NCBI GenBank assembly: GCA_014378465.1
Contig: JACMNQ010000033.1
Span: 5,578-69,577, forward strand
Reading direction: 5' to 3'
Length of the DNA: 64,000 nucleotides
Source: Oligoflexia bacterium
GTDB taxonomy: Bacteria > Bdellovibrionota > UBA1018
The notes under the pieces were generated by a model, which worked only from the letters and a program-made list of their open reading frames with translations, did not search any database and was not told the DNA's origin. Positions 1 through 64,000 of the stretch are shown here, in pieces; the stretch's first letter is position 1, and each line of letters begins with the position of its first letter. A program made the position numbers and the translations under genes.

Positions 1-1
1 C

Positions 2-814
2 CGGGCGGCACAGGACAATCTGGCCGAACTGCGGGACCGGAAGGCCAGCAATGGCCTCGTCAAACTCACTCGTCCGTTCTTTACTCAGTACGTCGTACCG
101 TTGATTCGTGGCAAGCCTTTCTGGGACAACCAACGCCTCAACTACCGCCGGAAGATCATCACGGCCGGGCTCAAAGAGGAGCTCACGAGTGACGAATTCA
201 TCGCTTTCAAACTGTTTTTGATCATTTTCTTCCCGGTTGTCGGGATGTTTCTCCGGGCAACCGGGTTTCTGGATGTGGAATGGTATTACATGGTCGGTTT
301 CGGCCTCGCCGGGTGGTTCTACCCGGATTACTGGGCCAGTACGCTGATCAAGGGCCGGCAGAAATCGATTCTTCGAGCCATGCCTTTCATCGTCGATCTT
401 CTGGCGCTTTCGACTGAAGCGGGACTCGACTTCGTCGGAGCCATCGGAAAAGTCGTGGACAAGGCGAAACCCAGTCCGCTGGTTGAGGAGTTCGGACAGA
501 TGCTCAAGGAGATCAAAGTGGGTTCGTCTCGTGGCGAAGCCCTGCGTGAAATGGCCTTTCGCATCAACATGACCGAAGTGAATTCCTTCGTGGCCATCCT
601 GATTTCAGCGGATCAGATGGGAGCCTCCATCGGGAAAATCCTGCGACAGCAATCCGAACAGATCCGGGTGGAACGCATGCTGAGAGCCGAGAAGGCGGGA
701 GCGGCGGCGGCTTCAAAAGTTCTGATTCCGCTCGTTTTCTTCATTCTGCCTGCGGTGATGCTCATGGTTTTCGGTCCTTTCGTGCTTGGAATGATCTATC
801 CGAACGGGACCTGA
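2..814 (+). CDS. tadC: TadC-like type II secretion system F family pilus platform protein (5' truncated by window edge)
   Basis: Frame is open from position 2; T2SSF-like motifs DLLALSTEAGLDF, G.SR.EAL, ADQMGASI..ILRQQS, RAEKAG; C-terminal TM helix; lies in a Tad locus. Confidence 0.88.
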   Translation, partial: RAAQDNLAELRDRKASNGLVKLTRPFFTQYVVPLIRGKPFWDNQRLNYRRKIITAGLKEELTSDEFIAFKLFLIIFFPVVGMFLRATGFLDVEWYYMVGFGLAGWFYPDYWASTLIKGRQKSILRAMPFIVDLLALSTEAGLDFVGAIGKVVDKAKPSPLVEEFGQMLKEIKVGSSRGEALREMAFRINMTEVNSFVAILISADQMGASIGKILRQQSEQIRVERMLRAEKAGAAAASKVLIPLVFFILPAVMLMVFGPFVLGMIYPNGT

Positions 815-957
815 AGATTCCTCGGAGCCACTTCAGTCGGCAGAAAATGCCGGTTTGAGAGAACTGTCTGAATCCTGACTCCGAAAAAGCTCTCCGCATC
901 CCGCTTCATAATCCTTTGAAATCAGATGTTTACACCAAAATGGTAAAATAAAGACGA

Positions 958-1347
958 ATGTTCAAAAAAGATGCGTGGGTTCAAATCAAATCCCTCAAAA
1001 ATCAAGCCCTTATTGCCGACAAGTGCTTTGTGGCAGAACGTTATTTCACACGTCTCAGAGGATTGATCGGAAAGTCTGGCTTCGTTGCCGGACAGGGCAT
1101 GCTGTTTCCGCGGTGCAATAACATTCATATGTGGTTCATGAGTTTCCCCATTGATGTCGTTTTCATTCGTTGTGAAAAGAAACCGGATGGATCGGCGACC
1201 TGGAGAGTCTCATCAGTTCACAGCAGTGTGAAGGCGTGGAGAATCACTCCCCTGATGGACATGAGTGGAACTGAAACGCTCGAATTGCCTGAAGGCAGAA
1301 TCCGTCAGTGTGCCATCGAAGCAGGGGATGAGCTATGTTCAAGTTGA
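958..1347 (+). CDS. DUF192 family protein
   Basis: RLRGLIG, GMLFPRCNNIHMWFMSFPIDVVF and LELPEG motifs typical of DUF192. Confidence 0.85.
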   Translation: MFKKDAWVQIKSLKNQALIADKCFVAERYFTRLRGLIGKSGFVAGQGMLFPRCNNIHMWFMSFPIDVVFIRCEKKPDGSATWRVSSVHSSVKAWRITPLMDMSGTETLELPEGRIRQCAIEAGDELCSS

Positions 1348-3002
1348 CCCTGGTATCAGCACCGGGTGGAGCGACTCCGGTTCGCGGTGCGAGCTATTCC
1401 ATACAGGAAGGCGAGACCAGCATCGGTCGCCAGTCCGGCAACGGCATCGTCCTGCAGTCTTCGAACGTCTCCAAACTGCATTGCACTCTCGTCGTCGACA
1501 ATGAAAGCGTGAAGATTCAGGATCAGGGGAGTTCCAACGGAACTTTCGTCAACGGCGTCCTTTCGAAATCCAAGGCCATCCGCCCCGGCGATCGTCTGAG
1601 TGTCGGTGATTTCGTGTTCGAACTCAGCCAGGGTTCGGCGTCCTCCGCACTTGCACCAGGTCAGTACGGTCAGCAGAATTCTGATTTTGCGCAACTGGGC
1701 CGGGGTGGGAACGTCATTCCTTTCCCCGGTTCCTCCGCATCCATGTCGCTGCCGAGTCATCCTGCGCACACCGTGAACGCGGGACATTCCGGACCGCAGA
1801 TGCCCACGGATTTCGTTGGAAAGATGATCTGGCAGATTGAAACTCACGTCATGCCACTTTTCTACCAACTCCTGCTCAAACACGAGTGGCATTTCGTCGG
1901 CATGGGGCTGGTCACACTTTTCGTGCTGACGAATTTATTGGTGACCGTCATGCCGCTCACGAACAGTCACCGTGCGATGATGGTCCGTGAAGTTGGGCGT
2001 CGCGCGCAGTTCATGGCCAGGCAGATCGTCGAAAAGAACAGTGCCGTGCTCGCCGCGCGTGCGGAAACCAAAGCTGATCTCGGCACCATTGACCATGAGG
2101 AGGGAGTTCGCCTCGCGATCCTCACTGATCTCGACAATCGAATCATCGCTCCCGGCGCCAAGCTCAATCAATACCTGGCGGGAGGCGCGGAAGCCAATTA
2201 CGCGGTCCGTGCGAGCAAATTATTTCGCGCAGGTCGTGAGAACGGCATGTTGTCTGAAATCGCCGATGATACCGTGATCGCGATCGAACCCGTCAAGGTG
2301 CTGGATCCACAGCAGGGCAAGAACATCACCGTGGGCATGGCCATCGTATCCGTCGACACCACTCTTTCAACGCCGGGAATGGGCGAGATCGGCGTGGTCT
2401 ACTCGGAGACGCTGATCATGACGGGCATCATCGGGGCGATTCTCTTCTTCATCCTCTATCGTCTGACCCTGAAACCATTTCAGGTTCTCAATGATGACAT
2501 CGATCATGTCCTCAAGGGCGACACTCAGCAGGTCACTCGTGAATTCAAGTTTCAGGAGATGAACCCTCTCTGGGATATCATCAACTCCGCGCTGAAGCGA
2601 GTATCGAAGTCCGATGGCTCCGCCTCCGGGGAGCTGGGCGGAAACCTCGGCCCGACCGCCGAGGACCTGCTTGGCCCTCTCAAGATGTTCGGTGTGGCCT
2701 CCCGCATTGGGCTCGTGATCTGCGATGCCGAGAACCGCATTCTTCATCTCAATCCGCTCTTCGAGGAGATCAGCGGAATTCGCGCGGATAATGTCGTGGG
2801 AAGTGAATTCGGCTCCGTCGCGCGCGATCAGGCTTTCGTCATGTTCACGCAGGATCTCTTCTCGCGGGCTTCTGCCGGCGGTGAGGGAGTTGCCGAAGAC
2901 TTCGAATTTTCTGGAGTGACATACCGGATGCATGCAGTTGCATTCGGCAGCCCGGGTGGTCAACCGTGCTGTTATGTCCTGGCTGCGGTGAAACCTGATT
3001 GA
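1335..3002 (+). CDS. FHA-domain membrane protein (FHA, TM, extracytoplasmic domain, TM, HAMP-like, PAS-like)
   Basis: FHA motifs IGR..S..H and DQGSSNGTFVNG; two hydrophobic helices; LKPF HAMP-like start; C-terminal ICDAENRILHLNPLFEEISG PAS-like segment. Confidence 0.8.
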   Translation: MFKLTLVSAPGGATPVRGASYSIQEGETSIGRQSGNGIVLQSSNVSKLHCTLVVDNESVKIQDQGSSNGTFVNGVLSKSKAIRPGDRLSVGDFVFELSQGSASSALAPGQYGQQNSDFAQLGRGGNVIPFPGSSASMSLPSHPAHTVNAGHSGPQMPTDFVGKMIWQIETHVMPLFYQLLLKHEWHFVGMGLVTLFVLTNLLVTVMPLTNSHRAMMVREVGRRAQFMARQIVEKNSAVLAARAETKADLGTIDHEEGVRLAILTDLDNRIIAPGAKLNQYLAGGAEANYAVRASKLFRAGRENGMLSEIADDTVIAIEPVKVLDPQQGKNITVGMAIVSVDTTLSTPGMGEIGVVYSETLIMTGIIGAILFFILYRLTLKPFQVLNDDIDHVLKGDTQQVTREFKFQEMNPLWDIINSALKRVSKSDGSASGELGGNLGPTAEDLLGPLKMFGVASRIGLVICDAENRILHLNPLFEEISGIRADNVVGSEFGSVARDQAFVMFTQDLFSRASAGGEGVAEDFEFSGVTYRMHAVAFGSPGGQPCCYVLAAVKPD

Positions 3003-3004
3003 GC

Positions 3005-4009
3005 ATGGCAAACGCATTGAAATTCAAACACACGCAGGTTCCTCGCCAGACGGGCGAACAGGCACGTCTGAAGGTCGTGCAGGGGCCCGATTCGGGCGCG
3101 ATCTATGTCATCACTGCGAATCTCGCGACGATCGGTCGTGGAGATGAGAATGACATGATCATTTCAGACCTCAAGGCTTCCAGAAAGCATGCACAATTCT
3201 CCTCAGTGACTTCGCAGGAGTGGGCCGTCAAGGATCTGGGCAGTGCGAACGGGCTGCTTCACAACGGAAAAGTCACTCGTCAGTGCACGATCAAATCAGG
3301 CGATACGGTCGCCTTCGGTGAGACGACCCTGGAGTTTCTGCTTCAGGAAGCGACTCAGCTCCTCATGGCGCCGGCAAAGTCCATGACCCAGATTCAGGCT
3401 GATCAAAAGGCTTTCGAAGCGCAGAAGAAGAAAGCCACCAATTTCAGCAAGGGCAGCGACCCGGCGGCTCAGAAGCGCTCCAATGCTGCAGGCGGACTGT
3501 TCAAGAATAAACTCATGCTCGGCGTGATCGGTGTCGGGGCCTACCTCATGTTCTTCGTCGACTCCGACCCCGCGCCTAACAAAAAAGTGGCCAAGGACTC
3601 CGCCAAGGAATCCAGAAATCTCGCGTCCTACCTTCCGGCCATCAATCCGGATGACACCCAGAGCGGCCGGGCAGCCGAGACTTTCTTTCGTGTGGGCTTC
3701 AGAGAATACCGTGAAAAGAACTACCTTCGCGCGAAGACCCAGTTCGAGACTGTGCTGCAGGTTGTTCCAGGTCATCCGTTGGCGACTCTTTATCTTGAGA
3801 ACTGTGACAAGGCGATCGAGGATGAGGTGAAGTCGCACCTGGAAATGGGAAAAAAGGGCCTTTCCTCCGGAAAACTCAGGAGTGCCCAGGGGCATTTTCA
3901 GAGTGTGAAGCGCCTGCTGAATCGTGATCAGTCGAATCCGGCTTACCTTGAAGCCAAGGATCAGCTGGACGCAGTCGAAAAGGAACTCAGGGGAGGGTAC
4001 AGCGGATGA
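3005..4009 (+). CDS. FHA-domain, TM and TPR protein
   Basis: IGRGDEND..SRKH..DLGSANG FHA motifs; TM around LMLGVIGVGAYLMFF; TPR-like helices; ATG at 3005 preferred to TTG at 2999. Confidence 0.8.
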   Translation: MANALKFKHTQVPRQTGEQARLKVVQGPDSGAIYVITANLATIGRGDENDMIISDLKASRKHAQFSSVTSQEWAVKDLGSANGLLHNGKVTRQCTIKSGDTVAFGETTLEFLLQEATQLLMAPAKSMTQIQADQKAFEAQKKKATNFSKGSDPAAQKRSNAAGGLFKNKLMLGVIGVGAYLMFFVDSDPAPNKKVAKDSAKESRNLASYLPAINPDDTQSGRAAETFFRVGFREYREKNYLRAKTQFETVLQVVPGHPLATLYLENCDKAIEDEVKSHLEMGKKGLSSGKLRSAQGHFQSVKRLLNRDQSNPAYLEAKDQLDAVEKELRGGYSG

Positions 4010-6303
4010 GTGCGCTGCCGATTCTGACCATCACTCGAAATGGCGAAACGATCCGGACTCAGCCTCTGGAGGGTGAAGCCAGTGTGGGCCGCGAAGAGGG
4101 CTGCGTGATCCGTCTGGATGATCGCGCGATCTCGCGCCAACATGCGCTCATCAAACCCACTTCAGAAGGAATTCAGATTGAGAAAAAGAGTGATTTCGCT
4201 CCGATGTCCATCAATGGGCTTGAGTGCACGCGCGCTTTTCTCAAAGAAGGCGATGTCATTTCCATCGGACCGTATCACATGAAGTACTCCGAAGCCAAAG
4301 TCGCCCGCGAACCGCGCGAAGTCCGTGAGGCAAAATCACAGCCCAAAGTGACAGAAACTCCAAAGCTTCAGGTCGTTCAGCCTGAGAAGTTGCCAGAAGA
4401 GTTCAATTTGAGCGATGGTATCGGCGAGATCTCGATGGAATCGGAGGCCACCTCGGCAACGGGTTTCGCAGGGCCCGAAGCCACCAGCGCGATCGAGTCC
4501 TCGTCAGCGAGTTCCGATCTGGAACTGGGTGGAGATTTCGATGAGCACCTGGGAACCAAGCCGATTTCCTTTGAGATGAATTCCGCAAGCCCATCGCAGG
4601 ATGGCGTTCTGGAAGTTCCTTCAGATGTGCAAGGCTCTTCCGCCATGTCCTTCGAGCACGAAGCCGTTGATCAGGAAGCCAAGACCAAAGTTCAGTCGCC
4701 CGCTGCAGTCGACGTCAAGTTGGTCTTTCCAGTGGGTCTGGCCAACCATGACGAGCTGGCAATCACCCAGAATGAAGTTTCGATCGGCCGAGGCAAGGAC
4801 TGCGTTGTCGTCCTGAATGACAAGAAGTCCTCCCGAAAGAACTCCGTCATCAGGCGCATCGGATTGAAATTCATCATCAGGGATCTGGATTCAGCCAATG
4901 GCACTTATGTGAATGGCCACAAGATCATCCAGGAGCAGGAACTCTACGGCGACGATCGCATTCAGATCGGCGACGTGGAGTTTGAATTCAAGGCCCTGAG
5001 TTCCAGCTATGCCCGCAAACAGCGGGATTTCATGCCCGTTCCATCAGAAACTCCAATGTACCAGCAGAATGACGGAATGCCGTCGAGCCAGGAGTTCGAA
5101 GACTTCAACATGCCGGGGCAGCCGCAGCATCACGATCATGCCGGAATGCCGGGATCCGATTCCGGGGCACCGGCTCGCAAGGGATTCTGGGGCCAGTACG
5201 ACAAGTACATTCGCAACTTTTCCAAGCTCGACAGGAAGATGAAGATCCGCGTCGTCGCGATCGGCCTCATCTTCGCGATGTTCCTGTTCTTCGATGATGA
5301 AGCGGACACTGCCAAAAAGAGCGGCAAGAAGTCCCCCAAAACTTCGGCTTCGTCGACTCCGGGAGCGATGACTTTCGAGATGCTGACCAAAGAGCAGCAG
5401 AAATACATCGAGAATCAGCACACGCTCGGCTTCGACAGCTACAAGAACAAGGACTATGACAAGGCCATCTTCGAAATTCGGAAGATCTTCGCCATCATCC
5501 CGAATTACAAGGACTCCAAGGAAATCGAACGCTATGCCATCGAAGGCAAACGCAAGCTTGAAGCTCTCGAAGAGGAAAAGCGAAAGAAACAGGAAGAGTC
5601 TCAGCTGAAGGCGAAGATCGCTCAGCTCGTCGAAGAGACTCGCGCTCTGATGGACAAGAAGAAATACGACCTGGCTGGCGAGCTCTTTTCCCAGATCCTC
5701 GCCCTGGATCCTGACAATCAGCAGGTTGCGGAGTGGAAGAAGATTCTTGAACTCTTTCAGGAGAATCGCAAGATCCAGGAACAGGAACGGCAGGTTCAGG
5801 AAGAGATCAACAGACGCGCCTGGGGCTTCTACGCGGCCGGTGTCGCGCTGTACAAGGATGGAAAATTTCATTCGGCCATCGCGGAATTTGAAAAAGTCGC
5901 GGAAGTGGGAGCCAGCGATGTCAATGCGGTCAAGAAGTCCAGGCAGATGATCGCCAATTCACACACGCAGATCATCGCCCTTCGTGATCCGGTTCTCGTG
6001 AAAGCGAAGGAGATGGAAGGTTCGGGCGACCTGCCCGGTGCTTTTCAGGAGTACAGACGCGCGACGGTGATTGATCCACCTCATCCCGCCGGTTACGCCG
6101 GGATGGAGCGCATCCGCGGTGTGCTCCATGAACGCTCGAAGGGTCTCTACACGGAAGCCGTTCTGGCGGAAAGTTACAGCGATTTCGCGACAGCTCAGAA
6201 GAAATACAAGGAGCTCCTCGTGGTGGCGCCTCAGGACGATATCTATTACGAACGCGCTCAGAGAAAGCTCGCGAATTATTTCAAAAAAGATGAGATTCAG
6301 TGA
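4006..6303 (+). CDS. Double-FHA, TM and TPR/coiled-coil protein
   Basis: Two FHA domains (VGREEGC..SRQH; IGRGKDC..DLDSANGTYVNG) separated by an acidic linker; TM; multiple TPR-like repeats. Confidence 0.8.
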   Translation: MSALPILTITRNGETIRTQPLEGEASVGREEGCVIRLDDRAISRQHALIKPTSEGIQIEKKSDFAPMSINGLECTRAFLKEGDVISIGPYHMKYSEAKVAREPREVREAKSQPKVTETPKLQVVQPEKLPEEFNLSDGIGEISMESEATSATGFAGPEATSAIESSSASSDLELGGDFDEHLGTKPISFEMNSASPSQDGVLEVPSDVQGSSAMSFEHEAVDQEAKTKVQSPAAVDVKLVFPVGLANHDELAITQNEVSIGRGKDCVVVLNDKKSSRKNSVIRRIGLKFIIRDLDSANGTYVNGHKIIQEQELYGDDRIQIGDVEFEFKALSSSYARKQRDFMPVPSETPMYQQNDGMPSSQEFEDFNMPGQPQHHDHAGMPGSDSGAPARKGFWGQYDKYIRNFSKLDRKMKIRVVAIGLIFAMFLFFDDEADTAKKSGKKSPKTSASSTPGAMTFEMLTKEQQKYIENQHTLGFDSYKNKDYDKAIFEIRKIFAIIPNYKDSKEIERYAIEGKRKLEALEEEKRKKQEESQLKAKIAQLVEETRALMDKKKYDLAGELFSQILALDPDNQQVAEWKKILELFQENRKIQEQERQVQEEINRRAWGFYAAGVALYKDGKFHSAIAEFEKVAEVGASDVNAVKKSRQMIANSHTQIIALRDPVLVKAKEMEGSGDLPGAFQEYRRATVIDPPHPAGYAGMERIRGVLHERSKGLYTEAVLAESYSDFATAQKKYKELLVVAPQDDIYYERAQRKLANYFKKDEIQ

Positions 6304-7058
6304 TGACGAGATCACAGGCATCAAAGCGGATCAAAGCTTCACTGGTCTTCTCTTCCCAAGGGGCTTTGGCTTCGCAGGAGGACTTCGTGCTGGGCAAGAA
6401 GGATCGTGGCCTGTTCGTGGTTGCCGATGGTTTCGGTGGAGTCGTTCCCGGAGCGCTGGCATCTCGAACCGCGTGTGAAGCGGTCCTCGGATTTCTCCAG
6501 AAGGAAGCGGGCGATATCGAGGCAACTTTGCCTTTCGTTCTTCGAAGCTACTATTCGCTCGCTGGAAACGTGCTCTTCAATGCGCTGGTTCATGCCAATC
6601 GACAGGTCCTCAGACTCAATCAGAAGAAGAATGTTCATGAAAGAGGCGGGGCTTCAGTGATCGCCGGATTTCTGGACGAGGATCTCATGGCGATCGCGCA
6701 TGTGGGTGCCTGCGGTGCCTGGCTCTTTCGTTCGGGCATGGCCACTGAACTGGTGACTCCGAGAACTTACGCCAGACTCAGTGATCCCTTCAACAAAGAG
6801 GTGAGTGATGGAACTGCCGTGCCCCTGATGGCCTTGGGTATTTCCCAGGATCTGGAACCCGAAATCGTGGAACTGCGGGTGCGACCGGGGGACTGGCTTC
6901 TTCTTCAGAGCGATGGAATGGATCAGACCATTCGCGAAGGCCTGCTCAAGATTCAGACTGAGAATCTGACTGCCGCGCAATCGGCTGAAACTGCGGAAGC
7001 TTATCTGAAGCAGTGTCGTTTTATTGACAACGCGAGCGCTTCTCTCACTCTCTTCTGA
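6300..7058 (+). CDS. PP2C/PPM-family Ser/Thr protein phosphatase (divergent)
   Basis: QEDF, VADGFGG, LLQSDGM and DNAS motifs of PPM phosphatases. Confidence 0.8.
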   Translation: MMTRSQASKRIKASLVFSSQGALASQEDFVLGKKDRGLFVVADGFGGVVPGALASRTACEAVLGFLQKEAGDIEATLPFVLRSYYSLAGNVLFNALVHANRQVLRLNQKKNVHERGGASVIAGFLDEDLMAIAHVGACGAWLFRSGMATELVTPRTYARLSDPFNKEVSDGTAVPLMALGISQDLEPEIVELRVRPGDWLLLQSDGMDQTIREGLLKIQTENLTAAQSAETAEAYLKQCRFIDNASASLTLF

Positions 7059-7161
7059 GTCAGTTTTCATTCGATTGACTCGGCAAATTTAGCCTGTGTC
7101 CACGCCGACACTTGTCGCGGTACAATCTTTACACTGAGCTTGTTGAGCTTGGGCGGAGAAG

Positions 7162-7191
7162 TTGACTGTTTGCGTCAGTGCTGGGTATAAT
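7162..7191 (+). promoter_or_regulatory. Candidate sigma70 promoter upstream of flp
   Basis: TTGACT-N18-TATAAT. Confidence 0.5.
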
Positions 7192-7216
7192 CAAGGGTGA
7201 GGCCGACATTTTTCGT

Positions 7217-7243
7217 TCAAGTTTTTGACTGCTCTGCCGATGA
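7217..7243 (+). promoter_or_regulatory. Candidate sigma28 (FliA) promoter upstream of flp
   Basis: TCAA-N15-GCCGATGA versus consensus TAAA-N15-GCCGATAA, 29 nt before the ATG. Confidence 0.65.
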
Positions 7244-7272
7244 GCAAGGATAGAAAGACAAGGAGTGGCTGC

Positions 7273-7485
7273 ATGAACTTACAATGGGTGACACATCTGA
7301 AGAACATCTGTTCGGATTTTGCCGGCGACGAGCGAGGACAATCCACCACTGAATACATTCTGATTCTTTCCGTGGTTGTGATGATCGCGATCAAATTCAA
7401 GGGTGCGATCGAAAAGCAGGTTCTGGGAAAACTGATGAACGGTTTGAACAGCGATCTGGACAAATTTGGCGATTCTTCCCCGTAA
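7273..7485 (+). CDS. flp: Flp family major pilin (70 aa)
   Basis: AAGGAG RBS; DERG|QSTTEY prepilin/Flp motif followed by a hydrophobic helix. Confidence 0.85.
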   Translation: MNLQWVTHLKNICSDFAGDERGQSTTEYILILSVVVMIAIKFKGAIEKQVLGKLMNGLNSDLDKFGDSSP

Positions 7486-7527
7486 CAGGATGACCTGCAC
7501 GGGGGCAGGAAATGAAGGAGATGAACG

Positions 7528-7848
7528 ATGCTGGAAGCTCCGGCATCTCCGCAGGGATCAAGTGAACAGTCAGGTTCGGGGATAGCGGGGAAAAATCAGT
7601 CGAACTTCAGGGGATGCAAATCTCGGGTGCTCAGGCATTCGACCTTTGCTTTTCGTCGTTTTTTTCAGGAGGAAGAGGGCCAGGCCATCACTGAATACAT
7701 CCTGATCCTCTCGGTCTGTCTGGCCACTGCGATCGCGATGGGACGTGGGATCATGAAAGTGCTCGATAAAGGCATTCTCAAGCTCGGTGCTCAGCTGGAG
7801 CTGGATCTCAAGACGGGGAGGGCTCCGCTGCGTGTCTGGAAAAATTGA
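7528..7848 (+). CDS. Flp family pilin 2 with a long leader
   Basis: EEEG|QAITEYILIL Flp motif; AAGGAG RBS before the ATG. Confidence 0.75.
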   Translation: MLEAPASPQGSSEQSGSGIAGKNQSNFRGCKSRVLRHSTFAFRRFFQEEEGQAITEYILILSVCLATAIAMGRGIMKVLDKGILKLGAQLELDLKTGRAPLRVWKN

Positions 7849-8374
7849 ACTCATCCCGGCGGTGATCATCGCCGTTTCACTTCTGGCGGCGGCAACGGAT
7901 CTGCTTCGCGGGAAGATCTACAACTGGCTGACCGTGCCTGTGATGGTCCTGGGCCTGATCGTCTCCTTTCAGAACGGCGGCTGGAGTGCGTTCGGCTATT
8001 CCGCGGCAAGCATTGCCCTGGGGCTCGCTCTCTACGGCTGGATGTTCCTGATTCGGGTGATGGGTGCAGGAGACGTGAAACTGCTCATGGCGCTTGGAGC
8101 CTGGGGAGGCCTCTGGTTCACTTTTGATGTCGCGGCTCTGGGTGTGTTGCTCGGAGGAGTGATGGCCGCCGTACTGCTGACTTTCAAGGGAAGAATCGCG
8201 GCATTTGCTCGCCAGATCTATCAATTCTTTCTCACGCTCTTCGTGAGGGAACTGGAAGTCCAGGTCCCGAAGATCGACCGGAAGCTCACCATGCCCTATG
8301 GAGTACCCATCGCGGCTGCCGCGATCTGGGTGGCACTTGCCAATCCCTTCGTGAAGTGGGGGATTCACTCATGA
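7832..8374 (+). CDS. cpaA: A24 family prepilin peptidase (TadV/CpaA)
   Basis: TDL..GKIYNWL, MGAGDVKL and MPYGVPI motifs; GTG start at 7832 with upstream GGGGAGG. Confidence 0.88.
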   Translation: MSGKIELIPAVIIAVSLLAAATDLLRGKIYNWLTVPVMVLGLIVSFQNGGWSAFGYSAASIALGLALYGWMFLIRVMGAGDVKLLMALGAWGGLWFTFDVAALGVLLGGVMAAVLLTFKGRIAAFARQIYQFFLTLFVRELEVQVPKIDRKLTMPYGVPIAAAAIWVALANPFVKWGIHS

Positions 8375-8640
8375 GCCGCAATGAAAGTGGCCAGGCCGTC
8401 ATCGAGTATGTGCTTCTGATCAGCATCATCGCTTCGGCGTTCGTGATCGTCGGTCGGGGACTCGTGGACATGGGACTTGCCCAGAAGCTGACCCGTCCCC
8501 TGAGAGAGGAGTTCGCCCGCACCTATCAATACGGACATCCCAAAGGCAAAGGGTTTGAAGATGGCGGTCCGGATCATCATCCCCGTGCGATGACCGGCGG
8601 AACAAACGGCCGAATGTTCCTCAATCCGAGGGATCAATGA
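8371..8640 (+). CDS. Flp-like minor pilin 3
   Basis: NESG|QAVIEYVLL motif; ATGA overlap with the peptidase gene. Confidence 0.75.
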   Translation: MSRNESGQAVIEYVLLISIIASAFVIVGRGLVDMGLAQKLTRPLREEFARTYQYGHPKGKGFEDGGPDHHPRAMTGGTNGRMFLNPRDQ

Positions 8641-9206
8641 TCATGAGAAGAATGAGGCTGAAAATTCTCAGATCAGGTCATGATTCCGGACAGGCGACCC
8701 TCGAGTTTGCCCTGGCCTTGAGCTTCTTCATGGCAATCATGCTGTTCTACATTCAGCTTTCGATGTCCTTTGCGTGGGGCAACTATGTGCACTACGCCAC
8801 TTTCATGTCGGCCCGCGCCTACCTTGCCGCCGGGACTGACGAAGAAGACCAACAGGAACGGGCGAAGTCCGTGCTGGTTCAGATGGTCAAGAAAGGGGTG
8901 GGCCGCGAAGGTGCCGACCGCTTTGCCTCCATTGCCAAAGGCGTGGAGGGGGGATCCCCGGTGGGCGCCAAAATCGGGGCGGGCTCCCAGTTCAGTCCCA
9001 CCGATAGAAATTTAAGTTGGCTGCAGGGAGTCCGATACAAATTCAGGGGAAAACTTTTCATGATTCCGTTCGCGGGATCTGCCAAGGCCGGAAAAGAAGT
9101 CAATTATCTGACTCTGACTTCGGAAAGCTGGCTGGGGAGAGAACCCACGACTTCGGAATGCACCAGGGACATGGGACAAATGGGGATCACTGACAATGGT
9201 TGTTAA
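8637..9206 (+). CDS. TadE/TadF-like pseudopilin
   Basis: SG|QATLEFAL N-terminal motif plus hydrophobic helix and A..AR segment. Confidence 0.78.
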   Translation: MIMRRMRLKILRSGHDSGQATLEFALALSFFMAIMLFYIQLSMSFAWGNYVHYATFMSARAYLAAGTDEEDQQERAKSVLVQMVKKGVGREGADRFASIAKGVEGGSPVGAKIGAGSQFSPTDRNLSWLQGVRYKFRGKLFMIPFAGSAKAGKEVNYLTLTSESWLGREPTTSECTRDMGQMGITDNGC

Positions 9207-9705
9207 ATGGGACGAGTCAGGACAGAGCCTGCTTGAATTTCTGATCATGCTTCCCATGATGCTCGGCCTCGTCCTCATTCTCGTGCGGGTCAACTCCGCC
9301 GTTCAGGTTTCAATCGTGAATCAGCAGTACGCGCGTTCCACGGCTCACTGGCTCGCCTTCAACAGTTCCACTTACCCTTCACGAAAAACCATCGAAGCCG
9401 ACTTCCTGCCCTTCAATGCCAGCCAGCTCGTGGTGGGTGTTTCAGAGAATCGGCTGGGCATTGATGATGATGGAGCGCCTCAGCCAGTTGCCTCCACCCA
9501 GCAGGTCACTCGCGGACGCAAGCCCGCCAATGATGATTCGGACAGGGAAAACCTGAAGGAACGGGCTCTGGTGCGGGTGCGAACGACCGTTGCCCTCTGC
9601 ACCCAGGTCAACTCCATCGATATCGGTGGAAGGAAAGTGCCCATGATCGGAAATAATCTGGGCGAGCAGTCCAGACCGGAATTCTGCAGGAGTGCTCAAC
9701 AATGA
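9196..9705 (+). CDS. TadE-like pseudopilin
   Basis: SG|QSLLEFLIMLP motif; C-terminal Cys pair. Confidence 0.78.
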   Translation: MVVKWDESGQSLLEFLIMLPMMLGLVLILVRVNSAVQVSIVNQQYARSTAHWLAFNSSTYPSRKTIEADFLPFNASQLVVGVSENRLGIDDDGAPQPVASTQQVTRGRKPANDDSDRENLKERALVRVRTTVALCTQVNSIDIGGRKVPMIGNNLGEQSRPEFCRSAQQ

Positions 9706-10535
9706 ATAACAAAGCCCTGACCCTGTCACTTTTCATCGGAGCCTTTGCCGTCTTCATGGTGCAAAGCTATGTTGGAAGCAAGGAAGAGGAAGCCAAGAAG
9801 AAATTCGGCACTGAGGTCCTCGTCGTGAAAGCGAAGCGCGATATCAAGGAACAGGAGACCATCAACGAGACGGCTCTTGAGCTGGCGCTGATCCCGAAGA
9901 CGTTTCTTGAGCCTGCGTCGGTATCTTTTGAGAAGACTGAAGCGGACAAGGAAACCAATCGCAGCCTGAAGTCCCTCTCCGGAACCATCGCGCTGGTCGC
10001 GATCCGCAAAGGTGAACAGATCACTTACAACAAGATGACAGAACCAGGCATCCGCACCGGTCTCTCGCCTCAGGTGGCTCCGGGCCGCAGAGCCGTATCC
10101 ATTCCGGTCAATGAGACCAGTGGTGTCGCGAAGCTCGTCAAGCCGGGAGACCGCGTGGATCTGATCGCCGTTCTCGATATGGGCGGCGGCAAGGAAAACA
10201 AGATCGCCAAGACCATCTTTCAGGATGTCGTCGTGCTGGCGGTCGGACGAAACGTCACCAATAACGTGGCTCGCGTCGTGGAGATGGATGGAAATCGCGA
10301 AAAGGTGAAACCACTGTCTGAAGATTTCAGTTTCACTTCCGTCACTCTCGAAGTTGAACCGGCGCAGGCACAGACCCTGGCGCTCGTCATGGCGAACGGT
10401 GAAAATGCGATCACTCTCTCCCTGCGCAACAATGATGACACTGAACGAGTTGGCCTCAGCTCCTCCATGGCTGGCGACGTGCTCGGAACCGAAGCTGCTC
10501 GAGTGCAGAGAGGCATCGCCACAGGTAAACGATGA
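9702..10535 (+). CDS. cpaB: Flp pilus assembly protein CpaB/RcpC
   Basis: SAF-like VVKAKRDI; GRRAVSIPV..GV..LVKPGDRVDL; QDVVVLAVG; VTLEV. Confidence 0.9.
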   Translation: MNNKALTLSLFIGAFAVFMVQSYVGSKEEEAKKKFGTEVLVVKAKRDIKEQETINETALELALIPKTFLEPASVSFEKTEADKETNRSLKSLSGTIALVAIRKGEQITYNKMTEPGIRTGLSPQVAPGRRAVSIPVNETSGVAKLVKPGDRVDLIAVLDMGGGKENKIAKTIFQDVVVLAVGRNVTNNVARVVEMDGNREKVKPLSEDFSFTSVTLEVEPAQAQTLALVMANGENAITLSLRNNDDTERVGLSSSMAGDVLGTEAARVQRGIATGKR

Positions 10536-12307
10536 TGAAACGTCTTTTGAGTCCGATCACCTTCGCGCAGCTTCTGTTCCCCTTGATTCTCACCGGAGTC
10601 AATGCGCCGATTCATGCCTGGGCACAGGACACTCGCGCCGCACCTCAAGGAGATGCAGCGGGTGACGGCGGCAAAGCGGCAGTCGCCAAAACTGCCCCTG
10701 CGAAGTCTTCGACCGAAATCGCCCCCGATGACGCTTATACTTCGGATGCATCGGATACTCCGACCGAAGAGGTGCCCTCCGGATCCCGGAAGAAGAAACC
10801 CAAGAATTTCAGAAAATCACGCCTGACCCATGAGACTTCTGAAGGGGTGGCCGATCGCAGACGCATTCTCCTGACCACGGGCGAAGACCGTGCGGTGGAT
10901 CTGGACTTTGACGTGGAGGCCGGAGCCAATGGCATTTCGACCGGCAATCCGCAGGTCGTTCTCACCACTCTGGTCCGCATCGGGGATCAGCGCAGACAGA
11001 TCATCTTCAAACCTCTGAAGGCGGGAGAAACCACCGCGACCGTGAGAGATCCGGACGGAAGTATCCGCCTGATCTTCGACGTCGTCGTCACGGGCAACAA
11101 TCTGCTGAGGCGCGCCGGCGAAATGCGTGAACTTCTGCGCGATGTCGAAGGCATTGATATCCGAGTCGTGGGCCAGAAAGTCGTCATCGACGGCGAAGTG
11201 CTCGTGCCCTCCGATTACGCTCGTCTCTTTTCAGTCGTGACCGATGCATCGTACTCCGGCGTCGTCATGAACCTCGCGACCCTTTCTCCCTTCGCGATGC
11301 AGCTCCTGGCCAAGAAGATTCAGGAAGACATCAATACTTTTGCCACTCAGGTGAAGACTCGTGTCGTGAATGGCATGATCTTTCTTGAAGGAACCGTCGA
11401 TAATGTGGACCAGGCGAAGCGCGCTGCTGAAGTCGCGCGACTGTACCTACCGGAAGTTCGTCCCGGCAATCCCCTGATGAAGGATCAGAGCGCGCAGATT
11501 CTCGGAAACCGTCCCCTGGTTCAGAATTTTCTCGTGATCAATCCTCCGCCCCCGAAGAAGCAGGAAAAGCTGGTCCGAGTGACCGTGCATTTCGTCGAAC
11601 TCGACAAGGATTACAACAAAGTCTTCGCCTTCAAATGGGCTCCTGGGTTCACGGCTGATCCCTCGATCGCTTTCGGCGGAACGGCTGCCGGTGGCGCTGG
11701 TGCCGCGGGCACCTCATTCACGGGCACGATTTCCAGCCTCTTTCCCAAGCTTCAGAGCGCGCAATCCGCCGGCTACGCGCGAGTGCTGAAGACCGGTACC
11801 GTGATCGTTCGAAGTGGAAAACCCGCCCATCTCGAGGAGACGACTGACTTCGCTTCGACCGCCCTCAACAATCTCGGACAGCCTGTCGCTCAGCCAGCGA
11901 CCAAAGTGGGCCTGAGCGTGGATCTGACGCCACAGATTCTCGGCCAGAGTGAAGACATTCAGCTCGACCTCAAGCTCACGCAGAGCAATGTCACGGGTCG
12001 AGCCCCCGCATCAGGTCCTCCCACCACTTCGAATCACACGGTCACGACCGCCATCTACGTCAAGTCCAATGAGAGCGCCGCCGTGGGCGGAGTCGTCTCG
12101 GCCGACGTGGGCACGGATTTCAACAAGGATGATCCGAGACCTGGATCCTTCACCGGTACCACGGATGAACTCTTCAATCTGATGCGCTCCAAGAATTATC
12201 GAAAGAAGAAGTCTCAATTCGTCATTTTCGTCACTCCACAGATCGTGGAAAACGCATCTGAAGGCACGGAAGACCTGAAAAAGAATTTCAGGGTAAAGGT
12301 GAAATAA
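10532..12307 (+). CDS. rcpA: Tad secretin RcpA/CpaC with BON-like domains
   Basis: Signal peptide; pilus N-terminal domain (KAGETTATV); BON-like segments; V.V.FVEL and VIFVTPQIV secretin motifs. Confidence 0.82.
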   Translation: MMKRLLSPITFAQLLFPLILTGVNAPIHAWAQDTRAAPQGDAAGDGGKAAVAKTAPAKSSTEIAPDDAYTSDASDTPTEEVPSGSRKKKPKNFRKSRLTHETSEGVADRRRILLTTGEDRAVDLDFDVEAGANGISTGNPQVVLTTLVRIGDQRRQIIFKPLKAGETTATVRDPDGSIRLIFDVVVTGNNLLRRAGEMRELLRDVEGIDIRVVGQKVVIDGEVLVPSDYARLFSVVTDASYSGVVMNLATLSPFAMQLLAKKIQEDINTFATQVKTRVVNGMIFLEGTVDNVDQAKRAAEVARLYLPEVRPGNPLMKDQSAQILGNRPLVQNFLVINPPPPKKQEKLVRVTVHFVELDKDYNKVFAFKWAPGFTADPSIAFGGTAAGGAGAAGTSFTGTISSLFPKLQSAQSAGYARVLKTGTVIVRSGKPAHLEETTDFASTALNNLGQPVAQPATKVGLSVDLTPQILGQSEDIQLDLKLTQSNVTGRAPASGPPTTSNHTVTTAIYVKSNESAAVGGVVSADVGTDFNKDDPRPGSFTGTTDELFNLMRSKNYRKKKSQFVIFVTPQIVENASEGTEDLKKNFRVKVK

Positions 12308-14481
12308 TGGCCGGTCACATCATCGCAGTCGTCGGTGGAAAAGGGGGAGTGGGCAAAAGCGTTTTTGCCGCGAATCTCGCCATTTCGTACCTGCAGGAAT
12401 TCAAACAGCGCCCACTGATCGTCGACCTGGATCTGAGCAGCCTCGGAGATCAGAACATCATCCTGGGCCAGAGCCCTCAGAAGAACATCGTCGATGTTTC
12501 CAAGATGCCTCCGGGACCCATTGATCCCAAGAGTCTGGCGCCGTACATGGTCAATGCTCCTGCCGGCTACAGTTACATCGGTGCCCCTCGTGATGCGATC
12601 ATCGCTCGTGATCTGGATTTGGACGGTCTAGGTCGTTTCTACAAGGCAATCACCCAGGTTTTCAATCTCACGGTCGTGGATTGTGGCAATGGGACGGACG
12701 CGCACGCTCTGAAGACTTTTGAGTATGCCACCGCGATCTTCGTCGTCACGACTGCTGACGTGATTGTCGTGAATCAGACGAAGAGGGTCCTTGCCAAGAT
12801 CCAGGAACTGCTGTTTCCACCGGAAATGGTTCAGATCATCATCAATCGCTTCTCGCAGAACAACATCATCAATCCGCAGATCATCCAGAAGAATCTGAAT
12901 CGCGCGATCTTCGCCGCGATCCCGGAAGACGTCAATTCCGCGGACAGCTGCCTCGCCAAGAGCACTCCGCTCTGCATCGGCGTGCCGAACGCTCCCGTGT
13001 CACGCGCGTATCACGATCTCGTGCGAAAGATTCAGCAGACCAATCTTCTGGAGAATCTGGCCAAACTCAAAAAGCCCACGGGGGTGGCAGCCAAAGCTCA
13101 GGCAGCAGCTCTCAGTCTGGTTCCAGGCGGCGGCGGTGGCGCTTCAGGCACTGAAGGTGCGGGCGGCCCGAGTGGTCGAAGTGCATTCGGGTTTCTCGAT
13201 CCCTGGACTCTGATGAAGTTGCGACTGCACAAGGCTCTTGTTGAAAAGATGGACCTCAAGAAGACCAACACGGATACCGGCGATCCGAAGCAGAAGGCCG
13301 TGCTTCGTGAGAAGACCCAGAAAGTCGTTGTCGAAGTGCTGAACAACGAGGACACGTCGTCGCTCCTGAGCACTCGCGAACTCAAGTCACAGATGATCAA
13401 GGAAGTTCTGGACGAGGCGCTCGGCCTCGGTCCCCTCGAGGATCTCCTGGCGGATGATTCGGTGACTGAAATCATGGTCAATGCCCGGGATCAGATCTAC
13501 ATCGAAAAAGGTGGGAAACCCACCATGTCCAAGGTCACCTTCAGCAGTGAGCAGCAGATGATGAATGTGATTGAACGGATCGTCACTCCGCTCGGCCGAC
13601 GAGTGGATGAGAAAGTTCCATTTGTGGATGCTCGACTTCCGGACGGCTCCCGAGTGCACGTGATCATTCCACCCCTTGCGCTGCGTGGACCGACCATCAC
13701 CATTCGAAAGTTCCCCAAGAAGCGCATTGAAGCCCGGGATCTGGTCGGCTTTGGCTCGATGACTGAAGAAATCTCCGATTTTCTTCGCTGCTGCGTCGAG
13801 GCCAAGCTCAATATCGTCGTTTCAGGCGGTACCGGCTCGGGTAAGACGACGCTTCTGAACGTGCTTTCCAATTTCATCCCGGCTTCCGAGCGCATCATCA
13901 CTGTTGAAGATTCAGCGGAGTTGCAGCTGGGGCAGGACCATGTGGTTCGTCTTGAGACACGCCCGAAGAACATCGAAGGTGAAGGCGAAGTCAGTATTCG
14001 TGATCTCATCAAATGCTGCCTGCGAATGCGACCTGACCGAATCGTGGTCGGGGAGTGCCGTTCCGGCGAAGCGCTGGACATGCTTCAGGCCATGAATACC
14101 GGTCACTCCGGATCCCTGACGACCCTGCACGCGAACAATCCCCGGGAGTGCATTTCCCGTCTTGAAACCCTGGTGATGATGGCCGGTCTCGGCCTGCCCG
14201 CCAAGGCAATCAAGGAGAACATCGCTTCAGCGGTCAATCTGATCATCCAGCAGAGCCGCCTGAGTGACGGTACCCGAAAAGTGACTCATATCAGTGAAGT
14301 CACCGGGATGCAGGGCGAAGTGATCAGTCTCCAGGACATCTTTCTGTTCAAGCAGGAAGGCCTGGACAAGAAGCGCAAGATCATCGGACGTTTCGTGCCG
14401 ACCGGTTTCATTCCAAAGTTCGTCGAGGAGATGGAAGCCAAGGGGATGAAGATTTCACGTGGACTGTTCGCTTCGAAATGA
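12307..14481 (+). CDS. tadA: TadZ/CpaE-TadA/CpaF fusion ATPase
   Basis: N-terminal MinD/ParA-type Walker A GGKGGVGKS; C-terminal CpaF motifs GGTGSGKT, LRMRPDRIVVGE and AMNTGH. Confidence 0.92.
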   Translation: MAGHIIAVVGGKGGVGKSVFAANLAISYLQEFKQRPLIVDLDLSSLGDQNIILGQSPQKNIVDVSKMPPGPIDPKSLAPYMVNAPAGYSYIGAPRDAIIARDLDLDGLGRFYKAITQVFNLTVVDCGNGTDAHALKTFEYATAIFVVTTADVIVVNQTKRVLAKIQELLFPPEMVQIIINRFSQNNIINPQIIQKNLNRAIFAAIPEDVNSADSCLAKSTPLCIGVPNAPVSRAYHDLVRKIQQTNLLENLAKLKKPTGVAAKAQAAALSLVPGGGGGASGTEGAGGPSGRSAFGFLDPWTLMKLRLHKALVEKMDLKKTNTDTGDPKQKAVLREKTQKVVVEVLNNEDTSSLLSTRELKSQMIKEVLDEALGLGPLEDLLADDSVTEIMVNARDQIYIEKGGKPTMSKVTFSSEQQMMNVIERIVTPLGRRVDEKVPFVDARLPDGSRVHVIIPPLALRGPTITIRKFPKKRIEARDLVGFGSMTEEISDFLRCCVEAKLNIVVSGGTGSGKTTLLNVLSNFIPASERIITVEDSAELQLGQDHVVRLETRPKNIEGEGEVSIRDLIKCCLRMRPDRIVVGECRSGEALDMLQAMNTGHSGSLTTLHANNPRECISRLETLVMMAGLGLPAKAIKENIASAVNLIIQQSRLSDGTRKVTHISEVTGMQGEVISLQDIFLFKQEGLDKKRKIIGRFVPTGFIPKFVEEMEAKGMKISRGLFASK

Positions 14482-14507
14482 AGCACCATTGAACCAGAGG
14501 GTATAGC

Positions 14508-15374
14508 TTGATCGTCAAACTCATAGGACTGGGAGCGTTCGGCATCAGCGTCGTGCTCTTCTCCTATCATTACAATCAGCGATTTCTGGATTGGCTGAGG
14601 TTTCAGTCCCTGGGCACTCGTGACTACATCGCCGAGAAGCTCGCGATGATGTTCATCGAAATCCCGCCCCAGAGGATTCTGCTCGCCCAGTTCCTTCTCA
14701 GCTTCGGGCTTGGGGTCATGGTCTTTCTCGCCTTTCTTCCCAAGCTCTTTCCAGGCATTCCTTTCGCGATTGTGGTGACCATCCTCGGTTGGAAAGCCCC
14801 AAAACCCGTGGTCGATTGGATGTTTCAACGACGCTTGAACAAGTTCGTGCTTCAGATGGTGGATGCCCTCAGTCTGATGTCCAACGGGTTGAAGTCCGGA
14901 CTTTCGGTGGCGCAGTCCATGGGACTGGTGACCCAGGAAATGCCGAATCCGATCAAACAGGAGTTTTCCCTGGTTCTGAATCAGAACAAACTTGGCGTCT
15001 CGCTGGAAGAGGCTTTCAACAACCTTGCCAAACGGGTCACCACGGATGACGTGGAGATGTTCGTGACTTCGATCAACATCCTCAAGGAAACCGGCGGAAA
15101 TTTGGCGGAAACCTTTGACACGATCACCACGACCATTCGCGAGCGAATCAAGATTGAGAGCAAAATCGCGGCCATGACCGCAATGGGTTTCTATCAGGGG
15201 TTGATCGTCATGGCGATCCCGCCGGGGCTGGGACTGGTCTTCTATCTCAGTGATCCAGAATTCATGATGCCTCTGTTTACTACTGCAATCGGCTGGATTA
15301 TAATCATGGTGATCATCGCGCTGGAAGCGGTGGGATTTTTCGTGATCATGAAAATTATCAAAATTGACGTGTAA
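14508..15374 (+). CDS. tadB: TadB-like T2SSF pilus platform protein
   Basis: NGLKSGLS, ETGGNLAE and IRERIKI motifs; follows tadA. Confidence 0.9.
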   Translation: MIVKLIGLGAFGISVVLFSYHYNQRFLDWLRFQSLGTRDYIAEKLAMMFIEIPPQRILLAQFLLSFGLGVMVFLAFLPKLFPGIPFAIVVTILGWKAPKPVVDWMFQRRLNKFVLQMVDALSLMSNGLKSGLSVAQSMGLVTQEMPNPIKQEFSLVLNQNKLGVSLEEAFNNLAKRVTTDDVEMFVTSINILKETGGNLAETFDTITTTIRERIKIESKIAAMTAMGFYQGLIVMAIPPGLGLVFYLSDPEFMMPLFTTAIGWIIIMVIIALEAVGFFVIMKIIKIDV

Positions 15375-15459
15375 ACGAAGGGTATTTGATAAATACTTGA
15401 AGTTCAGCAAAAAATTTCGTTTTTTGGGTCGAGTTCATCAGAATCATCAGGAGATCAAG

Positions 15460-17157
15460 ATGTCCGTTAAAAGGATTTTTTCGGGTACGGCAGGAGTCGT
15501 CACGTTTTTGGCGGCAGCATTCATGGGAGGCGTGTCTACGGCTCATGCGAATGTCAGTTTGAAAAATGGTAACTTCTTCATCGGTTACACGGATATCGTC
15601 TATCCGGGTGGTTTCGAACCCAAGATCGAGCGTGTTTACAACTCGAAGACTCCGTACAACGGCATGTTCGGCTGGGGCTGGGGCAATGAGTATGAAGTCT
15701 ACATGTCCGTCTCCGCGGACGGCAGCGTCGTGGTCAACGAATACGGCGGCGGAGCGCAGAACCGCTTCAATCCGGTCGCCTTCAAGGAAAATGAACTCAA
15801 CGCCGCGGTTGACAACATCGCGCAGACCGCCCAGAAACTCGGAGTGGCTGGCAGTGCGGATCAGCTTGATAGTTACAAGAAGCACCTGAAGTCAGATGCG
15901 ACTTTCAGAAACGAGGAATGGCAGAAGTTCAAGGCGCAAGGGAAGATCCAGGCCCGTGTGCTTCCGACTGGTACCCAGCTCCAGTCCAACCGTTTCAGCT
16001 ACCAATACATCACCAAGGTGGTCGATGGTTACGTTCGCAGTTTCGACAGCGGTAAACTGGAAAAGTTTTCCAACGATGGTCGCCTGGTTCGCATCTCCGA
16101 CAAGAACAACAACTTCATTGACCTGACTTACGGCAAAGAAGGCAAGCTTTCGAAGATCGTCGACAACTTCAATCGCAAGATCTACTTCACTTTCAACACT
16201 CACGGTCAGGTTGAGAAGATCCAGGGCGAAAACAACAAGGAAGCGTCCTACAAGTACAACGACATGGGCGAACTGGTTTTTACCAAGGATACCGATAGCA
16301 GCGTCTATACTTACAAGTACGGTTCAGACAAGCGCCACAACATGGTTGAAATCGGTTACTCTGACAAAACCAGCATGCAGCTCGCTTACTATGGTCGTGA
16401 CGATCATGAAAACGTGAAGAGCGTGAAGGACCGTGACGGAACTCGCACTGAATACACCTATGAAAAGGCTTCTGACAAGGGTCACTCCAAGGTGGCGGTT
16501 GCGGTGAAGGGAAGCGACGGCAAGGTCGTTTCATCCAGCAAGTACGAATACTACGTCAAGTCCAAGGCCGACGGAGAAGAGTGGACTTACAAGATGCTCA
16601 CCAACCTCGACGGCGACATCACTGAAACCACTTACAATGAATGCTGTGGATTGCCGCTCCTGATCAAGCGCGGTGGCGAAGAGACCGCCTTTGAATACGA
16701 CACTCGCGGCCACGTGACCAAGAAATCGACGCCGACGGACGTGACAGAGCTGGCTTACGACGCGAAAGTCGGCAAGGTGACGAAGGTCAGTCGTTATTCC
16801 AAGGGTGACAAGAAGCAGAACAACTGGTCCACTTTTCAATACGATGAAAAGGGCAACCTGGTCTTCGCCAAGAACTCTGAAAACAAGGGTGTGAAACTGT
16901 TCTACGACACGAATGGTCGCATCAAGAGCATGGTCGACCAGAGCAAGCGCCGCATTGACTTCAAATACAACGAAAACTCCAAGCCGATTGAAATCACGGA
17001 CCCAGCCCTCGGATCCATCACTGTGAGCTACGCGAACAGTGGCGAAGTGAAGAAGGTCGAAAGCACGGCGGGTCGTAAGATCGCCATGCAGGTGACTTCG
17101 GCGTTTCAAAACCTTCTGGACATCATTCGTCCCGCAGGCGTGAGCTTGTCGTTTTAA
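15460..17157 (+). CDS. Secreted YD/RHS-repeat protein (Bd0109-like, DUF6531-type N-terminus)
   Basis: AGGAG RBS; signal peptide ending AHA; NVSLKNGNF..ERVYNS..GMFGWGW N-terminus; many Y(D/N)xxG repeats; no RHS-core/toxin tail. Confidence 0.85.
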   Translation: MSVKRIFSGTAGVVTFLAAAFMGGVSTAHANVSLKNGNFFIGYTDIVYPGGFEPKIERVYNSKTPYNGMFGWGWGNEYEVYMSVSADGSVVVNEYGGGAQNRFNPVAFKENELNAAVDNIAQTAQKLGVAGSADQLDSYKKHLKSDATFRNEEWQKFKAQGKIQARVLPTGTQLQSNRFSYQYITKVVDGYVRSFDSGKLEKFSNDGRLVRISDKNNNFIDLTYGKEGKLSKIVDNFNRKIYFTFNTHGQVEKIQGENNKEASYKYNDMGELVFTKDTDSSVYTYKYGSDKRHNMVEIGYSDKTSMQLAYYGRDDHENVKSVKDRDGTRTEYTYEKASDKGHSKVAVAVKGSDGKVVSSSKYEYYVKSKADGEEWTYKMLTNLDGDITETTYNECCGLPLLIKRGGEETAFEYDTRGHVTKKSTPTDVTELAYDAKVGKVTKVSRYSKGDKKQNNWSTFQYDEKGNLVFAKNSENKGVKLFYDTNGRIKSMVDQSKRRIDFKYNENSKPIEITDPALGSITVSYANSGEVKKVESTAGRKIAMQVTSAFQNLLDIIRPAGVSLSF

Positions 17158-17179
17158 ACCGGTACAAGAGGAATAGAAG

Positions 17180-17380
17180 ATGAAAAAGCGCAGTATTTTG
17201 ATGTTGGCAGTGATGATGATCTCTCTGAATACCCTGGGTTCCGCCGTCTGGGCCGCGGAGAACGAAGTTTCATGTGAAGCTCCGTCTGATGCGAAGGCAA
17301 AGGACCTCAGTGAGACGAAGGAAGGTTCGAAGGATACCAAAGCTTCGACTGCTTCTGGACTCGAAGAACAGAAGAAGTGA
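17180..17380 (+). CDS. Small secreted peptide, positional equivalent of Bdellovibrio Bd0108 (Hit); copy 1
   Basis: AGAGG RBS; Sec signal ending VWA; mature AENEVSCEAPSD plus a charged low-complexity tail; directly downstream of the RHS gene. Confidence 0.72.
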   Translation: MKKRSILMLAVMMISLNTLGSAVWAAENEVSCEAPSDAKAKDLSETKEGSKDTKASTASGLEEQKK

Positions 17381-17417
17381 TCTCTTCATCCTGATTCAAT
17401 GCCTGATTTTCTGAAGA

Positions 17418-17450
17418 GCCCGGCTTCCCGAGTGGAAGTCGGGCCTTTTC
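17418..17450 (+). terminator. Intrinsic terminator closing the Tad/hit operon
   Basis: GCCCGGCTTCC-cgagt-GGAAGTCGGGC followed by CTTTTC. Confidence 0.7.
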
Positions 17451-18366
17451 ATTGTGCGCTGCCGGAGGCGGCCATGCCCAGGCGCAGCTCTTCATGAATC
17501 AGCCGGTCCATCCTGCGGGCCGAGAGCACCTTGACCTTGAGGCCATGTCTTCGCTTCAGTTGGTAAGTGGCCTGGGGGCCGAGTTTGAAGAGTGCGCGCA
17601 CGACTTCAATGTCCTCCTGAAGAGATGGCCACATGAAGCGAGGAATGTTGTCGTTGCTCAGGAGAGCTTCCAGAAACTCGTGGAGAAGCGCTTCGCTGCG
17701 ACCTTTCAGGAAATCCATCAGGAGTTTCTCCCAGGCGCGTGGAAACTCCGTCTGGTAGATCCAGGGAGGCGAAGCCCGGGAGATCTTGGCCGGATAGGAA
17801 AAGCGCGGCCTGCTCAGGCTGCACGCGTAAATGAGTCTGAGAAGAGCGGTATAGCCCACCTTGATCTTCGAGCGGTGCTTGAAGCATCCGAAGACCTCAA
17901 ATCCCTGGGAGCTGATCTCCCGGCAATTGCTGAGGCGAAACTCCAGCTTCAGAGATGCACCCGGATTTTTCGCGTTATCCGATGAAGTCACCTCCTTCAC
18001 TCCGAGGTAGAGATAGGAGTCCTCGTGGGTGTCCGCGATGTTGTAAGGGGGCCGTATCGCATGCAGGAGCTCATTTTCCCGCAGAAGGGCCTGGGCCTCA
18101 GTCGGATGTTCTTCCCAGCTGATGAACTTCACCTGTTCCAGCATCTCCATGATGCGGTCTTCGGTGCGTCCGGGCTTCATCTGAAAGTAGCAACTGAGGC
18201 GAGTACGGAGGCTCTTCGCCTTTCCGATATACAGAATGGTGTCATCAGTCGACTTCATCAGATAAACGCCGGGAGTTTCGGGAATCGCTTTCTGAAACTC
18301 GGGGGTGAACTGGAGGGTGAGGGGATTTTCGTAGCTGAAGCTGTGTTTGATCAAGGTGCGGCTCAT
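17449..18366 (-). CDS. GIY-YIG nuclease (UvrC N-terminal/Cho-like)
   Basis: PETPGVY..ILYIGKAKSLRTRL..YF, ALLRE..L and PPYN motifs. Confidence 0.85.
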   Translation of the reverse strand: MSRTLIKHSFSYENPLTLQFTPEFQKAIPETPGVYLMKSTDDTILYIGKAKSLRTRLSCYFQMKPGRTEDRIMEMLEQVKFISWEEHPTEAQALLRENELLHAIRPPYNIADTHEDSYLYLGVKEVTSSDNAKNPGASLKLEFRLSNCREISSQGFEVFGCFKHRSKIKVGYTALLRLIYACSLSRPRFSYPAKISRASPPWIYQTEFPRAWEKLLMDFLKGRSEALLHEFLEALLSNDNIPRFMWPSLQEDIEVVRALFKLGPQATYQLKRRHGLKVKVLSARRMDRLIHEELRLGMAASGSAQ

Positions 18367-18487
18367 GGATTAAAGGAAATATCAGATCGAACCTGCCAAC
18401 TACAAGAGCGGCGTCCAGTCGTCCGCTTTTTTTAAACAAATTTCAGGCAACAACGAACGGCGAAGTGTACGGGCTGCGAACGGCTGA

Positions 18488-19618
18488 TCACAGGTAGAAG
18501 TGCGCGATGAAATAGAGCAGTTGATCCTGACCATCGGGAGCGAGCGCCTTCCGAGTCTGAATCTGGTAGGCGAGGTTCAGGTCCAGATGGGGCCGCGGAA
18601 AAAAACGGGTGCCCACCGTGTATGCATTTTTCAGGGACTGAGACTGCGCGAAGTCCAGGCGTGAGAGCTCCTGGATGCCGTAGAAGTGAAGACCTTTGAT
18701 GATCTCATAGCCGACTTGAGTGTAAGTCAGGAGCCCGTTGGTATTTGCGGTGTAGCGTCGCTGGTAATCTAACTCGGAAAGAACGTAGAATTTGTCAGTG
18801 ATCCCAAGCAACAGGTAAGGTCCCACGACTTCCCGCTTGTCGTTCTTCTGTCCAGGTTGCGTCGACTGGCGGCCATAAAAGTTGCTGAAGCCCAGTTTGG
18901 ATTTTGGCGAGAGCGCGTAGGCGACGGTGCCCGAAAACCCTGATTCCGAATGGATCGAATCATCGTCAGGTCTGCCAAAAATCATGGCAATCTGTCCATT
19001 CCACGGATCACCGAGAAAGGAATACTCCGCGTTGTAAGTTTCGCTCCCGGCGTTCCAGCCCAGATCCTTTCGGACGTAGAGGGAATGGTTGTCGGTGTTG
19101 ATTCCATAAGGTCGTTTGAATTTGCCGACTCGAACGTAGTTCTCTTCGTTCAAATGATAGAGCAGGTAGTGTCGCCGGCTGATGAATTCGCTCGCCCAGA
19201 TCCGGTCAGGGTATTTCTGATCCGCTCCCAGCGTACCGACGACGGAGAGCTTGTTGACTTTGACCTCGGCTTCGAGATCAGCCTGCATCCGGATGAACTG
19301 TCCCTCGCGCACGCGCGGAGTGTTGTGGTCATACTGAAGGGCGCGGATGTCTCCTCCCGCATTGAGCCAGGTGGGAAGTTCAAGAAGACCATAGGCGAAC
19401 TTGGACTCTTTTTCGGTTCCGTTCATGGACAATGCTTCGAGTGACAGGGCTCTGCCGTACTCCGTGAGGAGGCCGCCCCCCGAGGGGCTGACGTGACAGG
19501 CAGTGCAGTTCACGTATGAATGGCGGATCATTTCCGGGAAGCAGAAGGCACGCTGAGGAAGGAGAAGAGTGAAAGCAAGAGACAGAAACGCAAACCGCGA
19601 CAGTTTTGAAATTTTCAT
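18488..19618 (-). CDS. Monoheme cytochrome c-beta-barrel fusion (Cyc2-like architecture)
   Basis: Signal peptide; FPEMIRHSYVNCTACH..LTEYGR N-terminus; amphipathic beta-strands; C-terminal HFYL. Confidence 0.65.
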   Translation of the reverse strand: MKISKLSRFAFLSLAFTLLLPQRAFCFPEMIRHSYVNCTACHVSPSGGGLLTEYGRALSLEALSMNGTEKESKFAYGLLELPTWLNAGGDIRALQYDHNTPRVREGQFIRMQADLEAEVKVNKLSVVGTLGADQKYPDRIWASEFISRRHYLLYHLNEENYVRVGKFKRPYGINTDNHSLYVRKDLGWNAGSETYNAEYSFLGDPWNGQIAMIFGRPDDDSIHSESGFSGTVAYALSPKSKLGFSNFYGRQSTQPGQKNDKREVVGPYLLLGITDKFYVLSELDYQRRYTANTNGLLTYTQVGYEIIKGLHFYGIQELSRLDFAQSQSLKNAYTVGTRFFPRPHLDLNLAYQIQTRKALAPDGQDQLLYFIAHFYL

Positions 19619-20238
19619 TTTTTTGACGAAGTGTACGAAGATCTGCTCTGGACCTGAATCTGAACGTTTTCAACCACGGTGATCCCGGCGAAAGAAGGAA
19701 TGGCGATCTTGTAATCTGTCAGCTTCACCGGAAAGTGTGCATCCACACTGAGTGTGTCGGCTGCTCGGGTCAGGACCAGACTGCCGTTCACGGGCTGGGT
19801 CACACCATGAAGAGTGAGTTGTCCCTGAAAAGGAGTCGTGCAGGTGGCGGTCGCGGTTTCAGTGCAGTTTTTCGGGACAGTGAGATGGGTGAGCGTGAGT
19901 CTGGAATCCGGGAACTGTTCCACCTGGAGGTACTTTTTCTTCATGTGCTCGTCGCGCATCTTCATGCCGGTCTCAAGACTGTCGAGATGAAAAGTCGCTT
20001 CGCCGGTCAACTGGTCAGCTACCAGTTTGAAGTTTCCAACCGGTGCTCCCCCTTTGCCATGAATCTTCAGAGCACTGGGGTTTCCAACGGCTTCGAACTC
20101 CACTTTGCCTTCTGAGTTGAGCACCAGATCCGCTCCTCCCGCGGCGAATGCCGAAAAAGTTGCTACCATCACGACAGAGGTCAGGGTGAGAATCATGATC
20201 GGTCCGGGCCTGCCGAGAAACCTTTTTGAGAGCATCAT
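19615..20238 (-). CDS. YceI family protein
   Basis: TGMKMRDEHM, GQLTLHGVTQPV and VKLTDYKI motifs; signal peptide. Confidence 0.88.
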   Translation of the reverse strand: MMLSKRFLGRPGPIMILTLTSVVMVATFSAFAAGGADLVLNSEGKVEFEAVGNPSALKIHGKGGAPVGNFKLVADQLTGEATFHLDSLETGMKMRDEHMKKKYLQVEQFPDSRLTLTHLTVPKNCTETATATCTTPFQGQLTLHGVTQPVNGSLVLTRAADTLSVDAHFPVKLTDYKIAIPSFAGITVVENVQIQVQSRSSYTSSKK

Positions 20239-20275
20239 GAGCGGTTCTCCAGTTCAATCTTGGTGTGGCCAAAGT

Positions 20276-21415
20276 TCAGTTTTCAGGTGAGCCCTGTTCA
20301 ATCCAGGTCTTGAGAAGCTGAAAGTTGTCGGTCAGAAGTGCCTTGCGCGGAGGCATGGTCCCGTTGACAATAACTGCCTCTTCAACCAGGTCAATATTAA
20401 CTTTGACGTTGGAATAGGTTTCAAGATTGACCCCTCCTTTTTTGCCATGGCAACGAATGCAGCTGGGAGTGAAAACCTGGTCTCTGACCTGCGCATAAGT
20501 GACTCGAAGGACTGGAACCGGAACCGGAACAGGCGCAGGAACGGGAGCAGATTCCGGTGCAGGGACGATGACGGGGGCAGTTGGAGTCTCTGGAGCAGGA
20601 GTTGGTGAAGGAGCAGGAGCTGGTGAAGGAGCCGGTGCAATGATGATTGCAGGGGGAGGAGGCGAAGTCACGGGAGGGACCGCTTCCAAAGCCCCTTCGG
20701 GAGCGCCTTGCTCAATCCAGCTTTTCAGGAAAAGCGTGTCGTCGTCGGAAAGGGGATGACGCGGAGGCATCGACTTCTCAGTGATGGCTTCGCGCGTGAT
20801 CAACTCCAGGTTTTCTTTCACGTGGGAGTAGGTTTCCAGATTCACGCCCCCCGCATGTCCATGACACTTCACGCAGCTCGGAGTGAAAATGCGCTGCTTG
20901 ACCTGTGCGTAGGAAATCACCCCGCCCGGAACGGGCAGTGTTGGAGTACTCGAGGGGAGGGGAGTCGAGGAAGCTTCGGGCGCGGGTGGCGCGATGATCG
21001 GGAGCGTGGGATCGCGCACGAATTCAGGTGCGCCCTGATCCAGCCAGCTTCCCAAAAGTTCTTTTTCGGCGCCAGTGAGCGGAGTCCTGCTGGAAGGAGG
21101 CATGGTGCCCTGAAGGAGCGCTTCCTGTTCGATGCCTCGAGCGTGGCTGAAGACTTCAGCGTACGATTCGAGATTCACTCCACCAGCGCTGCCGTGACAC
21201 CGAACGCAGTGAGGAGCGAAGACCGTATTTCTGACCATTTCATAACTGACGGTGGCGGTCGTGGTCCCGAGGCGAGGTCCGAGTGCCTGGGATGAACTCT
21301 TTGGGTTTGAATAGTTGCAGGAGCTGAGTGCCGCGAGGCCGCTCAGCAGAAGCAGACTCAAGCTGGGAATGGACGATTTCAGAGTAAAGGTGAAGCGGAA
21401 GTTCAAAGTGGACAT
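20276..21415 (-). CDS. Lipoprotein with three tandem class I cytochrome c domains and Pro-rich linkers
   Basis: Lipobox LSSC; CVRCH, CVKCH and CIRCH, each followed by GGVNLE.Y, MPP and W..QG.PE. Confidence 0.82.
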   Translation of the reverse strand: MSTLNFRFTFTLKSSIPSLSLLLLSGLAALSSCNYSNPKSSSQALGPRLGTTTATVSYEMVRNTVFAPHCVRCHGSAGGVNLESYAEVFSHARGIEQEALLQGTMPPSSRTPLTGAEKELLGSWLDQGAPEFVRDPTLPIIAPPAPEASSTPLPSSTPTLPVPGGVISYAQVKQRIFTPSCVKCHGHAGGVNLETYSHVKENLELITREAITEKSMPPRHPLSDDDTLFLKSWIEQGAPEGALEAVPPVTSPPPPAIIIAPAPSPAPAPSPTPAPETPTAPVIVPAPESAPVPAPVPVPVPVLRVTYAQVRDQVFTPSCIRCHGKKGGVNLETYSNVKVNIDLVEEAVIVNGTMPPRKALLTDNFQLLKTWIEQGSPEN

Positions 21416-21586
21416 GCGAGTTCCTTTGGCTGCCTGTGCAGGGCGGCTGGCCGCTTCGTAACACTTTCATCGCGGAGACACAACGTGCACGCCTGAAGTT
21501 CGTCCACCGCTCCGGCTCGCCTCGCATGGGGTAGTCATTGAATATCAGGGATGTATCATCGGCGGAAACCGCTTTCACCTGCACAG

Positions 21587-21605
21587 GTGTCTTCTTTTTC
21601 GACAC
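21587..21605. promoter_or_regulatory. Candidate enhancer (bEBP upstream activator) palindrome
   Basis: GTGTC-N9-GACAC (TGT-N11-ACA) about 60 bp upstream of a sigma54 site; IHF-like TTTCAAGGCCTTG on the minus strand at 21627-21639 lies between them. Confidence 0.45.
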
Positions 21606-21666
21606 TTTTAAATCGAAGGCGGTGCCCAAGGCCTTGAAAGTAAAGGACACTGCAATGTACTCACGG

Positions 21667-21682
21667 TGGCACTTCGCTTGCT
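21667..21682 (+). promoter_or_regulatory. sigma54 -24/-12 promoter
   Basis: TGGCAC-ttcgc-TTGCT, a perfect consensus match 34 nt before the ATG. Confidence 0.8.
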
Positions 21683-21716
21683 TCATAGCGTGCAAGAGAG
21701 AAACAAGGAGAACACT

Positions 21717-21923
21717 ATGAACTTTAAGAAATTCGCGAAACTTTTCATGCTTTTCACGCTCATGAACCTGATCGGGACCGTTGTGTGGGCCAGTGAGAAT
21801 ACCGATTCCGCAGCATCCTGCGAATCCATGTCTGACGTTCAGGCCAAAGCGGTTGCCCCCGCCGCAGCAAGCTCCACTTCCCAGCCTGCTGCAGGATCTG
21901 TCGCTGCTCCCGCCGGCAGATGA
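21717..21923 (+). CDS. Small secreted Hit-like peptide; copy 2 (68 aa)
   Basis: AAGGAG RBS; signal ending VWA; mature SENTDSAASCESMSDVQAK aligns with copy 1. Confidence 0.75.
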   Translation: MNFKKFAKLFMLFTLMNLIGTVVWASENTDSAASCESMSDVQAKAVAPAAASSTSQPAAGSVAAPAGR

Positions 21924-21961
21924 TCGTTTCCCTTTAGAGAATCCCCCTTTCAATCCCCTTC

Positions 21962-21993
21962 AAGGCTCTCAGGATACTCCTGAGGGCCTTTTT
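21962..21993 (+). terminator. Intrinsic terminator
   Basis: AAGGCTCTCAGGA-tac-TCCTGAGGGCCTT followed by TTT. Confidence 0.75.
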
Positions 21994-22166
21994 CATTTGC
22001 GTCATCAGAGAGCGGAGTCATCCCCCCGGCGTGATCAGCTCCCGGCGGCATGCGGAACGTCCTGGGCTCTGTTCAATTCTCGCGCATGAACCTCAGCTCG
22101 TCTCCACTCTTGAGCTTCACTTGGACGCCCTTCGGCCTGACTCGGATGCCTGTGTCTTTTCTGAGC

Positions 22167-22204
22167 TGTTTCAAAACGAGTCAGATCTGTCCAAAGATTG
22201 AACA
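22167..22204. promoter_or_regulatory. Tandem candidate enhancer sites
   Basis: TGTTTCAAAACGAGTCA and TGTCCAAAGATTGAACA, starts 21 bp apart, about 90-130 bp upstream of a sigma54 site. Confidence 0.4.
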
Positions 22205-22295
22205 CCTGCCTAGCCCTGTGTTTTCAGTGACCCTCAATCAATTTCGACACGGATATAATAGCTATCAATTTCATATACTTGAATGTGGTGCATTG

Positions 22296-22311
22296 TGGCA
22301 TCGCCGTTGCA
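22296..22311 (+). promoter_or_regulatory. sigma54 -24/-12 promoter
   Basis: TGGCAT-cgccg-TTGCA, preceded by an AT-rich tract. Confidence 0.75.
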
Positions 22312-22424
22312 ATTACCTGTGTAAGCAGAGACTCACCATTGAGGGTGGCTCCCTGTGAGAGAGAACAAACTGTAGAGCGGTGGACCTTGAGAAGGTCTGT
22401 TGTTTGATTAACGAGGAGAGCAGT

Positions 22425-22637
22425 ATGAAAAAAGTAAAGACCCGTTTCCTGTTGGTGATGATCGTCGGATTCCTTGCGGGCCCAACCGCATTGGCTTCTG
22501 AAAACAAGTGGAACGAAGTTCCAGTTGAAGCTCGCAACTGCGGCGCTCAGCAGGACAAGAATTATTATGAAACCTCTGACCTGAATTCCGCTCCAGCGGC
22601 AGGCTCTTCAAGCTCTTCAGCTTCCAGCATCCGTTGA
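22425..22637 (+). CDS. Small secreted Hit-like peptide; copy 3 (70 aa)
   Basis: GAGGAG RBS; signal ending ALA; mature SEN...NCGAQQD plus a PAAGSSSSS tail. Confidence 0.7.
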   Translation: MKKVKTRFLLVMIVGFLAGPTALASENKWNEVPVEARNCGAQQDKNYYETSDLNSAPAAGSSSSSASSIR

Positions 22638-22668
22638 TCGGAAACGATCACGTGTGTTGATTTGAAGA

Positions 22669-23232
22669 TCAGTGAGTCTGAGTGGAACCGTTGAGGTCTC
22701 GGATCAAAGCCTTGAGCTTCTGCCGTTCACTCGAAGGAATATCCGTCACGGGCGCATTCTCTTTCCCTCCGCTTCCCGCGGGAGGAAGAGGATGTGCCCT
22801 TTTTTCGTGGATCGAATCATCATAGCCGGGACGATTCTCCTGACGAAGACCGTGGCGACCGCTGACGGTGGTTTCGGAACCCTCATCGCTGAGTGAACGG
22901 TTCAGTCCGTCGTTGTGCTTTCTCATTCCGTCCGCTGCATCCTTCGCCTGCTGGAAAGCTGACGGATGGGGAGAGGCGTGCGAGCCGGAATCTGAAGAAG
23001 TGGACGAGGTCACGTCCTTGGCGATCCCTTTGGCGGATTTGCTCACTTCCTTCAGAGTATTCTCGGACCATCCTGCCGCTTTGCGAAAGTTGGGCGACTT
23101 CTCCACTTTCGCGATGTGGCTCTGGATGTGCCCATTGAGGGTCTTGCCATCCCACTTAACCCAGTTGCCGAGAATCAGTATGAACAGGATGAAGAGGGTG
23201 GTCTTGAAGAGAAAGCCGAAGAATTTGATCAT
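22669..23232 (-). CDS. Hypothetical membrane-anchored protein
   Basis: N-terminal TM, disordered middle and C-terminal helix; 4-nt overlap with the upstream gene. Confidence 0.65.
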   Translation of the reverse strand: MIKFFGFLFKTTLFILFILILGNWVKWDGKTLNGHIQSHIAKVEKSPNFRKAAGWSENTLKEVSKSAKGIAKDVTSSTSSDSGSHASPHPSAFQQAKDAADGMRKHNDGLNRSLSDEGSETTVSGRHGLRQENRPGYDDSIHEKRAHPLPPAGSGGKENAPVTDIPSSERQKLKALIRDLNGSTQTH

Positions 23233-23717
23233 ACTTGGATTGAGGCTCCTGAGAGTCCTGGGCTCGACATCAGCACAAGGAGTTGAAGTTCAATGAGCGG
23301 ACCGGCAGCGCCGGCCTGCTGCAACTGATGATGGTAGCGATGAGCGGGAACGGGTTGGCCGGATTTTTCAAGCGCCTGCAGCGCCGGCAGAACCTGGGAC
23401 TGAAGCTGAAGCGAAGTCAGAAAGCGCGGAGGCGAGATCATCACATCCCAGCCCTGTTCGAGACTGAGCTGGTTGGCCATTCGACTGGCCAGGACATTTC
23501 CCATCTCAGTGTACGTCGAGCCGTCCAGCCCCTCGTCAAAGAGAAACAGGATGAGTCCGGTCGTATCGCCGTAGAGATTGAAGCTGACTCCACTGCGACC
23601 TTTCAGATCCAGGGCCTGGACGTGATCGATCGGAGCCTGCTTTTCGACATTTCCCAGGTGATAGAATGTGAAACTTTCCGGAAAGGCGCCAATGAGTTTT
23701 GTGAGGTTCTCCAGCAT
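23229..23717 (-). CDS. CheX/CheC-like phosphatase
   Basis: ExxN motif (TEMGNVLAS) and ISPP motif; downstream of cheY. Confidence 0.65.
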   Translation of the reverse strand: MLENLTKLIGAFPESFTFYHLGNVEKQAPIDHVQALDLKGRSGVSFNLYGDTTGLILFLFDEGLDGSTYTEMGNVLASRMANQLSLEQGWDVMISPPRFLTSLQLQSQVLPALQALEKSGQPVPAHRYHHQLQQAGAAGPLIELQLLVLMSSPGLSGASIQV

Positions 23718-23722
23718 GAGTC

Positions 23723-24136
23723 TCAGCCGACTTCCTGCTGCTCACGGTGGCCGCGAGTCGCCATGCGATCGTCGCCGGCCAGGGCCCGAGCCACGGTATT
23801 GAGAACATCCGACGAGCTGAAGGGTTTGACGACGTAATCTTTCGCGCCCACGTTGATCGCTTCCATCACGAGGTTGGCCTGTCCCATCGCCGAGATGATG
23901 ATGACCTTGGCTTCCTTGTCCATCTTGAGAATCTTCTGAGTGGCTTCGATGCCGCTCATCTTGGGCATGACGACGTCCATGGTGACCACATCGGGTCTGA
24001 GCTTGGCGTACATCTCGATCGCCTCGGCTCCGTCCCCAGCTTCGCCAACCACCTGGTAGTGAGCCTCTGTCAGAATGTCTGAGAGTGTTTTTCGAACGAA
24101 TGGTACATCATCGACAATGAGAACGGTCTTCGCCAT
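23723..24136 (-). CDS. cheY: CheY-like single-domain response regulator
   Basis: IVDD, phosphoacceptor in TMDVVMP, SA and VKPF motifs. Confidence 0.88.
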   Translation of the reverse strand: MAKTVLIVDDVPFVRKTLSDILTEAHYQVVGEAGDGAEAIEMYAKLRPDVVTMDVVMPKMSGIEATQKILKMDKEAKVIIISAMGQANLVMEAINVGAKDYVVKPFSSSDVLNTVARALAGDDRMATRGHREQQEVG

Positions 24137-24251
24137 GAATTACTTCCCTGTAAGCGGCACCCTTTCTCGAAATGAAAGGTGCCTTTCAGCAACGCAGGCA
24201 TTCATTTGCCTGCCGTACCAGTGTAACGCTCCCGTGTAAAAAAGCTAGATG

Positions 24252-25562
24252 TCAATCTTTTGGCGTGGCTTCGTGGCCATCGCGATCATCTCGCGATGGG
24301 GAGGGGGTCAACTCGATCAGCACGAGCTCAATCTGCCGGTCGGACGCCTTGCGGACGGTGAATTTCAGGGAACCTGCAGGCGTATTGAAGTAGAGGTCAT
24401 CCGCCAGTTCCGGGATGCGGCCGAACTGCTGCAGCAGGAACCCGCCGAGAGTTTCATATTCGCCTTCAGGAAGTTCCAGTTTCAGATCTTCATTGATCTG
24501 CAGAATTTCCATCTTGGCCTGGACGAGCCAGCTGTTTTCGCCCATCTGCTTGTGGGTATTGACGTCAGTGTCGTGTTCGTCACTGATCTCTCCCACGATT
24601 TCCTCGACGATGTCCTCGAAAGTGAGCACTCCCACCGCACCTCCGTATTCGTCGACCACCACGACCATTTCACTCTCTTCGATTCGCATTTCCTGAAGGA
24701 GATCCTCAAGGGACTGCGTCTCGGCGACGTAATGCGCCGGAGTGATGTGAGCACGGATGGTCTGAGTGGTGTCCGCGGCGAGAAAAAGGTCCGAAATCTC
24801 GAGCACGCCCACGATGTTGTCGATTCGGCCCGAAAAGACCGGCATGCGCGAATGGCGATGGGATTTGAAGCGCTCGAGCGCTTCGGCGATGGTGCTCGCT
24901 TCGGCGATGGCTTCGACCTTGATCAGCGGAATGAGCGCATGTTTGGCTTCTGTGTCCTTGAAATCAAAGATGCGCTTGATCATCTTTCGTTCGCTGGACT
25001 TGATCTCTGATTCCTTGCGACTGTAGGACAGGAGCTGACGGATTTCTTCACGCATCCCCTGGCGCTTTCCGGTGAGCAATTCCTCGATCGGACCGAGAAG
25101 TCGTGAGAGTCGCGAGGTGTAACCGGAAAGGATGCGGGTCACGGGATAGAAGATCCAGAAGATGGACTGCACGGCGGGCGCGACCCACGGAGCCAGTTTC
25201 GTGGCGTACTTCTGGTAGATGGTCTTCGGGATCAGTTCACCGAGAAGCACGACCAGCGGTGAAGTGATCGCGATGGCGATCAGATCGGCGTGTCGGCTTC
25301 CGATCTTGTGCACATAAAGGGAGATGAGGGACGAGATGCTGATCACGCAGAGGCTCGTCATCAGAAGGGTGGAAGAGAGAATGCGCTCCGGATGATTCGC
25401 GAGTTCAAGTGCGAGCTTGGCTCTCTGGGAGCCCTGGCCCGCACGCGCTTTCAGGGTCAGCTTGTCGGCGGACAGGAGTGCGATTTCGCTGCCGGAGAAA
25501 AAACCTTCGATCAGAAGAAACGGCGGAATCAGGAGTGCCAGCGTGGTCAAAGTGAGTTCCAT
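24252..25562 (-). CDS. CNNM/hemolysin family protein (DUF21, CBS pair, CorC_HlyC)
   Basis: FFSGSEIAL, GELIPK, HSRMPV, VVDEYGG, EDIVEEIVGEI and YETLGG motifs. Confidence 0.9.
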   Translation of the reverse strand: MELTLTTLALLIPPFLLIEGFFSGSEIALLSADKLTLKARAGQGSQRAKLALELANHPERILSSTLLMTSLCVISISSLISLYVHKIGSRHADLIAIAITSPLVVLLGELIPKTIYQKYATKLAPWVAPAVQSIFWIFYPVTRILSGYTSRLSRLLGPIEELLTGKRQGMREEIRQLLSYSRKESEIKSSERKMIKRIFDFKDTEAKHALIPLIKVEAIAEASTIAEALERFKSHRHSRMPVFSGRIDNIVGVLEISDLFLAADTTQTIRAHITPAHYVAETQSLEDLLQEMRIEESEMVVVVDEYGGAVGVLTFEDIVEEIVGEISDEHDTDVNTHKQMGENSWLVQAKMEILQINEDLKLELPEGEYETLGGFLLQQFGRIPELADDLYFNTPAGSLKFTVRKASDRQIELVLIELTPSPSRDDRDGHEATPKD

Positions 25563-26698
25563 CAGGAGATGACTCCCTTGGGGGCAATCTTGGTTGGCGC
25601 GGGCGGATTTTCCGGCGGGAAGAGTTCTTCAAAGAGCACATCCAGCAGATCCTGCATCGTCACGATGCCCACTGCATTCTCGTGATCGTCTTCGATCACG
25701 GCCATGTGGGTCTTCTGATTCTTCATGCGGCGAAAGAGCCCGTTGAGTTTGGTGTTCATCGAAACGGTGAAGGGCTTCCACATCAGCGCACTGATCGGCG
25801 TCGAAGGATCTTCCTTCTCCAGCTTGGCGACCAGAAGATCCTTGGAGTAGAGCACGCCGATCACACGGATCTTGCCTGGGCCAGAGGCGGACTCCGTGAC
25901 CGGGATCCTGGAAAACTTCGGATCCTTCACACGGGTCAATGCATTGAGAGCGGCCTGCAGCGTGGTCTGCGCCGGAAGAGAGTAGACCTGGGAGAAAGGC
26001 GTGTAAATTTCACTGACGACCGTGTCGTCGAGATCAAAGACGTTCTTGATCAGCTCAAGTTCACTCTGCTGAATCGTGCCTTCCTTGTGGGCTTCCTCGA
26101 TCATCGACAGAAAGTCAGCCTCACGGAGTATCGGCCGTCGCACGAACTTTGAGTAATCTTTGGCGTCAACCATTCGAGAGGAAAGAATCGCGGAAAAGGA
26201 GCTGATGAATTTCTTGAGAAAGACCCGCACGGGCGCGAGAGATTCATAGACCAGAAGAAGTGGCCCTGCGGTCATGGCCGCGACGATCTGATTGGCTCTG
26301 GCGCCGATGACCTTGGGTGTGATCTCACAGATGAACAGAACCACCGGTGTCGTGAAGACGATGCCGAGAATCGTGTCCATCGCCCAGTGAGGGATATTGT
26401 GAAGGAAGAGAAAGTTGACCGGAGCCTCTGGGCTGTCCTGGCCCCAGCCCCGGGAAACTGCACCTGTGATCAGAGTCGAAAGTGAGATGTTCACGATCTC
26501 ATTGACGACGAGAATGACGACCAGGAGCCCGGCTGGATCGGCGAGCAGCTTTCGGATCTTCGTGTGAGACTTCTTGAAACGGTCCTTGATGGAGCGGATC
26601 TGAAAGCGCGAGAGGCTGAAGAGCGCGACTTCAGAGGCTGACATGAAGGCAGCGACGGCGATCAGAATGACGCAGACCAGGAGTTCAAGAGGTGTCAC
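25562..26698 (-). CDS. CNNM/hemolysin family protein (DUF21, CBS pair)
   Basis: FMSASEVALFSL, EITPK, FSRIPV and GIVTMQDLL motifs. Confidence 0.88.
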   Translation of the reverse strand: MTPLELLVCVILIAVAAFMSASEVALFSLSRFQIRSIKDRFKKSHTKIRKLLADPAGLLVVILVVNEIVNISLSTLITGAVSRGWGQDSPEAPVNFLFLHNIPHWAMDTILGIVFTTPVVLFICEITPKVIGARANQIVAAMTAGPLLLVYESLAPVRVFLKKFISSFSAILSSRMVDAKDYSKFVRRPILREADFLSMIEEAHKEGTIQQSELELIKNVFDLDDTVVSEIYTPFSQVYSLPAQTTLQAALNALTRVKDPKFSRIPVTESASGPGKIRVIGVLYSKDLLVAKLEKEDPSTPISALMWKPFTVSMNTKLNGLFRRMKNQKTHMAVIEDDHENAVGIVTMQDLLDVLFEELFPPENPPAPTKIAPKGVIS

Positions 26699-26766
26699 AG
26701 GTGATTAAGAGTGTACCTGAGGAATGCTGAGTCGGCCAAACTTTGTAAGTCTGTTCGAGAGGAGAG

Positions 26767-27423
26767 TCAGGATTTTGACGGCCCGGAAACAGTCGTCGTC
26801 AGCACTCTTTGCACAAGAGCAGTGAGCTGGGTGGATGAGGCGCCCGGTTGCAGAGCTGCTTCAAAGAGTGCGTGAGTGCTGCGGTCGTGTTCGGCAAGCC
26901 ATGTGAAGCTTTCCTTCGGACCCAGGTACCAGTGGTTTCGAAAGGCGAAGTACTCTTCAAGCAAAGCCATCTGCAGCCATGCCCGGCGGTAGTTCCCTTC
27001 GAGGTCCCCTCTGGAGCTGCGTCCGACCATCTTCTGAAGCCAGACCCGGCGTTCCTGATCTTCTGAAAGTGTGAGCGGGGTGGGGCCCTGTCTGAAGGCC
27101 TGATTGATCTTTGCGAGAAGTTCATCCGCGTACGAATCTCGCTGCACCAGGACTTTGCCTTCTCGGATTCGCAAGTAGTCCTTCTCCTTTCCAGTGAAAG
27201 CATTTTCCGGATAGATGAAAGCGTCGAGATACTTTCCCGTCCCGTCAGCGCTTTGAATGATTCGAGCGTCTCGCACGGCTTCACCTCCCGAGCGGATGCC
27301 CATGAGATCGTAGTCACTTTTCTCGGTGAAGTCGCCGCGACTTCTGGAGCCGTAGAGAATGACCGTGTGGCAGCCGTACTTTTCAGTGAGATCCCTGAAT
27401 GCGATTTCGAGAATGGGGTCCAT
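26767..27423 (-). CDS. Pol-beta-like nucleotidyltransferase domain protein
   Basis: LYGSRSRGD...SDYD catalytic motif plus a helical C-terminal domain. Confidence 0.8.
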   Translation of the reverse strand: MDPILEIAFRDLTEKYGCHTVILYGSRSRGDFTEKSDYDLMGIRSGGEAVRDARIIQSADGTGKYLDAFIYPENAFTGKEKDYLRIREGKVLVQRDSYADELLAKINQAFRQGPTPLTLSEDQERRVWLQKMVGRSSRGDLEGNYRRAWLQMALLEEYFAFRNHWYLGPKESFTWLAEHDRSTHALFEAALQPGASSTQLTALVQRVLTTTVSGPSKS

Positions 27424-27447
27424 GAGTTTGCCTTTCTTGCGCGTTTC

Positions 27448-27984
27448 TCAAGCCGAGGAAAAATGATGAAATTTTCGACCCGGGTCCTTCTTTCGGTCCC
27501 AGAGCCCGGCGGCCTCAAACAGATTCTTGATCAGGTACTTCTGAAGTTCCTGGAGTTCCCGGCCCCAGGTCACGATGCGCGAGTAGGCGAGTTGATCCCA
27601 GAAACGTCCGACGGGATTCCCTTTCCGTGCTCCCGTGACCAGCACTGCGATCCGACCTGACGCAGTCCGGAGAAATCGCTGGAATGCGAGACGGTTCCGC
27701 GCTTTGAGCAGCAGGTGCAGGTGATTGCCGACATTGGCCAGGCGATAGATCACCACTCCGGATTTTCGCGCTTCTTCTCGCAGGAGGTGTTCGATCCTCC
27801 GCTTGTGATGAGGCTGAAGGAAGGACCACTTGCCGCGGGCCCGTGATGACCTCAGGACCAGGTGAAGCGGACTCCTTGGATCCAGAGGTCGAGCTTCCTT
27901 GCGCTTGCCGGTATGCACTGAGCCTCCGTGGTCGCGCCGCGAAGGAGGAAAGAAGGACTGTTGTTTCATGCGCTTGGATGACAT
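27448..27984 (-). mobile_element. Y1 HUH transposase, REP-associated (RAYT)-like
   Basis: HLVLR, NHLHLL (HUH), FW...YSRIV and YLIKN catalytic Tyr motifs; no tnpB nearby. Confidence 0.75.
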
Positions 27985-28111
27985 TTTGATTGCCTGAATA
28001 GCACATTTCTAACTTGGGGCAATGTCATTTCTGGCGGCCCAGGACCTTTTCACGATGTCCTGTCTGCACGCGTTGAGGGCGCTCTGATGCCCCATTTGGG
28101 TCAGTTCCGGA

Positions 28112-28235
28112 ATTGGGGATAACATTTGGGGATAAGTGGATAAGTCGGCTGCACCGGCATTCGCTGAGCCGCGTCCTATGAGACGAGTCCTATGACACGA
28201 GTTCAGTGAAAGGAGTTCAATTGGAGGAGTTCAAT
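28112..28235 (+). repeat. Cluster of short tandem duplications
   Basis: TTGGGGATAA x2 plus GGATAAGT; GTCCTATGA(G/C)ACGA x2; GGAGTTCAAT x2. Confidence 0.7.
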
Positions 28236-28306
28236 GAGAAAGATTCGCGCAGGCGACTCCCAAGAAGCCGCTCCCTGGCCAGCGACGAGCATGTTAGATA
28301 TGAGGA

Positions 28307-28669
28307 ATGTTCGAAAAAGCGCACTCCGTGATGTTCTTCGTGTCCGACGTCCCGGCTGCCGCGAAATGGTATGGCGAGCTTCTCGAAACAGACCCATTTC
28401 ACGTTCTGCCCGATATCCCGGTCATTCGACTGGGCCATACCGAAATCTGGTTTCACCTCGCCGATTCCAAGGTCAGTTCCGGAAAGGCGGGCACGGTGAC
28501 GTACTGGCGTGTCGCCGATTTCAGCGCGGCCATTCGCCGCGCGGAGGAGAGGGGAGGAGTCGTCTACCGAGGTCCTCTTGAAATCGAGGACGGAGATGCG
28601 ATCTGTCAGATCGCGGATCCCTTCGGCAATCTTTTCGGCCTGATCGGAGTCGGTCAGCGGTCGGCATGA
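28307..28669 (+). CDS. VOC/glyoxalase family protein
   Basis: FFVSDVPAAAKWY, YWRVAD and DPFGNLFGL motifs; GAGG RBS. Confidence 0.85.
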   Translation: MFEKAHSVMFFVSDVPAAAKWYGELLETDPFHVLPDIPVIRLGHTEIWFHLADSKVSSGKAGTVTYWRVADFSAAIRRAEERGGVVYRGPLEIEDGDAICQIADPFGNLFGLIGVGQRSA

Positions 28670-28682
28670 CAACGAAATAAAA

Positions 28683-28710
28683 CCGCGGCGGGAATCTCAT
28701 CCCACCGCGG
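28683..28710 (-). terminator. Intrinsic terminator of lon
   Basis: Minus strand CCGCGGTGGGA-loop-TCCCGCCGCGG followed by TTTTATT. Confidence 0.7.
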
Positions 28711-28777
28711 CCTCAAGAGTTAATCAGTGCCATTTCTCACAGTGACCGGAGCCCGGCTCGACTGTGGAATGAAAGTC

Positions 28778-31204
28778 TTATGCTGCCTTTTCAAAGCCAG
28801 TCGCGGTCTTTTTCTTTCCGGCCTTGGCTTTGGCATCCTTTGAATCCGCTGCGATTCCCACTTTTTCGGTGAGAGCCACTGCAAGAACATCGTCGATGGT
28901 CTTGGCGGTGACGAAGGTGAGCTGGTCACGAAGTTCCTGAGGAATTTCCTCGAGGTCCTTCTTGTTCTTTTCAGGGATGATGATGGTTTTGATGCCATGT
29001 CTCAGCGCTGCCAATGCCTTTTCCTTCAGGCCACCGATCGGAAGAACTCGTCCAGTCAGGGTGATTTCCCCAGTCATGGCGACATCCTTCTTGATCGGGA
29101 TGTTCAGAATTCTTGAGATCATCGCGGTCGCCATCGTGATCCCGGCAGAAGGTCCGTCTTTCGGAATTCCTCCCTGAGGGTAATGCACATGGATGTCAGT
29201 CGCCGCCAGGGTATCTTCGTCGATGCCGAAGTCCTTGGCTCTCCATTTGATCAGACCGAGCGCGGTGTGAGCGGATTCTTTCATCACATCACCGAGCTGG
29301 CCGGTGAGGGTGATGCCGCCTTTGCCCTTGATCGCCGTGGTTTCGACGTAGAGAATCTCTCCACCCACTGAAGTCCAGGCAAGGCCGGTTGCGATTCCGA
29401 CTTCATCCTTTTCCTGCTCGTCTTCACGAGAGCAGGGTGCTGGCCCGAGGAATTTGGTGACCTGATCGCGGTTGATCAGAGTCTTCTCGGTCTTTCCTTC
29501 AGCCACGAGCCTTGCTGTCTTGCGGCAGAGGGTGCCCATGAAGCGCTCGAGATTTCTCAAGCCCGCTTCACGAGTGTAACCGGAGACGACTGTCTTGACG
29601 GCTTCATCGGTGAATTCGACGAGGTCCTTGGTCAAACCGTTTTCGGTGGTCTGTTTCGGGATCAGGTACTTCTTTGCAATGAAGAATTTCTCTTCTTCAG
29701 TGTAACCGGAGAGCTGGATCACTTCCATACGGTCGCGAAGAGCGGAGGGGATGTTTTCCAGAACGTTACAGGTAGCAATGAACATCACGTTTGAAAGATC
29801 GAACGGGAGATTCAGATAATGATCGCGGAAGCTGAAATTCTGCTCGGGATCGAGAACTTCGAGGAGAGCGGCGGATGGATCGCCTCTCTGATCGCTGCCC
29901 AATTTATCCAACTCGTCGAGGATGAAGATCGGATTGTTGGTCTTCGCCTGTTTCAAGCCCTGAATGATCCGGCCTGGCATCGCGCCGACGTAGGTACGGC
30001 GATGTCCGCGGATTTCAGCTTCATCTTTCACTCCACCCAGGGAGATGCGAACGAATTCGCGTCCCATGGATCTTGCGATCGACTTCCCGAGAGAAGTCTT
30101 GCCGACACCCGGAGGTCCGGAGAAGCAGAGGATCGGACCCTTCATCTTGTCCTTGAGCTTGCGAACCGCAAGGTACTCAAGAACGCGTTCCTTGATCTTG
30201 TCGAGATTGTAATGATCGTCGTCAAGAATGGCCTTCGCACGAGTCAGGTCGAGATTGTCCGGGGTCGCGACACTCCATGGGGTGTCAGTCAACCAGTCAA
30301 TGTAGGTTCTGAGCATCGAAGCTTCGGAAGCATCGGGGTGCATGCGTTCGAGGCGGGCGAGCTGTTTCATCGCTTCAACTTCGACTTCCTGAGGCATCTT
30401 GCAATTGGCGACTTTTTCACGAAGCTCGTTGATCTCTTCACCTTTGTTGTCGGTGTCGCCGAGTTCGTTCTTGATCGCGCGGATCTGTTCTCTGAGGAAG
30501 TATTCCTTCTGAGACTTGGTCATCTCTTCCTTGGCGGAAGAGCGGATCTTGGCCTGAATGTTCAGCACTTCGATCTCGCGAGCCAGGATCTCGTGAATCT
30601 TCTGAAGACGCTCGTGGGTATCAGCGGTTTCAAGGATGCCCTGCGCTTCCTGGACTTTCAAACCGAGGTTTGAAGCGACGAGGTCTGCGAGTCTGCCCGG
30701 ATCAGTGATGTCATCGAGCACCATGAGGATGTCGGGTGAAAGCACTTTGCCAAGGGAGATGACTTTTTCAAGCTGTTCACGAACGGTGCGCATCAGGGCT
30801 TCTGAACTGCCGTGGGTGGAAGGACCGATCTCCGGAAGTTTTTCGATGGCAACTTCGTAGAAAGGTTCTTTCTGTGAAAATTCTTTGATGTTCGCTTTGC
30901 AGAGTCCCTGGGTCAGAATCTTGATTCTGCCGTCCGGAAGTTTGCGCATGCGCATGATCATCGCCACGGTGCCCGTGGTGTAGATGGCGTCCGGTGCCGG
31001 ATGCTCATCGCTGATGTCTTTCTGCGAAGCCAGAAGAATGAGTCTGTCTGAACGTGACAGAGCTTCTTCGACCGCTTTGATAGATGAATCCCGACCCACG
31101 AAAAGTGGGATAATCATGTACGGAAATACAACAATGTCTCTGACCGGTAACATGGGCAAGTTCGTTGGGATCTCTACCTGTTCGCCGTCGTAATTAGTGA
31201 CCAT
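28778..31204 (-). CDS. lon: ATP-dependent Lon protease
   Basis: LPVRDIVVFP N-domain; GPPGVGKT; DEAEIRGHRRTY; PKDGPSAG catalytic Ser; PIGGLKEK. Confidence 0.97.
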   Translation of the reverse strand: MVTNYDGEQVEIPTNLPMLPVRDIVVFPYMIIPLFVGRDSSIKAVEEALSRSDRLILLASQKDISDEHPAPDAIYTTGTVAMIMRMRKLPDGRIKILTQGLCKANIKEFSQKEPFYEVAIEKLPEIGPSTHGSSEALMRTVREQLEKVISLGKVLSPDILMVLDDITDPGRLADLVASNLGLKVQEAQGILETADTHERLQKIHEILAREIEVLNIQAKIRSSAKEEMTKSQKEYFLREQIRAIKNELGDTDNKGEEINELREKVANCKMPQEVEVEAMKQLARLERMHPDASEASMLRTYIDWLTDTPWSVATPDNLDLTRAKAILDDDHYNLDKIKERVLEYLAVRKLKDKMKGPILCFSGPPGVGKTSLGKSIARSMGREFVRISLGGVKDEAEIRGHRRTYVGAMPGRIIQGLKQAKTNNPIFILDELDKLGSDQRGDPSAALLEVLDPEQNFSFRDHYLNLPFDLSNVMFIATCNVLENIPSALRDRMEVIQLSGYTEEEKFFIAKKYLIPKQTTENGLTKDLVEFTDEAVKTVVSGYTREAGLRNLERFMGTLCRKTARLVAEGKTEKTLINRDQVTKFLGPAPCSREDEQEKDEVGIATGLAWTSVGGEILYVETTAIKGKGGITLTGQLGDVMKESAHTALGLIKWRAKDFGIDEDTLAATDIHVHYPQGGIPKDGPSAGITMATAMISRILNIPIKKDVAMTGEITLTGRVLPIGGLKEKALAALRHGIKTIIIPEKNKKDLEEIPQELRDQLTFVTAKTIDDVLAVALTEKVGIAADSKDAKAKAGKKKTATGFEKAA

Positions 31205-31610
31205 TCCCCTAGCTCCTTCTCTTTCTAACTTCACTGAGATGTTTAACTCTTACAAAACAGTTCGGACGCTCATTGCTTTCGCTTGAGGGATTTGTGGGAA
31301 GCGGATGAAGAATGATTCTCAAATAAGTGCCCGATTTCCGGCAGTTATTGGACACATTGTGAGAACCGATTTGGTCAGGTAGGGAGACTTCCGTTCAGTT
31401 CAAATTAAAGTGGAAACGAAGGTGAACGTTCGTGAGATGGGCGGTTTGAATTTTGACGGCGGCGATATTCAATCAGCCTGCCGAAAGAAACAATCGCTTT
31501 CATTGATGTGTGAAAAGGGTCGATCCGCGATCGCGCTTCATTGAAAATTGAGTGGCGTTTTTGACGGTCCGATATTTCAAAAGCCGAAAACCTGTACGAA
31601 CTGAGGACAA

Positions 31611-32336
31611 ATTAAAAAACTGATTCCGTTGATTTCACTGATCGCCCTGAACCTGGCTCAAATTGCAAGTGCCCCCATTTACATCGCCTATTCAGATCCA
31701 GTCACTCACGAGCGTGGCCTGTCTGTGATCACCAGTGGTGCGATCAATGACAACGACACGATCACCACCGCCATCAAAAACGGTGCCTTGATCGGTTGGT
31801 CAGGCGCAGGCCGAATATCCCCCGATGACGACGCCTTGATCATTCAGATGCTCAAGGAGGGTTACCCTAGCAAGTACCCGGATGAGTACTGACGAGTCCT
31901 CTTCGTCGCTCCAAACGGAACTTTGGGGAGCCTGATTCCCAAAGGGGGATGCCCAACTGCTGAATGAGGAGCGCGCGTCATGAAGAATTTCATCGGGATG
32001 GGAGGGGGAGTGAAAAAAGGCGTGCTGGACCGCTCGACCGCGAAATTTGCAGAGATTGAAAAGTCGACCTTGTCCATGTCCCGCAAACTGCTAGCGGGAC
32101 ATGAGCAGATCATGCTTGCGGGAGGCGAAGTCAAACCATTCGCAACCTCCGTCCTGATCGCTGATGTTCCGGGACGATCAGACCTGGTGTGGGCCAATTC
32201 GCTGATCTCTGGAACAGCCGATCAGGAAGTCGATATTCTCAAGAACGTGAACGGCGACTTGAAGAAGGCGGGGCTTCAAATGTTCACTCTCTTCACTGAG
32301 TGCTTTGCGCTCGAAACCAATGCTTCGAACTCTTGA
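31611..32336 (+). pseudogene. Interrupted DUF1028/Ntn-hydrolase-like secreted protein gene
   Basis: ORFs 31629-31892 and 31980-32336 share one frame and are separated only by two TGA codons; ATT instead of ATG after the GAGGA RBS begins a signal peptide. Confidence 0.6.
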
Positions 32337-32463
32337 CGCAGGATTTTTGACCGGCAACGTCAGATCATTGTGCAGAAAAAAGCATGTTTTAGACGCTTTC
32401 GGTAGTGATTTTGCAGGTCACCCTGCAAAGCGACTTAACCTTGAAATTTTGGAGCACCATCCC

Positions 32464-33261
32464 ATGAAATTTTCATTTCCCAGAACTCGATCTGTCTTCG
32501 TACTTTCAGCAACTCTGGCATTGAGCTTGAGCTCTGCAGCATCGGCAGCCACCCAGTATGTTCCTGCCACTGGCTCCTCCCAGGTCGTGAACAAAAGCGA
32601 CGCGGATGCAAAAGACCCATTCAGTGGCGGCGCCGAAATCAATGCGGATCTGACCAACGGGAACGTGAAGATTCAGACCATCGGGGGTGCGGCTGATGTC
32701 ACGCTGAGGACGATGCCACTCACCACCAAAGCGAAGATCGGATACCTCCGAAACAAGACCGATGATCGTGAACGTGCCCGTACGATCTACGGAAACCTTC
32801 GTACCGGCCTCAACCTCGCTAACGCAGTCGACTATTTTGCGCAGGGAAACTACTTTCAGAACAAATTTTCGGGTGTGCTGAATCAGTATGAAGTGGATAC
32901 GGGGCTGGGCTTCTATCCCATCAACACGGAAACCGTCTCGTTTCACGTGGAAGGCGGCCTGGGTTACTTGTCGGAAGATCTGACCTTCCCCCGCAAGAAC
33001 TCTTTTCTGCTGATTCGTCCAGGCGCCGGTCTGACTCTCAAGCTGAGCGATGTGGCTGATCTCAATCTTGACGGATCATTCATTCACAGTTTCAGAAACA
33101 ACGACGACTGGCGAATCATGGCGACCGGCGGTCTGACTTCAAAGATCACGCAGTTCCTGAGCCTGAAGCTTTCGCATAACATCACGAAGCGAAACGTCGC
33201 GGTTCCAACTTTCGTGAAGACGGATAACGCGACCCTGGCTTCACTTGTGCTCAAGTTCTGA
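32464..33261 (+). CDS. DUF481/YdiY-like outer-membrane beta-barrel
   Basis: Signal peptide; TNGN, F.G...Y...TGLGFY and GGLGY.SE motifs; D....ASLVLKF C-terminus. Confidence 0.75.
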   Translation: MKFSFPRTRSVFVLSATLALSLSSAASAATQYVPATGSSQVVNKSDADAKDPFSGGAEINADLTNGNVKIQTIGGAADVTLRTMPLTTKAKIGYLRNKTDDRERARTIYGNLRTGLNLANAVDYFAQGNYFQNKFSGVLNQYEVDTGLGFYPINTETVSFHVEGGLGYLSEDLTFPRKNSFLLIRPGAGLTLKLSDVADLNLDGSFIHSFRNNDDWRIMATGGLTSKITQFLSLKLSHNITKRNVAVPTFVKTDNATLASLVLKF

Positions 33262-33288
33262 GGACTAATAGAAATAGGCTCAATTCAT

Positions 33289-33330
33289 GAGAAAAGTGGA
33301 GAGTTCCAGAAGGAGCTTTCAACTTTTCTC
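33289..33330. terminator. Bidirectional hairpin between convergent genes
   Basis: GAGAAAAGTGGAGAGTTCC-agaa-GGAGCTTTCAACTTTTCTC. Confidence 0.6.
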
Positions 33331-35023
33331 ATTTTTTTAGCGTGCTGAGCGGAGGTGACGACCTGGGCACTTTCCGTGTCGTGGTTTCCGTGATGAGACT
33401 CAATTCCGTCAGCATTCGGAAGAAGTCATTTTCTGGTACCCAGAACTTGCCCGTGGCCGAGTCACAGTGTTTCCGGATTGCAGGTGTGTATTGACTGCAG
33501 TCCGCGCCGTAGCTGTTCAGAATCAGATAACTGCGTTCGCACTGCCCGCTCGCGGTGGCGTCGCGGTAGCCTGCCACCGTGATGGCGTGGCGTTCAATCA
33601 GTCCTTTCGCCGGTCCCATGAAATGATCTGGCATCAGAATTTCGGGACGGATTGACGCTCCGACGGCGTGTCTCTGATTCAGGGACTCCTGGATCCGTCG
33701 AGTGAGCGGGAGGCGGTCTTCTTTGACCGTGATCTGCTCGCAGGAAAAGCTCTCGTGGACCTGAATTCGTGCCCCTTTGCAGTCGAGTCCGGGGATTTCA
33801 TGGGTGACGAGATCCTTCTTGAGAAAGCGGGAGCGGAAACCGCCTAGAAAGGGAGTCCTGGGTTCCGGATTCAGCATTTTCTGGATCATTTCGCCGGTGG
33901 GCAAGGAGGTCTCAGAGATGAAGTTCATCAGGTCGTAGAGGCTCAGATTGAGCGTCGTTTTCTGAAGCAGAGCACCTTCTGCCTGCACATCCAGAGCGCA
34001 GTCTGCGCAAGCCATGCTCCTGTTGGGACTTGTGGGGTTGGAAAGAGTGCCGCCCTGCATTTCCGAGAGAAGAGAGAGGACTCGACAGCGGTCCGAAGCT
34101 TGGGCGGCCGTGATTTTTCGGGTCAATGTGGAGAAAGTGAGGGGCGAGCTCACTTTGAACTCCTGAAGGGTCTCGAGTGGAACTTTGAGATGTCTGAAGA
34201 GAAGCTGCAGAATCTCTTGTCCAGATTTTCCCTGCGCGATCAAGGCAGGTAGCTCGAGCTTGTAGGCCTGAAGCCCGGTTTGGATCTGCGCTGGGATGCG
34301 ACTTCGAAAGGAAACAGGTACATAAGCTCGCCCCAGATAAATCTTTTCAAAACTTTCCTGAAGGGCTGCAGGGCCACAGCTGGCGTGGGTTTCCGTCTGC
34401 TCCCACTTCTGCCTGAGGTGATCCCGAAAAGTGAAACGATCGATTGGACTCAATTTCTGATATTCATCCAGAAAGTCGCTGAAATTCCACATCACTCGCT
34501 TCTGGTTGGAAAGCTCCGGTCTTTTATCCTGGGAACCCTGGAACAGGTTTTCCAAGGATACCTGATCCCGGGGGCAGGCTCCGATTTTCTTGGCAGTCTT
34601 GAAGGCGTCGCAAGGATAACCGGACTCGAGCCAAAAGGACGGATCTTCGTCCAGAAGCTCAGAGCCGGTCATTTTGCGGGCTTCAGCCGCGGTGGGGTGG
34701 ACCAGGGCGGTCCCCAGTTCCTTGGTCTGTGCGGCCAGATCCAGGTAGGAAATTTCCGGATGGCCGGGCAGCACGCTTTGAAGAAGACGACTGGCGGTCG
34801 TCGCGAAACAGACCCCGAGCTCACCTTGATTCTGAGTGGGAGAATTTTCGAAAGGTCCCCCTTTGGCGTCCAAGCGCACTTCGGTGCCAGCGGAACAGCC
34901 AGGAGCAGCGGAAGCGGGTGAATCGATCACAAGTGAACTCAGCGCGACGCATGCCAAGTATGCGGCAACGAGGGAAGTTCGAAAAGGGGAGAGAGTCCGG
35001 AGTTGAAACGGGCCAGGTGACAT
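33329..35023 (-). CDS. Secreted papain-like (C1) cysteine peptidase
   Basis: NQGELGVCFA (Gln/Cys), HAITVAGY (His) and ILNSYG (Asn) motifs; signal-like N-terminus. Confidence 0.72.
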   Translation of the reverse strand: MSPGPFQLRTLSPFRTSLVAAYLACVALSSLVIDSPASAAPGCSAGTEVRLDAKGGPFENSPTQNQGELGVCFATTASRLLQSVLPGHPEISYLDLAAQTKELGTALVHPTAAEARKMTGSELLDEDPSFWLESGYPCDAFKTAKKIGACPRDQVSLENLFQGSQDKRPELSNQKRVMWNFSDFLDEYQKLSPIDRFTFRDHLRQKWEQTETHASCGPAALQESFEKIYLGRAYVPVSFRSRIPAQIQTGLQAYKLELPALIAQGKSGQEILQLLFRHLKVPLETLQEFKVSSPLTFSTLTRKITAAQASDRCRVLSLLSEMQGGTLSNPTSPNRSMACADCALDVQAEGALLQKTTLNLSLYDLMNFISETSLPTGEMIQKMLNPEPRTPFLGGFRSRFLKKDLVTHEIPGLDCKGARIQVHESFSCEQITVKEDRLPLTRRIQESLNQRHAVGASIRPEILMPDHFMGPAKGLIERHAITVAGYRDATASGQCERSYLILNSYGADCSQYTPAIRKHCDSATGKFWVPENDFFRMLTELSLITETTTRKVPRSSPPLSTLKK

Positions 35024-35144
35024 CTCTTGAAAGTTTAACGAGGTGGTGGAGCGAGTCAAAGAAAGAAACGCCGTCAAAACGCTGGCTGAAAAATGCCTGA
35101 TGGAAGTCCTTGATCACGGCGCAAGAATGAACAGGCGCCGTCAA

Positions 35145-35810
35145 TCAGATGTCGAAACTCACACCTGCGAGAAATTCGAGATCGCGGGTTTTCATGGAGC
35201 CACTGGTGCCTGTGTGTCGATTCAGCAGACCAAAGAGGTAGCGAGCATCGCCCACGATGGAAATGCCGAGGTCGACTGGAACTTTGAGGCCGACGGCTGC
35301 TTCGAGGCCGAAGTCGCTTCTCTTGAATTGCGTATCAGCATAGCTACCGCTTTCGTCGAAACGGGAATTTGGTGGAAGCTGAGGATCGTTGAATGCGGCT
35401 CCTGCCGTGATTTTACCAACTCCGAGAGCATAGTATCCCCCGAGTCCTACAGTGAGCATCGGAAAGGGAGAGATTCGGGCAAGGACCGGCACCTGAAGGG
35501 ATTTGAATTTCAGGTAAAAATCTTTGAATCCGCTTTGGTCATCGATCCCGAATGATTTAGTCACATAAAGCAACCCCGTCTGCAGAGAGATGACGGTGAG
35601 CGGAATATTTACCAGGACGCCGAAGCCCGGCGAGAGCTTCGAATTGAAGCCGGCATCGCCTGGATCGATTGAATACTTGAAATGAGGAAAAGTTCCGACG
35701 AGAACCGGCGTGACTTCGATTGCCTGTGCCTGAGGAGCTGAAACTGAGAGGCTCACAAGGCCGAGAGCAAGGCTGAGCGCGAAAACTGAAAGTCCGGAAG
35801 TTCTGAGCAC
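35145..35810 (-). CDS. Small outer-membrane beta-barrel (porin/PorT-like)
   Basis: Signal peptide AQA; LQVPVLAR, DFGL..AVG and DARY.FGL motifs; C-terminal GVSFDI. Confidence 0.78.
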   Translation of the reverse strand: MLRTSGLSVFALSLALGLVSLSVSAPQAQAIEVTPVLVGTFPHFKYSIDPGDAGFNSKLSPGFGVLVNIPLTVISLQTGLLYVTKSFGIDDQSGFKDFYLKFKSLQVPVLARISPFPMLTVGLGGYYALGVGKITAGAAFNDPQLPPNSRFDESGSYADTQFKRSDFGLEAAVGLKVPVDLGISIVGDARYLFGLLNRHTGTSGSMKTRDLEFLAGVSFDI

Positions 35811-35922
35811 GAAATCTCTCCTGAATGTGAAGTAGAGCCATTACCCTAGCGCCGCTCGCTTCAAAAACAAGGATTTTCACGACCACTCCCCCACACCCAG
35901 CAAGATTCCGTCTCGCCAAATG

Positions 35923-35958
35923 AAAAGGCCCCGGAGGAGTGATCCTTCGGGGCCTTTT
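35923..35958. terminator. Intrinsic terminator downstream of dksA
   Basis: AAAAGGCCCCGGAGGA-gtga-TCCTTCGGGGCCTTTT. Confidence 0.8.
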
Positions 35959-35979
35959 TCAGATTTTCACGACTGAGTC

Positions 35980-36342
35980 TTAAGCGTAAATCTTTTCTTT
36001 GTGTTCCTGCTTCTCTTTGCAGGCGATGCAGAGAGTGGAGACAGGTCGCGCTTCAAGGCGTCTTGGCTCGATTGGCTCTTCGCAATCTTCACAAGTTCCA
36101 AAATGGCCTTCGTCCATACGAGCGAGAGCTTCGTCGATTTTGGAGATCAACTGGCGTTCGCGATCGCGAAGTTTGAAAACGAGATTCTGACTGATTTCGC
36201 TGGCGGCGAGATCGGTTTCGTCCGACAGATCATCCGTCGAAAGAGCCAATTCGTTCTTCAGCGCGTTTTTTGAATTGTTGAGAAGGCGCTGTTTCTCTTC
36301 CAGCAAAGCCTTCTTAAATCGCACAAGTGTCTTAGCATCCAT
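35980..36342 (-). CDS. dksA: DksA/TraR C4 zinc-finger transcription factor
   Basis: DETDLAASE coiled-coil tip; CEDC...RLEARP...CIAC zinc finger. Confidence 0.9.
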   Translation of the reverse strand: MDAKTLVRFKKALLEEKQRLLNNSKNALKNELALSTDDLSDETDLAASEISQNLVFKLRDRERQLISKIDEALARMDEGHFGTCEDCEEPIEPRRLEARPVSTLCIACKEKQEHKEKIYA

Positions 36343-36808
36343 ACATTCCCCCCGGTTAACACACTTGGAACCGCTCTGACCTTTGCAACCTTCCAGTCAC
36401 ACTTGCCAGTTCGGGACTCCGTTTCCCCCGTAACCTTGAACTCCCCAAACAACTTCTTCAAAAACCCCAGAACCGTTACCCAGAGCCTCTTGCGAGGCTT
36501 TCGTTGGTTTAAAAGTCACCCAAACAGTTTACCGCCGTCCTGTGCGATGACAAGGTTTTTATAAGGACTTCTAAGATTAATCAACTAAAAGAATTACCGA
36601 AATTAACAATTTGAATGAAAACCCTATAAATCCGCTAAAAAAAACTTCTTGCGATCTGCGTTAATTCGCCTCACAGGTGGGAGCTTATCGGCAAAGTCTG
36701 CCGGTGCTTGAGAACTATTAACGCACGCTCATCAATTTCACTGTCAGGTTTGCGTTTGGACTCTCCGACCTTGACGGCAAAAGCGGTGTTCTTATACCAA
36801 TAACGGAC

Positions 36809-38302
36809 ATGAAAATTTCCAAAGCTGTGTCTCGTGTGACCGACAAAACGTCTTCGAAGTCTCCAGGCAAACTTCCCGCCAGCTGTGCAGTGATGATTCT
36901 GGCTGCAGGACAGGGAAAACGCATGCGATCAGCTTTGCCGAAAGTCCTGCATGAGATTGGCGGGCAGCCTCTGCTGTTTCATATCTTGAACCGGATTTCT
37001 GAAACCGCTCCAAAGGCTCCAGTCGCCATCGTCGTGGGGCACGGAAAAGAGCAGGTCGAAGCGGCCGTCCTTGCTCAGTTGGATTTCTCAAAGATGAACA
37101 TCACTTTTGTTCACCAACCCGAACAGCGGGGAACAGGGCATGCCGCTCGCTGCGCGATGGATTCTCCCTGGGGTGATGCTCAGGTTCGCGCTAAAAATCC
37201 CGTGCTGGTTCTCCCGGGCGATCTGCCTCTGATCCCTGGATCTCTGATCACTCAGATGGTCGAACCGCTCGGCAAAGGCGGCGGGCTCAGACTTCTCACC
37301 TGTCAGCTGCCTGATCCGAAAGGGTATGGACGAGTCGTTCGCCGTGGAAAGAAAGGTCCCGTACTCAGAATCGTCGAAGAAAAAGATGCGAACGCCCGTG
37401 AGAAGGAAATTCACGAAGTCGCCGCTTCCATCTACTTCTTTCACAGTCCCTTTTTACAGGCCTCCCTGCATCGGCTGTCGGACAAGAATGCGCAAAGCGA
37501 GTATTACCTGACGGACCTGGTGGCCAACGCCTCTCGCGCGAAGAAAAAAGTCGACGTGCTCAACTGGCAGTCGGCTGAAGATCTCCGAGGCATCAATGAT
37601 CCCTGGGAGCTTGCAGTCGCGCAGAAGTTTCTCAATGAAAGAACCGTGAAGGCCTGGGCTCAGAAAGGCGTCCGCTTCGCGGATCCCTGGAGCGTTCAGA
37701 TTGATTCCCAGGTGGAACTTGCCGAAGACGTTTCCATTCAGTCGGGAGTGATCCTGCACGGAAAGACCCGGATCCGCAAAGGCGCCATCATCGGCCCTCG
37801 AGTGGTCCTGAAGAACGTCCTGGTGGGTGAAGAAGCTCAACTCAAAGTCGGTACCGTCGCCGAAAACTCCGTCATCGGGGCTCATGCCCAGCTCGGGCCC
37901 TATGCTCATCTTCGGCCTGAATCTGAAGTGGGGGAGTATTCCAAGATCGGCAATTTCGTCGAATTGAAGAAAACGAAGATTGGGACCTCCACAAGCATCG
38001 CACATCTGTCATACTTGGGAGACGCGGAAGTTGGGTCCCGCGTCAACATCGGCTGCGGTTTTGTGACCTGCAACTTTGACGGAAGGGTTATTGATGGTCA
38101 GCGCAAGCACCGGACCGTGATCGAAGACGATGTTTTTCTGGGCAGTGACTGCCAGGCCATCGCTCCGATTCGGATCGGAAAAGGAGCTTACGTCGCATCC
38201 GGGTCCACTCTCACTCAGAGTGTGGAGCCTGATGCTCTCGCGATCGCGAGATCCCGGCAGGTCAACAAGGCCGGGTATGCAAGCCGTTTGCGCGGCAAAT
38301 AA
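36809..38302 (+). CDS. glmU: Bifunctional UDP-GlcNAc pyrophosphorylase/GlcN-1-P acetyltransferase
   Basis: LAAGQGKRM..LPKVLH, EYYLTD, GNFVELK and HLSYLGDA motifs; hexapeptide repeats. Confidence 0.96.
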   Translation: MKISKAVSRVTDKTSSKSPGKLPASCAVMILAAGQGKRMRSALPKVLHEIGGQPLLFHILNRISETAPKAPVAIVVGHGKEQVEAAVLAQLDFSKMNITFVHQPEQRGTGHAARCAMDSPWGDAQVRAKNPVLVLPGDLPLIPGSLITQMVEPLGKGGGLRLLTCQLPDPKGYGRVVRRGKKGPVLRIVEEKDANAREKEIHEVAASIYFFHSPFLQASLHRLSDKNAQSEYYLTDLVANASRAKKKVDVLNWQSAEDLRGINDPWELAVAQKFLNERTVKAWAQKGVRFADPWSVQIDSQVELAEDVSIQSGVILHGKTRIRKGAIIGPRVVLKNVLVGEEAQLKVGTVAENSVIGAHAQLGPYAHLRPESEVGEYSKIGNFVELKKTKIGTSTSIAHLSYLGDAEVGSRVNIGCGFVTCNFDGRVIDGQRKHRTVIEDDVFLGSDCQAIAPIRIGKGAYVASGSTLTQSVEPDALAIARSRQVNKAGYASRLRGK

Positions 38303-38388
38303 GCGATCGATTTCAACATTTTCAGCCTGTTTTTCAGGCATTTTTTCGGGAATTTTCCCGGCAAGCAGAAAGTTTAAAGAGTGGTTGA

Positions 38389-40278
38389 ATGTGCGGCATC
38401 GTAGGTTATGTAGGCAAACGTCCAGCGATTGATATTCTTCTCAAAGGCCTCAAGAGGCTCGAATACCGCGGGTATGATTCCGCTGGAGTCGCTTTCTTCA
38501 GCAGAGGCAAGCTTGAAGTCCGGAAGTCGCAAGGCAAGCTCGAAAACGTGGAAAGACTCATGGACGGCAGCTCCGAGCTCTTCGCGGATGCTCATTGCGG
38601 GATTGGCCACACTCGCTGGGCCACGCACGGAAAGCCCACCACTCAGAACGCGCATCCTCACCGCGCTGGACATGTCGTCATCGTCCATAACGGCATCATC
38701 GAAAACTACCAGGAGATCAAAGCCGAACTGATCTCACGCGGCCACAAGCCTGAGTCCGAAACGGACAGCGAACTTTTCGGATTTCTGGTGCTTGAAGCGA
38801 TGGAAAAAGGCCAGGATCTGGTCACGGCAGTCCGCACGAGCTTCGCTCACCTCGAAGGGGCCTGCAGCGTGGTCGTGATGTCGGAACGCGAACCCGGCAA
38901 AGTCGTCGGAGTCAGAAACGGCTCCCCGATGGCGGCGGCGTTTGATCCTCAGGGCGGAGCCATTCTCGCGAGCGATGCGCAGCCCATTCTCGAGTATACG
39001 AAAGAAGTCATTTTCCTGGAGAATGGTGACGTCGTCGTGGGCACCGAAAAAGGCCTCGCGTTCTTCGACCTCAAGACTGGAGCGCCTCTGGACCGCGTGG
39101 GAGAAATCCTCGACTGGTCCGTCGACAAGATTGATAAAGGGGGATTTCCTCACTTCATGCTCAAGGAAATTCACGAGCAGCCTGCGGCTCTGGTCGATAC
39201 GCTGAACGGCATCATGGACCGGGTGAAAACCAATCCCTTTCCACTCGCGGCTCAGCCTGGCGCGGACCTCCTCAGAACCGCCAAAGAGATCACTTTCGTC
39301 GCGTGTGGAACTTCCTGGCACGCGGCTTTGCTCGGAAAATACTGGATTGAGCGCTTCGCGAGAATTCCGGTCAATGTCGAGCTCGCGAGCGAGTTTCGTT
39401 ACCGGGATCCGGTTCTGGCTCCAGGCGCGCTCGTGATCGGCATGTCTCAGTCCGGTGAAACCGCCGACACGCTGGCCGTGATCCGCGATGTGAAGAAGCG
39501 CGGTTTCAAGACTCTCGGACTCACCAACGTCCGTGGCAGCACGCTCAGCCGCGAAGCGGACGCGATCTTCTACACTTCGGCCGGTCCTGAGATCGGGGTG
39601 GCGGCGACCAAAACTTTCACCACTCAGATGCTGGCAGTCCTGCTCTGGGCGGGATACCTCGGCATTGAGCACAAGGCGCCGCGCACGAGTCCAGCCGGAA
39701 CCCCGAACGCCAAGCCCATCAGTTTCGAGGAACTCTTTCATGAAATCGTGAAACTCCCGCACCAGATCAAGGAATGCCTCGATGACCCCCAGGGCATGAT
39801 CACTGCGGTTCGATCGGCTGCAAAGCAGCTTCAGAACATCAAAGGTTTCTTTTTCATCGGTCGCGGGTTTTCCTACCCGATCGCTCTCGAGGGCGCGCTC
39901 AAGCTGAAGGAAATCGCCTACGTTCATGCGGAAGGTTACGCGGCCGGAGAACTCAAGCACGGGCCGATCGCGATGATCGATCAGGACATGGCAGTGGTCG
40001 TTCTCGCCCCCCAGGACAGCTGGCGCGACAAGACCGTCTCCAATCTTGAAGAAGTCAAAGCGCGCGGTGCGAAGATCGTTGCCATCGGCGGCACTCACGA
40101 TCAGAATCTGAAGAATCTTTCTGATTTCTGGATTCCACTCCCGGCTCAGAAGGACGAGAGCCTGTTGCCGTTCCTCATGACTGCCGCGGTTCAGATGCTG
40201 AGTTACGAACTGGCGCTTCTGAAAGGTACCGATGTGGACAAGCCCAGGAATCTCGCAAAAAGCGTGACGGTCGAATAA
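38389..40278 (+). CDS. glmS: Glutamine-fructose-6-phosphate aminotransferase
   Basis: MCGIVG, GHTRWATHG, SQSGETADT and DKPRNLAKSVTVE motifs. Confidence 0.98.
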   Translation: MCGIVGYVGKRPAIDILLKGLKRLEYRGYDSAGVAFFSRGKLEVRKSQGKLENVERLMDGSSELFADAHCGIGHTRWATHGKPTTQNAHPHRAGHVVIVHNGIIENYQEIKAELISRGHKPESETDSELFGFLVLEAMEKGQDLVTAVRTSFAHLEGACSVVVMSEREPGKVVGVRNGSPMAAAFDPQGGAILASDAQPILEYTKEVIFLENGDVVVGTEKGLAFFDLKTGAPLDRVGEILDWSVDKIDKGGFPHFMLKEIHEQPAALVDTLNGIMDRVKTNPFPLAAQPGADLLRTAKEITFVACGTSWHAALLGKYWIERFARIPVNVELASEFRYRDPVLAPGALVIGMSQSGETADTLAVIRDVKKRGFKTLGLTNVRGSTLSREADAIFYTSAGPEIGVAATKTFTTQMLAVLLWAGYLGIEHKAPRTSPAGTPNAKPISFEELFHEIVKLPHQIKECLDDPQGMITAVRSAAKQLQNIKGFFFIGRGFSYPIALEGALKLKEIAYVHAEGYAAGELKHGPIAMIDQDMAVVVLAPQDSWRDKTVSNLEEVKARGAKIVAIGGTHDQNLKNLSDFWIPLPAQKDESLLPFLMTAAVQMLSYELALLKGTDVDKPRNLAKSVTVE

Positions 40279-41969
40279 TGGTTTCATCCCTGTTGACGGG
40301 TCTGGTTGCAGCTGTTGTCGTCAGTCTTGCATCGGTGATCCGTCATCCAGTTGGCATTGAGCTGGGAGCGCCGATCGTGCTCCTGGCCGTTACCCTCGTC
40401 GCGATGTTTCTTCAGCGATTCACGATCGACCGACATCCCGGCGATCAGCGCTATGACGGACTGTCAGATCTTTTCATTCACATCCATCTGCTTTCGGCTC
40501 CTGACTCTTCGGCACGCTGGACGGTTCGAGGCGTGATTTCCTTTCTGCTGCGTGTGGCAGGAGGGGCGGCCGGACCCGAAGGTGCCGCGACAGAACTTGC
40601 TCACGGACTGGCGATTCAGACTCGCAGTCAATCATCGCACTGGTTCGAGCAGCGCAGGCGAACGGACGTCGGGAGTGCACTCGCAGCCGGAATCGCGGCG
40701 GCATTCGGGGCTCCATTCGCCGCAGTGCTCATGACGATTGAACTGGGTATCGGGGGACGAACGCTTTCCGTTGCACTCAGTGCTCTCACGGCCTTTGTCG
40801 GGATGGAACTGATCCGGCTTTATTTTCCTTCCGTGGATCGAATGGTGTTTGAACAGATCTTTCAGGGCTACGATCTGATTCACTGGAACGATTGGTTGGC
40901 TTTCGCAGGAGTGGTCCTCAGTGTGAGTGCCCTGAGCATCCTCGTCATTCGTCTGATCCGGTACTTTCAGGAAAGTCTTCTGGATCTCTTTCAGACGCAG
41001 ACCTGGATGCGGGTGGTGGCAGGTGGCATTTTTCTGTTTCTGGTCGCCCTGGTCTACACCACGGGCCATGCACCGTCCTGGCATCTGCTGGAACAGGTTC
41101 TCAGTGCTCAGCTTCCCACTTCGCAGATCCTGCTGATCGCGGCGGCTCAGCTTCTCAGCATTGCCCTGGTGATCGCGGCCTTCGGAACCGTCGGTATTTT
41201 CTGGCCACTCTTCGCTCTCGGGGGCTTTGCCGGTTATTCAGTATTTCAAGGCATAGCTCCACTTCTGGGAATCGTTGCGGGCAAAGCTGATCTGGGAGCG
41301 CTTCTTGGAATGGTGGGCGCAAGCGCGATGTGGGGTTCCGTCCTTGGAATTCCGATGGCTGCGGCTGTGGTGGCGTACGAACTCACGCGCGACTTTCACG
41401 TCGTGATCCCGTGTTTCATCGGTGCAATGGTAGCCCGTGAAATCAGAAAGAATTTCAAAACTGCGCCGTTGATCCAGAGCAATCTTGAATCGCGCGGGCT
41501 GATCCTGAAGCAGGGGCGGTCCGCGGCCGTCCTCGACTCAATCCTCGTTCGTGATGCGATGGTCACGGATCATGAGACCGTGTACGAGCATGAACCGATC
41601 GCTGAGCTCCACAGCAAACTTCTGAAATCCAAACATCCTTTTCTGCCAGTGGTCAACCGCCTGGGAAATTATGTGGGAATCCTGACCATTGACATGATTC
41701 GAGACGGATTCAACTCAGAGCCCGACTCAGCGCTTTCAAGGCTGATCGAAGCGAAAGATCTGCTTTATAAATCCAATTTCAAGATGCCGACCGTGAAGGC
41801 CGGAGACGCACTCACCGTGACCTCGGGGCTTTTCGAACTCAGTGCCTGCATTCCGGTCCTGGCCGACGATGAAAGACTGCTGGGGCTGCTCTTTGCCCAT
41901 AATGTTCGAGTCGTTTATGACCGCGAAGTATCCAGGCGGTCACTCGTCCTTCAGACCTCTTATAAATAA
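40278..41969 (+). CDS. ClC-family channel/transporter with a CBS pair (divergent)
   Basis: GPEG, AAGIAAAFGAPFAA..E, GIFWP and YELT motifs; C-terminal CBS domains. Confidence 0.8.
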   Translation: MVSSLLTGLVAAVVVSLASVIRHPVGIELGAPIVLLAVTLVAMFLQRFTIDRHPGDQRYDGLSDLFIHIHLLSAPDSSARWTVRGVISFLLRVAGGAAGPEGAATELAHGLAIQTRSQSSHWFEQRRRTDVGSALAAGIAAAFGAPFAAVLMTIELGIGGRTLSVALSALTAFVGMELIRLYFPSVDRMVFEQIFQGYDLIHWNDWLAFAGVVLSVSALSILVIRLIRYFQESLLDLFQTQTWMRVVAGGIFLFLVALVYTTGHAPSWHLLEQVLSAQLPTSQILLIAAAQLLSIALVIAAFGTVGIFWPLFALGGFAGYSVFQGIAPLLGIVAGKADLGALLGMVGASAMWGSVLGIPMAAAVVAYELTRDFHVVIPCFIGAMVAREIRKNFKTAPLIQSNLESRGLILKQGRSAAVLDSILVRDAMVTDHETVYEHEPIAELHSKLLKSKHPFLPVVNRLGNYVGILTIDMIRDGFNSEPDSALSRLIEAKDLLYKSNFKMPTVKAGDALTVTSGLFELSACIPVLADDERLLGLLFAHNVRVVYDREVSRRSLVLQTSYK

Positions 41970-42082
41970 GCTCGTCAAGGGTCGAAGAGATGAGGGACGT
42001 TCGCGACTAAGTGCGTTAATAAAAGCCCAGTTTCGTCCCGGTTTGCAATCGTCTCCGCTGGCCCAACGTCCCGGATTGTGCG

Positions 42083-44620
42083 ATGAAATGGGCAATGATC
42101 GACTTTGACTCCGCGCCAGACAGCTCAGGCCCTCGCAATCGTTTCTGGAAGCCGGCTGCGCCTACCGGACCGGCCGTTCCTGCCCGAGTTTACGCCGAAG
42201 GGGAGCTGCCCGATTACGTGAACTCTCTCAATGAAATGCAGAAGGCGGCGGTCCTGATCACGGAAGGTCCGCTCATCGTTCTCGCGGGAGCCGGTTCCGG
42301 CAAGACCAAGATGCTCACTTCGCGAATCGCCTACCTGATGGATGTGCTGAGAGTGCCAGCTCACAACATCATGGCCGTGACTTTCACAAACAAGGCTTCC
42401 AAGGAAATGCGGGAGCGTGTCGAGCGCCATCTGGGCGAAGGTCATTCGGGTTACCTGGGAGCTCCGGAGATCGGAACTTTTCACTCGGTCTGCGTGAGGC
42501 TTCTGAGGCGCGAACAGGCTCACACTCCTTTCACCAAACCTTTCGTGATCTACGACGACTCGGATCAGCTGAGCCTGATCAAAGGCGTGGTCAGCAAACT
42601 CGGGATTGACGACAAGGCTTTCAGTCCGAAATCCTTTCAAGCGGCGATCAACGGCGCGAAGTGTGATGCGACCGAGCCGAAGGACATCGAACCGGCGCCT
42701 CATAATCTTTTCGAGCGCCAGTTCAAACGCGTTTACGAACAGTACCAGAAGGATCTTTTCGCGAACAATGCGCTCGATTTCGGTGAGATCATCTGCATGG
42801 CCTACCGAATTCTCCGCGATGATACGTCCGTGCGTGCGAAATACCAGCACCGCTTCCGCTACATTCATGTTGATGAGTATCAGGACACGAATCGGTCGCA
42901 GTACCTGCTTCTGTCAATGCTTGCAGGAGCCAAAGCGGGCGGACACCAGAACATCTGCGTGGTCGGGGATGAGGATCAATCCATTTACAAATGGCGTGGC
43001 GCGGACATTCGCAACATCCTGGATTTCGAGATCGATTATCCGGGTGCCCAGATCGTGAAGCTCGAACAGAACTACCGCTCCACTCAGACCATCATCACGG
43101 CCGCGGGCCAGGTGATCAAGAACAACAAGGAGCGCAAGGACAAGACACTTTGGACCGAGAATGAAGTGGGGATCCCGATCAACCGCGTGCAGTTGCCCGA
43201 TGAACGCGCTGAAGCGGAGATGATCATTTCCGAAATCAAGCGCTTGGCCGCCTATGAAGGCCGCTCCTACAAGGATTTCGCGATTTTCTACCGGACCCAC
43301 GCCCAGAGCCGTCAGTTTGAAGATGTCTTTCGTCGCGAAAAGATTCCGTATCAGATCGTCGGCGGTCTCAGATTTTACGATCGAAAAGAGATCAAGGACA
43401 TCCTTTCCTATTTCAAAGTCGTTCTGAATCCTCAAGATTCCATCAGCCTCAAGCGCGTCATCAACACTCCCGCCCGCGGGATTGGCAAAACGACTCTCGA
43501 CAAGCTGGATGAGCTGCAGCTTCGCATGGAACGATCGGAAGAGGCGAGTCCCACCCTGATCAATGAAAAGGGCGAGCTCGAGGATACGAGTTTCTGGTCG
43601 GCGCTGAGAAGAGCGGCGAAAGAAGCGTCCGTCACATCTGCCGGAACGGCAAAAAAGCTGGCCACCTTCGTGGGTTTCATCGAGCGCCTGATCGAAGAGC
43701 AGCCTCGCAAGAAACTCAGCGAGCTCTACCACTACATTCTGGATGAGACGGGTTACGTCAGTGAGCTTCGCAAGGAAGGCACCGAAGAAGCTTTTGCCCG
43801 CATCGAGAATCTGGAGGAGTTCGACACGCTCCTGCAGGAATTCGAAGAAGACCAGTTTGAAAAACTGCTCACGCAGCCTGATCGCGCGGATGTCGACCCT
43901 GATGAGCTCACGAAGCTCAAGACGGCGGAACTGCTCTCGCTCTTCATTGAGGAGTCCGCGCTGGCGTCTGACGTCGGCAACAAGGAGCCTCTGGCAGTGG
44001 CGATTCAGATGATGACTCTGCATTCGTCCAAGGGACTCGAGTATCCCGTCGTGTTTCTTCCGGGAATGGAAGAAGGCCTCTTTCCATCCGTGCGTCCATG
44101 GGAAGAAGCCGCTGATGCGGATGTCGAAGAAGAGCGCCGTCTCTGCTACGTGGGCATGACCCGCGCTCGCGAAGTGCTTTACATGACGAACGTTGTGGTT
44201 CGCAGGCTCTGGGGCAACGTCACTTATCAGGAGCCTGCGAGATTCTTCGCTGAAATCCCTGACGAGTTGGTGGAGTTCAAGGACCTCTCCCATGGAACGG
44301 GCGCCGGAGCCTTCCGTGCTGGATCCTCCCGGCAGCTCGGTTACAGCAATTCAGGTGCTGGAGGCGGAAAATTTGGCAGTGCCAGCCGCGAGCGCGATGA
44401 TTTCAATCAGGACACTGAACACCGCTGGAACCCATCACCCGCAGTGCAGCTCACCGGCGAACAGTCGGTGGTCGGCAAGAAGATCAAGCACCCGGATTAC
44501 GGCCTGGGCAAAATCCTGGCATCTGATGGATCCGGAAATGATCAGAAAGTGACCATTGAGTTCAGTGCCAAAGATCGTCGAAAATTCCTGCTGCGTTTTG
44601 TAAAAGACTACATCCAGTGA
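42083..44620 (+). CDS. uvrD: UvrD/PcrA DNA helicase
   Basis: AGAGSGKT, DEYQD, QSIYKWRGA, MTLHSSKGLEY and EERRLCYVGMTRA motifs; C-terminal Tudor-like domain. Confidence 0.95.
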   Translation: MKWAMIDFDSAPDSSGPRNRFWKPAAPTGPAVPARVYAEGELPDYVNSLNEMQKAAVLITEGPLIVLAGAGSGKTKMLTSRIAYLMDVLRVPAHNIMAVTFTNKASKEMRERVERHLGEGHSGYLGAPEIGTFHSVCVRLLRREQAHTPFTKPFVIYDDSDQLSLIKGVVSKLGIDDKAFSPKSFQAAINGAKCDATEPKDIEPAPHNLFERQFKRVYEQYQKDLFANNALDFGEIICMAYRILRDDTSVRAKYQHRFRYIHVDEYQDTNRSQYLLLSMLAGAKAGGHQNICVVGDEDQSIYKWRGADIRNILDFEIDYPGAQIVKLEQNYRSTQTIITAAGQVIKNNKERKDKTLWTENEVGIPINRVQLPDERAEAEMIISEIKRLAAYEGRSYKDFAIFYRTHAQSRQFEDVFRREKIPYQIVGGLRFYDRKEIKDILSYFKVVLNPQDSISLKRVINTPARGIGKTTLDKLDELQLRMERSEEASPTLINEKGELEDTSFWSALRRAAKEASVTSAGTAKKLATFVGFIERLIEEQPRKKLSELYHYILDETGYVSELRKEGTEEAFARIENLEEFDTLLQEFEEDQFEKLLTQPDRADVDPDELTKLKTAELLSLFIEESALASDVGNKEPLAVAIQMMTLHSSKGLEYPVVFLPGMEEGLFPSVRPWEEAADADVEEERRLCYVGMTRAREVLYMTNVVVRRLWGNVTYQEPARFFAEIPDELVEFKDLSHGTGAGAFRAGSSRQLGYSNSGAGGGKFGSASRERDDFNQDTEHRWNPSPAVQLTGEQSVVGKKIKHPDYGLGKILASDGSGNDQKVTIEFSAKDRRKFLLRFVKDYIQ

Positions 44621-44735
44621 AAGGGAAGTCCAGGCACGCAGGCGAACCGCCTGAACCGCATAAAAAGCGAATGCGCATTGCGTAAATTCGATCTCCATCC
44701 TTTTCATTCCTTCAGGCTTTGAATAAGCTCGGCCC

Positions 44736-45059
44736 ATGTCGCAAGCACCCGGAAAAATTGATGAAGACCTGACCCGCAAAGTGGCGGAGCTCGCACGCCT
44801 CGAAGTCAGCGACGCCGAAGTGAAACTTTTCACATCCCAGCTCGGTGACATTCTTTCTTACATCACGCAGCTTTCAGAAGTGGATGTGGGAACAGGCGAC
44901 CGCGAAATTCAGCCACTGATCCAGCCGATCGAACTCTCCACCCCTCTGCGTCAGGATGTGGCTCGAGCCTTCGGAGTGGATGAACAGGGAAATCCGCGAG
45001 TGATGAAATCCGCGCCGGAAGTCATGGACGGCGGCTACCAGGTTCCACCGGTCCTTTGA
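44736..45059 (+). CDS. gatC: Asp/Glu-tRNA amidotransferase subunit C
   Basis: VAELARL, LRQD and AP....Y.VP motifs; precedes gatA. Confidence 0.92.
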   Translation: MSQAPGKIDEDLTRKVAELARLEVSDAEVKLFTSQLGDILSYITQLSEVDVGTGDREIQPLIQPIELSTPLRQDVARAFGVDEQGNPRVMKSAPEVMDGGYQVPPVL

Positions 45060-45105
45060 AAATGCCAGGCGTGAGTTCACAAAGAGCGATGAGTGAGGAC
45101 TTAAA

Positions 45106-46584
45106 ATGAAAATTTCGGAAATTCATGATGCCTTCGACCAGAAGACTCTCTCCGTGCTGCAAATCACGCAGCAGTACCTCGCTGCCGCTCAGGCCAGCAA
45201 GCACAACGCTTTTCTCACGATCTGTGATCAGCGTGCGCTGGACCAGGCTCGCAAAGCCGACCAGGTTCTTGCCCGCGAAGGGAAAGTCCCGCGCGAAAAA
45301 CTTCCGCTCTTCGGCATTCCTCTCGCGATCAAGGATCTTCTGACGATTGAAGGGGTGCGCACCACCTGTGCGTCGAAGATGCTCGAGAATTATGTTCCGC
45401 CGTACACTTCGACTGCCGTTGCCCGCCTCGAAGCCGCGGGCGCGATCACGCTCGGAAAATTGAACATGGACGAGTTCGCCATGGGGGGGTCGAATGAAAA
45501 TTCCGCTTTCGGCCCTGTCGAGCACCCAACTCATCCAGGGTACGTGCCCGGAGGCTCCAGCGGCGGTTCAGCCACCGCGGTCAAAGCAAAGCTCTGTTTT
45601 GCATCACTGGGAACCGACACTGGAGGATCGATTCGACTTCCGGCCAGTTACTGCGGAGTGGTGGGGATGAAGCCCACCTATGGAATGATCAGCCGCTTTG
45701 GCCTGGTCGCGTTCGCTTCCTCACTCGACCAGGTCGGACCGATGACGGAAACTGTTGAAGACGCGGCACGCCTCCTCGAAGTGATGGCGGGCAACGATCC
45801 TCTGGATTCGACCACCACCCCGACGAAGAACTTTCCGATTCTGTCTGAGGCCATGAAGGAACCAAACTGGTCCGGACTCCGCATCGGCATCCCGCAGGAA
45901 TACACTTCGAAAGGTGGACTCACTCCTGAAGTCGACCGGGCGATTCAAAAGTCATTGAAGTGGTTCGAAGCCCAGGGCGCGAAACTTGTCCCGGTTTCGT
46001 TGCCGCATACGAAGTACGCGGTCTCGATCTACTACATCGTTGCGGTGAGTGAAGCTTCGAGCAATCTGTCGCGCATGGATGGGGTTCGTTTCGGCGTGAG
46101 AAACAAGGATGCCGATCAGGCTCCGAACCTCGCCGGCTTCTATAAAAAGGTTCGCTCCGGTTTCGGTCCTGAAGTGAAACGCCGGATCATCCTCGGTACC
46201 TTTGCGCTTTCGAGCGGTTACTATGACGCTTATTACAAGCGCGCCTGCCAGGTCAGGCGTCTGGTGAAAAATGACTTCGATCAGGCCTTCACCCAGTGTG
46301 ACGTCATCGCCGCTCCGGTTTCACAGTCCACCGCTTTCAAGCGCGGTGAGAAACTCAGCGATCCACTCGCCATGTACCTCAATGACATTTTCACCATTCC
46401 GGCCAATCTGGCAGGACTTCCGGCCCTGAGCGTACCCTGTGGTGCGGATTCGAGAGGTCTGTCCATCGGCCTGCAGCTGATGGGACCCCAGTACTCAGAC
46501 GGCAAGCTCCTTTCAGTCGCACGGGCTTTCGAAGTCGCGCACTCTGCTGATACGGCGACCGCGCAGTCAGGAGCTCGCTCATGA
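45106..46584 (+). CDS. gatA: Asp/Glu-tRNA amidotransferase subunit A
   Basis: GGSSGGSA, GTDTGGSIR and EVKRRIILG motifs. Confidence 0.96.
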   Translation: MKISEIHDAFDQKTLSVLQITQQYLAAAQASKHNAFLTICDQRALDQARKADQVLAREGKVPREKLPLFGIPLAIKDLLTIEGVRTTCASKMLENYVPPYTSTAVARLEAAGAITLGKLNMDEFAMGGSNENSAFGPVEHPTHPGYVPGGSSGGSATAVKAKLCFASLGTDTGGSIRLPASYCGVVGMKPTYGMISRFGLVAFASSLDQVGPMTETVEDAARLLEVMAGNDPLDSTTTPTKNFPILSEAMKEPNWSGLRIGIPQEYTSKGGLTPEVDRAIQKSLKWFEAQGAKLVPVSLPHTKYAVSIYYIVAVSEASSNLSRMDGVRFGVRNKDADQAPNLAGFYKKVRSGFGPEVKRRIILGTFALSSGYYDAYYKRACQVRRLVKNDFDQAFTQCDVIAAPVSQSTAFKRGEKLSDPLAMYLNDIFTIPANLAGLPALSVPCGADSRGLSIGLQLMGPQYSDGKLLSVARAFEVAHSADTATAQSGARS

Positions 46585-48092
46585 GCCATCAGCATCGTCT
46601 GGATACTGGCGCCGAATTTGAAGCGGTGATCGGCCTCGAAGTGCATTGTCAGCTGGCAACCGAATCCAAGATCTTCTGCAGCTGTCCCGCACGCAGGGTC
46701 GAAGGCAAATCGGTTTCCGAAATCGCGCCCAACCTGAACAGTTGTCCGATCTGCGCCGCACATCCGGGAACGCTTCCGGTTCTGAACCGCAAAGTCGTCG
46801 AGTATGCGATCCGCGCGGGCCTGGCCACTCACTGCACGATCGCGAAGAACAATGTCTTTGCGCGCAAGAATTATTTCTATCCGGATCTTCCGAAGGGCTA
46901 TCAGATCAGTCAGTACGACAAGCCGATCTGCGAGAACGGGTTCATCGAAATCTCAACTGGCTCGGTTCTCCGCAAGATTCCGATCCAGCGCATCCACATG
47001 GAAGAGGACGCTGGCAAGTCCGTGCACTCGGGTTCCTACACGACCGTGAACCTCAACCGCGCAGGAGTCCCTCTGGTCGAAATCGTCAGTGGGCCGGACC
47101 TCAGGTCGGCCGAAGAAGCGGGTGCCTACCTGCGAGCCCTTTATGCGATCGTCACCTACATCGGGATCTGCGACGGCAACCTTCAGGAAGGTAACTTTCG
47201 CTGTGATGCCAATGTGAGCGTCATGCCGAAAGGCTCCAAGGTTCTGGGTACTCGCGCGGAGATCAAGAACGTCAATTCCTTCAAGTTCGTGGAGAAGGCG
47301 ATCGAGTACGAAATTGTCCGTCAGATCAGCGTGATTCAGGGCGGTGGCAAGATCGTGCAGGAAACTCGCACCTATGACGCCGATCAGGACATCACGATCT
47401 CCATGCGCTCGAAGGAAGAAGCGCATGACTACCGTTACTTTCCTGACCCAGACCTCGTCTCCGTCCAGATTGATGACGCCTGGATCGAGCGCGTGCGCAA
47501 ATCACTTCCGGAACTGCCTGAGCAGAAGAAGACCCGGTATGTCGAAGAGCTCGGCCTCTCCGTTTACGATGCTGGCGTGCTGACCGGGTCTCAGACCCTG
47601 GCGGGTTTCTTCGAGCAGGTGCTTGAGCTTCTCGAGAAGTCGGGCATCGCCGCGAAGTCGGGCGCAAAGCCGGTGGCCAATCTTCTGACGGGCGAAGTGG
47701 CGCGTCGCCTGAATGAAGAGGCGATCGAAATCACCCAGAGTTTGCTGAAGCCCGAGCACCTCTCGGACGCTGTGCAACTGCTGCAGAGTGAGGCCCTCTC
47801 CAGTACTGGAGCGAAGCAGCTGCTGTCCATCGCCTGGAAGACGGGCGAAAAAGTTTCGGTCATCGTCAGCCGCGAAGGGCTCACGCAGGTCAGTGATGTC
47901 AGTACGCTCGAGCCCGCCATTGATCAGGTCATCGCAGCCAATCCCAAGCAGGTGGGCGCATTCCGCGCGGCCCCTGAGGAAAATGCAAAGCTCATCGGAT
48001 TTTTCGTCGGTCAGGTCATGAAAGCAACGGGCGGCAAGGCCAATCCCGGAATGCTTCAGGAACTGATCAAAACCAGGTTGCTCAAAGGTTGA
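46581..48092 (+). CDS. gatB: Asp/Glu-tRNA amidotransferase subunit B
   Basis: IGLEVH, RKNYFYPDLPKGYQISQ and DYRYFPDPDL motifs. Confidence 0.97.
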   Translation: MSHQHRLDTGAEFEAVIGLEVHCQLATESKIFCSCPARRVEGKSVSEIAPNLNSCPICAAHPGTLPVLNRKVVEYAIRAGLATHCTIAKNNVFARKNYFYPDLPKGYQISQYDKPICENGFIEISTGSVLRKIPIQRIHMEEDAGKSVHSGSYTTVNLNRAGVPLVEIVSGPDLRSAEEAGAYLRALYAIVTYIGICDGNLQEGNFRCDANVSVMPKGSKVLGTRAEIKNVNSFKFVEKAIEYEIVRQISVIQGGGKIVQETRTYDADQDITISMRSKEEAHDYRYFPDPDLVSVQIDDAWIERVRKSLPELPEQKKTRYVEELGLSVYDAGVLTGSQTLAGFFEQVLELLEKSGIAAKSGAKPVANLLTGEVARRLNEEAIEITQSLLKPEHLSDAVQLLQSEALSSTGAKQLLSIAWKTGEKVSVIVSREGLTQVSDVSTLEPAIDQVIAANPKQVGAFRAAPEENAKLIGFFVGQVMKATGGKANPGMLQELIKTRLLKG

Positions 48093-48121
48093 GACCGAAA
48101 GGTCAATTTGAAGGAGTCCCC

Positions 48122-50581
48122 ATGTCGAAATTCAAGAAAATCGGAATCGTCATCAGCGTGTTCATCGCGATCTTTCTGCTGGCCGCAGTCATCGTCCCTC
48201 TGGTGGTCAATGTGGACCAGTACCGTCCCAAGATCGTTCAGAGCGCCAACGAACGCCTGAATGGCAAACTGGAGCTGGGAAAACTTTCCCTCTCGCTCTG
48301 GGGGCAGATCCGAATTCAGATCGAGGGCCTTTCCTTGGCGGACGCGCAGGGCAGAAAAGTGGTCGGAGTGAACGACGCTTTCTTTCATGTCGCCTTCAGT
48401 TCGATCTTCAGTGGATCTCCACTCCTCACGCTCAAGATGGATCAACCGGATCTCGAGATCGTGAAGGACAAGACGGGTAAAATGAACGTCATGACCCTGA
48501 TGAAGGAATCCCCCGCTCAAACGCCGGCGGGAACTCCTTCCGCCGGAGCACCCTCCGCTCCGAGCGAGCCGATGAATATTCCGGCAATCGCCACTCGCAC
48601 TCGTCTGGGAGTCGAAATGACTCACGCGAAAGTGACCTACAAGGACGAGCTTTCTGGCATGAATACTTCCTTCAAGGATCTCAACATGGTCCTGAAGGAC
48701 ATTTCCCTCAGCCGTCCCACCGAAATTGCAATCTGGGGTGAAATGGATACGACCTTGGGCAAGACCCTGTCGGTCAAAGGACCCATCCGGATTGACGGTC
48801 AGGCGCAGCCGACTTTGGCTGACGGAAAATTTCAGAAGGCCACTCTCCAGTTCAAAGCGAACGCGGATGATCTCGAAATCATCTCGGGCACCCTTTTCCA
48901 CAAGAAAAAGGGGATTCCGGCTCACGTCGAAGGAACTTTCGAATCCACGCCCGATGTCGCGACGATCAAGAGTCTGATCACGAAGTTTCACAATGCTGAA
49001 GTTTCCGTATCTGGACAGATCTCGCAGCTCGGTGCTCCAGCCTCGGCCGCAGGTGTGAAGCCGAGCCCGGTGGTGCAGCTTCTGATCAAGTCCAATGAGA
49101 TTGAACTCAAGCCCTGGTCTGATCTCGTTCCGATGCTCAAGGAATATGAACTCGGAGGCACGGCCGGTTTCAACGCGAACGTCGAAGGTCCAGCCGACAA
49201 GCTGGGCTACCAGGCTGATCTCGCCGTCAAGGCACTCACTGCGAAGTCCGTCTACCTCAAGACCGAGCCCCGCATGGACGCTTCGGTTCATGTCGTCACG
49301 GACAAGATCGAAAAAATGCTCCTGACGATGAAAGCTCCGGGCAACGATCTCAAGATCGAAGGCTCGCTGGTCTCTTTCACTCAGCCCAAGGCGAACTTTC
49401 AAGTCACGTCGACCGGGATGGATCTGGATGAAATGATCAATTTGCCTCCCTTGGGTGCCAAAGCCAAAGTGAAGCATTCGGCCGCCACGGCGGATCAACA
49501 GACTCCGGGCAACGCCGGAGGCACGGTGGGAGCTTTTGCTGCTGAAGAAAATTATGATGCTCTCCTGCAGCCCCTGCGTGAGAACAAGCTGGCCGTGGCA
49601 ACCACCGCCAACGTTGGCCTGAACCTCGCTTTCATCAAGGTCTACGGGATCAAGATGTCCGAAATCAACTCCAAGCTTTCGATGAGTGATCTGGTCGCCA
49701 CGATCAACTCCTTCGGAATGAAGGTCTGGGGGGGTACTCTAGGTGCCAACATGTCGATGGATCTGAAGCCGAAGGCTCCGACTTACCGTTTCGCCGCCGC
49801 GGTCTCCGGTCTTGATCTGAAGCAGGCGGTCGCTTCTCAGATGCAGTTGCTGAAGGACACGGTTCTGGGCACTGCTGCCTTCAAGATGGAAGGTTCAGGC
49901 GTGAGTTTCAATCCCACTCCAGCGAAATCCAATCTCAATGCCAAAGGAAACATGAAGATCGAAAAAGCCACATTCGCGACGATTGATGTCGGCAAGATGG
50001 CGACGGACGCAGTCAACAAGGCGATTGACCGGGTGGCTGAGAAAATTCCGGCGGTCAAAGGCAAAGGAGTGAAGGGCCTTCCGGGCGGAGCATCCCGCTA
50101 CGAAGTGATCTCTTCAGATTTCACGATCGCGGGTGGAAAGTTCTCCGCACCGAATTTCATCGCTCGCGCCGAGAAGAACGCCGGCATCGACCTGAACGGA
50201 AACACGACAGTCGGGATGGTGGATTACTCTCTCAAGGCTGCCTGGGAACTGGTCGACACTTACAATCTGACTCATGCACGTGACATCTCGGTCAGTCAGA
50301 ATGGCGTGAATGTCGAGCATCTGCTTGCGGAGAAGGATAAGCCTGTACGCTTTCCAGTCGAAGTGGGCTGTACGGTGACCGCACCCTGCTACTCCTACAC
50401 GCAGGTGCCTGAGTTTCTCGCGAAAGTGGCGTTCAACAACGCGACGGGAGCAGTGACCGGGAAAGCCAAGGCCGAAGTTCAGAAACGCACGCAGCAGAAG
50501 GTCGAAGAACTGTCCAGGAAAGCACCGGCTCCGGTTCAGAATGCGATCAAGGGTCTCGGAAAGAAGCTTTTCGGAGGCTGA
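48122..50581 (+). CDS. AsmA family protein
   Basis: N-terminal TM followed by VNVDQYRPKI; beta-rich body; AsmA-like C-terminus; AAGGAG RBS. Confidence 0.8.
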   Translation: MSKFKKIGIVISVFIAIFLLAAVIVPLVVNVDQYRPKIVQSANERLNGKLELGKLSLSLWGQIRIQIEGLSLADAQGRKVVGVNDAFFHVAFSSIFSGSPLLTLKMDQPDLEIVKDKTGKMNVMTLMKESPAQTPAGTPSAGAPSAPSEPMNIPAIATRTRLGVEMTHAKVTYKDELSGMNTSFKDLNMVLKDISLSRPTEIAIWGEMDTTLGKTLSVKGPIRIDGQAQPTLADGKFQKATLQFKANADDLEIISGTLFHKKKGIPAHVEGTFESTPDVATIKSLITKFHNAEVSVSGQISQLGAPASAAGVKPSPVVQLLIKSNEIELKPWSDLVPMLKEYELGGTAGFNANVEGPADKLGYQADLAVKALTAKSVYLKTEPRMDASVHVVTDKIEKMLLTMKAPGNDLKIEGSLVSFTQPKANFQVTSTGMDLDEMINLPPLGAKAKVKHSAATADQQTPGNAGGTVGAFAAEENYDALLQPLRENKLAVATTANVGLNLAFIKVYGIKMSEINSKLSMSDLVATINSFGMKVWGGTLGANMSMDLKPKAPTYRFAAAVSGLDLKQAVASQMQLLKDTVLGTAAFKMEGSGVSFNPTPAKSNLNAKGNMKIEKATFATIDVGKMATDAVNKAIDRVAEKIPAVKGKGVKGLPGGASRYEVISSDFTIAGGKFSAPNFIARAEKNAGIDLNGNTTVGMVDYSLKAAWELVDTYNLTHARDISVSQNGVNVEHLLAEKDKPVRFPVEVGCTVTAPCYSYTQVPEFLAKVAFNNATGAVTGKAKAEVQKRTQQKVEELSRKAPAPVQNAIKGLGKKLFGG

Positions 50582-50643
50582 TTCACGCCTGCTCAGGTGA
50601 ATCTCCAGTCGAGGAAGATTCAGCATATTCAAAAGGAAAGATC

Positions 50644-51138
50644 ATGAAAATCACAACGACTCGGACATTAAATCGTACATTGAATCGGATAGGGGCGTCT
50701 CTGATTCCCGCGCTCGTGGTGACAATCACGCTCGGTGCCTGCTCGCACGAAAAGACGATGAACCGCGCGAAGGAAACGGCAGCCCGCTACTGGCAGGACA
50801 AGGCTTATCCTGGCAAGTCCTATGACGTGCAGGTGACGGAGGCCACGAAAGCCGATGATGGCACTTACCGGGTCAAGGGGATTGTGGACGGTGAAACCCG
50901 GGTCGGAAGTTTCAATCCGGACACCGAAAATTTCTCGGAAGGGTACTACGCTCTTTCTCACGAGAAGACCAAGCACATCGCTGAACTTGAACAGGAGTCC
51001 AAGTACTGGAAAGAGAAGGCCGAGAGCCTCGAAAAGGAAAATTACAAACTCAAGGTGCGTCTGAACATGGCTCAGGGAAAGAAGACGCTTCCCGGTGATG
51101 ATGGCGATGAAGATTCGGCTGCTCCCGCAAAAAAGTGA
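50644..51138 (+). CDS. Hypothetical lipoprotein
   Basis: Lipobox LGAC; C-terminal coiled coil. Confidence 0.7.
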   Translation: MKITTTRTLNRTLNRIGASLIPALVVTITLGACSHEKTMNRAKETAARYWQDKAYPGKSYDVQVTEATKADDGTYRVKGIVDGETRVGSFNPDTENFSEGYYALSHEKTKHIAELEQESKYWKEKAESLEKENYKLKVRLNMAQGKKTLPGDDGDEDSAAPAKK

Positions 51139-51150
51139 AAAGGATGATTC

Positions 51151-52062
51151 ATGCTTCGTGCTTCAATTGATCTCGGCACCAATACCTGCCTTCTGCTTCT
51201 TTCGGACTGGGATGAAAAATCTCGTCAGGTGACTCGGACGGTAAGTGATCACTCCACCGTGGTACGCCTGGGGCAGGGCGTGGACCGAGACCGCGAACTC
51301 CATCCTGACGCAGTCGCAAGGACCCTGGCGTGTCTCAAGTCGTACTCGGACAAAGTCAAAGCTGTGGGCCTGAAGCCCGAGCAGGCACTCTGTGTGGCGA
51401 CGTCTCAGGCACGTGACGCTCGCAACGGCACTGAGTTCTTCTCCCGGGTCAAAGCCGAAACCGGTTTCGAGTTTCAGACGATCACCGGCGATCAGGAAGC
51501 GCAGTTCACTTTTCTCGGCGGACTCCTGCCCGGGATGAAGCCCGAGGATCATTCCGTGGTCGATATCGGCGGCGGCAGCACCGAACTCATGAGCAGTGCC
51601 GGGGGCCTCAGCATCGATGTCGGCTCCGTGCGGATGACCGAGCGTTTTCTGAAGAGTGACCCCGTCACGGATGAAGAATTCTGGGCCTGTCAGGACTCGA
51701 TCGACGAACTTCTGTCCAAGGCGGTCCATTGGCGCGAAACGACTCCGGCAAAGTCGCAGTTGGTTGCAGTCGCTGGAACCGCCACCACCCTGGCAGCCTG
51801 GCACGCTGAGCTCACGCAGTTTGATGCGACCCGGATCGATCAAGTCGTCCTCACTCGCGGCGACGTCCACCGCATGGTGGAGGAACTCAAGTGGCGTACC
51901 GTCGCCGAACGAAAAGAAATCACCGGCATCGAGGAAGGGCGCGCGGACGTTCTTCTGGCTGGATCACTGATCCTCTGGCGTGCGATGGAGCTGCTTCACT
52001 TCAAAGAGTGCCATGTGAGCAGTCGGGGACTTCGATACGGGATTCTGAATCTTGGGGAGTAG
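51151..52062 (+). CDS. ppx: Ppx/GppA family phosphatase
   Basis: IDLGTN, VRLG, ATS.AR.A.N, DIGGGSTE and GLRYG motifs. Confidence 0.92.
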   Translation: MLRASIDLGTNTCLLLLSDWDEKSRQVTRTVSDHSTVVRLGQGVDRDRELHPDAVARTLACLKSYSDKVKAVGLKPEQALCVATSQARDARNGTEFFSRVKAETGFEFQTITGDQEAQFTFLGGLLPGMKPEDHSVVDIGGGSTELMSSAGGLSIDVGSVRMTERFLKSDPVTDEEFWACQDSIDELLSKAVHWRETTPAKSQLVAVAGTATTLAAWHAELTQFDATRIDQVVLTRGDVHRMVEELKWRTVAERKEITGIEEGRADVLLAGSLILWRAMELLHFKECHVSSRGLRYGILNLGE

Positions 52063-52169
52063 GTAAGAATCCCATCTAATCCCATCATCAATCGTTAGAC
52101 TCCTTCGAGCGCATTCTCCCGCCAGAAGCGTAGTTTGCATGAATCGGGCAATGCCCAGAAGGAATGCAT

Positions 52170-52622
52170 ATGAAAATGATGATGAACGTTCTCTCGATGT
52201 CTGTGTTGGCTGCAGTTTCCGGTTCCACCGCCTTTTCCGCTGATCTGAGTCCATTGACCACGGTGAAGATCTCGGCAGGCTCCATCCTGGCCAATGAAAA
52301 GGGGATGACGGTCTATATTTTTGACAAGGACGCACGCGGACTTTCGGTCTGCTACGACGGCTGCGCGAAAGCCTGGCCTCCGGTCTTCGTCGCCGCAGAT
52401 CTACAAGTGTCCGCACCTCTGACGATCCAGGCCCGCCGTGACGGGGCTCATCAACTGGTGCTGAACGGAAGCCCCCTCTATCTCTATGCGAACGATCAGA
52501 AGACCACTGACACGAACGGCGACGGACTCGGCGGCATCTGGCACATCATTTCGGCACCGGCTTCCGCAACTTTCGTGGATCCCGCATCATCCGATATTTC
52601 TGACGTCGCCGATTTTCAATAA
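52170..52622 (+). CDS. COG4315 (Yx(FWY)xxD repeat) secreted protein
   Basis: GMTVYIFDKD..CYDGCAKAWPP and PLYLYAND..NGDGLGGIWH repeats. Confidence 0.85.
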   Translation: MKMMMNVLSMSVLAAVSGSTAFSADLSPLTTVKISAGSILANEKGMTVYIFDKDARGLSVCYDGCAKAWPPVFVAADLQVSAPLTIQARRDGAHQLVLNGSPLYLYANDQKTTDTNGDGLGGIWHIISAPASATFVDPASSDISDVADFQ

Positions 52623-53217
52623 ATGAACTGACAGTTCCTTGAATCCGCGATCCGGCGATAGCCGATCTTCTGATAGATCGAATTGGATGTCGGATTGTTG
52701 AGATCGGTATGCAGAACGCAGAACTTCTTGCCTCGATGGAGTCCTTCCTGACTGACTGCCGCAACCAGGCGCATCGCATGGCCCTGTTTGCGGCGGGCCG
52801 GCGGAGTGTAGACCCCATTCACCGTGATGGTGTTGCGAGTGGGTCTGGCAAGAGAGGCCATCGCGACCGGGCTGCCCCCGAAATCCCAGAGAAAGGTTCG
52901 CATTTCATTCACGCGCAGTTCGCTCGCCCGAGTTGCCTCTTCAGTGGAATAGGGCTCAAACGGGAGGGCCTCCCGGTGAAACTCAAGACTCCACTTCGCC
53001 ACAAGTTCAATGTCCCGACTTTCCATCACCCGCCATGAGTCGTGCCTGCAGCGGAGTCTGACGGGACATGCGCCAAGTATGCCTTTTCCGGGGCAGGGGA
53101 GTTCGCCTGCTGCTCCAGGGTTCCGGGCAGGACACTGTTTCCGCTCTCCCTCGCTTCGGGAGAAGGACGTAACTCCTTCAAAAAAAGAGAGGCATCCGTA
53201 TGAATCTTCAATTTCAT
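52616..53217 (-). pseudogene. Split/deleted two-domain GNAT acetyltransferase
   Basis: C-terminal ORF has VYTPPARRKQGHA and NPTSNSIYQKIGY; a short upstream 63-aa ORF resembles the N-terminus; the middle appears to be missing. Confidence 0.55.
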
Positions 53218-53264
53218 GTCCGATGCCTCCTCAGAATTTTTCAGTTGAAATTGAAAGTGCGATC

Positions 53265-53516
53265 TCAGAAGCCGAGTTCGGCTCTCAGATTCCGTGCAAG
53301 CTCCGGATCGCGTTGCCCGAGGCGGCGCAGAAGGGAGTCGCGAAACTGCGGGTCAGCGATGCGGAGCATCTCCAAAACCTGGTCAAAGCCGTCGACTTTG
53401 ATCGTCGCTTCCTCGGAGGGCGCGGACGGCGCAGAAAGGTTGCCATTCCGTTGATCCGAAGGGTGTTGCGGATTGCGTCTGTTCTGACCAGATTCGGTTC
53501 TTGTATTGTAATTCAT
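53265..53516 (-). CDS. Small protein resembling a FliG segment
   Basis: DGFDQVLEML..AD..F.DSLL..L..RDPELARNLR resembles the FliG GG..AAEIL..DPELA..IR helices. Confidence 0.55.
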   Translation of the reverse strand: MNYNTRTESGQNRRNPQHPSDQRNGNLSAPSAPSEEATIKVDGFDQVLEMLRIADPQFRDSLLRRLGQRDPELARNLRAELGF

Positions 53517-53974
53517 GCTTTGGAGATCTCCTTTTCTCGCTTGGCACTGTTTCGTTCAGCTTTCTTCTCTTGTTCGTGAAGACTCTCCGCAGTCGCCTGC
53601 ATCTGTTTTCGAATCGACTCAAGCTGCATCTCGCTGTTCTTTTTGTATTCCGCGATGCGCTGCTGATAGGACGTCTTCACCTTCGTGAGTTCGTCTTCTC
53701 CCGCCTTTTTTTCCGCCCCCACACGCTCTTCGTTTCTTGAACGGACATCGTGCAGGTGCTGTTCAAGATTCTCAGCTTCCTGAGAGATTTGAACGTCATA
53801 CCCATTCTTCAGAGTTTCCAATTGCTGGGTATGATTCTCGAGCGTTCGAGTCACTTCCACGGAGTTGTGCTCCTGGATCTCGCGGACTTCGTTTTCATGG
53901 CGATTCTGCAACTGAGATCTGGCATTCCTCAATCGGATCTCGTCACTTTGAATTGATGAACCCACATCAGGCAT
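53513..53974 (-). CDS. Hypothetical coiled-coil protein
   Basis: E/Q/K/R-rich helical composition; GAGGGG RBS; ATGA overlap with the downstream gene. Confidence 0.65.
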   Translation of the reverse strand: MPDVGSSIQSDEIRLRNARSQLQNRHENEVREIQEHNSVEVTRTLENHTQQLETLKNGYDVQISQEAENLEQHLHDVRSRNEERVGAEKKAGEDELTKVKTSYQQRIAEYKKNSEMQLESIRKQMQATAESLHEQEKKAERNSAKREKEISKA

Positions 53975-54201
53975 TCCATTGCCCCTCTGTTTTCAAGTAT
54001 GCCCGAAACCGGTGAAGGGAAGCAAACGGGCAGAATTTTCCCGGTCATGAAACAGCTTCCAATCCGCTCCCAGCAAGGGGTGCTCCTTTTGCCGCAGGAT
54101 GGAAATCCGTTCACACTCTCAGTCAAAATTCTGACGCCGTTCAAGTCGCTCGCCGCTTCTTCAATTTCCAAATCCTTCAGACTTCAAGTACGATCACACA
54201 C

Positions 54202-55386
54202 ATGAATCCCTCTCTCGTGTTCCTCGCAGGCAAACGCACTCCCTTTGGCTCAAACGGCGGATCCCTCAAGGACGTCAATCCAACCCAGCTGGGAGTCGCG
54301 GCGTCGCGAGCGGCGCTTGAGCAGGCGGGCGTCAGCCCGGAGCAGATTGATCATGTGATCTTCGGAAACGTTCTGCACTCGGCTCCTGACAGCATCTTTA
54401 CGCCTCGTCACATCGGTCTTCATCTCGGCATTCCTCAGAACGTCCCGGCCCTGGGCATCAACCGGCTCTGCGGTTCAGGATTTCAGACGATCATTGAGGC
54501 CTATCACCAGATGCTTGCCGGCGACACGCAGGTCGCGCTCGTCGGCGGCGTCGAAAACATGAGCATGACTCCCTATGCGCTGCGCGGAGCGCGCTGGGGA
54601 ATGAAGATGGGGCATCAGCAAGTGGTCGATGTGCTCGTCGAAAGTCTCACGGATTCCTATTGTCAGGCCCCGATGGCGATCACAGCTGAGAATCTCGCTG
54701 AGCAGTACAAAGTTTCGCGCGAAGAGTCCGATGTCTTCTCGCTTCGCAGTCAACGACTCTGCAAAGAGGCCACTGCCGAAGGTCGCTTCAGATCCGAGAT
54801 CACACCTTTTGCCATCAAGGACAAAAAAGGCAATGAGACGCTGCTCACTGCCGACGAACATCCAAGACCCGAGACGACCGCCGAAGGCCTCGCCAAGCTC
54901 AAGCCTCTGTTCAAGAAAGACGGCATCGTCACTGCGGGGGCCGCAAGTGGTGTGGTGGACGGAGCTGCGGCCCTCGTGGTCTCCACGGAAGAACGTGCCA
55001 AAAAAGAGGGATGGAAGCCTCTGGGACGCATGGTCTCCTACGGCATCGTCGGCTGTGATCCAAAGATCATGGGCATCGGCCCGGCTCCGGCCAGTCGGAT
55101 CGCGCTTCAGCGTGCGGGCCTGACTCTGGACCAGATGGACTTGATTGAAGTGAATGAAGCCTTCGCGCCTCAGGCCCTGGCAGTTCAGCGTGAGCTCAAA
55201 ATTCCGCTCGAAAAGTTCAACCTGAGTGGGGGAGCCATCGCCATCGGTCACCCGCTCGCAGCGAGTGGAACCCGAATCGTCCAGAACCTCCTCTACGAAC
55301 TCAAGCGCCGTGGGAAGAGATATGGCCTCGGAACTGCCTGTATCGGAGGCGGTCAGGGGATCGCCATCATTTTGGAAGCTTACTGA
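54202..55386 (+). CDS. Acetyl-CoA C-acyltransferase (thiolase)
   Basis: NRLCGSG, NEAFA, GHPLAASG and CIGGGQG motifs. Confidence 0.95.
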   Translation: MNPSLVFLAGKRTPFGSNGGSLKDVNPTQLGVAASRAALEQAGVSPEQIDHVIFGNVLHSAPDSIFTPRHIGLHLGIPQNVPALGINRLCGSGFQTIIEAYHQMLAGDTQVALVGGVENMSMTPYALRGARWGMKMGHQQVVDVLVESLTDSYCQAPMAITAENLAEQYKVSREESDVFSLRSQRLCKEATAEGRFRSEITPFAIKDKKGNETLLTADEHPRPETTAEGLAKLKPLFKKDGIVTAGAASGVVDGAAALVVSTEERAKKEGWKPLGRMVSYGIVGCDPKIMGIGPAPASRIALQRAGLTLDQMDLIEVNEAFAPQALAVQRELKIPLEKFNLSGGAIAIGHPLAASGTRIVQNLLYELKRRGKRYGLGTACIGGGQGIAIILEAY

Positions 55387-55445
55387 GGGCTTGCGGACCC
55401 TGCCTTGGCTTGAATCCTGACCAAAAAGCTGCTACTTTACGCGAC

Positions 55446-55721
55446 ATGATCGATCAAGTCTCCCTGCTCGGCGAAAAAATCACGCTCAAGACTGCCGGTG
55501 ATCCCGAACACGTTCGGGAGGTCGTCGGGCTCGTCAACGAGCGGATCGCGGCCGCGGAGAAACGGATCAGGACTGGAGCCCCTCATCACGTCGCGCTCCT
55601 GGCGCTTCTCGATCTGGCGGAAGAGTACGTCCAGGCAAAAAAGCGCGCGGTACTTCACAAGAAGGATCTCGACGACAAATCTCGCGAACTCGTGGGACTG
55701 ATCGAGGCAGAGCTGAAGTGA
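55446..55721 (+). CDS. zapA: Cell division protein ZapA
   Basis: V.LLG..I.L, V..V..RI and ALLALLDLAEEY motifs; synteny with ygfA-rny; start may extend to 55410. Confidence 0.8.
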   Translation: MIDQVSLLGEKITLKTAGDPEHVREVVGLVNERIAAAEKRIRTGAPHHVALLALLDLAEEYVQAKKRAVLHKKDLDDKSRELVGLIEAELK

Positions 55722-56383
55722 TGCCTCCTCTCAGTTCCTCGGGCAGTACCCGGTCGCAGATCCTGGCGCTCCGACGTTCGCTCTCGGACGCCGAAACTCA
55801 GGACAAAAGCGCCGAAGTCTGCGCGAACTTCCTGACGGTCCTGAACTCAGTCATTCCGAGGGACTTTCTGAAAGGGAAGGCCGTCGGGATCTACCGGACG
55901 CGGTATTCCGCCCTTCCGGGTGAACTCAATCCCATTTCACTCGAGTCCGCCTTGATCGAGCAGGGAGCCACTCTCCTTTATCCCAGAGTGGAGAGCTCGA
56001 AGCAGACCGACGGGATCCTTTTCCGCAGTCTTGAGTTTGCTCCTGCCACTCTCGATGACCACTGGACCACTGGGGCCTACGGACTGCAGGAACCCACCTC
56101 GCATTGCGCGGCAATTTCACCGGCGGACCTTGATCTGATCTTCGTTCCGGGGGTCGTCTTCGGTCGTTCTGGCGACCGCATCGGGATGGGCGGAGGGTAC
56201 TACGACCGCTACCTGGCGAAGGCGCCACAGGCATACCGCATTTCACTGGCCTTTGATTTTCAGCTCGTCGAAGGACTGGAACAGGAAAGCTGGGATCAGC
56301 GCGTTGACTGGATCATCACACAGTCTGAAAGTGTATGCGTTCGGAAGCTCGAAGCCGTTTCAAGAGTGAAGGAAGTCCCATGA
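55718..56383 (+). CDS. ygfA: 5-formyltetrahydrofolate cyclo-ligase
   Basis: YGLQEP, DLIFVPGVVF, RIGMGGGYYDRYL and WDQRVDWIIT motifs. Confidence 0.92.
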   Translation: MMPPLSSSGSTRSQILALRRSLSDAETQDKSAEVCANFLTVLNSVIPRDFLKGKAVGIYRTRYSALPGELNPISLESALIEQGATLLYPRVESSKQTDGILFRSLEFAPATLDDHWTTGAYGLQEPTSHCAAISPADLDLIFVPGVVFGRSGDRIGMGGGYYDRYLAKAPQAYRISLAFDFQLVEGLEQESWDQRVDWIITQSESVCVRKLEAVSRVKEVP

Positions 56384-57702
56384 AGTTTTTCGTGTTTCTC
56401 AGAAATCTTCTCTTCGGCGTGAAGCCTCCTGCAGCCACGCCACTTTCGCTGCTCGTCCCGGAAGTGCAGACTCTTCCCGCGCCATCTGTTTCGGAGCCTG
56501 CTCCAGAGGCTTCAGCACCTGTAAAAAAATCGCGGGACCCGGCTCTAGCGAAACAGGCGACTCGGATCCCTTCTGCTCCATCCATTCCCACGAAGAAAAC
56601 TGCCCCGGCACCGGCCGCGCTTCCGACCACGAGTTTCACCGTGCGTACCCAGACTCCACTTCAGCCGGACTATCTCGATGAGCAGGAACAGGCGCTTCGC
56701 CTGCTCACGATCGCGATTTCACGGCAGGCCACGAAGTTCGCCACTCAGTCGGTCACAACGACTGTCAAGTTCACGGCCGCTCAACTGAATGAAGGCATCA
56801 AGAGCAAGATCGTCGGAAAAGAGGGCCGCAATGCCCGTCATTTTGAAGAGAAGTCCGGAGTCGATCTGCTCCTCAATGACCAGCCCGATGCAGTCGTGGT
56901 CTCGAGCTTTGATCCCTTCAGAAGAGAAGTGGCCAGAGCCGCACTCGAGATTCTGGTGAGGGATGGCCGCATTCAGCCCGCAAAGATCGAAGAAGCGCTC
57001 GCTCACGCGAAAATTCAGGTCGATGCTCAGACGCGGGACTACGCGACTCGTGCTGCAAAGGAGCTGGGCCTCAGCAACATTCACCCTGCGATCCTGAGAG
57101 TGCTCGGCACTCTTCAGTTCCGTACGAGCTTCACTCAGAATCAGCTGGAGCATTCGGTCGAGACTGCCTGGCTCTGCAGCACTCTTGCATCAGAAATGGG
57201 CTATGACGCTGAGCTCGCGAAGCGCGCAGGCCTGCTTCATGACCTGGGCAAGGCGCTGGATCAGAAGCACGATGGCGGGCACTCCGAGTCTGGCGCTGAG
57301 TTCGCGAAAAAGTATGGGGAGTCCGAACTCGTCGTTCGCGCCATCGCCGCTCATCATGAAGAAATCCTGCCGGAAACGTGGCTCGATCATCTGGTCATCG
57401 CAGCCGATGCGCTTTCGGGCGCAAGGCCTGGGGCGCGCAACGGCTCCACCCAGAATCTCATGGAGCGCTCCGCTTCAATGGAAAAGATCGCTCGCGAAAT
57501 TCCAGGCGTGACCGAGAGTTACGCCGTGCAGGCCGGCCGGGAGCTCCGTGTTTTTGTGGACTGTGATCAGGTGAGTGACCAGAAGGCTCGAGAGCTGGCT
57601 GGAGAAATCGCTGAACGTATCCAGGCAGACGTCAAATTTCCAGGCCAGATCAAAGTGACCGTGTTGCGTGAACTTCGTGTTACAGCGATGGCACAGCGTT
57701 AG
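56380..57702 (+). CDS. rny: Ribonuclease Y-like protein (KH and HD domains) with an atypical N-terminus
   Basis: IVGKEGRN (KH), SFDPFRRE, LLHDLGKA (HD), ADALSGARPGAR, QAGRELRV and PGQIKVTV motifs. Confidence 0.88.
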   Translation: MKFFVFLRNLLFGVKPPAATPLSLLVPEVQTLPAPSVSEPAPEASAPVKKSRDPALAKQATRIPSAPSIPTKKTAPAPAALPTTSFTVRTQTPLQPDYLDEQEQALRLLTIAISRQATKFATQSVTTTVKFTAAQLNEGIKSKIVGKEGRNARHFEEKSGVDLLLNDQPDAVVVSSFDPFRREVARAALEILVRDGRIQPAKIEEALAHAKIQVDAQTRDYATRAAKELGLSNIHPAILRVLGTLQFRTSFTQNQLEHSVETAWLCSTLASEMGYDAELAKRAGLLHDLGKALDQKHDGGHSESGAEFAKKYGESELVVRAIAAHHEEILPETWLDHLVIAADALSGARPGARNGSTQNLMERSASMEKIAREIPGVTESYAVQAGRELRVFVDCDQVSDQKARELAGEIAERIQADVKFPGQIKVTVLRELRVTAMAQR

Positions 57703-57723
57703 AGAAACCCTTTAGAAAGTTTT

Positions 57724-58548
57724 ATGAAAGTTTTGTACTTCGGTGATGTTTTTGGAAAGCCGGGCCGTGATGCCGTCAAGATCGCGCTGGCCCGTCTCGT
57801 GCCCGCTCATCAGATTGATTTCGTCGTCGTCAATGGCGAGAACGCCGCCCATGGAAACGGCATTCTGCCGGACATGGCGGAAGATTTCTTTGAAATGGGC
57901 GTGGATGTCCTGACCACCGGCAATCATGCCTGGGATCAGCGCCAGATCATCCCTTTCATGGCCACGACGACCCGGTTGATCCGCCCTCTCAATTATCCCG
58001 AACATCCGGCCTATAAAGTTCCGGGGCGCGGCTCGACCGTCGTGGAGTCCAGAAGAAAAGCGACGGCAAAGGACGGAAGCCCTCTGAGGCTCGCCGTGGT
58101 CCAAGTCATGGGTCGGGTTTTCATGGACGCGCTGGATTGTCCCTTTCGGGCAGCCGAAAACGAAGTCGAGCGCCTCGACAATCTGGATATCCAGTGCATC
58201 CTTGTGGATTTTCATGGGGAGGCGAGTTCTGAAAAGCAGGCTTTCGCTCACTTCATGGACGGTCGGGTCAGCGCTGTGGTGGGAAGCCACTCTCATGTGC
58301 AGACCGCCGATGAGAGAATTCTCGCAGGCGGAACCGCAGCCATCACCGACGTGGGCATGTCGGGATGTTTTGATTCCGTGATCGGCGTCAAGAAGGAGAT
58401 CTCCATTCAGAAGTTCCTGACGAAACGACCCATCAAGTATGAGCCTGCCGAAGGCCCAGGCGGTTACGGCTGTGTGATTATTGACATCGATGAGACCACG
58501 GGCAGGTCCAGGTCCATCCTGCGACTTCGCGAAGCTGTTGTCACCTAG
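57724..58548 (+). CDS. ymdB: YmdB family metallophosphoesterase (TIGR00282)
   Basis: GDVFG.PGR, NGEN, GNH.WD, DFHGEA.SEK and HSHVQTAD motifs. Confidence 0.92.
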   Translation: MKVLYFGDVFGKPGRDAVKIALARLVPAHQIDFVVVNGENAAHGNGILPDMAEDFFEMGVDVLTTGNHAWDQRQIIPFMATTTRLIRPLNYPEHPAYKVPGRGSTVVESRRKATAKDGSPLRLAVVQVMGRVFMDALDCPFRAAENEVERLDNLDIQCILVDFHGEASSEKQAFAHFMDGRVSAVVGSHSHVQTADERILAGGTAAITDVGMSGCFDSVIGVKKEISIQKFLTKRPIKYEPAEGPGGYGCVIIDIDETTGRSRSILRLREAVVT

Positions 58549-58572
58549 AGCCAATGGTCGTATCCTAGGAAA

Positions 58573-59322
58573 ATGCAAAGTCAGACTTCGAAGCCATTGA
58601 GTAAAAGCGGTCCTCCGTATTCAAGTCTTCAGGCCTGCTATGCCGCTTTCAATGATTTCATTCAGCGGGATATTCAGCTGGCTCGCAGTCAGGTCAATCG
58701 CAGGATGTTCAGCGTGTTTCTCTGGTGTTTTCTGCTCCCGGCCCTGGTCTCGGCGGCCTTTCTGCTCTTGATCAAGTTCGGCATCTTTCCCCGCAGCGCG
58801 CGCGTCTACCTGGAGTGGATCGCGCTTCTTTTTCCTCTTTTCTACTCGATCTACTTTCTCAGCTCGCAGGTTCTCGTCGGCGCAACGGTCGCCTTTCGCA
58901 GAGGGGGAGTGGGCACCACGCTTTCTCAGAACACCAAAGAAGGTGAGTGGCGGGTGAGTGTCTGCGACAGCATGAACAAGGAACTTTTCCTGAAGGCGGA
59001 CCAATGGGAGTGGGTCATCGCTAGCCTGCGCATGGATCTGTCCCGGCTTCAGTACCGCAATCGATATCTGACCGCACTGGCGGGTGCCGTCTTCTACCTC
59101 ATCATGCAGGGGATCGATTCACTCGGGGGTTCTGAAGAAATGAAGATGAATGTCCTGATCAATCCTTCCAATGACTTCACGCAATTCGTGGGTCTGGCGC
59201 TGTTTCTCGTGCTGCTCTACCTGTCAGGCACGCAAACCATCAGTTCTCTCCAGAAGTACCTCGATTGCGCCGAACTCCTTCAGATCCAGGTGCAGGCCTC
59301 CAGTCCGGCTGTCGAAAAATAG
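58573..59322 (+). CDS. Hypothetical integral membrane protein
   Basis: Four hydrophobic helices; AGGA RBS. Confidence 0.65.
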   Translation: MQSQTSKPLSKSGPPYSSLQACYAAFNDFIQRDIQLARSQVNRRMFSVFLWCFLLPALVSAAFLLLIKFGIFPRSARVYLEWIALLFPLFYSIYFLSSQVLVGATVAFRRGGVGTTLSQNTKEGEWRVSVCDSMNKELFLKADQWEWVIASLRMDLSRLQYRNRYLTALAGAVFYLIMQGIDSLGGSEEMKMNVLINPSNDFTQFVGLALFLVLLYLSGTQTISSLQKYLDCAELLQIQVQASSPAVEK

Positions 59323-59435
59323 TTCCACACATCAACAGTTTCAACCCTTGACTCTGTTTCCAGCATTGACCCGAAGGTGAGCGGACGTTACCTCTGCCCA
59401 CGGTGTTCGGTTCAATTTTTCGACGAAGAGGTGTG

Positions 59436-59852
59436 ATGATGAAGTTAGTACTTTTGCTCGGCATGGTTTCAAGTGTGATGGTTGCAAATGCCTTTGCGGA
59501 CGGTGACCGGCTTCAGGTCCTGGCCAATTGTTATTCGGATGACTCTTCTGAAGGCGGGTACCGGGTAGTTGTCCATTCGGGCGGCTTCACGGGTTTGACC
59601 ACGGCAAAGATCGAAGAAAGCACGTTTGCCGGAAATCAGGAACTTCAGACTCTTGAAGTGAAGAGTTCCCAGACGGGGCGCCGACTCAGTTTCGCGGACG
59701 CCCCCACTCGTGGCGAAGACTTTCAACTGCTCATCGACCTTCAGGGTGGCAATGGCCTGTTGAAGATCTATCCGGCAAAATTCAAAGCCAGCACTCAGTT
59801 GGGTCGGATTTCAGGAAAGCTCTTCTGTAGCCTCAAACAGTTTGAACTCTGA
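59436..59852 (+). CDS. Hypothetical secreted protein
   Basis: GAGG RBS; signal peptide ending AFA; two Cys at the ends of the mature domain. Confidence 0.65.
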   Translation: MMKLVLLLGMVSSVMVANAFADGDRLQVLANCYSDDSSEGGYRVVVHSGGFTGLTTAKIEESTFAGNQELQTLEVKSSQTGRRLSFADAPTRGEDFQLLIDLQGGNGLLKIYPAKFKASTQLGRISGKLFCSLKQFEL

Positions 59853-59935
59853 TTGATTCCTGATTAACGCGCAGCATTCACCAGGATGCCCCCTCGACTT
59901 GGAAGTCTGGAGATACAAAAATCAGGAACGGGAGC

Positions 59936-60247
59936 CTAGCACTTGCTGGAAGCTCCCGTACTCATTTTACAGGCGCCACCGCTCTTGACGGAACAATTGC
60001 CTTCGCCACACTGGTCTCCGCCACAGCCACTGGTGTTCTCGTAGCGCCATTCGCGCTGGACATCGTTGATTGCAGCCAGAGCTTCAGTCAACTCTTTGAA
60101 AGGACGGTAGCCCAGGTATTCGCCGGTCGTATGACGAAGAACGAAGGCGACAAACTGACCTTCTTGCTCAGGATCTCGGGTTACCCCGGCCATCAGTTCT
60201 TCATCCACGAGGAAGCCCTTTGAGTAGTTCTCGGCGTTGAGGAGCAT
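59936..60247 (-). CDS. Hypothetical protein with a Cys/Gly-rich C-terminal tail
   Basis: 103-aa ORF with coding-like composition and five Cys in the last 30 aa. Confidence 0.6.
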   Translation of the reverse strand: MLLNAENYSKGFLVDEELMAGVTRDPEQEGQFVAFVLRHTTGEYLGYRPFKELTEALAAINDVQREWRYENTSGCGGDQCGEGNCSVKSGGACKMSTGASSKC

Positions 60248-60336
60248 AAAAATGAAGTATCAGGAAATAAACCGAAAGACTAGGGTTGCCAATTCAACGA
60301 ATCTTTCATAAGAAGTGAGTCTCTTGTTACCAATGT

Positions 60337-60412
60337 GGGGGCGTAGCTCAGTTGGTAGAGCGTTAGCTTTGCAAGCTAAATGTCATCGGTTCGATCCCGT
60401 TCGCCTCCACCA
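60337..60412 (+). tRNA. tRNA-Ala (TGC)
   Basis: Full cloverleaf: GGGGGCG/CGCCTCC acceptor with G3:U70, anticodon stem TTAGC/GCTAA around TGC, GGTTCGATCC T-arm, encoded CCA. Confidence 0.98.
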
Positions 60413-60450
60413 ATTAAAAAAGCCTACCTGAAAAGGTGGGCTTTTTTAAT
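60413..60450. terminator. Intrinsic terminator after tRNA-Ala
   Basis: ATTAAAAAAGCCTACC-tgaaaa-GGTGGGCTTTTTTAAT. Confidence 0.85.
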
Positions 60451-60535
60451 TTCAAGCAGACGACAATTCTGCAGATCCTGTCGAGCTGGGGGGTGAAGCA
60501 ACCTCGGTAAATCAGTCCCTTCACTCCCGGTCCAT

Positions 60536-61024
60536 TCAGTTTCCAGCAACGGTGCACTTCAATCCGAGAAACTGGGTGTAGGTCTTTTCCTGAACGTGCT
60601 CCACGTAGCCCGGAGTGGTTTCGCTTCCTTCAGAGAATTCTTTCAGCTGATAGCCGGAAGTACCCGGACCTTTCTTGACCGCGACTGTGATCGCGCTGAA
60701 CGTGTTGATTCTCAGGATCTGGGTATGATCCCCATGGATGAAAATCTCAGAGGGGTAATCACTCCCGGAAAAGTCGAGTGACGAATGACTGTAAATTCCG
60801 AACGTGGCCGAATAGCCGCTTGAAAAAGTAGGTTTCCCGTTCTTAAAGGTGGTGTATGAAATCGCCTCTTTGAAAGGTGTGACCTGAAACTGCACCGCCA
60901 ACCCCTGGTGGGGATTTCCGAAGAATATCTGCAGAGGGCCTTTAGGGGTTGATGCCTGTGCTTGCGCTGCCATAATTCCAACTGCCAATATACCGATCGA
61001 ACTGAATAAATAACCTGATTTCAT
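60536..61024 (-). CDS. Hypothetical secreted protein
   Basis: GGAGG RBS; signal peptide ending AQA. Confidence 0.6.
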   Translation of the reverse strand: MKSGYLFSSIGILAVGIMAAQAQASTPKGPLQIFFGNPHQGLAVQFQVTPFKEAISYTTFKNGKPTFSSGYSATFGIYSHSSLDFSGSDYPSEIFIHGDHTQILRINTFSAITVAVKKGPGTSGYQLKEFSEGSETTPGYVEHVQEKTYTQFLGLKCTVAGN

Positions 61025-61187
61025 CTGAGTAACCTCCGTGAGTGAACGATGATCCGTTCATGAGAGGCGTTGTAGGCTCAGAGTGTGAATAAGTAAAACA
61101 GGGTGGTTCCATGGATCAATTAGAAAAACTAATCAATCTGATTCAAGGTCATTGGCCTGCGAAAGTGATGACGAGTGGAAAGAAGAC

Positions 61188-62261
61188 TCACCAATAAGCT
61201 CGGAGTCCAGCTGCCACACCAGTCGTGTCGTTGGTGACGGCCTGATTGAGCTGAACGAAGATCGCGACGACGCCTGCTTCAATCTGAGCGCCGACGAAAT
61301 ACCGAAGGTTGAGGAACTGGGGGCCCTGGTTTTCGCCGAGATCCAGAGATCCCACGCCGGTGACTCCCGTGGGTCCGGAGTTGCTGGTGACGGAGATGGG
61401 CCCATTCACATTTGCGACGCTTGTGGCACTTCCGAAGCTCAGATCGACCCCGAGACCGACGTAAGGCGTCAGGAAGTAGGCGACTCGAGCGGAAGTCGAA
61501 ACTTCAACCGGGACGGTAAATGTATGGACGTTCGCGCCCACATTCGCGATGCCGTTGAAGGCGGCCGTCACTGATCCGCCCCCTGCGGTGCCGGTAGCGC
61601 TTTGATTTATCGCTTGAGCAATCAGGAGATCCATCGAGGAATAGCGAACGCCACTGGTGAGATCGACTCCATTCCACCGCGCCACACCCAGGCCTGCGGA
61701 TCTTTCAGGGACGATCTTGTACTGAAAGTCCGTTCCCCATGATGAGAAATGGCTCTGCAGTCCGCTTTTGTTGAAACTGGAGCTCAGGTAGTTCACGTAA
61801 ATCTTCAGGCGGTTGAGATCGAGGAAACTGATCTTGCCCTTGCTCAGATGCGCCGGGACACCGATCATGAGAGAATACTGTCCCGCAAACCCTGCAATCT
61901 GATTGGCCTTCACATTTCCGTTGGCGACATCGGTGAGACTCGCGCCTCCGAGGTCGGCGCCCACTCCGACCGCGATTCCGACATCGAACAAAGAGTACTT
62001 TGTCGCGTAATCCACTCCGACACCGGCTCCCGAGATGACGGCAGAGTTCGCGATCCCTTTGAGGTAAGTGGATTGATCGGCATTGGGGAGTTTCGAATTG
62101 ATCTGAGTTTCGAGGGTATTGAACACCGAGTCCACCGAAGCCTGGGCCAAAGCATTGCCAGTGGCGGAGCCATAATTGCGGTTCGTGATCTTGAAGAGTC
62201 CCGCGTGTGCAGGTGCGGTGAACAGCAGCAGGCCTAAAATTGCGCAAGATTGGATTCTCAT
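61188..62261 (-). CDS. Outer-membrane beta-barrel/surface protein (possibly Leptospira Lsa36-like)
   Basis: Signal peptide AHA; amphipathic strands; PYVGLGVD motif; terminal GLRAYW beta-signal. Confidence 0.6.
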   Translation of the reverse strand: MRIQSCAILGLLLFTAPAHAGLFKITNRNYGSATGNALAQASVDSVFNTLETQINSKLPNADQSTYLKGIANSAVISGAGVGVDYATKYSLFDVGIAVGVGADLGGASLTDVANGNVKANQIAGFAGQYSLMIGVPAHLSKGKISFLDLNRLKIYVNYLSSSFNKSGLQSHFSSWGTDFQYKIVPERSAGLGVARWNGVDLTSGVRYSSMDLLIAQAINQSATGTAGGGSVTAAFNGIANVGANVHTFTVPVEVSTSARVAYFLTPYVGLGVDLSFGSATSVANVNGPISVTSNSGPTGVTGVGSLDLGENQGPQFLNLRYFVGAQIEAGVVAIFVQLNQAVTNDTTGVAAGLRAYW

Positions 62262-62374
62262 CCTTCAAGGATACGGGGCGGTCTGATTTTCAGGAAGTTC
62301 AAATTGATGTGGGCAAAATATACAGGGCATGTTTCTCTTGAATAAACCATGAACCCTGAGTGCAAATACCAGTC

Positions 62375-63430
62375 ATGAAGAAAACTTCATTCAAACCGGT
62401 TTTCAAACCGCTTCAAATTTTACTGACGGCTCTTCTCACCCCTTTTCTATTCTGTGCTTCCGCTTCCGCTGCTCCGAATTATCACCTCCTGGGCTGGGTC
62501 AATACCTTTGTGCCCGGCGCGGGTGAGGTCATGTTGGGAAATCCCGGACTCGGGATCGTTCAGGCAGTCAGCGAAGTCGGGACGTTCTCCATCGGTTATG
62601 CAAACTCCCGCCGATCCCCGCTGACTCTCGATGGTGTTCCCGAGGATATTCCGAGCCCTCAGGTCACGAAAAAAAGAATCTCGACGCGGGCACAGTACTG
62701 CAGGATTCATCCGACTGACGTGATCTGCTCTCAGGGCAGTCCGAACGACAAGCTTCTCATCTCCACCTTTTCTTCAACTCCAATCAGCATCCAGAAGTCC
62801 TTGAGCGCCGACATCCTCCAGGAGTTCGGCATCAAATACCACATGGTCAATGTCTTCAATGCTTATCGAGAAGCGGCCCAAGGTGTGCCCAACATCGACC
62901 GGACCCCGACCGGCGAACTTTTTCTCAGCCCCTTCAGAGGGTCCGTGCTTTCGGAACCGGAAGTTTTCATCCCCCTCGGAATTTCCGTGGCTGCGGTCTT
63001 TGCCAGTTATTATTTCACGGTCAAGGATGGACTCCCGGCAGGACCGAAGCTCACCAAAGGATCCAATCGATTGTACGCAACGACTTACGCAGTGGTCTTT
63101 CCAGTGGGGAGTGCCGTTCCTGAAGAAATGTTCTACCGCGGCTTCATCCAGAATGAAGCTTATTCCCTGGTCCCATCCCCCTGGTTTGCCATCCCGGTGT
63201 CCACGCTCGCCTACACCCTGTCCCATACCGGGGATGAAATGCCCACGGCCGCCATCACCGGTCTCTGGCTCGGAAGTGTTGCGTACATGAACCACGGAAT
63301 GCTCTCGAAAGGGATCGCGTATCATTTCTGGGCAAACGTCTTCGCCGGAATTCTTGCGATTGAATTGCTGCAACGCTCTGAATTCTATCCGAAGTCGACG
63401 AATGTCTTCAATTTCAGCCTCTACTTTTGA
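62375..63430 (+). CDS. CPBP (Abi/CAAX) family intramembrane glutamic endopeptidase
   Basis: PEEMFYRG, Y.LSH and HFWAN motifs; N-terminal signal peptide. Confidence 0.8.
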   Translation: MKKTSFKPVFKPLQILLTALLTPFLFCASASAAPNYHLLGWVNTFVPGAGEVMLGNPGLGIVQAVSEVGTFSIGYANSRRSPLTLDGVPEDIPSPQVTKKRISTRAQYCRIHPTDVICSQGSPNDKLLISTFSSTPISIQKSLSADILQEFGIKYHMVNVFNAYREAAQGVPNIDRTPTGELFLSPFRGSVLSEPEVFIPLGISVAAVFASYYFTVKDGLPAGPKLTKGSNRLYATTYAVVFPVGSAVPEEMFYRGFIQNEAYSLVPSPWFAIPVSTLAYTLSHTGDEMPTAAITGLWLGSVAYMNHGMLSKGIAYHFWANVFAGILAIELLQRSEFYPKSTNVFNFSLYF

Positions 63431-63567
63431 AGCGAACCGCCAGTGCCCTAGCTGCCCAGGGGCGGCTCTTGCCCCACGAGCGAAAGTGCCAGGGAATGAA
63501 CCCTCGGTTATGTCCTTGTGGATCAGCGCCTTCTTCGGTAAACCCGTCTCCATCGAGGGGTCTCGTC

Positions 63568-64000
63568 GTGAATTCATTGCAGCAAACACAGACTTTGGAA
63601 GAGTGCAGGCGCCTGCTGAATGATCCTGATCGGCTTCGTGCCCTTCGCGACACGCAACTCCTCGACACTCCTTCTGAAGAGAGCTTCGACCGCTTCACGC
63701 GGTCCGCTTCGAGGCTCCTGCATGCGCCGCTGACCCTGATCTCGTTTGTCGACTCGGATCGCCAGTTTTTCAAAAGTACCCAGGGTCTGCCCGAGCCTTG
63801 GGCTTCCGAACGAGTGATCCCCATCGAAAATTCGGTTTGTCAGTACACTCTGCAGGGGCAGCCTCTGGTCATCGAAGATGCCAGGGAGCACCCTCTGCTC
63901 AAAAACAATCCCGCCCTTTCAGCACTGAACCTCGTGGCTTACCTGGGTATTCCGATGATCACTCCAGAAGGCCACAACCTCGGCGCCTTCTGTGCGGTCG
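63568..64000 (+). CDS. GAF-domain signalling protein (3' truncated by window edge)
   Basis: Not in the ORF track; translates as RLRALRDTQLLDTPSEESFDRFTR..ISFVD.DRQFFKS..EDAREHP..YLGIPM..GAFC; GAGGGG RBS before a GTG. Confidence 0.85.
   Translation, partial: MNSLQQTQTLEECRRLLNDPDRLRALRDTQLLDTPSEESFDRFTRSASRLLHAPLTLISFVDSDRQFFKSTQGLPEPWASERVIPIENSVCQYTLQGQPLVIEDAREHPLLKNNPALSALNLVAYLGIPMITPEGHNLGAFCAV

Follow-up and report, generated by a model that had tools for sequence, protein, structure and literature searches.

Three small single-cysteine peptides, probably secreted, at a probable hit-type locus of an uncultured Bdellovibrionota lineage

Gene content of the locus

The window analysed here, 64,000 nucleotides of contig JACMNQ010000033.1, carries a set of Tad-type pilus genes closed by an RHS/YD-repeat gene, three small ORFs called P1, P2 and P3, and a group of genes convergent with the last of them; the features are the following, with E values for the domain matches:

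9702..15374, + strand: Tad/Flp pilus genes overall (NCBIfam)
9702-10535, + strand: CpaB (NCBIfam TIGR03177, 2e-45, above cut-off)
10532-12307, + strand: secretin (NCBIfam, PilQ/GspD-type, 1.2e-11, below cut-off)
12307-14481, + strand: TadZ-TadA-type ATPase (TadA-family ATPase, 3.4e-99, 332 bits, below the cut-off of 373)
14508-15374, + strand: TadB/C-type membrane protein
15460..17157, + strand: Bd0109-like RHS/YD-repeat protein with signal peptide (Pfam RHS_repeat 2.3e-17, DUF6531 5.6e-11)
17180..17380, + strand: P1, pepA-type, 66 aa; predicted cleavage VWA↓AEN, motif S-C-E-A-P-S-D-x3-K, Lys/Glu-rich tail
17418..17444, + strand: terminator-like hairpin and T run, 11 pairs (8 G-C), closing the RHS-P1 unit
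17449..21415, - strand: four-gene block between P1 and P2/P3
17449-18366, - strand: GIY-YIG domain protein (Pfam GIY-YIG, 2.2e-11)
18488-19618, - strand: possible porin (porin matches only at E 0.012)
19615-20238, - strand: YceI-like protein (Pfam YceI, 4.2e-18)
20276-21415, - strand: triple cytochrome c repeat protein (Pfam Cytochrome_CBB3, 1.6e-13)
21717..21923, + strand: P2, extra pepA-like, 68 aa; predicted cleavage VWA↓SEN, motif S-C-E-S-M-S-D-x3-K, Ala/Pro/Ser tail ending in R
21962..21990, + strand: terminator-like hairpin 3' of P2, 13 pairs
22425..22637, + strand: P3, pepB-type, 70 aa; predicted cleavage ALA↓SEN, N-C-G motif, Ser/Ala tail ending SSIR
22669..23232, - strand: membrane-anchored protein in the Bd0103 position; N-terminal TM helix, W-x-G-K/R-T motif, C-terminal ERxKLxxLIxxLN
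23229-23717, - strand: possible CheC/CheX-like protein (CheC PF04509 only at E 0.21)
23723-24136, - strand: CheY-type response regulator (CheY NF041367, 8.7e-35, below cut-off)

Regarding the RHS gene, its start was placed at the ATG at 15460, the longest frame beginning at the TTG at 15364; the gene is present in 59 of 61 related genomes, and its product has 34% identity with Bd0109 of genome G180 (tblastn). The order shared by the related loci is Tad genes, Bd0109-like RHS gene, pepA (the small ORF in the bd0108 position) and pepB, and facing the latter in convergent orientation come a Bd0103-like membrane-protein gene and a cheY-type gene; the distance from the RHS gene to the Bd0103-like gene is 5512 nt at the present locus versus 664-2491 nt in 20 other loci.

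As for the downstream group, the CheC/CheX-like and CheY-type genes have the same strand as the membrane-protein gene, and several relatives have a frame of 150-167 aa after the latter. The first-pass annotation had placed a cheY gene near bd0108, and a CheY-type gene is indeed found here; its other statement, that bd0103 is a peptide paralogue, was not borne out, because Bd0103 is a convergent, membrane-anchored protein of 86 aa, with its counterpart in the product of 22669-23232.

The three small ORFs

P1, P2 and P3 have SD-like motifs 6-8 nt ahead of the ATG (GAGG, AAGGAG and GAGGAG, respectively), exactly one Cys in each mature part, and a signal peptide with an A-x-A type site, called by a crude in-house rule for the n-, h- and c-regions and the A-x-A site rather than by SignalP. 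The mature parts are, by composition, 83-90% polar or disorder-promoting, with 7-15% bulky hydrophobic residues. These features, together with the length of 66-70 aa and the peptide strings quoted at first pass, including the PAAGS common to P2 and P3, agree with the initial description, with the Sec signals judged by the crude rule and the disordered tails by composition.

P1 starts 22 nt past the stop of the RHS gene, at the end of the Tad cluster; there is no terminator in the gap, and P1 is probably co-transcribed with the RHS gene, in the bd0108 position first assigned to it. P2 and P3 are 4.5 and 5.2 kb downstream of the RHS gene, so that neither is in the pepA position, and with their own SD motifs and the hairpin after P2 they look like separate transcription units, as had been proposed; in Rfam, this hairpin gave a single match, a sub-threshold ctRNA (E 0.59). 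It had also been suggested that the ORFs are too short and divergent for routine annotation, a view that fails because all three are in NCBI nr. Pfam and NCBIfam gave no family match for P1, P2 or P3, Pfam gave none for the antisense 237-aa frame overlapping P2, and P2 had no relative but itself among 5.8 billion clusters.

Similarity among P1, P2 and P3

Compared at full length, P1 and P2 scored 77 against 24.8 ± 4.7 in shuffles, a value reached by none of 5000, and BLASTP aligned them with E = 4e-7; the observed score was reached by 38 of 5000 shuffles for the mature parts alone, and by 7 of 5000 for the signal peptides alone. As DNA, their similarity was not significant (2737 of 5000 codon shuffles), and likeness as protein but not as DNA is the pattern expected from selection on the protein.

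P3 behaves differently: BLASTP gave no alignment with P1 or P2, and its mature part was not significantly similar to theirs (1875/5000 and 342/5000 shuffles, respectively). The sole link between P1 and P3 is a 23-nt in-frame patch just past the signal peptide, identical at 20 of 23 positions and matched by 1 of 5000 codon shuffles. Hence, the proposal of three paralogues with similarity beyond the signal peptide is true of P1 and P2, and of P3 only within this short patch. As for shared motifs, the survey took in the 1869 ORFs of the 4.04-Mb genome that encode 50-120 aa and have a signal peptide by the crude rule: x-E-N at the mature start occurred in 8, a single Cys followed by x4-D in 23, and the two together only in P1, P2 and P3, with 0.098 expected for a combination defined post hoc from these same peptides.

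The pepA and pepB classes in related loci

The pepA class was evaluated at 60 loci, which remained of 85 once nine whose RHS gene was cut had been dropped and duplicate loci merged. At 56 of them, an ORF with a signal peptide, co-oriented with the RHS gene, occurred no more than 320 nt from its stop; two were removed by eye as spurious, giving 54/60, with gaps from the RHS gene of -14 to 239 nt. Exactly one Cys is present in 47 of the 54 pepA peptides, and in some of them it lies at or beside the cleavage site; D at Cys+5 was found in 25/53, versus 3.5 expected and with no shuffle in 5000 reaching that count, and K at Cys+9 in 19/53. C-x4-D is a real family motif in pepA: P1 and P2 carry both residues, P3 has the D at +5 without the K at +9. 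The last residue is K in 16 of 54 pepA, and P1 ends in KK.

Overall, the mature region bears next to no similarity to that of the positional counterparts (median z 0.2-0.5), and therefore the homology of the peptides rests on synteny and architecture. P2 matched the pepA of a genome of the same genus (G001) with E 0.004, and P1 gave no alignment with it. When a profile of 52 pepA from other genomes was run on the 30,708 small ORFs of this genome, P3 came out on top, followed by P2, and P1 was not listed; the profile also matched generic small secreted low-complexity proteins, and mature-only profiles found nothing.

This last result bears on the reading of P2, or of all three peptides, as remnants without function or as generic proteins, small and secreted or of low complexity, that play no part in the hit circuit, P2 perhaps being a decaying duplicate; the lack of a Pfam or NCBIfam family and of any other relative of P2 in the cluster search would fit as well. 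However, the SD motif, predicted signal peptide, C-x4-D-x3-K and terminator of P2 are all intact, P1 and P2 are alike as protein and not as DNA, and the position is conserved in 54 of 60 loci, making this reading improbable.

Regarding pepB, the end of P3 is 31 nt from that of the convergent membrane-protein gene. The profile built from the product of the latter detects 23 of 60 loci, and in 19 of these 23 a pepB adjoins the gene, with gene ends -7 to 118 nt apart. All 19 pepB have one Cys, followed by G at +1 in 8, and D at +5 is not among the commonest residues; a C-terminal R occurs in 10 of 19, as in P3, and P2 also has this ending. P3 aligned with the peptide in the same position in G001 (BLASTP 2e-6), an orthologue in which x-E-N and C-x4-D are both missing. 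The profiles of the two classes showed no relation to each other (P 0.87), and three peptides occur only at the present locus among the 21 with the convergent membrane-protein gene. In summary, P1 is the pepA of this locus, P2 is a further pepA-like copy that carries an SD motif and a terminator of its own, and P3, apparently its own unit, is the pepB, a positional class distinct from P1 and P2.

These assignments weigh on the proposal that P1-P3 are interchangeable ligands for one RHS/Tad receptor site, differing mainly in the timing of their production. The combination of x-E-N and C-x4-D unique to them speaks for it, as do the separate SD motifs and terminators (hairpins after P1 and P2) and the place of the P1-P3 patch, in the region that matches the N-terminus of Bd0108, reported in PMC4267844 as its Bd0109-binding region. 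Nonetheless, the shared motif was defined post hoc, P3 is in a separate positional class whose members elsewhere do not show the pepA motif, its same-genus orthologue has neither element, the two profiles are unrelated, and the trio is confined to one locus, so that interchangeability appears doubtful.

Counterparts in Bdellovibrio

In the genus Bdellovibrio, Bd0109 is present in 44/44 genomes, and the 30 loci examined have a Bd0108 orthologue in 30 and a Bd0103-like gene in 29; one to three pepB-type ORFs stand between these two genes in 29 of 30 loci, and a CheY-like frame follows Bd0103. Of 36 such ORFs, 35 have one Cys and 23 end in R or K. In HD100, the 66-aa ORF between bd0108 and bd0103 is named BD_RS00505 (PMC5941755). 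The pepB ORF evolves in the manner of a coding sequence, and the HD100 'non-coding sRNA' of Capeness et al. (2013) coincides with it.

The sequences of the two lineages gave no match: P1 and Bd0108 were not aligned by BLASTP, the profile-profile comparison (hhalign) of pepA with Bd0108 gave P 0.85, and that of the two pepB sets gave P 0.91, without similarity. As stated at first pass, the mature end of Bd0108 starts A↓DEN, and its cleavage is given as ASA-DE in PMC3818213.

The conserved neighbourhood of pepB raises a second possibility, that the P3 type, instead of acting on the RHS protein, provides a distinct signalling input by acting on or with the Bd0103-like membrane protein and CheY-type module. 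In 19 loci the gene ends lie within the interval given above, the pairing is kept from the present lineage to Bdellovibrio, with a CheY-like gene after Bd0103 there too, and pepB is its own unit outside the RHS operon; yet convergent genes do not share a transcript, adjacency by itself says little, and the profile of the membrane protein is weakly linked to the Bd0103 orthologues (P 3.7e-4, probability 36%). We regard this possibility as a tentative one with the odds against it.

Finally, the peptides could leave the cell as effectors, or give rise to modified or signal peptides, and act on prey or neighbouring cells and not within the periplasm of the producer. Fast turnover and a conserved single Cys are also typical of secreted factors under diversifying selection, and some pepA, with the Cys at or beside the cleavage site, could be lipoproteins, which is the UniProt label ('Lipoprotein') of the Bdellovibrio pepB. 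However, no modification enzyme, dedicated exporter or immunity gene was seen adjoining P1-P3, and the known member, Bd0108, acts inside the producer cell according to PMC3818213; an effector role is thus very unlikely.

Proposed role and significance

The reading that we prefer, with a probability of about 0.6, is that P1-P3 are small secreted peptides of a hit-type (host-interaction) locus in an uncultured bacterium of predatory type. They are the lineage version of the known hit-locus peptides of Bdellovibrio and not a new system; the first-pass annotation had named them the best candidate for an undescribed one, and hit-locus arrays of two or three short secreted genes had been published before, in accounts of 2014 and 2023.

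By analogy with Bd0108/Bd0109 of B. bacteriovorus, Sec would export the peptides to the periplasm, where they would remain disordered; weak binding of the pepA type to the RHS protein would tune how pili are extruded and whether growth is predatory or prey-independent, and pepB may be a second, separately regulated peptide of the same circuit. P2 and P3 have been parted from the RHS gene by the four-gene block. The peptides diverge too quickly for anything beyond position, architecture, the single Cys and short motifs to persist, namely C-x4-D-x3-K in pepA and the basic C-terminus.

Bd0108 is the main genetic handle on the choice of Bdellovibrio-like predators between prey attack and growth without prey. 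Across two classes of the phylum, its slot is occupied by very fast-evolving one-Cys peptides having position and architecture in common, not sequence, and for this reason BLAST-based statements that 'Bd0108 is not conserved' are misleading. In position, pepB is as conserved as Bd0108; since the HD100 pepB coincides with the sRNA beside bd0108 that, in PMC3818213, rises in every bd0108 mutant, it is a concrete and testable candidate for the component of the switch that is still missing, whether downstream or compensating, and the rise of its transcript suggests feedback or compensation. More speculatively, a two-class circuit could extend over the phylum: pepA would be produced alongside the RHS protein; pepB, switched on at the loss of pepA function like the HD100 'sRNA', would feed pilus status via the Bd0103-like protein to the CheY-type regulator, with P2 and the P1-P3 patch (gene conversion-like) as ongoing diversification of the ligand set. 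In themselves, P1-P3 are an ordinary lineage-specific elaboration of the hit-locus array.

Comparison with known systems

The closest known system is Bd0108/Bd0109 of HD100, for which the binding of the two proteins, the disorder of Bd0108 and the pilus phenotype are described in PMC3818213 and PMC4267844; in these accounts, as far as they bear on it, the binding and the effects of loss on pilus extrusion and growth mode are known for HD100 only. Both loci have a small co-oriented ORF directly after the RHS/YD-repeat gene that closes a Tad-type cluster, and a cheY-type gene and a small membrane-protein gene downstream; both products share a Sec signal peptide, predicted by the crude rule in the case of P1, a mature N-terminus of acidic character (A↓DEN versus A↓AEN here) and a polar low-complexity mature part. 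On the other hand, HD100 belongs to another class of the phylum (G180, 'same phylum' only), sequence and profile similarity is not detectable, Bd0108 has 101 aa versus 66-70 aa here and a CxxC disulfide instead of one Cys with C-x4-D, the VNPGEDPNEA block conserved in its Bdellovibrio orthologues is absent here, and the HD100 locus has two peptides versus three.

BD_RS00505 is the counterpart of P3 by position, between pepA and the convergent Bd0103-type gene, and like P3 it is a monocistronic small ORF with SD motif, predicted signal peptide and one Cys; the Cys of the Bdellovibrio pepB is 3-6 residues past the predicted cleavage (N-P-K-C-S-H), whereas that of P3 is mature residue 15.

As for the published arrays, strain SJ has two small signal-peptide genes, BMS_0183/4, adjoining the Bd0109 homologue (PMC4267844), and metagenomic bins of Bdellovibrionales have arrays of short secreted genes at hit loci (PMC10469934). 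The portions of these papers that deal with the arrays describe no motif, single-Cys rule or split by inserted genes; as at the present locus, they report two or three short signal-peptide genes (57-133 aa) beside Bd0109/Bd0103 homologues, with little or no similarity to Bd0108.

Gene Arrangement around the RHS Gene

In the window, Tad/Flp pilus genes and an RHS/YD-repeat gene like bd0109 of Bdellovibrio bacteriovorus HD100 are accompanied by three small ORFs for secreted peptides, P1, P2 and P3. Two positional classes are distinguished: pepA, in the bd0108 position after the RHS gene, and pepB, convergent with a gene for a Bd0103-like membrane protein.

Features of the locus in the window (coordinates, strand, description)
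Upstream of the RHS gene; Tad/Flp pilus genes: CpaB, secretin, TadZ-TadA-type ATPase and TadB/C-type protein
15460-17157; RHS/YD-repeat protein with DUF6531, directly after the Tad/Flp genes
17180-17380; +; P1 (pepA), 66 aa, SD-like GAGG before ATG, predicted cleavage VWA↓AEN
17418-17444; terminator-like hairpin after P1
17449-21415; −; four genes between P1 and P2: GIY-YIG protein, possible porin, YceI-like protein and triple cytochrome c repeat protein
21717-21923; +; P2 (extra pepA-like copy), 68 aa, SD-like AAGGAG before ATG, predicted cleavage VWA↓SEN
21962-21990; terminator-like hairpin after P2
22425-22637; +; P3 (pepB), 70 aa, SD-like GAGGAG before ATG, predicted cleavage ALA↓SEN
22669-23232; −; membrane-anchored protein, first of the convergent unit beyond P3
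23229-23717; −; 162-aa protein, encoded by the gene that separates cheY from the membrane-protein gene, sub-threshold Pfam match to CheC (E 0.21)
Same convergent unit, beyond the 162-aa protein; −; CheY-type regulator

The three ORFs proposed in the first-pass annotation were all found, each with an SD-like motif and a predicted signal peptide composed of a basic n-region, a hydrophobic core and an A-x-A type site, as called with a crude in-house rule rather than SignalP. P1 starts 22 nt after the RHS stop; each mature peptide has one Cys, and 83-90% of its residues are polar or disorder-promoting, disorder being judged by composition. No Pfam or NCBIfam family matches P1, P2 or P3, no Rfam family scored above threshold in the interval 15000-25000, and none of the sequencing runs listed as carrying the stretch is of RNA, its one carrier possibly being the source sample. 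NCBI nr contains all three peptides, and at 90% identity each forms a singleton cluster; therefore routine gene calling does detect them, contrary to the earlier statement that they are too short and divergent for it.

The array is split by the four-gene minus-strand block at 17449-21415. In the window, 5512 nt lie between the RHS gene and the convergent membrane-protein gene; 20 further loci that have such a gene show 664-2491 nt, and of these 21 loci only the window's was counted with three peptides. In a same-genus genome, G001, a DUF6607 gene separates pepA from pepB instead (L113:3545-4546, Pfam 1.8e-45). Apart from a patch shared by P1 and P3, no convincing repeats border the block. Its cytochrome c protein (20276-21415, −) has 379 aa and three internal repeats, with CxxCH in each and Pro/Ala-rich linkers; the corresponding 97-nt DNA repeats are 62-70% identical and spaced by 414 and 333 nt.

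As for the convergent unit, the 162-aa protein contains S-x3-E-x2-N-x22-P, which we take to be the CheC/CheX phosphatase motif, and in several relatives its place is occupied by a frame of 150-167 aa.

Relationships among P1, P2 and P3

The three peptides had been proposed as one paralogous family, and this holds for P1 and P2. BLASTP aligned the two with E = 4e-7, and their local score of 77 (shuffles 24.8 ± 4.7) was reached in 0 of 5000 shuffles; by parts, the score was reached by 38 of 5000 shuffles for the mature peptides, by 2 for the first ~20 mature residues, and by 7 for the signal peptides. At the DNA level the two genes are without similarity, 2737 of 5000 codon shuffles attaining the score. 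Because the protein score is significant and the DNA score is not, the pair fits an old duplication with selection acting on the protein.

The family does not extend to P3 on the same grounds: BLASTP gave no alignment with P1 or P2, the mature parts were not significantly alike (1875 and 342 of 5000 shuffles, respectively), and P3 shares only a 23-nt patch with P1. The patch (17260-17282 in P1, 22511-22533 in P3) lies in frame right after the signal peptide, is identical at 20 of 23 nt, encodes N-E-V-x-x-E-A, and was attained by 1 of 5000 codon shuffles; it possibly reflects gene conversion between otherwise unlike genes. The combination of x-E-N at the mature end and a single Cys with x4-D occurs in P1, P2 and P3 only, among 1869 small ORFs selected from the 4.04-Mb genome by a crude signal-peptide rule (0.098 expected), a post hoc count, the motif having been drawn from the same three peptides.

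Two Peptide Classes in Related Loci

Scanning of GTDB species genomes identified 62 loci, of which almost all come from MAGs labelled Bdellovibrionota, Oligoflexia or Bacteriovoracaceae. Removal of nine loci with a cut RHS gene and merging of duplicates reduced a total of 85 loci to the final set of 60. The RHS protein was present in 59 of 61 related genomes. A co-oriented signal-peptide ORF was found at most 320 nt past the RHS stop in 56 of the 60 loci, and exclusion by eye of two spurious ORFs (L099 and L084) left 54 pepA. The four loci without pepA were L062, L064, whose sequence extends just 57 nt downstream, and a pair labelled Bryobacterales and Planctomycetota. L084 has its pepA-like and pepB-like ORFs on the strand opposite to the RHS gene, the two apparently inverted as a unit.

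Exactly one Cys is present in 47 of 54 pepA. Asp stands at Cys+5 in 25/53, versus 3.5 expected from within-sequence shuffles (0/5000 attain this value), and Lys at Cys+9 in 19/53; since the genomes are related and not independent, fewer events took place than these counts imply. The resulting motif, C-x4-D-x3-K, occurs in both P1 (S-C-E-A-P-S-D-A-K-A-K) and P2 (S-C-E-S-M-S-D-V-Q-A-K).

Regarding pepB, a profile from the window's membrane protein found a counterpart in 23 of the 60 loci, and 19 of these 23 carry a further signal-peptide ORF whose end and that of the convergent membrane gene lie −7 to 118 nt apart, the position occupied by P3. All 19 have one Cys; G follows it at +1 in 8, and the C-terminal residue is R in 10. 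P3 aligns with pepB of G001 (E 2e-6, 29% identity over 65 residues, same GPTALA signal-peptide end) and P2 with its pepA (E 0.004), to which P1 gave no alignment.

Family profiles proved uninformative. Full-length pepA and pepB profiles mostly pick up the signal peptide and the low-complexity tail; their best matches in the window genome were P3 and P2, whereas P1 went undetected and unrelated small secreted proteins also scored, and mature-only profiles returned no matches. The best foreign tblastn match of P1 in 40 relatives had E 0.042, and P2, used as a word-based query against 5.8 billion clusters, recovered itself alone. The hit-locus peptides of this lineage diverge very fast, because the mature parts of positional counterparts have no detectable likeness (pairwise against 53 pepA and 18 pepB; median z 0.2-0.5). 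With hhalign, four mature-part alignments gave null results, except that Bd0108 orthologues were weakly linked to pepB of Bdellovibrio (P 9.4e-4, probability 22%).

The HD100-Type hit Locus and Its Reported Small RNA

An RT-PCR primer published in PMC3818213 has its match in G180, alone among 401 genomes of the phylum, and at the coordinate that the paper gives. The G180 RHS gene encodes 550 aa (predicted cleavage AFA↓LV) and is followed by a 101-aa ORF, identified by exact look-up as the B. bacteriovorus hit protein, which agrees with Bd0108 as described in PMC3818213 and PMC4267844: a 23-aa signal peptide ending ASA↓DEN, N32, D36, C56 and C59. The A↓DEN mature N-terminus stated for Bd0108 in the first-pass annotation was thereby confirmed. 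Past bd0108 come a strong terminator and a 66-aa ORF, which has AAGGAG as its SD motif, encodes a signal peptide and contains a single Cys; next is a convergent 86-aa membrane-anchored ORF that fits Bd0103. G180 is related to the window genome at the phylum level only; therefore the hit layout is common to different taxonomic classes.

Bd0109 is present in 44/44 genomes of the genus Bdellovibrio. Among 30 Bdellovibrio loci read, all have a Bd0108 orthologue (with two Cys in 29) and 29 a Bd0103-like gene; between the two, pepB-type ORFs number one in 23 loci, two in 5 and three in 1, with one Cys in 35/36 and an SD-like motif in 31/36. Two tandem pepB-type genes occur in several Bdellovibrio species (L133, L134, L136-L142). 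A G-[TVN]-[RK] C-terminal ending is common to Bd0108 orthologues and pepB in this genus, their mature profiles being weakly alike (P 9.4e-4), a hint that pepA and pepB may be old paralogues.

In PMC3818213, a "small, non-coding RNA" was placed at 96455-96716, between bd0103 and bd0108, and all bd0108 mutants showed raised levels of it. The 66-aa pepB ORF lies within this span, at 96483-96683 (G180:C1 = L112:4484-4684, −), and contains both published primers. Its orthologues differ at codon positions 1/2/3 by 15/8/128 in 12 equal-length pairs of 75-99% nucleotide identity, and by 8/4/63 in six non-overlapping pairs; given this third-position excess, the ORF evolves as a coding gene. On this comparative evidence, we read the HD100 sRNA as probably the pepB mRNA. 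Later database records annotate the ORF as a hypothetical protein, and PMC5941755 mentions it as BD_RS00505, of unknown function; no paper tying BD_RS00505 to the sRNA was found in the openly accessible literature.

Possible Function and Relation to Known Systems

Position, architecture, conservation and coding character are established for the peptide genes. If the experiments on HD100 apply here, the peptides would be exported by Sec and be disordered in the periplasm, where the pepA type would bind the RHS protein weakly and, via this binding, control pilus extrusion and the switch between predatory and prey-independent growth. As for pepB, feedback or compensation is suggested because its transcript rises in bd0108 mutants, the sole functional hint; candidate partners are the RHS protein or, alternatively, the neighbouring membrane protein with the CheY module.

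The idea that the peptide Cys forms a mixed disulfide with the RHS protein found no support, as 9 of 60 RHS orthologues are Cys-free and 8 of those 9 are accompanied by a one-Cys pepA. The only conserved cysteines of the RHS orthologues are a vicinal pair, N-E-C-C-G, in 43 of 60 (16630-16650 in the window), with which the peptide Cys shows no covariation across the 60 orthologues. A complex prediction from the RHS alignment and mature P1, run without controls, scored 0.00 and gave no verdict on binding.

Compared with the HD100 proteins, the window peptides gave no BLASTP match to Bd0108, and mature-part profiles of the two lineages showed no link (P 0.85-0.91); the window membrane protein is only weakly linked to Bd0103 (P 3.7e-4, probability 36%). 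The trio had been put forward as the best candidate for an undescribed system; such arrays are already in print. In strain SJ, PMC4267844 (2014) describes two small genes with signal peptides next to the Bd0109 homologue, and PMC10469934 (2023) reports 20 Bdellovibrionales bins in which 2-3 short genes for secreted products adjoin homologues of Bd0109 and Bd0103; therefore, the window trio belongs to an already known kind. To these arrays the present analysis adds the single-Cys rule, the pepA C-x4-D-x3-K motif in this lineage, the division into pepA and pepB by position, P2 as an additional copy, the P1-P3 patch and the interpretation of the HD100 sRNA as a likely pepB mRNA.
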